Source: an archaeon (GTDB lineage Archaea > EX4484-52 > WAPT01). From it: a stretch of 21,359 nt of DNA. The stretch covers positions 1-21,359 of the forward strand of contig JAPDKB010000020.1 of NCBI GenBank assembly GCA_029258795.1. The letters are read 5' to 3'. Shown piece after piece: positions 1-21,359 of this stretch (positions are counted from its first letter, which is position 1; every line of letters starts with the position of its first letter). The translations under genes and the position numbers were made by a program. The notes beneath the pieces are model-generated. The model was not told the origin of the DNA, did no database searches, and saw nothing but the letters and a program-made list of their open reading frames with translations.

Positions 1-1
1 C

Positions 2-2299
2 CTTACCCTGGAGCTTGGCCTGCCATTCCTCGAATGTCGGTGTCTTGCCTGCCTGTGCAAGCTCTGCCACGAGCTGGTTGGCTGCCGGACCACCAACCAG
101 TATTATGTTCTTTGCACCCTTGTACTGTCCTGCCTCTGTATCGAGAGCTGCTATTCCAGTTCCAGCCAGTGCTGGGAATGTCATCTCGGCAGCTCCGGTG
201 CTCACAGTTCCACCGAACTGTGGATCAGGTCCTATAGCGACAGTGTAGTACACCTGCTCATCTGGGTATGTTATTGTTACCTTACCCTGATCATTGACCA
301 GTTTCTCCACATAGGTACCCCATCTTGTCAGAGAGGTGTATTTGTCGTCGTTGCTACCCCACTGTTCGAAGCCCATGTCGTAGAGGCCTACACCCGGTAC
401 ATATCCATACACTACGACGTTATCGACAGTTATATATTCGTTGCTTGTATCCCAACCCGCATAAACAATCGTTGCGCCCTGGTGGTCGTCGTCATCCTTT
501 TCTTCTATTATCAAAACTGCTGGCTTTGTTGTATCTTTCAGGGTTATTTCGACATTTGATCCTTGTGCAGTGAAGTTGTATAGCGAGCAGAGTTCATCCG
601 AACTTGAAATTCCTGATGTGGTGGTTACTGTACCCTCACATCCAGGTAGTTTAACCAAGGTGTTATTTTCTACTGTAACAGGTGCCACGAACGCTAGCTC
701 TTCACCTTTTCTGAGTTTCATTACTGGGAACACCACTGTTTCGGTTCCTGCATCATTATAACTGGCGCCGTCTCCCCATGTCACAGTAACGTCCGTGCCA
801 TCGGTAGAGAAGTAATACGTGTATCCGTCGATCACCTTACTTCCCTGTCCAGTACCGTTTAAGTTGACTTTGTATGTTGTGCCCGTGATCACATCCTCAA
901 GTTCTATCTCGTTGTCGCTATCACCAGAGCTGTATTTTATGTCCTTGACTTTCAGAATGTGTGCAAAATCTCCATCTTTTGAAATCACCAAGTACCCTTT
1001 CTCGGGTATTCCCTGCCCTTCATACGTCATTACTGGTTGTTTGTCGTCGTTATCAAGATATAAATTGCCGGAGTCATCTGCATATGCAAACGTCACGGTC
1101 TTCGTGTTTCCTCTCTTGTCGGTGAATTTCACTGTTGCATAGTCATCTCCAGATGTGCTGACCACAATCTGGTCAGCTGTTGGTAATACCTCTGCGGTGT
1201 TGTCCTTGAACTTGACTTTGAAGCCGAATACAGGATCCACAAACTCGCCACCGAGTGGTATGAAGTCGCTGTCGGAATCTTGTGCTGCAACTTTTATTTC
1301 AATGGTGGAAACTCCCTCACTTCCAGTAGTAATGGAAACAGTAGTACCGTCTACAGTATCTTCGTCTTTTCCTATTTTAACGGATTGCCCATTTTCTAGG
1401 ACAACTTTCTTGCTTCCCACTGTTAGCACAACATTACCGGTCTTCTCTGGTACTTCGTAAAGGTTAATTTCTTTTACATGGAATACTGTATCTCCTATAG
1501 TTACGTCATCTCCCTCGCTTTTTGTGTAGCTCTTGCCATTAATCACAATAGTTGCTGATGTTCCATCCGAACCTATACCTGCCACACTTACCGTGTACTC
1601 GTTTCCGTCAATTGTTACTGTTGTTTCCTGTCCAGCTGCAACTGTTATTTCCTGAGAAGCTTCGTACAGGATGATTTTCTGGTCGGTAGAATCTTGACCT
1701 ATTGTAAATTCCTTACCAAACAACTCTATTGTATTGCCCTGAACATCGGAGTTTGAGAAGTTAAGCTCATCGTTGAAAACGACCTTTAGGGTGTATAGTG
1801 GGTCGTTATAGTCAGTTCCTACATCTACATACACGATTGGGTCATCCAGATCACCGGGCTTACCTGCCTTTACTTGTTTATTTCCAATGTAAATGTACTG
1901 GTCATAGTCATACTCCTCTCCAGTGTCATCTGTTACTGTTCCGCTTGCGAGCAGGTTCGGCAGGTCATCACTTGTCAATGCCTGCTTTGCCTTATCAATT
2001 GTGTCGAGCAGATACACCTTCTCGCTCTCGGTTTCGAGAGCGACACCGTTTGTAACTTTTGTCACTTCTCCTCCTCCAGTCACTGTTGCCTCAGCTCCGT
2101 GCCTTGCCAGAGCTGCTGCAACGTTTATTGCACCAACAACGTCTGCTGTCTTTGCGTTTGCTCCCACCACAACCACTGTATCTGCTGTCGTCATGTCTTT
2201 GAATGCAGACAGGTCTGCAGCCAGAGCTCCAGCCAGCACAGCAGAGCTGGCCATCAAGGAGCCGACCAATGTAGCTCCTATTCTCTTCAGCTTCTGCAT
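2..2299 (-). CDS. S-layer protein (S_layer_N/S_layer_C type), 3' end beyond the left window edge; at least 766 codons
   Basis: Manual translation from ATG 2299 gives a signal peptide MQKLKRIGATLVGSLMASSAVLAGALA, then VVVGANAKTADVVGAINVAAAL and DDLPNLLASG. The body is T/D/G/V-rich with sequons NFS, NGT, NNT and NFT, and NIILVGGPAANQLV lies near the edge. The frame was consistent at every point checked. RBS GGTGAG lies upstream. It is absent from the ORF track because there is no stop in the window. Confidence 0.9.
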   Translation of the reverse strand, partial: MQKLKRIGATLVGSLMASSAVLAGALAADLSAFKDMTTADTVVVVGANAKTADVVGAINVAAALARHGAEATVTGGGEVTKVTNGVALETESEKVYLLDTIDKAKQALTSDDLPNLLASGTVTDDTGEEYDYDQYIYIGNKQVKAGKPGDLDDPIVYVDVGTDYNDPLYTLKVVFNDELNFSNSDVQGNTIELFGKEFTIGQDSTDQKIILYEASQEITVAAGQETTVTIDGNEYTVSVAGIGSDGTSATIVINGKSYTKSEGDDVTIGDTVFHVKEINLYEVPEKTGNVVLTVGSKKVVLENGQSVKIGKDEDTVDGTTVSITTGSEGVSTIEIKVAAQDSDSDFIPLGGEFVDPVFGFKVKFKDNTAEVLPTADQIVVSTSGDDYATVKFTDKRGNTKTVTFAYADDSGNLYLDNDDKQPVMTYEGQGIPEKGYLVISKDGDFAHILKVKDIKYSSGDSDNEIELEDVITGTTYKVNLNGTGQGSKVIDGYTYYFSTDGTDVTVTWGDGASYNDAGTETVVFPVMKLRKGEELAFVAPVTVENNTLVKLPGCEGTVTTTSGISSSDELCSLYNFTAQGSNVEITLKDTTKPAVLIIEEKDDDDHQGATIVYAGWDTSNEYITVDNVVVYGYVPGVGLYDMGFEQWGSNDDKYTSLTRWGTYVEKLVNDQGKVTITYPDEQVYYTVAIGPDPQFGGTVSTGAAEMTFPALAGTGIAALDTEAGQYKGAKNIILVGGPAANQLVAELAQAGKTPTFEEWQAKLQGK

Positions 2300-2331
2300 A
2301 TTTCACTCACCTTTTTCGTTGTTTTTCTTCA

Positions 2332-2359
2332 TAGGACTCGCTCATAAGGGCGAGTCCTA
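2332..2359 (-). promoter_or_regulatory. 5' leader stem-loop of the S-layer mRNA
   Basis: Perfect 10-bp inverted repeat TAGGACTCGC (2332-2341) / GCGAGTCCTA (2350-2359) with an 8-nt loop, lying between the TATA box and the RBS. Confidence 0.7.
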
Positions 2360-2377
2360 CACATAAATTGCACGCCC

Positions 2378-2395
2378 TTTATATATATTTTTAAC
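2378..2395 (-). promoter_or_regulatory. BRE/TATA promoter of the S-layer gene
   Basis: The minus strand reads gttaaaaaTATATATAAAgg, about 20-25 nt before the leader hairpin. Confidence 0.7.
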
Positions 2396-2658
2396 TTGAA
2401 ACTGTTTCACACGAAAAATGATGTTCGCAATGCAATATTTTTTTCATCGATTTCTATGCTTTTCTTTAAGATAATTGTTTCAAACTTCAATTTTTCTTTT
2501 ATTTTTCTAAAACATTCAAAATTCTTTGATTTTGATTTTTGCAGTTTGTGAAACCACCATCATGCCATAGTTCAGCTTGATCTTGAATCATCCAAGATGT
2601 GAAAGTAACAACGAGAGGTGGATAAGCTTTCCATCATTCTCACGAAATTTTTAATGAT

Positions 2659-2712
2659 ATACTGCCTCATGGTACAAAATTATAAAAATACGTACTACAT
2701 ATAATACAAGTC
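2659..2712 (+). promoter_or_regulatory. Promoter and putative operators of ATPase 1
   Basis: TTATAAAA at 2680-2687 is flanked by GTAC (2672-2675) and the imperfect palindrome GTACTACATATAATAC (2692-2707, 12/16). ATG is at 2713, with no SD. Confidence 0.55.
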
Positions 2713-4017
2713 ATGAGACGATATCTTATAGATAAAAAGGAAGATATAAAAGAATTGGAAGTAAAAGAAAGGGAGATTGGTTTCTTTGAAACACGATCTG
2801 TGGCTCAAACCATAATTGGGCCCAGAAGAGCTGGAAAGAGTTTCTCGCTCTTCTTTTGGATAAAGAAAAAAAAGCTAAGAGATGAGGATTATATCTTTGT
2901 GAACTTTGAAGATGATGAAATCAAAAACATGAAACGTGATGAAAAGGTTAGGTGTATTGAAGCACACCTTGAAATATACGGTAAGGAACCGAAATATCTG
3001 TTCTTTGACGAAATTCAGGAGCTTGAAAGATGGGAATCCTTTCTTTACAGTTTGGTGGAGAAAAGAAGATACGCTATTTTCGTAACGGGCTCAACCTCGA
3101 AAATCTCTAGCAAAGAAATAGCTTCAGAGCTTCGCGGTAGGTGTATAACAAAAGTTGTATTCCCTCTCAATTTTAGAGAATACATTAAAATAATGAGTGA
3201 GTATCACACCGCACCTCTTTCGAGTAGAAAGGAAAACATAATAAAACACAGACTTAAAACTTATCTGAACAGTAGTGGTTTTCCACAGATAGTGATAGAT
3301 GGTCTACCCCCAAAACTCTTCATTCGGGAGTATATTTCTACAGTCGTTTTTAGAGACCTTGTGGAGAAGTATCACATAGACAGCTTGTCAAATGCCCGTT
3401 ATTTTTTGGGTCGTGTTGTTGCAGCTTACGGAAATAGATTTTCAATTAACAAGGTTTATAATGAAATGAAGTCTTCAGGAATGAAGGTGGGTAAAGGTGT
3501 TCTCTACAATTATCTTGCTTATCTGGAGGATCTGTTGATAGCATTTTCATTAAGAAAATTCAGTTACTCAGAGAGAGAATCACAAGTATCCATCCCTAAG
3601 GTATTTCTGTGTGATCATGGGCTAGCCAATTACTTCATGACGACAAGATTTTCCGAAAATATTGGTAGGAATATGGAGAATGTGGTGTTCATCGAACTGA
3701 AGAAAGAATCATTCGAGAAAGATATTGAAATATTCTATTATCATGATCCGTTACAGCAGTACGAGGTTGATTTCGTTGTGAAGGAGGGAATGGAGGTGAA
3801 GCAGCTGATACAGGTCTGCTATGCTTCAAACTTTGATGAGGTGGAGCACAGGGAGCTCAGAGCATTGCTGAGAGCGAAGGATGTGCTGAACTGCAGGAAT
3901 TTGCTTGTCATAACATGGGATTATGAGGACACAAGAGAAATCAGGTGGTTTGGGAGAACTGGAAAAATAAGGTTTGTGCCTTTGTGGAAGTGGTTGCTCA
4001 ACCTCGCTAAAGCGTAA
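2713..4017 (+). CDS. AAA_14 + DUF4143 ATP-binding protein (COG1373 family), copy 1
   Basis: Walker A GPRRAGKS, Walker B FFDEIQ, TGS, LRGR, GFP, a wHTH-like segment, MENVVF and EVDF..LIQV. Confidence 0.92.
   Translation: MRRYLIDKKEDIKELEVKEREIGFFETRSVAQTIIGPRRAGKSFSLFFWIKKKKLRDEDYIFVNFEDDEIKNMKRDEKVRCIEAHLEIYGKEPKYLFFDEIQELERWESFLYSLVEKRRYAIFVTGSTSKISSKEIASELRGRCITKVVFPLNFREYIKIMSEYHTAPLSSRKENIIKHRLKTYLNSSGFPQIVIDGLPPKLFIREYISTVVFRDLVEKYHIDSLSNARYFLGRVVAAYGNRFSINKVYNEMKSSGMKVGKGVLYNYLAYLEDLLIAFSLRKFSYSERESQVSIPKVFLCDHGLANYFMTTRFSENIGRNMENVVFIELKKESFEKDIEIFYYHDPLQQYEVDFVVKEGMEVKQLIQVCYASNFDEVEHRELRALLRAKDVLNCRNLLVITWDYEDTREIRWFGRTGKIRFVPLWKWLLNLAKA
3753..4002 (+). repeat. Conserved 3' block, type A (pairs with 7863-8112)
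   Basis: 250 nt with 11 mismatches to 7863-8112 by manual alignment; offset 4110. Confidence 0.95.
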
Positions 4018-4128
4018 TCCTCAGGGCGTCAGATTTTCAACAGCACTCCTAGGATCCTGTGCTTTCGCCATCCTCTAAAATTAGTGACTTATGGAAACGG
4101 TTATAAGATTGTACAAAATTAATTAAAA

Positions 4129-4180
4129 TGAATCCCATTGGGATTAAATTTTATATATTTTTGAATCCCACTTATACCAT
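4129..4180 (+). promoter_or_regulatory. Promoter and putative operators of ATPase 2
   Basis: Palindrome AATCCCA-T-TGGGATT at 4131-4145 and TTTATATA at 4150-4157. TGAATCCCA is repeated at 4129 and 4162 (33-bp period). Confidence 0.7.
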
Positions 4181-5434
4181 ATGCTCAGGGATTATCTAAT
4201 AGAAATAAAAAGGGACATCTCGGAGCTGAGAGTGTATCCCCGAGATATAGATGTAAATGTGAATTATCCTCTTGCAATAGTTGGTCCTAGAAGAGCCGGA
4301 AAAAGTTTTTTTCTGTTTCATCTTATAAAAACGCTAAACCTTAATGAAGAGGACTACCTGTACGTCAACTTCGAGGACTATGAAGTAAAGACGACAGACC
4401 CGTCCCAGCTGTTACCGACGCATTTTGAAATATACAGGCGAGAACCAAAATACCTTTTTTTGGACGAGGTTCAGAGCATAAAGAACTGGAGCCATTTTGT
4501 GTACTCTTTGGTGGAGCGAAAGAAATACAGAGTCATCCTGAGCGGTTCTTCATCAAAGCTTTTATCAAAAGAGGTGGCATCTTTCTTGAGGGGTAGATTC
4601 CTGTCAAAGCTCTTGCTTCCTCTCTCGTTCAGCGAGTTTCTGACGTTCAGGAACGTGATGCTGGATGAAATTCTGAGCAGGAAGGACATATCGATAGTAA
4701 GAGGTTACTTAATGGAGTACCTGAAAAACGGAGGATTTCCTGAAATAGTTCTCGGGATCATAAGAAAAAAAGACTTTGTGAGGCAGTATCTGGATGTGGT
4801 GCTTTATAGAGATTTTGTTGAGAGATTTAATATAGAAAATCCGGAGGCAGCCAAATTCATTCTTTATTCTCTGATCCAGTCGAACGCCTCGAAAATCTCA
4901 TCAAACAAAATCTATAATCAGCTCAGACAGATAACAAAAGTGAGCAACAAAACGGTGAGGAAATATCTGTCTCTCTTTCAGGACACTTTGGTGATATTTT
5001 TCACAAAGAAATTCCATTACTCTGCGAAAAAAACACATCTGTCGCAACCCAAAATTTATTTATGCGACCTCTCCCTAGAGCTTGAGGAAGATGGTACGGG
5101 AAGAAAGATGGAAAATGTGGTGTTCTTGAATTTAATAAGGAGGGATCAAGAACCGTTCTACTTTGAAACCCATGAAGGCTATGAAGTGGATTTTCTGATT
5201 AAAAACGGCTTCCGGATCAAACAACTTATCCAAGTGACTTATGCCAGTTCCTTTGACGAGATAGAGCACAGAGAAATAAGGGCGTTGCTGCATGCTTATG
5301 ATGTGCTGAAGGAACACAAACCGGAACTGCTTGTGATAACATGGGATTATGAGGACACAAGGGAGATCAGGTGGTTCGGAAAGAGCGGGAAAATAAGGTT
5401 TGTGCCTTTGTGGAAGTGGTTGTTGAAAATTTAA
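4181..5434 (+). CDS. AAA_14 + DUF4143 ATP-binding protein, copy 2
   Basis: GPRRAGKS, FLDEVQ, SGSSSKLL, LRGR, GGFPE, MENVVF and EVDF..LIQVT. Confidence 0.92.
   Translation: MLRDYLIEIKRDISELRVYPRDIDVNVNYPLAIVGPRRAGKSFFLFHLIKTLNLNEEDYLYVNFEDYEVKTTDPSQLLPTHFEIYRREPKYLFLDEVQSIKNWSHFVYSLVERKKYRVILSGSSSKLLSKEVASFLRGRFLSKLLLPLSFSEFLTFRNVMLDEILSRKDISIVRGYLMEYLKNGGFPEIVLGIIRKKDFVRQYLDVVLYRDFVERFNIENPEAAKFILYSLIQSNASKISSNKIYNQLRQITKVSNKTVRKYLSLFQDTLVIFFTKKFHYSAKKTHLSQPKIYLCDLSLELEEDGTGRKMENVVFLNLIRRDQEPFYFETHEGYEVDFLIKNGFRIKQLIQVTYASSFDEIEHREIRALLHAYDVLKEHKPELLVITWDYEDTREIRWFGKSGKIRFVPLWKWLLKI
5267..5425 (+). repeat. Conserved 3' block, type B (copy 2)
   Basis: 5327-5382 is identical to 6669-6724 (56 nt). 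5390-5422 is identical to 3964-3996, 8074-8106 and 9408-9440 (33 nt). Confidence 0.93.
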
Positions 5435-5486
5435 TAATAACCATAATACAAAAATTTATAAAAATTGTATACCCATTATACAAATC
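5435..5486 (+). promoter_or_regulatory. Promoter and putative operators of ATPase 3
   Basis: TTTATAAA at 5455-5462 and palindrome TTGTATA-CCCAT-TATACAA at 5465-5483. CCATwATACAAA occurs at 5441 and 5473 (32-bp period). Confidence 0.7.
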
Positions 5487-6779
5487 ATGGTATTCAACGA
5501 CAGCCTTGTTTTGGAGTTCTTTGAAAGTATGGAGCGGAGATTGAAAACAGAGGATATAATTGAGAGAGATCTAAAAACAAAACCCGTCCGTGATAAGGTT
5601 GTAGTGATAATCGGTCCGAGAAGAGCTGGGAAAACTTACTATTTATTCCACAAGAAAAGAGAGCATGGTGGCGTCTACATCGATTTTGAGGGCATAGAGT
5701 TCAGCAAACTTGAGGGTGAAGATGTGATCAAAATAGTGAAATTGTATGAAAATTACTACAGCAGGAAGGTCGATGTGATCTATTTGGATGAGGTACAGAG
5801 TTTAAAAAACTGGGAAAGAGTTGTGAGATCGCTTTTGAATCTCAATTACAAGGTGTACGTCACAGGATCATCCTCTAAGCTTTTGAGCAAGGAAATCGCT
5901 TCTCTTTTAAGGGGCAGATCTCTCTCCTACCTCCTCCTGCCGTTCTCATTCGAGGAATTTCTGAAGGTAAAGCAACTTACCAAAAAAGAAACGTATTCTA
6001 TTTCAGAGGTCACCCGCATAAAGAATTATTTGAGAGATTACCTCGATATTGGTGGTTTTCCCGAAGTGGTTCTTAAAGAGGAAAAAGAAAAAATTCTGAG
6101 GGAATACGTTGACTTGGCTTTTTTCAAGGATTTCGTCGAGAGACACGAAATAAAGAGCATGGAAGTGGCCAGAATAATCTTTGAATACATTTTGCAGAAC
6201 TTCTCAAAGGAAATATCAATAACAAAAATTCAGAACTTCATAGAAAAAACAATCGGAGTGAAAACAAAGACCACAATCTACGATTATCTAGAGAAACTGC
6301 AAGACACCATGTTTTTCTTTTTTGTAGAGAGATATGAACCCAGTGTTTACAAGAGAAAAAAGTATCCAAAAAAAGCATATCTATGTGATGTGGGCCTGAC
6401 GAAAATTTTCAGATTTTCTGAGGATTCTGGCAAAAAGATGGAGAACGTTGTATTTCTAGAGATTTTAAGAAAAACTAATGAGAAAGCAATGGAAATCTAT
6501 TATCTGAGGACACGTGAGGGTTATGAGGTTGATTTCTTAGTGAAAGATGGTGAGAGAGTCACACAGCTTATACAGGTCACGCGTGCATCAGCTTTCGATG
6601 AAATAAATCACAGAGAAATAAGGGCGTTGCTGCACGCTTATAATATCCTAAAAGAACACAAACCGGAGCTGCTTGTGATAACATGGGATTATGAGGACAC
6701 AAGGGAGATCAGGTGGTTCGGAAAAAGCGGAAAGATTAAATTCTTACCCCTCTGGAAGTGGTTGTTGGATATCAAATAA
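5487..6779 (+). CDS. AAA_14 + DUF4143 ATP-binding protein, copy 3
   Basis: GPRRAGKT, YLDEVQ, TGSSSKLL, LRGR, GGFPE, YLCDVG, MENVVF and EVDF..LIQVT. Confidence 0.92.
   Translation: MVFNDSLVLEFFESMERRLKTEDIIERDLKTKPVRDKVVVIIGPRRAGKTYYLFHKKREHGGVYIDFEGIEFSKLEGEDVIKIVKLYENYYSRKVDVIYLDEVQSLKNWERVVRSLLNLNYKVYVTGSSSKLLSKEIASLLRGRSLSYLLLPFSFEEFLKVKQLTKKETYSISEVTRIKNYLRDYLDIGGFPEVVLKEEKEKILREYVDLAFFKDFVERHEIKSMEVARIIFEYILQNFSKEISITKIQNFIEKTIGVKTKTTIYDYLEKLQDTMFFFFVERYEPSVYKRKKYPKKAYLCDVGLTKIFRFSEDSGKKMENVVFLEILRKTNEKAMEIYYLRTREGYEVDFLVKDGERVTQLIQVTRASAFDEINHREIRALLHAYNILKEHKPELLVITWDYEDTREIRWFGKSGKIKFLPLWKWLLDIK
6564..6767 (+). repeat. Conserved 3' block, type B (copy 3)
   Basis: 6570-6622 is identical to 9246-9298 (53 nt), and 6669-6724 is identical to 5327-5382. 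Confidence 0.93.
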
Positions 6780-6787
6780 TTGAAAAC

Positions 6788-6837
6788 TTCCTCATAATAA
6801 GGAAAAATTTTTAAAAAATTAGTTCTATAATAAGGAC
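6788..6837 (+). promoter_or_regulatory. Promoter and putative operators of ATPase 4
   Basis: Imperfect palindrome TTCCTCATAATAAGGAA at 6788-6804 and TTTAAAAA at 6810-6817. ATAATAAGGA occurs at 6794 and 6827 (33-bp period). Confidence 0.7.
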
Positions 6838-8127
6838 ATGCTTCGAAAAGATGTAGTGGATTTTCTAAAAGAGTACGAAGAATTCAGGCCAGAAATAATC
6901 GAGCGGGATTTAGAAATAACACCAAGCATCAAATTTATAACCTCGATAATCGGTCCGAGAAGGGCCGGGAAAACTTACTATCTTCTTCATCTTAGAGAAA
7001 AATTCAAAAAACCCCTGTATCTCAACTTTGAAGACACGAGACTAATGGACACAAAGGGAAAAGAGCTCAGAGAGATCATAAGAATATTCATGGAAATATA
7101 TGGTGCTTCTCCAGATGTGCTGCTTTTAGATGAGGTTCAAAATCTCCCTGAATGGGAAGGAGTGCTCAGAGAGCTTCACGACCTGAAGAAATATCCAATA
7201 GTAGTGACGGGCTCTTCATCCCGTCTTCTTGCAAGAGAGATAGCAACACAGCTGAGGGGGAGAACGCTAACGTACATTCTTTTACCTTTTTCCTTCACTG
7301 AATTTTGTAAAGCAAAGAAAATAATCGTTAATGACTTGCTCTCCAGAGATGAAGAAGCGAAATTTATTGCCCTTCTAAGAGAATATCTCCAATTCGGTGG
7401 GTTCCCGGATGTTGTTTTGAGCGAGGATAAACTGAAGATCTTAAAAGAATATTCAGATCTTATTCTGTTCCGGGATTTCATTGAAAGACACGAAATCAGA
7501 AATCTGAGCCTAGCAAGACATATATTTTCGTTCATCACGCAGAATTTTTCAAAGGAGATATCGGTAAACTCCCTATACAATCGCTTCCGTTCCAGCGGTC
7601 TGAGAGTTTCCAAGGACACCATCTACGAATATCTGGAAAAGCTTGAGGACACGCTTTTTGTTTTCTTCCTGCAGAAATATTCTCTGAAAGTGCACATGAG
7701 AGAATCATATCCAAAAAAAGTATATGTGTGCGACACGGGAATAACACGAGTTACGAGATTTAGCGAGGATTTGGGCAAGCTCATGGAAAATGCTGTTTTT
7801 CTGGAGCTCAGGAGGAGGGAGAACGCGAACCCGTTGCAGGAAATCTACTATTTCAAGGATGCACAGCAGTACGAGGTTGATTTCGTTGTGAAGGAGGGAA
7901 CGGAGGTGAAGCAGCTGATACAGGTTTGCTATGCTTCAAGCTTTGATGAGGTGGAGCACAGGGAGCTCAGAGCATTGCTGAGAGCGAAGGATGTGCTGAA
8001 CTGCAGGAATTTGATTGTGATAACATGGGACTATGAGGGCACAAGGGAGATCAGGTGGTTCGGGAGAACTGGAAAAATAAGGTTTGTGCCTTTGTGGAAG
8101 TGGTTGCTGAACATCAACTTTCCGTAA
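6838..8127 (+). CDS. AAA_14 + DUF4143 ATP-binding protein, copy 4
   Basis: GPRRAGKT, LLDEVQ, TGSSSRLL, LRGR, GGFPD, YVCDTG, MENAVF and EVDF..LIQVC. Confidence 0.92.
   Translation: MLRKDVVDFLKEYEEFRPEIIERDLEITPSIKFITSIIGPRRAGKTYYLLHLREKFKKPLYLNFEDTRLMDTKGKELREIIRIFMEIYGASPDVLLLDEVQNLPEWEGVLRELHDLKKYPIVVTGSSSRLLAREIATQLRGRTLTYILLPFSFTEFCKAKKIIVNDLLSRDEEAKFIALLREYLQFGGFPDVVLSEDKLKILKEYSDLILFRDFIERHEIRNLSLARHIFSFITQNFSKEISVNSLYNRFRSSGLRVSKDTIYEYLEKLEDTLFVFFLQKYSLKVHMRESYPKKVYVCDTGITRVTRFSEDLGKLMENAVFLELRRRENANPLQEIYYFKDAQQYEVDFVVKEGTEVKQLIQVCYASSFDEVEHRELRALLRAKDVLNCRNLIVITWDYEGTREIRWFGRTGKIRFVPLWKWLLNINFP
7863..8112 (+). repeat. Conserved 3' block, type A (pairs with 3753-4002)
   Basis: About 96% identical to 3753-4002 (11 mismatches in 250 nt). 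Confidence 0.95.
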
Positions 8128-8129
8128 TG

Positions 8130-8161
8130 AAATGCACAAAAATTTAAATTTTTGTGCATTT
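8130..8161. promoter_or_regulatory. 32-bp perfect palindrome centred on the TATA box of ATPase 5
   Basis: AAATGCACAAAAATTT|AAATTTTTGTGCATTT, with TTTAAA at 8143-8148, about 26 nt before ATG 8172. Confidence 0.75.
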
Positions 8162-8171
8162 AATGTTGATC

Positions 8172-9455
8172 ATGTTGGAGATTCATGAAAGACTCCTTCG
8201 ACAGAAGAGAGAAGTTGAAAACATACTCGCTGAAAGGTTCGTAGAGAGGGATCTGCTCCGGAAAATGAAAAGATGGCTGAACTCAGATATTATAAAAATT
8301 GTGTCTGGAGTCAGACGCTCCGGAAAGTCGTTCCTTGCCATTCATTCTGTCAAGAACGTTCCTTTCGCATACGTGAACTTCGATGATGAGATGTTATGCG
8401 AAGCAAAGTTTGATGAGATTCTGAAACATCTCCGTGCAATTCACGGAGATTTCAAACTCTTGATTCTTGATGAAATTCAGAATGTGGATAGATGGGAACT
8501 TGTGGTAAACAGGTTGAAAAGGGAAGGGTACAACCTCGTGATCACAGGCTCAAACGCCAACCTGCTCAGTAAGGAACTCGCAACACACCTAACCGGCAGA
8601 TATGTTGAATTCACACTCTACCCCTTCAGCTTTCTGGAATACCTGAGAGCAAGGAACGTGAAACTGAATGTTGAGGTTGCCGAAGATGTGGGTGATCTTC
8701 TTCATCATCTGGAAGATTACATGAAGAGTGGCGGGTTCCCGGAAGTTGTAATTAAAAATTATGATCCACAGGAGTACCTGAACACCCTGCTGAAGGCGAT
8801 ACTGCTAAAAGATATTGTAAACAGATACAGACCAAAGTATCCATCGCATATTTCAAATTTAGCATATTACCTCCTCTCGAACATAAGTCACAGAGTATCG
8901 TTTTCCCGGCTCAAAAACATTCTTAATGTTGGAAGCGTCCACACAGTGGAGAAATACTGCAATTATCTACAGGAAGCTTTTATTTTCTTTTTCCTGAGAC
9001 CGTTCTCCTATAAAATAAGTGAACAATTAAAATCTCCCCGCAAAGTTTATTGTGTAGATACAGGATTTATTCGCTCCTCTGGTTTTCGCTTCTCTGAGAA
9101 TTTCGGAAAATTCATGGAAAACATAGTTTTTCTGGAACTTGTAAAAAAATTCAGATGCAACCTCGAGCTGTTTTATTATCATGACGTTGCTCGACAATAT
9201 GAAATTGATTTTCTCGTAAAGAGCGATCTGAGAGTTAGGCAGCTCATACAGGTCACGCGTGCATCAGCTTTCGATGAAATAAATCACAGAGAAATAAGAG
9301 CTTTGCTGCACGCTTATGATGTCCTAAAAGAACACAAGCCGGAGCTGCTTGTCATAACGTGGGACTATGAGGACACAAGAGAAATCAGGTGGTTTGGGAG
9401 GAGTGGGAAAATAAGGTTTGTGCCTTTGTGGAAGTGGTTGCTGGGGATCGGTTAG
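8172..9455 (+). CDS. AAA_14 + DUF4143 ATP-binding protein, copy 5 (most divergent)
   Basis: GVRRSGKS, ILDEIQ, TGSNANLL, LTGR, GGFPE, YCVDTG, MENIVF and EIDF..LIQVT. I moved the start from GTG 8154, which lies inside the promoter palindrome, to ATG 8172 to match the TATA spacing of the other copies. Confidence 0.9.
   Translation: MLEIHERLLRQKREVENILAERFVERDLLRKMKRWLNSDIIKIVSGVRRSGKSFLAIHSVKNVPFAYVNFDDEMLCEAKFDEILKHLRAIHGDFKLLILDEIQNVDRWELVVNRLKREGYNLVITGSNANLLSKELATHLTGRYVEFTLYPFSFLEYLRARNVKLNVEVAEDVGDLLHHLEDYMKSGGFPEVVIKNYDPQEYLNTLLKAILLKDIVNRYRPKYPSHISNLAYYLLSNISHRVSFSRLKNILNVGSVHTVEKYCNYLQEAFIFFFLRPFSYKISEQLKSPRKVYCVDTGFIRSSGFRFSENFGKFMENIVFLELVKKFRCNLELFYYHDVARQYEIDFLVKSDLRVRQLIQVTRASAFDEINHREIRALLHAYDVLKEHKPELLVITWDYEDTREIRWFGRSGKIRFVPLWKWLLGIG
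9240..9443 (+). repeat. Conserved 3' block, type B mosaic (copy 5)
   Basis: Shares 53 nt with copy 3, GAGGACACAAGAGAAATCAGGTGGTTTGGGAG with copy 1, and the 33-nt end with copies 1, 2 and 4. Confidence 0.93.
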
Positions 9456-9457
9456 CA

Positions 9458-11833
9458 TCAGCTCTCACTGAGCTTTGACCTCATTTTCTCGAACATCTTC
9501 GCGAGCTTCTTTATCTCCGTCTTGCTCACCTTACCCTTTCCGTAAAATTCCAGCAGCTTTTTCGCAACATCCTTCAACTCTATCATCCAGTAAATGGAAC
9601 CCTTACCAAGCTCTTCCTTAACCTCCTCCCAGCTCTTGCCCTGCAAAACCTTGGTGATTATGAGCATTTTGTGCACCTCATCAAGCTCCGGCTTTCTGTC
9701 AGCAAGAAACGCTGCTCTGCACACCTCAAACATGCAATCTCGCACACTCTCAAACGTTAAAATGCTGTAAGCATAGCACGCCAGCCTTTTCCACTGCACC
9801 TCCGTCAGATCAGGCCTGAATCTTCTGAAAGCCCCACCCCCACCCATCACCTCAAGAATCAGTTCAGCTGGCACCTCATCGAACGGCTCTGGCAGCGAGT
9901 TCACGAGCTTTATAAGGAATTCCTCTCTTGCCATTGCAAAAAGCTGCTTTGCCTTCTCACTTATGGGCTTGACAACGATGGTCGAGAACTCTCCCGTTGA
10001 TGGGTTTGGAGCCGGGGCCATGTGTAATGGTGTGTAGTTGTTCTTCTTCCAGAAGTTGAGTAGCTTGGCGGTAGCACCGAAACTTGCGCCAACCCAGTCG
10101 TAGCCGGCTTTGCTGGCTTCCTCTTCCAGCTTGGAGAGCATATAGCTTCCAATACCCCTGCCCATTAGCTCGGGGTGTACTGCTATCCTCACAACCCTCA
10201 ACCCCTCCATCCTGCCGAACTCGGCATTTCTGTAGTGTTTTATCATCCTGTCCGGAATCAGATGCCCGGGCGGCATATCTCCGTAGTACATGTCATAAGC
10301 TTCTTTTTCCAGCCCGCCTTCCTTCGCTATCTGCAAAGCACAGACCACCTTGCCGTTGAATGTGAGCGCTCTTATTACGTGGTGGGGTGCATCACACATC
10401 ATACCGAAATCGTTCGGATTGTTTCTGTAGTGAGCTGTGACAAAAATTCCGAAAAGCTCGCGCAGCTTTTTCTCATCTGAAAACGGCAGAGTTTCCATAT
10501 CCACCTTTTCGTACTTCAACTTCTCCCTGCTGATGCTTTCTTTTTCCTCCTCACTTAATTCCGGTGGCTCAGCATCCAGCAAAAGAACATCGAACAGCCA
10601 CCTCTCTACGGGGTCATTCTCCCCATACCTGATCGGTTGAATCATCTCGTGCTTTACATGTTTCATGGAAGCTTCGTCCAAGCTCCGCAGGAATATTATG
10701 TTAAAGCTTCTGCCAGAACCCTCATAGCCGTGAATGGTTGTTGAGTAAACAACTTTTTTGGCGTGCTTCATCGCTTCAAAAAGAATGTTGACTGGGATGG
10801 ACGCTGCCTCATCCACCACGAGCAGATCAGCTTTAACCTTCTTTATCTTGTAAGGCGGAAAATATCTGATCTTCGAGCCCGTCTTCTTTATTATTATATC
10901 CTCCATGCTCTCGTAATGTTCCATAACCCTCGCGTTTATCTTTGCCTTCCTTAATCCGGCATCCAGAAACTTGTAAAGTTCCTTCACATTCGACCTTTCG
11001 GGCGCGCTTACAACAACATTGACCTTTTCCTTTATCACCAGCGCGGCTATAAACAATCCAAGCAAGCTCGACTTACCCCTACCTCTATGAGACGTCAAAA
11101 TGAATATGTTCTCCCCGCCCTCCCTAAAAAACCTCCACAGCTTCTCAAGCCCTTCAAGCTGGTCCTGCGTTGCGCAGAGTTTCAGAATCTTCCTCTTTAT
11201 CTCGCTTTTATCCGGAATTTCAACCTCTTTTTGCTTCGATCTTCTCTTTCGAATCTTCGCCATTTTTACAGGCACACCATCCTCAATTATGGTTATTCCC
11301 TCATGCTCCATCAGCTTCTTCACGAACCACCTGTTGAAAACACGCCTTACATGCTCCTCGCTATAAGGAGGAACGAGAGCCATCCTGTGGAACCTAGTGA
11401 AAATATTCCTATACTTCTCCAATCTCGGCATGAGAAAAATCAGAATGCCTCCTCCCCTAACCACACCCACAATTTTTCCCAGATCGTTCGGAGCAATCCC
11501 TTCATTGAGGTCAAGGATCAAGCCATCATAATTTGTGCCAAGCAAAGCGTCAACCTCCTTGAACCTGAAAAAATCGTAATTTATGTTCTCCTTTTCCAGC
11601 AGTTTTTTTATCTCAACGCTCATCTCCTCCTCCAGATCCCTGCCCACCCAGAGAAAAACCATATCCTTGATCTTCTTCCTTTTTCCATTCTCAACAACTT
11701 CCTTGTAAGCCCTTATTATGTGTTCCACACCCCTTACCTTGGTTTTGAACTTGCCCGCTACAACGAACACTCTCCTCTCATTGAGATTTATTGCATTTTC
11801 CATCACTTTCTGCGCTTGCTTAACCCACTCCAT
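9458..11833 (-). CDS. tmcA: RNA cytidine N4-acetyltransferase TmcA/Nat10 (helicase-like ATPase + GNAT)
   Basis: LLGTNYDGLILD..PNDLG..VRGGG, RGRGKSS, VDEAA, STTIHGYEGSGR, PIRY..NDPVERWL, AHYRNNPND and RVVRIAVHPELMGRGIGS. Confidence 0.93.
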   Translation of the reverse strand: MEWVKQAQKVMENAINLNERRVFVVAGKFKTKVRGVEHIIRAYKEVVENGKRKKIKDMVFLWVGRDLEEEMSVEIKKLLEKENINYDFFRFKEVDALLGTNYDGLILDLNEGIAPNDLGKIVGVVRGGGILIFLMPRLEKYRNIFTRFHRMALVPPYSEEHVRRVFNRWFVKKLMEHEGITIIEDGVPVKMAKIRKRRSKQKEVEIPDKSEIKRKILKLCATQDQLEGLEKLWRFFREGGENIFILTSHRGRGKSSLLGLFIAALVIKEKVNVVVSAPERSNVKELYKFLDAGLRKAKINARVMEHYESMEDIIIKKTGSKIRYFPPYKIKKVKADLLVVDEAASIPVNILFEAMKHAKKVVYSTTIHGYEGSGRSFNIIFLRSLDEASMKHVKHEMIQPIRYGENDPVERWLFDVLLLDAEPPELSEEEKESISREKLKYEKVDMETLPFSDEKKLRELFGIFVTAHYRNNPNDFGMMCDAPHHVIRALTFNGKVVCALQIAKEGGLEKEAYDMYYGDMPPGHLIPDRMIKHYRNAEFGRMEGLRVVRIAVHPELMGRGIGSYMLSKLEEEASKAGYDWVGASFGATAKLLNFWKKNNYTPLHMAPAPNPSTGEFSTIVVKPISEKAKQLFAMAREEFLIKLVNSLPEPFDEVPAELILEVMGGGGAFRRFRPDLTEVQWKRLACYAYSILTFESVRDCMFEVCRAAFLADRKPELDEVHKMLIITKVLQGKSWEEVKEELGKGSIYWMIELKDVAKKLLEFYGKGKVSKTEIKKLAKMFEKMRSKLSES

Positions 11834-11873
11834 GAAAAATCCTTAAAACATTAAGTTTAAATGAAGTTTAGTT
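11834..11873. promoter_or_regulatory. Overlapping divergent (probably leaderless) promoters of tmcA and the ASCH gene
   Basis: 40-bp spacer with CTTAAAAC at 11842-11849 (for the + gene) and TTTAAA at 11856-11861 (for the - gene). Each is about 25-28 nt from its ATG. Confidence 0.55.
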
Positions 11874-12236
11874 ATGCCCCACAATAATGATGAAAGCACG
11901 GAAGAACCAAAAAAGAAGAAGCTGAAATTTCTGCAGGATTACAAGGGACTTATTCTTTCTGGAGCGAAAACCTCCACCATAAGGAAAGGCCACAAATCCA
12001 AGTATCAGGAAGGGGATGTGGTCGATATTGTTGCTGGAGATGAGGTGATAGGAGAAGCTGTAATAAAAGCTGTCAGGCACACAACCTTCAAGGAGCTAAC
12101 ACCAAAAGACGCAAGAAAGGATGGTTTCTCAAGCAAGTCAAAGCTGAAGAAAGCTCTCAAGGAAATCTATGGTGAGTTCAAGAGCGATGACCCGATAACC
12201 CAGATAGAGTTCGAGATGGTAAAGAGAAAAAGGTGA
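11874..12236 (+). CDS. ASCH domain protein (YqfB-like)
   Basis: LKF..Y...ILSGAKTSTIRKG matches the ASCH GxKxxTxR motif, followed by GDVV and ELTPKDARKDGF..LKKALKEIY. Confidence 0.88.
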   Translation: MPHNNDESTEEPKKKKLKFLQDYKGLILSGAKTSTIRKGHKSKYQEGDVVDIVAGDEVIGEAVIKAVRHTTFKELTPKDARKDGFSSKSKLKKALKEIYGEFKSDDPITQIEFEMVKRKR

Positions 12237-12240
12237 GCAG

Positions 12241-14343
12241 TTACACTGTTACTGTTGAGATTATAGGACCAAATATTGCCATGATAAGCGCGTAAATTAG
12301 CAGATACATGGGCAGGCCCACCAGTAACAACTTCCATATTGTGTCGTGTTCATAAACCTTATCATCTCCTGCTTCTATCCTTGCTATGAACATGCCGGAA
12401 ATGATCAGCACTTCCACCACATAAATACCCACCACCAGCTGAAGAAGTTCTGAAGGTATTGCACCACCTCCGAGTCGGGGTAGGTTGCTTTCAGGCAGAC
12501 CTTCAACACCCCCGCCGATATCCAGCGTGCTCATCTGTTGCATTATCTTTTCCAGTATGTTGAGTATGAGTTTCGCTATACCCACAACCACTCCAGAAAT
12601 AACTGGCACGAGCACGTAGGCCTGGAATTTTAAGCTCGAAACCACGGTGGAAAGCAGATCCTCTATCTTCTCCTGAGTTGTGCGTATGTTGCGCAAATAC
12701 CTGCCTATTGTTAGCATGACTACAGCAGCTGACCTCGAGCCGTGCTGGATTGCGTCGGCTATAGCTTTCATTATGGCGGAAATCATGGCTGAAGGATAGT
12801 AGCGTAAAGCTCCGAACTGCTTGTTGAAGATAGCTTCCTTGAAGGTCATGTTGAGCTGTGTCATGTTCTTTATTATAATCCTTAGAAAATCCGCTATCTT
12901 CATTTCTTTGATGTCCTGCTCCGCTTTTACAAGCGCCGTCTCGACCGGCAGCTCATCCATCAGCCGGTTACCCAAGGCAAAAAGCACTTCCTCGTACTCC
13001 TTTTCCATCTCTATTATTTCCTGTCTCAATTTTCTCTTCTGAAAACAGCTGAGGTAAAAGTAGAGAGCTGCACTCATGCCAAGCAAAACAACAAAACCCA
13101 TACTGACAAGCATTGTATGGCTAATGCTCTCAACCTTGGTTGTAAAAAAGTTGGTTAAAATCATGATTTTGAGGAGAGGTGCAGAAAGAGTGAGGAAAAG
13201 TGCTGATGCTGGCAAAATGGCTGGAATGATGATGCGTTTACCTATAATATCTATCTTGAACTTTCCTGGAGGTATATAATCAGGATGCTTGCTTATCTCA
13301 ACGGTGGTGTGTGTTGGAGGTCTTTTCATAAATATCTGGTTTAGTAGTATGAACACGAATAGAGGTAAAACTACATCATAACCAACGAAGAGTGTCTTTC
13401 CTATATTTGGCCCGATCTCCTGCATGAACACACCCACGAGAGGGAAAACTATCATACCCATAACAGGCAATAGTATGCCCAAACCGTGCAACACCATGAC
13501 AGGTGTTTCCAGCTCCCTCACATACCTCTTCATCTGCTCATCCATTTCAAGGAGAACCAAATCGATTGCTTTGTTCAGCATCATGTCTTTTCTTTCTGGA
13601 GATGGTTCGAGCATGCTCTGCCTTATGAGGTGGATTGCCTCCACCAGCTCTTTATTGTAGCGCCTCCATACCTTCAAATAGTCAAGAAGAGCATCCTCAA
13701 CCGTTGTGAACTGTCCTATTTCAACTTTCCACAGAACTTCTTTTAAGTCCTGGGCAAGCTTCCCTTCCAGATTGGAGGCAGCAAATCTTACAGCTCCTTC
13801 AAAATTAGGGTTGGTCTTCATGTATACTATCATGTAAAGCACAGCCAGCAAAAGCTCCTTTCCAGTCCTTATCCTCATCCAAGCAGCTTTGTGGAGGGGA
13901 TAGTAAATGATGAGATAAGCTATGATAATGGGTACGAGTAAAAGTCCTATCTTTATGTAAGCTGAAATGGGGAAGTAAAAAGTGGGAATAAGGAATATGA
14001 GAGAAATTATTGCCATAAGTACGCCAGTGGATATGACTTCCGTGGGCTTGACTTTCAATCCTGCAAAATTTATTGCGGCTTCCAGTTCATTCATGAAATC
14101 ATCAGAAAACTTTATATTGAGGTTGGGTGCTGATTTACAAAGTTTTTCATAATAGGTTAGCATTTTCGCTTTCAGCTCTTCCTCTTTGAAAAGCTTGTAC
14201 TCTAGTGAGATCGCTTCCTCTCCTTCCTTTTTTTTCTCTTCAGGAACTATAATATTGTATCTTTTAACTATTTCCTTCATCAACCTCTCTTTTTCCATTT
14301 TTTCTTCCAGCTTTTCCTTTTCCTTGGATGCCATCCCGCTCAC
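12241..14343 (-). CDS. Type IV pilus/T2SS-F membrane platform protein (TadB/TadC/ArlJ-like, two repeats fused)
   Basis: About 700 aa multi-pass membrane protein with two T2SSF-like cytoplasmic repeats (NPNFEGAVRFAA; ELPVETAL), 2 bp downstream of a secretion ATPase. The start may be ATG 14334. Confidence 0.8.
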   Translation of the reverse strand: MSGMASKEKEKLEEKMEKERLMKEIVKRYNIIVPEEKKKEGEEAISLEYKLFKEEELKAKMLTYYEKLCKSAPNLNIKFSDDFMNELEAAINFAGLKVKPTEVISTGVLMAIISLIFLIPTFYFPISAYIKIGLLLVPIIIAYLIIYYPLHKAAWMRIRTGKELLLAVLYMIVYMKTNPNFEGAVRFAASNLEGKLAQDLKEVLWKVEIGQFTTVEDALLDYLKVWRRYNKELVEAIHLIRQSMLEPSPERKDMMLNKAIDLVLLEMDEQMKRYVRELETPVMVLHGLGILLPVMGMIVFPLVGVFMQEIGPNIGKTLFVGYDVVLPLFVFILLNQIFMKRPPTHTTVEISKHPDYIPPGKFKIDIIGKRIIIPAILPASALFLTLSAPLLKIMILTNFFTTKVESISHTMLVSMGFVVLLGMSAALYFYLSCFQKRKLRQEIIEMEKEYEEVLFALGNRLMDELPVETALVKAEQDIKEMKIADFLRIIIKNMTQLNMTFKEAIFNKQFGALRYYPSAMISAIMKAIADAIQHGSRSAAVVMLTIGRYLRNIRTTQEKIEDLLSTVVSSLKFQAYVLVPVISGVVVGIAKLILNILEKIMQQMSTLDIGGGVEGLPESNLPRLGGGAIPSELLQLVVGIYVVEVLIISGMFIARIEAGDDKVYEHDTIWKLLLVGLPMYLLIYALIMAIFGPIISTVTV

Positions 14344-14345
14344 TT

Positions 14346-16619
14346 TCAGAGTTTTTTAACCTCACTCCTCAACCAGCTCCTCCATAAGTTAAATGCTCGC
14401 TCATTATCGAGAGTCCCGTATTCTTCTATAACACGCTCGGAGATGATGTGGAAAGCCACATTGGCCCTCACGTAAAAATCAGCTTCCATAATCGCGAGGT
14501 TTCCTGTCTGTCTCGCCACATTGACCAGTTCCTCTTTCATTTTAGCTCTTATTTCTATGTTGTTCCATACCGCCTCCCAGTCATCGCGCCATTCCTTCAC
14601 ACGTTTGGCAATTTCGTTCAATATCAAGCTCTCTCCATTTAGCAGCGTTTCGGTTGGAACAAGTTCATCCTTTTTAGCATCATAAACCATGAGCGGAACG
14701 AAAGCCCCTTCCTTGACAGGATCCTCACTCCAGTCCTTCCTGACCTCTGTAATTTCCACCACTCTCCTGAAGGTGTGCAGACCATCGGCAGACCTCAATC
14801 TGTTCGCTATGACTATGATGTCCGTCGCCTTGAAGCTTGTGGGCGGCACTTCCAGATCGTTCACCACCCTATCAAACACACCGTAAGGAGAATCTCCGTG
14901 GATTGTGCCCGCCACAACGTTGGCTAAGGCGCCTATACGCATGGCTTCATAAAGAGCTCTTGCTTCCACACTCCTAACCTCTCCTAGAATCAAGCATGAA
15001 TCACCAAGCCTTAAGGAAACGCGCAGCGCTTCATCCGTCGGAAGCTCGCTCTCCACATGCGTGATTATGGAACGGGATTTTAAGCGGGCTATGTTGTAGC
15101 CCAGCCGCCTTAGATACTCCACCGGGAGCTCAAGCGTATCTTCCACAGTCACTATTCTGTAGCGCGGTAATATTTCGGTTAAGGTAGAACCAAGCAATGA
15201 TGTTTTACCAGCACTTCTAGTCCCCGCGTAAAGGATGGTGCGAGCTCCATCTATTATGAAAGAGATAAGTCCAGCAGCCAATGGGTTAAGCATCCTGTTA
15301 TGGATGAACAGTGGCATTGTCCACGGCTTATCTCTATGCCTTCTGAACGCAAAGGCATAGCCATCTGGGCTTAAGCTTCTGGTTATGGCTGCAACTCTGA
15401 CCCTTGCATAGGGGGTTATCATCTCCGTGTCAAGCACAGGATTTGATTCATCCAGAGGTCTTCCACTCTCTATTCTGAAGCGTGTGGCCCATGCTTCGGC
15501 ATCCTCCTGCGTTGGAATTATGTTGGTTATGCACTCCTCGTAATCAGAATGGAAGAGAAAGATAGGGGTTGTGCCGATGGGAGCGTTTATGTAGAGGTCC
15601 TGCACTTTTTCATCAGCCATCAGCACTTCAAGAATTCCATAGCCAGCAGTATACCTCGCCAAAATATTTGCCAGCTTGTTTATACTCTCTGTGCTGATTT
15701 CCAGCCTCATGTGTTCGGCAAGCTCGAGCAATAGATCCTTACCTATGTTAAAAAATATTTCTCTCGCTCTCTCCGGCTCAGCAAATTCTGCTCTTGTGGG
15801 CTTGTGCGCACCAAGGTACTGGCGTGCGGCATCAAGCAGAACGTATTCATCCTCGCTCAGCGCGAGTTCAGGAGGGATTATGTGATATTGATATTCTGGC
15901 CTTGTTGTGAGTTTGAATATCTGCACCTTTATGTCCTTACCCACAGTATAGCTGTCAATCTCCTTTCCATCAGATGGTGGGAGAAGCATGAAGCGTGTGA
16001 ACATGAAATTGGGCCTTATTATGGGGTGGAATATCTCGCGATAAATGCTTCTATCCCCCACCCTATACTCATCAAGTCGGGATTTCACAAGGTTTATGAG
16101 CTGCGTGTTTTCAAGCGCGGCTTTTAGGGGGAGAAGAGCATTTTGGAGGTAGTGGTTGATCGATTGCTGTGTTCTACCTCTGGCAACCTTTGCTCGGAGA
16201 GTTTCCTTCTTAATCTCTTTGAGGAGTGTTATATAAGCACCTATCGGGTCGCGCTTCATAATGTTAAGCAGGAGGTTCTGAATAAACGCTATTCTTGCTG
16301 GAGCCTCTGGATCGTTTGGGAATGGAGTTACCGCCCTTATAGATATGAGTTTGTTTTCGGTTGTGTAGTACTTTATGGTGGACGCTATCTCCTGAAGCAT
16401 CGAGGTCTGGGGGTAATCATATTCGAAATCCCTTGTTTGGGAGAGAACAACGCTTTGCACACCCTTTATCTGCATTAGCTTGTCTATGACTCTCGACATG
16501 CACTCCTCAAAATCCTCTATGCTCGCTCCGTACATGCAACCCAGACAGTTTATTTTGAGGCGGTGGAGCTTTCTGTCATATTCGTAGCTGCAGGGCTTTG
16601 GCATTTCCATCTGGGGCAT
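14346..16619 (-). CDS. Type II/IV secretion ATPase (VirB11/CpaF/ArlI family)
   Basis: Walker A GTRSAGKT, Asp box VTVEDTLEL, Walker B ILGEVRSVEA, His box GTIHG and RRVVEITEV. It has a long N-terminal extension with four Cys, and RBS AAGGTG. Confidence 0.92.
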   Translation of the reverse strand: MPQMEMPKPCSYEYDRKLHRLKINCLGCMYGASIEDFEECMSRVIDKLMQIKGVQSVVLSQTRDFEYDYPQTSMLQEIASTIKYYTTENKLISIRAVTPFPNDPEAPARIAFIQNLLLNIMKRDPIGAYITLLKEIKKETLRAKVARGRTQQSINHYLQNALLPLKAALENTQLINLVKSRLDEYRVGDRSIYREIFHPIIRPNFMFTRFMLLPPSDGKEIDSYTVGKDIKVQIFKLTTRPEYQYHIIPPELALSEDEYVLLDAARQYLGAHKPTRAEFAEPERAREIFFNIGKDLLLELAEHMRLEISTESINKLANILARYTAGYGILEVLMADEKVQDLYINAPIGTTPIFLFHSDYEECITNIIPTQEDAEAWATRFRIESGRPLDESNPVLDTEMITPYARVRVAAITRSLSPDGYAFAFRRHRDKPWTMPLFIHNRMLNPLAAGLISFIIDGARTILYAGTRSAGKTSLLGSTLTEILPRYRIVTVEDTLELPVEYLRRLGYNIARLKSRSIITHVESELPTDEALRVSLRLGDSCLILGEVRSVEARALYEAMRIGALANVVAGTIHGDSPYGVFDRVVNDLEVPPTSFKATDIIVIANRLRSADGLHTFRRVVEITEVRKDWSEDPVKEGAFVPLMVYDAKKDELVPTETLLNGESLILNEIAKRVKEWRDDWEAVWNNIEIRAKMKEELVNVARQTGNLAIMEADFYVRANVAFHIISERVIEEYGTLDNERAFNLWRSWLRSEVKKL

Positions 16620-16717
16620 AAAGTGACACCTTTTGGTTGTGGTGGTGTGGCTAACTTATATATTAATGTTTGGTCACCACATATTAATATAGTTGCATAA
16701 AATGCGAGCTTAAAGGT
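16620..16717. promoter_or_regulatory. Divergent promoter region
   Basis: TATA-like TTATATATTAAT at 16656-16667 and ATATTAATATA at 16681-16691. The inverted repeat TGTGGTG (16638-16644) / CACCACA (16675-16681) brackets the first. Confidence 0.5.
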
Positions 16718-16723
16718 GTGGAG

Positions 16724-17137
16724 ATGAGAGGTTCTGATATCAACACGATGGTCAACGAACTGTTGAGAAGAGTAAACGATAATATGAGAAGGATAAGGTT
16801 GATTGAGGAGCGCTTGAGAAATGTAGAGGTGAGGTTGAACGCTTTCGAGCGGGATTTGATCTCTTTTGAGAAGGAGATGAACAAAAAGAGTGGGGATATT
16901 GATCATGCAATAAAGCTGATTGAGGACAAAATGATAAATATAGAGACTGACATAATAGAGTTGAGGAAGGAAATAAAGAAGCTCGCGAAAGTTAGCGATA
17001 TTGAGGAGATGAAGCGTTACATAGAGTTGATATCTCCCGTCACAACCAGATATGTGACAAAAAAGGAAGTGGAGGAGATGATAAAAGAAAAGATTGAGGA
17101 ATTGCTGGAGGAGGAGCAAGGTGGGCTTGTTAGATAA
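16724..17137 (+). CDS. Coiled-coil hypothetical protein
   Basis: Continuous heptad pattern, E/K/R-rich. ATG 16724 follows AAGGTGTGGAG; GTG 16718 is the alternative start. Confidence 0.8.
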   Translation: MRGSDINTMVNELLRRVNDNMRRIRLIEERLRNVEVRLNAFERDLISFEKEMNKKSGDIDHAIKLIEDKMINIETDIIELRKEIKKLAKVSDIEEMKRYIELISPVTTRYVTKKEVEEMIKEKIEELLEEEQGGLVR

Positions 17138-17951
17138 TCTCTTTGGGAAGAAGGGTAAGAGCAGTGCATCAAAAGCTGGTAGTATTACTCCTTCCCCCTC
17201 TCCACAAAAATTACCACCCATGCAACCTGCTCCTCCAATCCCTTCTCCAATATCTGCTGCTCCCCAACCATCTTATGGGCTCGCTGATGAAACCAGATGG
17301 GTTAATTATGCCATGTCTCTCTTCTCGCAGGGGTATGGTGAAGCTGAGGTCAGGTCTGCTTTGTTATCCAACGGACTGGATGCTAATGAAATAGACAGAA
17401 TAATGACCAAAGTTATGAGGCAGGTTGTCACTTCCAGAGATAGCTATTCTCCTGCAGAATACTCAGCACCGCAGCCATTTTCGGGAGAAGACGAGGGTGT
17501 GTTTGATCTAACCCCGATGAGAAGCGGGAATGAAGAAAATGTGAGTGGTGGAAGTGAGTATTATGAGGATTATGATGAGGATTTGAGTTTCATGGAAGAA
17601 GTTTCCTCGTTAATAGAAAGCACCATAAATGAGAAGTTGGAAGTTGTGAATGACAGAATGGAAGAGATTATGAGCAGGCTTGAAAATTTAGAGAGGAATT
17701 TGAACGCGCTTTCATCAAAGTTTGAGGAGACGGTAAAAACGCTGGAAGAAAAGGACAGGGAAATTGAAAATGAGTTGAATGATCTCAAGGACAAGCTGGC
17801 AAAGTTTGACCCCAGAGTGAAAAGCTTGGAAGACGCGTTTAAAGACATAGTGCCCAACTTGGTTGATAACGTCAGAGAGGTTAGAGAGCTTGTCATGGAA
17901 ATTAAGCACAAAGAAGAAGTTAAAAAGCACAGGAAATTAAGAGAAATCTAA
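17121..17951 (+). CDS. Hypothetical protein: N-terminal amphipathic helix, Pro-rich linker, small helical domain, long coiled coil
   Basis: Likely start is GTG 17121 after GGAGGAGGAG (MGLLDNLFGKKGK), overlapping the upstream stop. The C-terminus is heptad-rich. Confidence 0.8.
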   Translation: MGLLDNLFGKKGKSSASKAGSITPSPSPQKLPPMQPAPPIPSPISAAPQPSYGLADETRWVNYAMSLFSQGYGEAEVRSALLSNGLDANEIDRIMTKVMRQVVTSRDSYSPAEYSAPQPFSGEDEGVFDLTPMRSGNEENVSGGSEYYEDYDEDLSFMEEVSSLIESTINEKLEVVNDRMEEIMSRLENLERNLNALSSKFEETVKTLEEKDREIENELNDLKDKLAKFDPRVKSLEDAFKDIVPNLVDNVREVRELVMEIKHKEEVKKHRKLREI

Positions 17952-17954
17952 AGG

Positions 17955-18416
17955 TTATTTCTTAGCTATCAAATACACAGCCCCAAAAGTCACTAAAAGA
18001 ACTATGATCGTCATGACTGTTTCTGAACTGATTGAAGCTGTGGTGCCACTTGCAAGCATGTATGCAATGGCAACTATTATTACTGCGCCTATTCCGGCTA
18101 TGTATTTGGTATCGCCTCCAAAAACCTCTTCCGGCTTGACGCCGAAAAGAGCCAAGAAAATTATCAGAATTACTATAGCGGCTATTATCGTTCCCGCTAT
18201 CCCGAAAATCTGGGTGAAGAAAACACCCCTCAATGTGTACGTTGCCAGGAAAGCTATGGCTATTGCTATTGCACCATTCACCGAAACTTCCTCACTTATC
18301 GTTTTTTTGTTCTGAAGGATTCCAAAGACCACTGCAAGGATAAGAACGAATGGCATGAAAAAGTCGTAAAATCCGAGCTGTGCCAGGTTATCAAGCACAC
18401 TCTGAATCAAAGACAT
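17955..18416 (-). CDS. Small multi-pass membrane protein, paralog A
   Basis: About 5 hydrophobic segments, motif LGFYDFFMPFVLILAVVFGILQ, RBS GGTGAG. Confidence 0.85.
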   Translation of the reverse strand: MSLIQSVLDNLAQLGFYDFFMPFVLILAVVFGILQNKKTISEEVSVNGAIAIAIAFLATYTLRGVFFTQIFGIAGTIIAAIVILIIFLALFGVKPEEVFGGDTKYIAGIGAVIIVAIAYMLASGTTASISSETVMTIIVLLVTFGAVYLIAKK

Positions 18417-18444
18417 TCGCGCTCACCTATAGGATGATTCACTT

Positions 18445-18936
18445 TCATCCTCTCATCGCTATCCAGATGACCAGCAGGATGAATCCAAATACGAACAGCA
18501 CGGTCATAGTTTCCTGCGAGATACCAGCTGAAAGTCCTCCGCCGTAAGCGTTATTGTAAACTATCCATGCAAGAATGACCAAAGCTGCAACCACAATGTA
18601 TTTTATTTTGTCTTCTTGGAATATTCCGCCTTTCCCACCTCCAATCTCGAAGCCCATTATCGCAACAAAAAGCACCAAAACTAAAAGCGCTGACAGTATC
18701 ATGGACATGCCGCCGAAGAGTCTGGAGTAATAAGCGGCTATACCTCCAACAGGAGTGTAGTTCACAACAAAGAATGCTATGGCTGCTGAGATTATTGCGA
18801 TTATACCTCTATCCTCTCCAAAAATTCCAGTCCTCTGGAGCAATCCAAAAACTATGCCGAAGAAGAGGAGCCAGGGTAAAACAAAATCATAAAAGCCGAC
18901 CTGATTCAAAATGCCTATGACATCAAGGAAGTTCAT
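18445..18936 (-). CDS. Small multi-pass membrane protein, paralog B
   Basis: MNFLDV..LNQVGFYDFVLPWLLFFGIVFGLLQ. I placed the start at ATG 18936 from RBS AAAAGGTGAG and alignment to paralog C. Confidence 0.85.
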   Translation of the reverse strand: MNFLDVIGILNQVGFYDFVLPWLLFFGIVFGLLQRTGIFGEDRGIIAIISAAIAFFVVNYTPVGGIAAYYSRLFGGMSMILSALLVLVLFVAIMGFEIGGGKGGIFQEDKIKYIVVAALVILAWIVYNNAYGGGLSAGISQETMTVLFVFGFILLVIWIAMRG

Positions 18937-18956
18937 TTGACTCACCTTTTCAACCA

Positions 18957-19481
18957 TTATTTTTCTTGTTGATTTCCTCCACCGCCTTTCCCACCGCTCA
19001 TCGCTATCCAGATGACCAGCAGGATGAATGCAAGTGTGAGTATCACCACAAGCGTGTCGTTTGAAAGCCCTGCCCTTCCGTATCCACCAAGAGCGTTGGT
19101 GTATGCTAGATAAGCAAAGATGACAAGCATTATCACGACAGCGTATTTTATCGGAGGTTGTTTATCTCCACCCTCCTTGAACACATTCTCCACACCCATG
19201 ATAGCTGCGAACAGCATTAACACGAGTAAAGCTCCTATAATCATTCCAGCCCCTCCAAACAGTGTGGAGAAAAACTGAGCAAGAGTTGTGCCAGCGGGAG
19301 TGAAAGCAACTATGAAAAACGCTATGGCTGCTGATATTATTGCGTTTATGCCTCGCTCTTCAGTTATTATTTTCTTGTTTTGTAACAATCCAAAAATTAT
19401 GCCGAAAAACAGAAGCCACGGTACGACCACATCATAAAAGCCAACCTGATTGAGCACGTTCAGCACGTCAAGGAAGTTCAT
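18957..19481 (-). CDS. Small multi-pass membrane protein, paralog C
   Basis: MNFLDVLNVLNQVGFYDVVVPWLLFFGIIFGLLQ, RBS GGTGA. Confidence 0.85.
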   Translation of the reverse strand: MNFLDVLNVLNQVGFYDVVVPWLLFFGIIFGLLQNKKIITEERGINAIISAAIAFFIVAFTPAGTTLAQFFSTLFGGAGMIIGALLVLMLFAAIMGVENVFKEGGDKQPPIKYAVVIMLVIFAYLAYTNALGGYGRAGLSNDTLVVILTLAFILLVIWIAMSGGKGGGGNQQEK

Positions 19482-19534
19482 ACTGGCATCACCACCATTT
19501 CATGGTTCTTAGTTTGATTAAGGTATTGAAGGCA

Positions 19535-19548
19535 TATATAAATTTTAT
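19535..19548 (-). promoter_or_regulatory. Putative internal TATA promoter for paralogs C-B-A
   Basis: The minus strand reads ataaaaTTTATATA, about 55 nt upstream of ATG 19481. Confidence 0.45.
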
Positions 19549-20039
19549 CCATTCTCAGTTCCCGAATGTTTAGTTCCGAGCAGCAGGATCATTACCACTA
19601 TGAAAATACCAATACCCCACACCACATTTTCTTCCATGCTCGGACTTATGAATGACAGCATTCCTCCTTGGTAAAAGATGTAGAGCAGCAAGAGAAGGAA
19701 AAAAAGAACTATCACACTTATCATTGTGTCCCTAGAAGGGGATTGAGAATCTTTATCCTTACCAATTCCCAGATTGTTCTTGATCAGAATGAAAAGGAAC
19801 AGAAAAACTAGAATTACGGCGGCGTAAGGCATTATCTGCCAGATGAACATAACGACGCTCTGGTTGAGAGAGGCAAAAAGCGCTATAGCCACGGAAACGA
19901 GAGTGGCAGCTGACTTGTCTTTACCAAGGTTTGTGAGCTTGACCGTGCCAAAAACTATTGCAAAAATTAGCAAGAATGCTCCTGCAAACTGAATCAATGG
20001 GTCATTTGCCATGAAGTATGGGGAGAGCATGGGGGTCAC
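19545..20039 (-). CDS. Small multi-pass membrane protein, divergent paralog D
   Basis: AFLLIFAIVFG..K....KDKSAATLVSVAIALFA parallels the family motif, with about 5 TM segments. The start may be ATG 20030. Confidence 0.8.
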   Translation of the reverse strand: MTPMLSPYFMANDPLIQFAGAFLLIFAIVFGTVKLTNLGKDKSAATLVSVAIALFASLNQSVVMFIWQIMPYAAVILVFLFLFILIKNNLGIGKDKDSQSPSRDTMISVIVLFFLLLLLYIFYQGGMLSFISPSMEENVVWGIGIFIVVMILLLGTKHSGTENG

Positions 20040-20062
20040 TCGCTTTAGTTTTTCAGGAACTT

Positions 20063-20857
20063 TTAAACTATTGAAGGGTCACGATTTACATCTTTTTCCG
20101 CATTTCTAGTAATTTTTTCAGCTTCTTTATCCTTTATACCTCCGCTTTCTATTGTTGCTTCTGTGTCTTTTTCTACAATCTCTTTTATTTTTTTTCCGTA
20201 TCTTTTCATATACTCTTTTTTTATCTTTTCCCAATCTTCGTTAGTTATTCCTAATTTTATTCTTGTGTTTTCATTTTCTCTGAGCTTGTATTCTACATCA
20301 GCAAGCCGTTTGTGTAACTCTTGGATAACGTACGCCCACCCTTCTCCTTTCAATTCATGTTTTGACTCTATTCTCTCTATTGCTTTTCTGAGTACTTCCC
20401 TTTCATATTCTAATCTCACGGTTTCTCCGACTAGTTGAAACAAAAATGTCTTGTCGTACCTTTTGTATTTTTTGTAGAACCATTCTCCGAGTTTTCCCAT
20501 ACCCTTTGCTCCCAGTTTTAGAAGTCCTGCTTCCGTTTCTTTGCTCATTATCATTCGTTTGAAGGTTTTGAATGTGCCTAACACAAGAGCGATTATAAAG
20601 ATAGGGACAAATAGATGAGCTATCACTGGATACCATCCGTTAACTATTATGACAGCAAGTGCTCCAATAGTTATCAAATTTTTTACTTTTGTATGACCGC
20701 CAGCAAAAGTTGAGGAGAAGACATTTAGAATTATATACAAACCTATAACTGGAAGGAGTATCCCATATACTATATCATGAGTAAACTCTCCAGTTAGAAA
20801 TGGGTCAGCAGGATCAAATCTAAGGAGGGAATAAAACAGCATGTCGTATATGTCCAT
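20063..20857 (-). CDS. Membrane protein with about 3 N-terminal TM segments and a charged helical C-terminus
   Basis: 264 aa ORF with strong RBS GGAGGTGA and an upstream TTTTTATA. The N-terminus is hydrophobic and the C-terminus K/E-rich. Confidence 0.8.
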   Translation of the reverse strand: MDIYDMLFYSLLRFDPADPFLTGEFTHDIVYGILLPVIGLYIILNVFSSTFAGGHTKVKNLITIGALAVIIVNGWYPVIAHLFVPIFIIALVLGTFKTFKRMIMSKETEAGLLKLGAKGMGKLGEWFYKKYKRYDKTFLFQLVGETVRLEYEREVLRKAIERIESKHELKGEGWAYVIQELHKRLADVEYKLRENENTRIKLGITNEDWEKIKKEYMKRYGKKIKEIVEKDTEATIESGGIKDKEAEKITRNAEKDVNRDPSIV

Positions 20858-20907
20858 ATGGTTTCACCTCCATTACCGAAATTTTCATTTTCTTTCAATA
20901 TAAAAAT

Positions 20908-21359
20908 TTACTTCCCTTTCCGATTATATCTTTTTTTCCCATACTCATAAATAGCCGCTTGAATGATGTTTATCTTATCCTCAAGCTTTTCCAAACTTTC
21001 TCCAGCGGATGTTATTGCTTTATAAATCACATCGTAAAGGCCTTCGTCGACCTCCCTAACCTCGTTCAACATTCCTAAAAGCTCAGTGAGCAATTGCTGG
21101 TGTTCCTCATATTTCTGTCTTGCCCATTCCTCAAAATCACTTTTCTCCACTTTACCATATTCCTCTCTACTCTCTCGAACCACCCCTTTATTCTATCAAA
21201 TATCGCTGAAGGATCTCCGTAGATTAAGGATGCGACTCCTAGATCATCGTTACTAGTTATTTCTGGTTTGCCTTCTTTATTTTCTTTATAAAAGAGTTGG
21301 AATCCTAGTGGTTCGTACTCCTCTTTCATTGGAATCCTATCAGTTTGATTGTTTTCTTC
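20908..21359 (-). pseudogene. 3' part of an apparently frameshifted gene entering from the right edge
   Basis: One frame is open from 21359 (EENNQTDRIPMKEE...KGWFERVE) and overlaps a second frame (EEYGKVEKSDFEEWARQK...). Deleting one AG unit at 21163-21176 fuses them. Confidence 0.5.

Follow-up and report, generated by a model that had tools for sequence, protein, structure and literature searches.

Five tandem PDC-S01 genes in an archaeal contig

The window analysed here is a contig of 21,359 nucleotides from an archaeal genome (JAPDKB010000020.1, assembly GCA_029258795.1). Between positions 2713 and 9455 it carries five tandem open reading frames on the + strand, here called c1 (2713-4017), c2 (4181-5434), c3 (5487-6779), c4 (6838-8127) and c5 (8172-9455). 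An AAA_14 ATPase domain was found in all five proteins (Pfam E-values of 4e-34 to 7e-31; 107-118 bits against a cut-off of 27), as was a DUF4143 domain, which is PD-(D/E)XK-like (9e-24 to 1e-18; 68-85 bits against a cut-off of 28.1). The modelled winged helix that lies between these domains is encoded on the same strand at 3370-3621 in c1, 4826-5074 in c2, 6144-6395 in c3, 7489-7740 in c4 and 8826-9065 in c5. All five proteins match end to end the PADLOC candidate defence family PDC-S01, which is equivalent to COG1373 and combines AAA_14 with DUF4143; E-values against model PDLC04787 range from 3e-87 to 2e-104 (2e-89 for c1), with nearly the whole profile covered.

Across 100 family sequences, the Walker A motif G-x-R-R-x-G-K and the Walker B residues D-E are invariant or nearly so; D296, E311 and D337 never vary, and E335 hardly does. 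The structure model places an alpha/beta domain at residues 306-417, and the table of a superfamily survey includes DUF4143 under PD-(D/E)XK (PMC3424549). In the passages of PMC12988326 available to us, PDC-S01 is presented as an ATPase joined to a PD-(D/E)XK domain; it ranks fourth in frequency among defence candidates, with 9986 hits in archaea and 29494 in bacteria, and its enrichment in archaea is noted. When eight candidates were assayed in E. coli B, four protected, and the single PDC-S01 assayed was not among them, according to the excerpt available (bioRxiv 10.1101/2024.09.26.614923). The excerpts of the PDC-S01 literature at hand are silent on promoters and operators, on DNA specificity and on modular evolution. 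Across 80 loci taken from other genomes, the family genes occur singly or in self-arrays, and the closest homolog among the loci listed is 55% identical to the window proteins.

Repeated sites around the TATA boxes

The original prediction held that each of the five genes has a TATA box and lacks a Shine-Dalgarno (SD) sequence. This is correct in five of five cases: each ATG is preceded, at a distance of 25-29 nt, by a TATA-like box made up of A and T only, and an SD-like word is absent. A sigma-70 promoter scan returned 15 matches where 15.2 were expected, and this is a bacterial model that is not relevant for an archaeon. It was also proposed that repeats bracket every TATA box, with a period of 32-33 bp. 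The repeats were assessed using 2000 dinucleotide-preserving shuffles of the region from -70 to +3.

The direct repeats are seen in c2, c3 and c4. In the c2 promoter (4129-4170, + strand), a repeat matching at nine of nine positions (4129-4137 and 4162-4170, offset 33) gave P = 0.008 for offsets of 30-35 and 0.076 for any offset of 12-60; the upstream copy lies within a 15-bp palindrome (4131-4145), and the TATA box is at 4149-4160. In the c3 promoter (5441-5484, + strand), two 12-nt copies that differ at one position (5441-5452 and 5473-5484) flank a TATA box at 5455-5464. This direct repeat (14/16 at offset 32) gave P values of 0.006 (offsets 30-35) and 0.053 (offsets 12-60), and further elements on the + strand are a palindrome at 5465-5483 and inverted hexamers around the TATA box within 5446-5470. 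In c4 (6788-6836, + strand), the repeat matches at ten of ten positions with an offset of 33 (6794-6803 and 6827-6836; P 0.004 for offsets 30-35, 0.028 for offsets 12-60), alongside a palindrome at 6788-6804 and a palindromic TATA region at 6806-6820.

In the c5 promoter, the TATA box forms the centre of a perfect 32-bp palindrome (8130-8161, no strand assigned), which none of 2000 shuffles matched. The outer arms of this palindrome bear TGCA-type half-sites that are common to homologs in three other loci (L077, L068 and L055), and the motif is kept in comparison with these homologs while the flanks differ. The ATG at 8172 fits a leaderless start, 26.5 nt past the palindrome centre. Alternative in-frame starts for c5 are an ATG at 8163 and a GTG at 8154.

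In the c1 promoter (2658-2698, + strand), distal (2658-2665), middle (2671-2679) and proximal (2691-2698) boxes accompany a TATA box at 2679-2689. Compared with shuffles, these repeats are within chance, with P 0.41 for the direct and 0.32 for the inverted repeat. All three boxes are kept in the promoter of a homolog from another genome (L002), and the flanks are not. The bracketing repeats therefore exceed the shuffled controls for c2-c5 taken alone, whereas for c1 the case is one of conservation only. Likewise, the 32-33 bp period holds for c2, c3 and c4 and does not extend to c5, which has an inverted pair about 22 bp apart and no direct repeat at 32-33 bp. Within the window, each motif of at least 8 nt is found at its own promoter only. 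Together, these data support the view that the sites are real and gene-specific.

The layout recurs in homologs from other genomes

Promoters of family genes were surveyed in the 80 loci from other genomes, after removal of proteins more than 90% identical, using the other genes of the same loci as controls. A promoter was scored as having the layout if it showed a direct repeat with a score of at least 7 at an offset of 31-34, or an inverted repeat with a score of at least 8 centred at -31 to -22. Sites that are repeated or palindromic and that overlap both BRE/TATA and start occur beyond chance, as the layout is seen in 57 of 90 family promoters (53 of 85 without the window's own five) and in 33 of 377 controls (odds ratio 18, Fisher P 1e-26); the remaining 33 of the 90 family promoters miss the thresholds. 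When the offset was left free between 20 and 45, it fell at 32-33 in 30/50 family repeats versus 9/91 control repeats, and inverted-repeat centres lay at -24 to -28 in 33/60 family cases versus 7/63 controls. A TATA match of at least 7/8 was found in 71 of 100 family genes, 65 of these being centred at -24 to -30, and an SD-like word in two of 100, a pattern that suits leaderless promoters. These observations support the conclusion that the same layout recurs in homologs of many archaeal genomes.

Repeats could arise by chance in A/T-rich intergenic DNA, and the family upstream regions are indeed richer in A+T than the controls (76% compared to 70%), with c1 not significant alone. We find this explanation hardly credible, as it is contradicted by the shuffle tests for c2-c5 and by the control genes of the same loci, by the sharp preference for an offset of 32-33, and by the conservation of motifs across genomes.

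A second alternative is that the palindromes act in RNA, as terminator hairpins of the upstream gene or as leader structures. The c2 palindrome was flagged as terminator-like, the c5 palindrome begins 3 nt past the c4 stop, and the layout is somewhat commoner in genes downstream of a family gene (17/22) than in genes without a family gene upstream (45/77). However, the elements have the TATA box at their centre and keep a constant spacing to the ATG that follows, direct repeats spaced 32-33 bp apart do not fold into a hairpin, and leaderless starts leave the proximal box untranscribed from its own promoter. There were also no Rfam family matches anywhere in the window, and we judge a role in RNA to be very unlikely.

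Motifs within arrays are private, in that 48 of 49 same-locus pairs differ. Same-locus pairs avoid motif sharing no more than random pairs do (1/49 compared to 5.2%). Single-linkage clustering of the proximal boxes was dropped, as shared A/T flanks chained 48 genes. Among five plasmid-borne homologs (four bacterial, one archaeal), upstream repeats that are significant on their own were seen in only two: the archaeal L083 (offset 32, P 0.023) and L084 from Moraxella (P 0.026). Extension of the layout to bacteria is not established.

Operator type follows the N-terminal part of the protein

Operator similarity was predicted about equally by the ATPase (AUC 0.77), the lid (0.76) and the winged helix (0.75), and far less by the nuclease domain (0.56). 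This shows that it is the N-terminal 296 residues that the motifs track, a stretch made up of ATPase, lid and winged helix, rather than the nuclease domain at the C-terminus. The original prediction went further, and proposed that operator and helix-turn-helix co-evolve. By eye, helix-3 types do accompany operator types, and in nearest-relative sets the best operator predictors among 69 windows of 12 residues were residues 163-174 and residues 247-258, where helix 3 begins. When operator was related to helix 3 in a partial Mantel test that controlled for the remainder of the protein, 132 of 2000 permutations reached the observed value. With 30 independent pairs, the partial r was 0.11 (permutation P 0.28), a test weakened by the automatic 9-mer half-site picker, which misregistered some clearly shared motifs such as those of L037 14283 and L078 490. 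Variable helix-3 positions chosen beforehand were equalled by 30% of random sets, and ranked 38th of 143 local windows. Independent operator signal in a domain-level regression was larger for the ATPase and lid (coefficients 0.37 and 0.43) than for the winged helix (0.19, a value that 27 of 300 permutations reached). What stands of the proposal is that the operator tracks the N-terminal module; covariation specific to the helix could not be told apart from shared ancestry.

The C-terminal nuclease domain has a separate history, being homogenised by gene conversion within arrays. One such tract, in c1 (3753-3998, + strand), has 10 mismatches in 246 nt compared to c4 (7863-8108). The 3' quarter is mosaically homogenised in all five genes, and c5 is included even though no family promoter lies downstream of it.

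As operator type goes with the N-terminal module as a whole rather than with the helix in particular, the readers of the boxes might be factors other than the cognate protein, for instance unlinked regulators or paralogous general factors, so that apparent autoregulation would be mere co-inheritance of promoter and gene. We consider this unlikely, as the dozens of motifs would require dozens of matching unlinked factors, and no partner gene is consistently linked to family promoters in the 80 loci. Nor are a gene's own 9-mers enriched elsewhere in its locus (5 hits, versus 4.9 +/- 3.1 for another gene's motif, in 26 genes and 365 kb), and nothing here points to a local regulon.

A modelled winged helix and its structural relatives

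A helix-turn-helix-like region was expected between the ATPase and the C-terminal domain, and it is there that the structure model shows a winged helix, with the order H-H-H-strand-strand at residues 216-298. The full-protein model has a pLDDT of 95, and the isolated winged helix one of 93.7. The five helix sequences quoted in the original prediction are correct, and in the models they map to helix 3 of this confidently modelled domain (residues 256-269 in c2). The closest PDB neighbours of the isolated domain are the DNA-binding winged helices of PerR/Fur, PadR, BlaI/MecI, MepR and Orc1/Cdc6 (TMq 0.55-0.67), with weak Foldseek E-values of 0.012-0.06, none at or below 0.001. Pfam helix-turn-helix matches in the region were all below cut-offs, and a profile search of PDB sequences gave no hits. 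In related folds of the STAND and clamp-loader types, winged helices do not always read DNA. On the strength of the modelled fold, the domain is predicted to bind DNA.

As a whole, the protein is structurally nearest to DNA-bound archaeal Orc1/Cdc6 (2qby and 2v1u; E 3e-8, TM-scores 0.29-0.32). Membership of that family by sequence was rejected, as there is no Cdc6-family Pfam match and no PDB sequence match; the resemblance is one of fold only. In both, an AAA+ module is followed by a winged helix. At Orc1/Cdc6 origins, inverted boxes flank an A/T-rich stretch beside the protein's own gene, and the window resembles this in having inverted sites that flank an A/T-rich stretch near each gene. 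The window family differs in its extra nuclease domain, in that the A/T stretch is a TATA box of 10-15 bp at a fixed distance from the ATG, and in that five different sites stand in a row, unlike at origins.

These likenesses raise an alternative in which the cognate protein does bind the boxes but its main role there is not transcriptional. The boxes may be a loading or assembly site, as the fold relationship to DNA-bound Orc1/Cdc6 could suggest, or the nuclease's own nicking site, with repair as the driver of conversion at the 3' end of the gene upstream. For the latter, we see that the homogenised 3' ends adjoin the next promoter, and that a nuclease domain with D296, E311 and D337 invariant in 100 sequences is fused to the putative reader. 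Against both versions, the boxes are in fixed register with TATA and ATG, as promoter function predicts, c5 is homogenised with no family promoter downstream, and the layout occurs in 45 of the 77 genes that lack a family gene upstream. We treat a mainly non-transcriptional role as a minor possibility.

A model of private autoregulatory circuits

We lean towards a model in which each protein binds and represses its own promoter, giving five circuits with private motifs and no cross-talk, and offer it with moderate confidence. Each gene would be an independent leaderless transcription unit, in which two to four copies of a gene-private half-site are arranged around the TATA box. The layout usual in the family comprises a forward copy at about -50, an inverted copy at about -40 that abuts the BRE, the TATA box at about -27, and a further forward copy at about -15, between TATA and start. 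The outer two copies are 32-33 bp apart, or about three helical turns, and the inner two form an inverted pair centred on the TATA box. We take the gene's own product to be the most likely reader of the sites, by way of the winged helix that joins its AAA+ ATPase/lid to its PD-(D/E)XK-like domain. With the sites occupied, TBP/TFB would be bracketed and the start site covered, and negative autoregulation would therefore be expected. Binding may be modulated by ATP or a ligand, and the five different motifs of five co-resident paralogs would keep the circuits apart. In the literature searched, we found neither binding or expression data for promoters of the AAA_14 + DUF4143 family nor a description of self-operators in it.

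In archaea, repressors exert their effect on or beside the BRE, and in the stretch from TATA to start, and these are the positions at which the sites in the window lie. Archaeal repressors of the Lrp, TrmB and MarR types control their own genes from sites on the TATA box or immediately past it. The window genes would resemble them in having sites over BRE/TATA and start, palindromic or repeated half-sites, a winged-helix reader and action at the own promoter. However, Lrp-, TrmB- and MarR-type repressors are small dedicated factors, whereas the putative reader here shares a polypeptide with an AAA+ ATPase and a nuclease-like domain, and its specificity has branched, inside a single family, into many private motifs.

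By TM-score, the closest solved whole-protein folds are SSO1545 (2fna, 0.42) and PAB2304 (2qen, 0.40), which are likewise archaeal AAA+ ATPases with a C-terminal helical or winged-helix part, but to which profile search gave no sequence match (0 hits). DnaA is an AAA+ protein with a helix-turn-helix that represses its own promoter in a nucleotide-dependent manner via DnaA boxes. It differs from the window proteins in that one conserved box serves one protein at a bacterial promoter, and in having no nuclease domain; as a fold match, DnaA (2hcb) is only distant.

Possible roles of the diversified operators

PDC-S01 is reported to be among the most abundant candidate defence genes in prokaryotes, in the passages available of PMC12988326. 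Many archaeal members (57/90) have private TATA-bracketing sites at a fixed geometry, which travel together with the ATPase/winged-helix half of the protein. Private sites, N-terminal linkage and separate homogenisation of the nuclease make for a concrete and testable family property, namely a predicted sequence-specific recognition of DNA, first of all of the own promoter.

More speculatively, PDC-S01 could be a sequence-specific DNA sensor of two separately evolving parts, in which a cassette of operator, ATPase, lid and winged helix, diversified into many orthogonal types of recognition, is joined to a uniform nuclease, and the arrays serve as a repertoire of innate readers of long motifs. 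We hold this idea only tentatively, and think it improbable as it stands. If it were true, a motif in an invader would titrate the protein off its own promoter, so that the gene is de-repressed and the ATPase-nuclease is brought to the invader, and gene conversion would keep the nuclease domain uniform within a genome. This would amount to restriction without modification, because the composite sites of 15-20 bp would otherwise be absent from the host.

The survey also yields a list of predicted cognate protein-operator pairs. If these pairs are orthogonal, they would constitute a natural set of archaeal repressor-operator parts that do not cross-react.

Promoters of the five-gene array

The genes c1–c5 form a tandem array of plus-strand ORFs (c1, 2713–4017; c2, 4181–5434; c3, 5487–6779; c4, 6838–8127; c5, 8172–9455). 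Each matches Pfam AAA_14 and DUF4143 well over the Pfam cut-offs, and each also gives a full-length match to PDC-S01, a PADLOC candidate (E 3e-87 to 2e-104); by sequence, all five are members of COG1373/PDC-S01. The proteins share 38–47% pairwise identity overall, with the last ~90 residues near-identical. Two opposite-strand genes flank the array, one S-layer-like and the other for a TmcA-type acetyltransferase. No spacer in the array exceeds the 163 nt between c1 and c2; in the stretch noted there (4018–4128), the first half is relatively G+C-rich and holds no ORF and no RNA family match.

An A/T-only TATA-like box is centred 25–29 nt before the ATG in all five genes, and a search upstream of them gave no Shine-Dalgarno-like word in any of the five, which together fits leaderless transcripts. 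For c5 there are three in-frame start candidates (GTG 8154, ATG 8163 and ATG 8172, within 8154–8174), and only 8172 lies at the family-typical 26.5 nt from the centre of the TATA box and palindrome.

Repeats in the region from −70 to +3 of each gene were compared with 2000 dinucleotide-preserving shuffles. We see direct repeats in c2 (9/9 matches, offset 33; P 0.008 for offsets 30–35 and 0.076 for any offset 12–60), c3 (14/16, offset 32; P 0.006 and 0.053, respectively) and c4 (10/10, offset 33; P 0.004 and 0.028), with one repeat copy in each case held in a tight palindrome (4131–4145, 5465–5483 and 6788–6804, respectively). The c5 promoter has no direct repeat at 32–33 bp of the kind found for c2–c4, and carries a perfect 32-bp palindrome (8130–8161) centred on the TATA box and matched by none of the 2000 shuffles. 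For c1, the same region gave repeats no better than chance (P 0.41 and 0.32). Motifs of at least 8 nt were found solely at their own promoter within the window. Because of the shuffle tests and this uniqueness, the account of repeats around the TATA box in the original prediction is judged accurate, with c2–c5 individually significant; that each of the five genes has its own sites stands for c2–c5 by shuffling, and for c1, which does not reach significance alone, it draws on boxes common with a homolog at L002, a locus from another genome. Read as its reverse complement, the c2 half-site (a 7-mer) recurs at 3916, 5342 and 6684, within the conserved coding block at the 3′ end of c1, c2 and c3; these extra copies are probably chance, though they lie in a homogenised region. 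A much less likely reading is that the palindromes act as RNA hairpins; an Rfam search of the whole window matched no RNA family.

The same layout in other genomes

Scanning genome contigs with an alignment of the five proteins gave 80 loci, mostly from DPANN and Methanosarcinales assemblies and none from the source genome, with 34–55% identity in the best aligned segment. A profile of c1–c5 found 114 family ORFs in these loci and the window. Six with E above 1e-60 and eight without a usable start or too near a contig end were left out, leaving 100 family genes whose upstream 90 nt could be used; one further gene was kept out of the counts for an N in that region. As controls, the same loci supplied 377 further ORFs (≥120 aa), with the upstream 60 nt largely intergenic and starts taken as the first ATG, uncurated.

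Direct repeats scoring at least 8 were found in 34% of family genes and 11% of controls. The corresponding figures for inverted repeats were 61% and 17%, or 32% and 3% at a score of at least 10, and repeat strength was greater in the family for both kinds (Mann-Whitney P 6.5e-9 direct, 5.7e-23 inverted). With offsets free between 20 and 45, repeats scoring at least 7 fell at 32–33 bp in 30 of 50 family cases against 9 of 91 controls, and inverted-repeat centres lay at −24 to −28 in 33/60 against 7/63. Fixed criteria were then a direct repeat scoring at least 7 at offset 31–34, or an inverted repeat scoring at least 8 centred at −31 to −22, applied after removal of proteins more than 90% identical. 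Of 90 family promoters, 57 pass (53/85 without the window's five), against 33/377 controls (odds ratio 18, P 1e-26), and 33 fall short. That the sites are chance is a very unlikely rival reading. The promoter-site feature is real and family-wide among the archaeal members examined.

A TATA consensus match of at least 7/8 was present in 71 of the 100 family genes, centred at −24 to −30 in 65 of them, and a Shine-Dalgarno-like word in two. The typical order is a forward half-site at about −50, an inverted one at about −40, the TATA box, and a forward one at about −15. An inverted copy was found in 60/99 genes (its centre between −23.5 and −29.5 in 55) and a direct copy in 35/99, of which 29 were at 32–33 in a search limited to offsets 28–38. 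The feature is independent of a family gene upstream, as it occurs in 45/77 genes without one and 17/22 with one. Four loci come from bins labelled Acidobacteriota, Nitrospirae, Thermodesulfobacterium and Omnitrophota (L009, L041, L043 and L078), and their family genes have an archaeal-type TATA box at about −27 and no Shine-Dalgarno word, which could stem from mis-binning or recent transfer.

Motifs private to a gene and conserved between genomes

The proximal box, between the TATA box and the ATG, was unshared in 48 of 49 same-locus paralog pairs, although this avoidance is no stronger than in random pairs, 5.2% of which share one. Motifs are common to homologs of different genomes despite diverged flanking sequence. 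The distal, middle and proximal boxes are all common to c1 and the L002 gene (53% identity in the N-terminal part), a conservation that lends the weak c1 case its support. Arms of the TGCA type on both sides of the TATA box link c5 with genes in L077, L068 and L055, an AAGGA/TCCTT-type motif is common to c4, L029, L030, L068 and L031, and an ATCCC core to c2, L004, L005 and L008. We saw no clear counterpart of the c3 motif. Aenigmatarchaeota arrays of six (L068, 7239–15181) and five paralogs (L037, 8566–15575) carry a separate motif for each gene, and adjacent types TGTTTCC then TTGT(A/T)CTA occur in identical order in both.

Operator type and protein sequence

Sorting promoters by the sequence of helix 3, the putative recognition helix, gave visible motif groups: S-V-H-T types with TGTGCA arms, S-D-H-T-A-K with TTCGCA, D-L-H-T-I-K-D-W with GTTTGTG, S-K-K-T-L-A-N-Y with TGTTTCC, S-K-K-T-L-Y with TTTACCC, and G-K-G-V-L-Y (c1 and L002) with GTACTAC. 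A proximal box was common to 205 of 4005 gene pairs, and identity in any of three domains predicted sharing equally well (AUC 0.77 for the ATPase, 0.76 for the lid, 0.75 for the winged helix), with the nuclease domain scarcely predictive (0.56); in a sliding-window version, prediction falls to ~0.50 past residue 305. When the eight nearest relatives of each gene were compared over 69 twelve-residue windows, the best was 247–258, at the start of helix 3 (0.246), followed by 163–174 in the lid (0.244) and 217–228 in helix 1 (0.214). The lid window, in c2 encoded at 4667–4702, thus predicts operator similarity on a par with the helix 3 start, and may be a second DNA contact or a mere lineage marker.

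All attempts to isolate a helix-specific signal apart from shared ancestry failed or were marginal. In partial Mantel tests, permutations reached the observed operator–helix 3 value in 132/2000 cases when the remaining protein sequence was controlled for, and the value for that remaining sequence in 0/2000 when helix 3 was. Among 30 independent pairs, the partial r was 0.11 (P 0.28). Of random position sets, 30% did as well as six pre-chosen variable helix-3 positions, whose rank among 143 local windows was 38, and a four-domain logistic model gave coefficients of 0.19 for the winged helix (27/300 permutations), 0.37 for the ATPase (1/300) and 0.43 for the lid (1/300). Tracking of motif by HTH type, as predicted, is seen by eye in the groups and in the high rank of the helix 3 start, but is not separable from shared ancestry. 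Judged from these comparisons, operator type is inherited together with all of the N-terminal 296 residues, as the autoregulation model needs, yet this is no proof of that model.

Protein model and concerted evolution of the nuclease half

An AlphaFold model of c2 from 100 sequences (pLDDT 95, pTM 0.93) comprises an AAA+ core, a helical lid (167–216), a winged helix (helices 221–233, 241–249 and 256–269; wing 272–294) and an alpha/beta domain (306–417). The helix quoted for each copy in the original prediction is helix 3 of this winged helix. Residues 216–298 modelled in isolation also form a winged helix (pLDDT 93.7), whose nearest solved folds are the DNA-binding domains of Fur/PerR, PadR, BlaI/MecI, MepR and Orc1/Cdc6 (TMq 0.55–0.67), but with weak E values of 0.012–0.06 and no match at E ≤0.001; Pfam HTH matches were all under their cut-offs. 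For the whole protein, the closest structures were DNA-bound archaeal Orc1/Cdc6 (E 3e-8) together with two archaeal ATPases, SSO1545 and PAB2304, ahead of ORC, clamp loaders, TnsC and STAND proteins. A less likely reading of the promoter sites is that they are cognate but serve loading or cleavage, not regulation.

The 3′ quarter of c1–c5 is a mosaic of near-identical DNA over the last ~250 nt: c1 3753–3998 and c4 7863–8108 differ at 10/246 positions, and identity reaches 97% for c3 and c5 in one 20-codon window and 90% for c2 and c3 in a different one, with 25–69% nucleotide identity in the remainder of the genes. The pattern is one of mosaic gene conversion. Other arrays behave alike: same-locus pairs share 35% identity in the N-terminal part and 64% in the C-terminal domain, compared to 34% and 48% for different-locus pairs. 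When 40 genes of 14 multi-copy loci were placed in FastTree trees, the C-terminal tree required 21 locus-label changes (minimum 27 over 500 shuffles), and the N-terminal tree 29 (shuffled mean 30.9, minimum 27). Clustering by locus in the C-terminal tree only indicates concerted evolution of the nuclease domain within a genome; the lineages formed by promoter, ATPase, lid and winged helix are old and distinct.

Proposed autoregulation

The most economical reading, and the best available explanation, is the proposed autoregulation. Each protein would recognise its private half-sites via the winged helix, possibly with help from the lid, and, bound at sites abutting the BRE and covering the TATA-start region, would repress its own leaderless promoter. 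Spacings of ~10–11, 22–23 and 32–33 bp would place the sites roughly on one helix face. Less probably, the sites are read by unlinked factors; however, dozens of different motifs would demand dozens of matching readers, and only the gene behind each promoter is consistently linked to it, which favours its own product as the reader. No enrichment of a gene's own 9-mers was seen in the rest of its locus (5 vs 4.9 ± 3.1). Loading or cleavage, unlinked factors, RNA hairpins and chance together take about a quarter of the probability.

Compared to known operator-controlled, self-regulated archaeal promoters, the likeness lies in promoter architecture, whereas the family is unusual in its diversity of private motifs, in the fusion of an ATPase-nuclease to the putative reader, and in a nuclease half that evolves in concert on its own. 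A full-text literature search, supplements aside, found no account of the family's promoters or DNA specificity.

Distribution and neighbouring genes

In the passages of the sources that concern these proteins, DUF4143 is listed among PD-(D/E)XK families with function unknown (PMC3424549), and PDC-S01, described as an ATPase joined to PD-(D/E)XK, ranks fourth in frequency among defence candidates, is enriched in archaea and awaits validation (PMC12988326). PDC candidates are stated to be untested in the relevant text of one preprint (bioRxiv 10.1101/2024.01.29.577857), and in that of another, one PDC-S01 tried against T7, T5 and T4 was outside the four of eight candidates that protected (bioRxiv 10.1101/2024.09.26.614923). 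The family occurs on 427 PLSDB plasmid records, named only 'ATP-binding protein', and in 22 of 50,697 phage records. Some plasmid homologs adjoin an integrase or Fic gene. Among five plasmid homologs (L081–L085), the upstream region was individually significant in two; by eye, upstream palindromes of L081 and L082 overlap −35/−10-like boxes.

Elsewhere in the window, a minus-strand gene run (12241–21183) encodes a T2SSE-type secretion ATPase (14346–16619), a 700-aa protein and six smaller ORFs without a Pfam match, and may be a pilus or archaellum-like locus.

Follow-up and report, generated by a model that had tools for sequence, protein, structure and literature searches.

Five tandem PDC-S01 paralogs

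The stretch of DNA analysed here, hereafter the window, comprises 21,359 nucleotides of an archaeal contig and carries five open reading frames, c1 to c5, arranged head-to-tail on the + strand between positions 2713 and 9455. The ORF calls place c1 at 2713..4017 (434 aa), c2 at 4181..5434 (417 aa), c3 at 5487..6779 (430 aa), c4 at 6838..8127 (429 aa) and c5 at 8154..9455 (433 aa when read from GTG 8154); because the database lists c5 with 427 aa, its start is probably ATG 8172. All five reading frames are intact and encode proteins matching Pfam AAA_14 and DUF4143 (6.7e-31 and 8.8e-19 for c1), and all five match the PADLOC PDC-S01 model PDLC04787 nearly end-to-end, with E values of 2.7e-87 to 2.3e-104 (2.4e-89 for c1). 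None of the window ORFs scanned had a recognised integrase or transposase domain, in agreement with an earlier note on this DNA that described an array without an integrase.

The available part of the literature describes PDC-S01 as a single gene combining an ATPase with PD-(D/E)XK, a "phage defence candidate" in PADLOC that ranks fourth in abundance among prokaryotic defence candidates, with 9986 archaeal instances (PMC12988326). A PDC-S01 representative in E. coli B was, in the part of the report available, not among the 4 of 8 candidates that were protective (10.1101/2024.09.26.614923). PDC-S01 is an unvalidated candidate, and a sensor or defence role of the array genes is putative. At the nuclease motif, this subfamily carries Q and T/C/S, whereas the canonical relatives L045_7886 and L062_2996 carry E and K.

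Each gene is preceded by a run composed only of A and T. Before c1, a candidate promoter element resembling a TATA box lies at 2676..2690 and ends 22 nt 5′ of the start codon; further A/T-only runs on the same strand precede c2 (4143..4162, ending 18 nt before the start and flanked by an imperfect palindrome at 4139-4170), c3 (5450..5466, 20 nt) and c4 (6803..6821, 16 nt). For c5, the A/T run at 8138-8153 is contained in a palindrome at 8127..8164 on the + strand, whose 19-nt arms are 95% complementary with no spacer, and which we can only guess to be an operator. The "HTH" and "promoter/operator" assigned to the five units are likewise putative.

The 3′ blocks form a mosaic of identical tracts

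We next considered the 3′ part of the genes, referred to as the tail, which in the codon alignment of c1 begins at the QQYEVDF codons and includes the stop codon. Two tail types are present in the array, type A in c1 (3754..4017) and c4 (7864..8127), and type B in c2 (5174..5434), c3 (6516..6779) and c5 (9192..9455), all on the + strand, and a mosaic of tracts of 33-70 nt is superimposed on them. A 41-nt degenerate pattern of the block has exactly five matches in the window, with 0 expected from 100 shuffles, and these matches reproduce the reported spacings of 1426, 1342, 1342 and 1334 bp.

Most of the identities described in the earlier note were recovered as well: 250 nt with 11 mismatches between c1 (from 3753) and c4 (from 7863), which a repeat search of the window returns as 253 nt at 95%, 53 identical nt between c3 and c5 (6570-6622 / 9246-9298), and 56 between c2 and c3 (5327-5382 / 6669-6724). 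The run common to c1 and c5 is present but measures 35 nt rather than 32, and the 33-nt identical end attributed to copies 1, 2, 4 and 5 holds for c1/c2 and c2/c4 and reaches 36 nt in c2/c5 and c4/c5. The description of the last 160-250 nt as almost identical, synonymous sites included, applies to c1/c4, with pS of 0.14 in the tail vs 0.87 in the body, but not to the other nine pairs, whose pS over the whole 85-codon tail is 0.59-0.76, so that their identity is patchy. Tail pN is 0.02-0.22.

The significance of these runs was assessed by redrawing codons from local usage with the amino acids fixed (5000 simulations per pair for the tails). The longest tail run was reached by at most 0.16% of simulations in 9 of the 10 pairs, and by 1.2% for c1/c3. 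When the same resampling was applied to the 355 body codons, the longest identical runs, of only 9-18 nt, were matched in 278-926 of 1000 simulations for nine pairs and in 34 of 1000 for a Walker-A patch of c3/c4. The bodies are therefore strongly diverged, as had been proposed, with runs that fit the null and saturated synonymous sites (pS 0.76-0.87 in 10/10 pairs).

The best partner also shifts along the block, as claimed: the site partitions follow the order 14 against 235, 124 against 35, 15 against 234, 145 against 23 and 1245 against 3, and 440 of the 1485 pairs of informative sites are mutually incompatible. A PHI-like test yielded a statistic this low in 177 of 10000 permutations, which is of moderate significance only.

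Bodies and tails have different histories

The best body match of each copy is external to the array (48-62% aa, vs 30-48% for array mates), with the closest body relatives belonging to other archaeal phyla, while the best tail match of each copy is an array mate (85-91% aa, vs at most 74% for external sequences). In the body tree the five copies occupy five separate places kept apart by starred (well-supported) branches: c1 falls in a starred clade with L001/L002, c2 in one with L003/L006/L007_9932/L011, c3 in a starred 8-row clade with L005/L043/L056/L064/L021/L054, c4 in one with L046/L050, and c5 is sister to L063_7063 (95*). In the tail tree, which is built on 78 columns, the array copies make two groups, and none of 500 label shuffles was equally clustered. 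With groups chosen after the trees were inspected, AU tests on the bodies rejected monophyly of the five copies (delta lnL 506, p 5e-5) and a c1+c4 grouping (delta lnL 216, p 2e-29), and the tails rejected placing c4 among its body relatives (delta lnL 74, p 0.008). This incongruence between N- and C-terminal trees favours recombination in the 3′ block.

The linkers also point to tail replacement. An 18-row starred body clade holds both c1 and c2, and the linker that follows WDYE is 13 residues long in all 16 of its outside members; within this clade only c1 and c2 carry the 17-residue "WF" linker, which is common to all five window copies. In the 117 full-length relatives compared with the c4 body, the short linker occurs 96 times and the WF type 4 times, with 17 unclassified. 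When the c2 tail was compared with 5.8 billion proteins, the best match outside the window reached 78-79% identity, while array mates reached 84-86%.

Tail identity is confined to co-resident copies

The tail is conserved across the whole family: near-invariant residues cluster there, and the median identity between loci is 58% aa for tails vs 35% for bodies. As a control for this conservation we compared pairs whose bodies are at most 70% identical, 29 of them co-resident (10 from the window) and 3177 from different loci. The longest identical tail run has a median of 32 nt in co-resident pairs and reaches at least 30 nt in 16 of 29, against a median of 11 nt and 2 of 3177 for pairs from different loci. 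Because tail DNA identity is confined to co-resident copies despite family-wide tail conservation, these data suggest short-tract gene conversion.

Tail homogenisation recurs across other archaeal arrays. Outside the window, the observed run was reached in at most 2 of 500 simulations for 10 of 20 co-resident pairs, from 7 loci, and of the 24 copies that multi-copy loci supplied, 2 had their best body match and 15 their best tail match in a co-resident copy. The L007 pair (271/500 simulations reach the observed run) and the third L063 copy gave no tail-run signal. One of the 10 pairs is a recent whole-gene duplicate.

Recent exchange and gain or loss of units

A variant of c4, P0048, is found on another contig (1498 bases) and differs from c4 at 1 of 216 body positions and at 13 of 89 tail positions, with a c3-like tail end that includes a 24-residue stretch identical to c3. 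The exchange that the earlier note supposed recent thus appears so at the population level, as the c4 body is kept and the tail differs.

That note also proposed that a crossover in the block moves promoter and gene as one unit and leaves the ORF intact. This was seen in relatives and not in this array. In a closely related genome pair with flanks 97-100% identical, L024 has two copies and L027 one, a difference of 1683 bp that leaves the ORF intact. The single L027 copy carries copy-1 bases at 49/49 discriminating sites up to column 217 of the alignment and copy-2 bases at 28/31 sites from column 222, placing the switch inside the ITWDYE codons (columns 217-222). For the particular array studied here, gain or loss of units would be an extrapolation from these relatives. 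The variable island that the earlier note reads from the position beside the S-layer gene is speculative, as the closest relative of TmcA reaches only 74% identity.

Collectively, the run tests, the tree incongruence and the co-residence control support a recombination that is restricted to the 3′ block, and recombination in the tail together with gain and loss of units there is supported.

Proposed mechanism and alternatives

We propose, with a probability of about 80%, that this is a PDC-S01 array in which tails are overwritten by short-tract ectopic conversion and in which crossover in the tail adds or removes units. Under this model, the array consists of five complete paralogs, each with an AAA_14 ATPase, a DUF4143 region ending in a restriction-endonuclease-like domain and probably its own promoter. 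The bodies (~355 codons) represent five old separate lineages of the family, and the tails (~85 codons), which comprise the C-terminal half of the nuclease-like domain and a further extension at the C-terminus, have been repeatedly overwritten by conversion between array members. As the tail is the most constrained part family-wide, it may be the only stretch whose DNA is similar enough for recombination, presumably by the host homologous machinery, and conversion would further increase this similarity. The tail could also serve as the point of unequal crossover, by which a whole promoter and body unit would be added or removed in frame. Swapped tails show how such arrays remain modular, able to gain or lose entire units.

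A selected modular system is unlikely. Here selection would keep the tails of one genome uniform and matched, via co-assembly or one common partner, and the tail DNA would double as a docking site at which incoming units are captured in frame without an integrase. Several lineages indeed have tails clustered by genome and bodies that are not, the WF-type tail is found on several body clades, and orphan tail remnants adjoin arrays in L005, L010, L064, L039 and L024. Furthermore, four of four cross-genome pairs (L007/L039, L033/L029, L046/L050, L023/L029) share one unit only, at 83-91% aa, made up of the promoter region and the ORF, with DNA homology that begins ~35-80 nt before the start and ends near the stop codon, and between their flanking ORFs there is no homology at E<=1e-5 (three pairs) or E<=1e-10 (L007/L039). 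However, tail identity between genomes (median run 11 nt) is too low for easy homologous capture, binding between copies is an assumption of this explanation, and passive conversion in the most conserved stretch accounts for the data without added selection. The modular reading is compatible with conversion but adds a purpose. An evolved cassette system is likewise conjectural beside a mere side effect of host homologous recombination on the one stretch held similar by selection.

We consider it improbable that the mosaic, and possibly the unit order, arose from chimeric metagenome assembly across the 3′ blocks or from strain mixing. The window is probably one whole assembled metagenomic contig with repeats 1.33-1.43 kb apart, a strain variant with a different tail exists (P0048), and both the single copy of L027 and the short contig of P0048 could be assembly products too. 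Against this, the identical tracts are at most 70 nt, a length that usual reads exceed, all five ORFs are intact, partner switches fall within tails and not at unit boundaries, and seven further multi-copy loci, taken from separate records, show the pattern too.

Purifying selection alone, by which C-terminal constraint would keep the tails alike without DNA exchange, is already disfavoured and very improbable. While tail motifs are kept across phyla and the low tail pN is consistent with constraint, the identical tracts exceed the codon-resampled expectation, the linker indel type tracks the genome and not the body clade, and among pairs with tails at least 65% identical, 30-nt runs occur in 1 of 557 non-co-resident vs 15 of 26 co-resident pairs. 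Finally, it is hardly credible that the conserved thing is an element functioning as DNA or RNA, such as a terminator, a small RNA or a binding site: although the blocks sit just 5′ of the promoter-like A/T run of the next gene, they match no Rfam family at gathering score, RNAalifold on the five tails gives a covariation term of +1.8 (positive values being penalising) with many broken pairs, and synonymous sites are not conserved between genomes.

Comparison with known systems

The array resembles PDC-S01 in architecture, but tandem arrays and tail homogenisation go unmentioned in the available part of its description (PMC12988326). The likeness lies in the nearly full-length model match and the AAA_14 + DUF4143 architecture of all five copies.

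Integrons hold arrays of single-gene units that all point the same way and vary between relatives, and in both respects the array here is alike; it differs in that no integrase was found among the window ORFs scanned, the junctions lie within coding sequence and each unit has an apparent promoter of its own. In Rhs and CDI loci, a conserved stretch in tandem modules allows variable parts to be swapped by homologous recombination without a dedicated recombinase, the constant part is N-terminal, the variable toxin tip is C-terminal, orphans are silent and truncated remnants accumulate. Without any sequence relationship to the array, these loci share with it the conserved stretch common to tandem modules and the truncated remnants beside the main gene, whereas the array units are complete, probably expressed genes whose constant part is C-terminal.

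NLR clusters of plants and fungi comprise tandem ATPase-containing receptors shaped by gene conversion and unequal crossover (see also PMC13449251). The array differs from them in that its constant part is homogenised by exchange while its variable part stays unaffected. The prevailing view of NLRs is that exchange diversifies the variable recognition part.

Region-limited gene conversion between paralogs was reportedly described for archaeal chaperonin subunits by Archibald and Roger in 2002. As in that case, paralogs of the same genome swap short tracts, and part of the gene tracks the genome. In contrast, the donors and recipients in the array have bodies of lineages that split before the sampled archaeal phyla, conversion is limited to one terminal domain, and in the array family the converted block also marks a unit indel.

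Five paralogs with diverged bodies and mosaic tails

The array consists of five AAA_14 + DUF4143 paralog ORFs, c1 to c5, placed head to tail on the + strand at 2713-4017 (c1), 4181-5434 (c2), 5487-6779 (c3), 6838-8127 (c4) and 8154-9455 (c5). The last of these is the longest ORF, opening with GTG at 8154; because the database calls a gene of 427 aa, ATG at 8172 is the likelier start of c5, and with it the spacer between c4 and c5 is 44 nt, versus 26 nt with the GTG. The array is bordered on both sides by minus-strand genes, the S-layer gene (2-2299) and tmcA (9458-11833); beyond these two, its neighbours in the window are an ASCH-domain ORF and genes for a T2SSE-type ATPase and for membrane proteins. 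The whole window probably represents a single contig of a metagenome.

We found that nucleotide identity between the copies, measured in 20-codon windows, is 21-76% in the first ~355 codons (hereafter the body) and reaches up to 98% in the last ~85 codons (the tail). In each of the ten pairs, the proportion of synonymous differences (pS) between the bodies is 0.76-0.87, which amounts to saturation. For the tails, we compared the longest identical run of each pair with a null in which the amino acids are held fixed and codons are redrawn from local codon usage. The observed tail runs were reached in at most 0.16% of 5000 simulations for nine of the ten pairs, and in 1.2% for c1/c3. The longest identical body runs are 9-18 nt and lie within the same null except for one patch over the Walker A codons of c3 and c4, which spans 37 nt at 95% identity (5606-5642 and 6945-6981) around an 18-nt identical core that is marginal against the null (34 of 1000 simulations).

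The earlier note had described the last 160-250 nt of all five genes as almost identical, synonymous sites included. This holds for c1/c4 (tail pS 0.14) and fails for the other nine pairs, which match in patches only, because their whole-tail pS is 0.59-0.76. The individual matches that it listed are present: 250 nt with 11 mismatches between c1 and c4, 53 identical nt between c3 and c5, 56 between c2 and c3, and a common end of 33-36 nt in c1, c2, c4 and c5, at block spacings of 1426, 1342, 1342 and 1334 nt; the run shared by c1 and c5 is 35 identical nt long rather than 32. Its observation that the best partner changes along the block is likewise borne out by the site partitions, which run 14 versus 235, then 124 versus 35, 15 versus 234, 145 versus 23 and 1245 versus 3 (digits denote copies). 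Furthermore, 440 of 1485 pairs of informative tail sites are incompatible, and the incompatible sites are spatially clustered with moderate strength (PHI-like test, 177 of 10000 permutations as low as observed). The tails thus carry, at a moderate level of evidence, the mosaic structure of gene conversion. Outside the five genes, a search of the window for copies or remnants of the tail gave chance-level hits only (E above 0.05).

Body and tail follow different histories

Relatives were collected in one scan of genome contigs with the two most conserved tail peptides, and the best 80 of 232 confirmed relatives were kept, corresponding to 76 loci from which the source genome is absent. Among these best 80 of 232, the closest are 50-55% identical, and most of them belong to DPANN archaea, Thermoproteota and Methanosarcinales, a few being bacterial. 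The source lineage is poorly sampled, since the closest TmcA relative (P0122) in a search of 5.8 billion proteins is only 74% identical. Distant relatives also occur on plasmids (283 records, 172 of them from Acinetobacter, the best 37.5% identical to c4) and on phages (19 records, all below 60% and at most 37.5% identical to c4); where annotated, these are mostly labelled 'ATP-binding protein'.

The tail motifs are conserved across the phyla of the kept loci, and between loci the median identity is 58% for tails and 35% for bodies; much of the likeness of the five tails at the protein level is therefore a property of the family. For every window copy, the body is closer to outside genes (48-62% identity) than to its array neighbours (30-48%), whereas the tail has its nearest match within the array (85-91%), the outside tails of the loci reaching 74% at most. 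A search of 5.8 billion proteins with the c2 tail likewise returned a best match from outside the window at 78-79%, versus 84-86% for the array mates.

The trees, built on 352 body columns and 78 tail columns, so that the tail tree is a short one, separate the two parts in the same way. In the body tree the five copies fall in five separate places with starred branches between them; in the tail tree they form two groups, {c1,c4} (96, starred) and {c2,c3,c5} (89), and none of 500 label shuffles clustered the window copies as strongly. In AU tests on groups that were named after the trees had been seen, the body data rejected a five-copy clade (delta lnL 506, p-AU 5e-5) and c1+c4 (delta lnL 216, p-AU 2e-29), and the tail data (LG+G4) rejected c4 with its body clade (delta lnL 74, p 0.008). 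The earlier note had proposed this N-terminal versus C-terminal comparison, with congruent trees as grounds for abandoning its reading; the trees are incongruent, and the AU tests reject shared groupings.

An independent indel marker is located in the linker after WDYE. This linker is 13 residues long in 16/16 outside members of the 18-row, starred body clade that includes c1 and c2, and within that clade only c1 and c2 have the 17-residue 'WF' linker, which is common to all five window copies. Full-length relatives of the c4 body show the short linker in 96 of 117 cases and the WF type in four, the other 17 being unclassified. Thus c1 and c2 at least, and probably c4 as well, have had their tails replaced by the array's own type. 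Accordingly, one part of the gene groups by genome and the rest by gene lineage, as in concerted evolution, and whole-length phylogenies of the family will mix two histories.

Tail identity is confined to co-resident copies

As a control for constraint at the DNA level, we compared pairs with bodies at most 70% identical, either co-resident on one locus (29 pairs, 10 from the window) or from different loci (3177 pairs). The median longest identical tail run is 32 nt in co-resident pairs and 11 nt in pairs from different loci, and a run of 30 nt is reached by 16/29 of the former versus 2/3177 of the latter. When only tails at least 65% identical are considered, a run of at least 30 nt is present in 15/26 co-resident pairs and in 1/557 different-locus pairs. 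Identical tracts that extend to synonymous sites beyond protein constraint are thus limited to co-resident copies, as gene conversion leaves them, and we conclude that the tail identity is due to conversion and not to DNA-level constraint. Recombination in the 3′ block, the central claim of the earlier note, is well supported by the tract tests, the tree incongruence and this co-resident control.

An RNA element in the tail was considered as a candidate and dropped, as Rfam at gathering score gave 0 matches and RNAalifold on the five tails found no covariation support.

Recurrence, gain and loss of units in other lineages

Arrays of this kind recur. Other same-strand tandem arrays were found at L039 with five copies, at L029 and L063 with three apiece and at L005, L007, L024 and L066 with two, all of them loci on other contigs; these comparative cases belong to other lineages and are not relatives of the window array. 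In 10 of the 20 co-resident pairs outside the window, the observed tail run was reached by at most 2 of 500 simulations (one of these ten being a recent whole-gene duplicate); the signal is absent from the L007 pair and from the third L063 copy. Of the 24 copies at multi-copy loci, 2 have their best body match in a co-resident copy, versus 15 for the tail.

L063 also carries, at 96-6188, a 3037-bp tandem duplication, 99.3% identical, of AbiEii + AbiEi toxin-antitoxin genes and one family copy. This repeat stops within the tail, and the two bodies are identical (pS 0.00) with tails at pS 0.25, which reflects either tail exchange on a fresh duplicate or an assembly effect.

A change in unit number can be followed between two closely related contigs, L024 and L027, whose flanking proteins are 97-100% identical and which hold two copies and one, respectively. 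As far as the tail, L027 matches copy 1 of L024, and it then matches L024 from the tail of copy 2 onward, the two alignments overlapping by 220 nt with a difference of 1683 bp. At discriminating sites, L027 has the copy-1 base at 49/49 up to column 217 and the copy-2 base at 28/31 from column 222; the switch point falls inside the ITWDYE codons and leaves the ORF intact. This supports gain or loss of a unit at the tail, deletion and insertion being alike possible, and makes the pair a concrete case of integrase-free unit gain or loss in an archaeal array with its junction mapped; an assembly jump may also account for the difference. The proposal that recombination in the 3′ block adds or removes units is thereby supported by analogy with this pair, and not from the window array itself.

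Furthermore, single family units travel. In four of four cross-genome pairs (L007/L039, L033/L029, L046/L050 and L023/L029), one family unit, at 83-91% aa identity, is the only shared gene; no homologous flanking ORFs were found at E<=1e-5 (E<=1e-10 for L007/L039), and the DNA homology begins some 35-80 nt ahead of the start and ends at around the stop codon. Orphan tail pieces, some with stop codons, were found beside an array or a single copy at L005 8380-8556, L010 2140-2319 and L064 1086-1607, beside the array at L039 (about 7999-8061), and at L024 14355-14451, just after a seryl-tRNA synthetase gene.

A search with the c4 body also retrieved P0048, a protein of 305 aa encoded on another contig, of 1498 bases; it differs from c4 at 1/216 aligned body positions and at 13/89 tail positions. 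Seven of the 13 tail differences carry the residue of another window copy, and a stretch of 24 residues equals the c3 tail at the protein level. Judged by its sequence, P0048 is a population-level variant of c4.

Predicted activities and candidate defence role

All five copies match Pfam AAA_14 + DUF4143, and all five match the PADLOC model PDLC04787 of the candidate defence family PDC-S01 (E 2.7e-87 to 2.3e-104), covering model positions from about 7-31 to 407-408 of 412. An NCBIfam profile search with the five copies gave no meaningful match, and among solved structures no sequence match fell below E 0.24. DUF4143/COG1373 is one of the PD-(D/E)XK families tabulated in PMC3424549, and the array copies have the architecture of PDC-S01, in which an ATPase is joined to a domain of the PD-(D/E)XK superfamily. 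The Walker A and Walker B residues of AAA+/P-loop ATPases are in place: G39, K45, D98 and E99, numbered as in c4, do not vary across 84 rows, and the motifs in c1-c5 read G(P/V)RR(A/S)GK(S/T) and (D/L)DE(I/V)Q.

In the nuclease-like domain the D of EVDF is invariant. In an alignment with only three canonical or divergent relatives, a thin comparison, the subfamily has Q in 80/81 rows where a canonical relative has the E of IEVK, and T, C or S occupies the next-but-one position, the K of the canonical motif, in 79/81 rows. Throughout the subfamily (e.g. c4 residues 360-365; loci L001-L075), Q-x-(T/C/S) replaces the E-x-K of two canonical DUF4143 relatives. The copies are accordingly unlike PD-(D/E)XK nucleases in that they appear to lack the catalytic D...(D/E)xK, and the domain may be inactive, repurposed, or not cleaving in the usual way.

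PDC-S01 is described as unvalidated, as one of the most abundant defence candidates of prokaryotes and as enriched in archaea (PMC12988326), and a representative tested in E. coli B is not among the protectors against T7, T5 or T4 (10.1101/2024.09.26.614923). The Pfam-annotated neighbours of the window array include no known defence system, the PADLOC scan having covered the five copies; in one relative, the family gene of L063 adjoins AbiEi/AbiEii. On sequence grounds, we regard the array as a candidate for a defence role. Passages of the literature on PDC-S01, DUF4143/COG1373 and archaeal gene conversion mention neither arrays nor tail exchange.

Upstream regions and surroundings of the array

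An A/T-only run of 15-20 nt precedes each copy and ends 16-22 nt before the start codon. In archaea the TATA box lies some 26 nt ahead of the transcription start, and this placement suggests a separate putative promoter for each unit, with a leader that is short or absent.

A palindrome at 8127-8164, whose 19-nt arms are 95% complementary and abut without a spacer, overlaps the A/T run that precedes c5, and an imperfect palindrome at 4139-4170 (TGGGATT ... AATCCCA) flanks the one that precedes c2; none was found upstream of c1 and c4. These could be copy-specific candidate operators; they sit in A/T-rich DNA, where palindromes are common.

The array (2500-9500) has a G+C content of 0.35-0.43 versus 0.43-0.50 in the flanks (S-layer gene, tmcA), a weak hint that the region was acquired. 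A Pfam scan of 22 window ORFs revealed no domain of an integrase, a transposase or a recombinase.

The ASCH-domain ORF (11874-12236, + strand, 120 aa, E 1.9e-18) lies between tmcA and a membrane-protein gene. Four adjacent small ORFs on the minus strand at 17955-20039 (153, 170, 174 and 164 aa), for which Pfam gives no family, resemble hydrophobic membrane proteins, and three of the four have in common an N-terminal motif around GFYDF/GFYDV. They are located downstream of the T2SSE-type ATPase (14346-16619) and of a 700-aa hydrophobic ORF (12241-14343) with no Pfam match, and could form another tandem family of paralogs, perhaps pilin-like.

Discussion

These results divide the protein into a variable part, the ATPase and the first part of DUF4143, whose lineages are old and independent, and a constant tail that tracks the genome. 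Such a split marks a natural domain boundary, at which constructs for domain swaps can be cut, and suggests that the tail is in contact with something host-specific or with the other copies.

The most likely account of the array is a passive one. Purifying selection would keep the tail DNA similar, host homologous recombination would convert short tracts between neighbouring copies, and an occasional unequal crossover in the tail between copies would thereby add or lose units in frame.

An alternative gives the tail a more active part. The C-terminal block would be a genome-specific 'constant region' actively kept uniform, with the copies co-assembling or sharing one partner, and its DNA would be an integrase-free, in-frame docking site at which travelling promoter + body units are captured, lost and reordered by host homologous recombination. 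We consider this rather unlikely; if true, it would be a homologous-recombination analogue of the integron for the candidate defence gene most common in archaea.

An integron-type cassette array has a site-specific integrase and attC sites, whereas the window array is without an integrase domain in its Pfam-scanned ORFs and the mapped junctions lie within the coding tail. We regard the array as a case of a known kind, region-limited concerted evolution with unequal crossover, here in PDC-S01, the candidate defence family most common in archaea.
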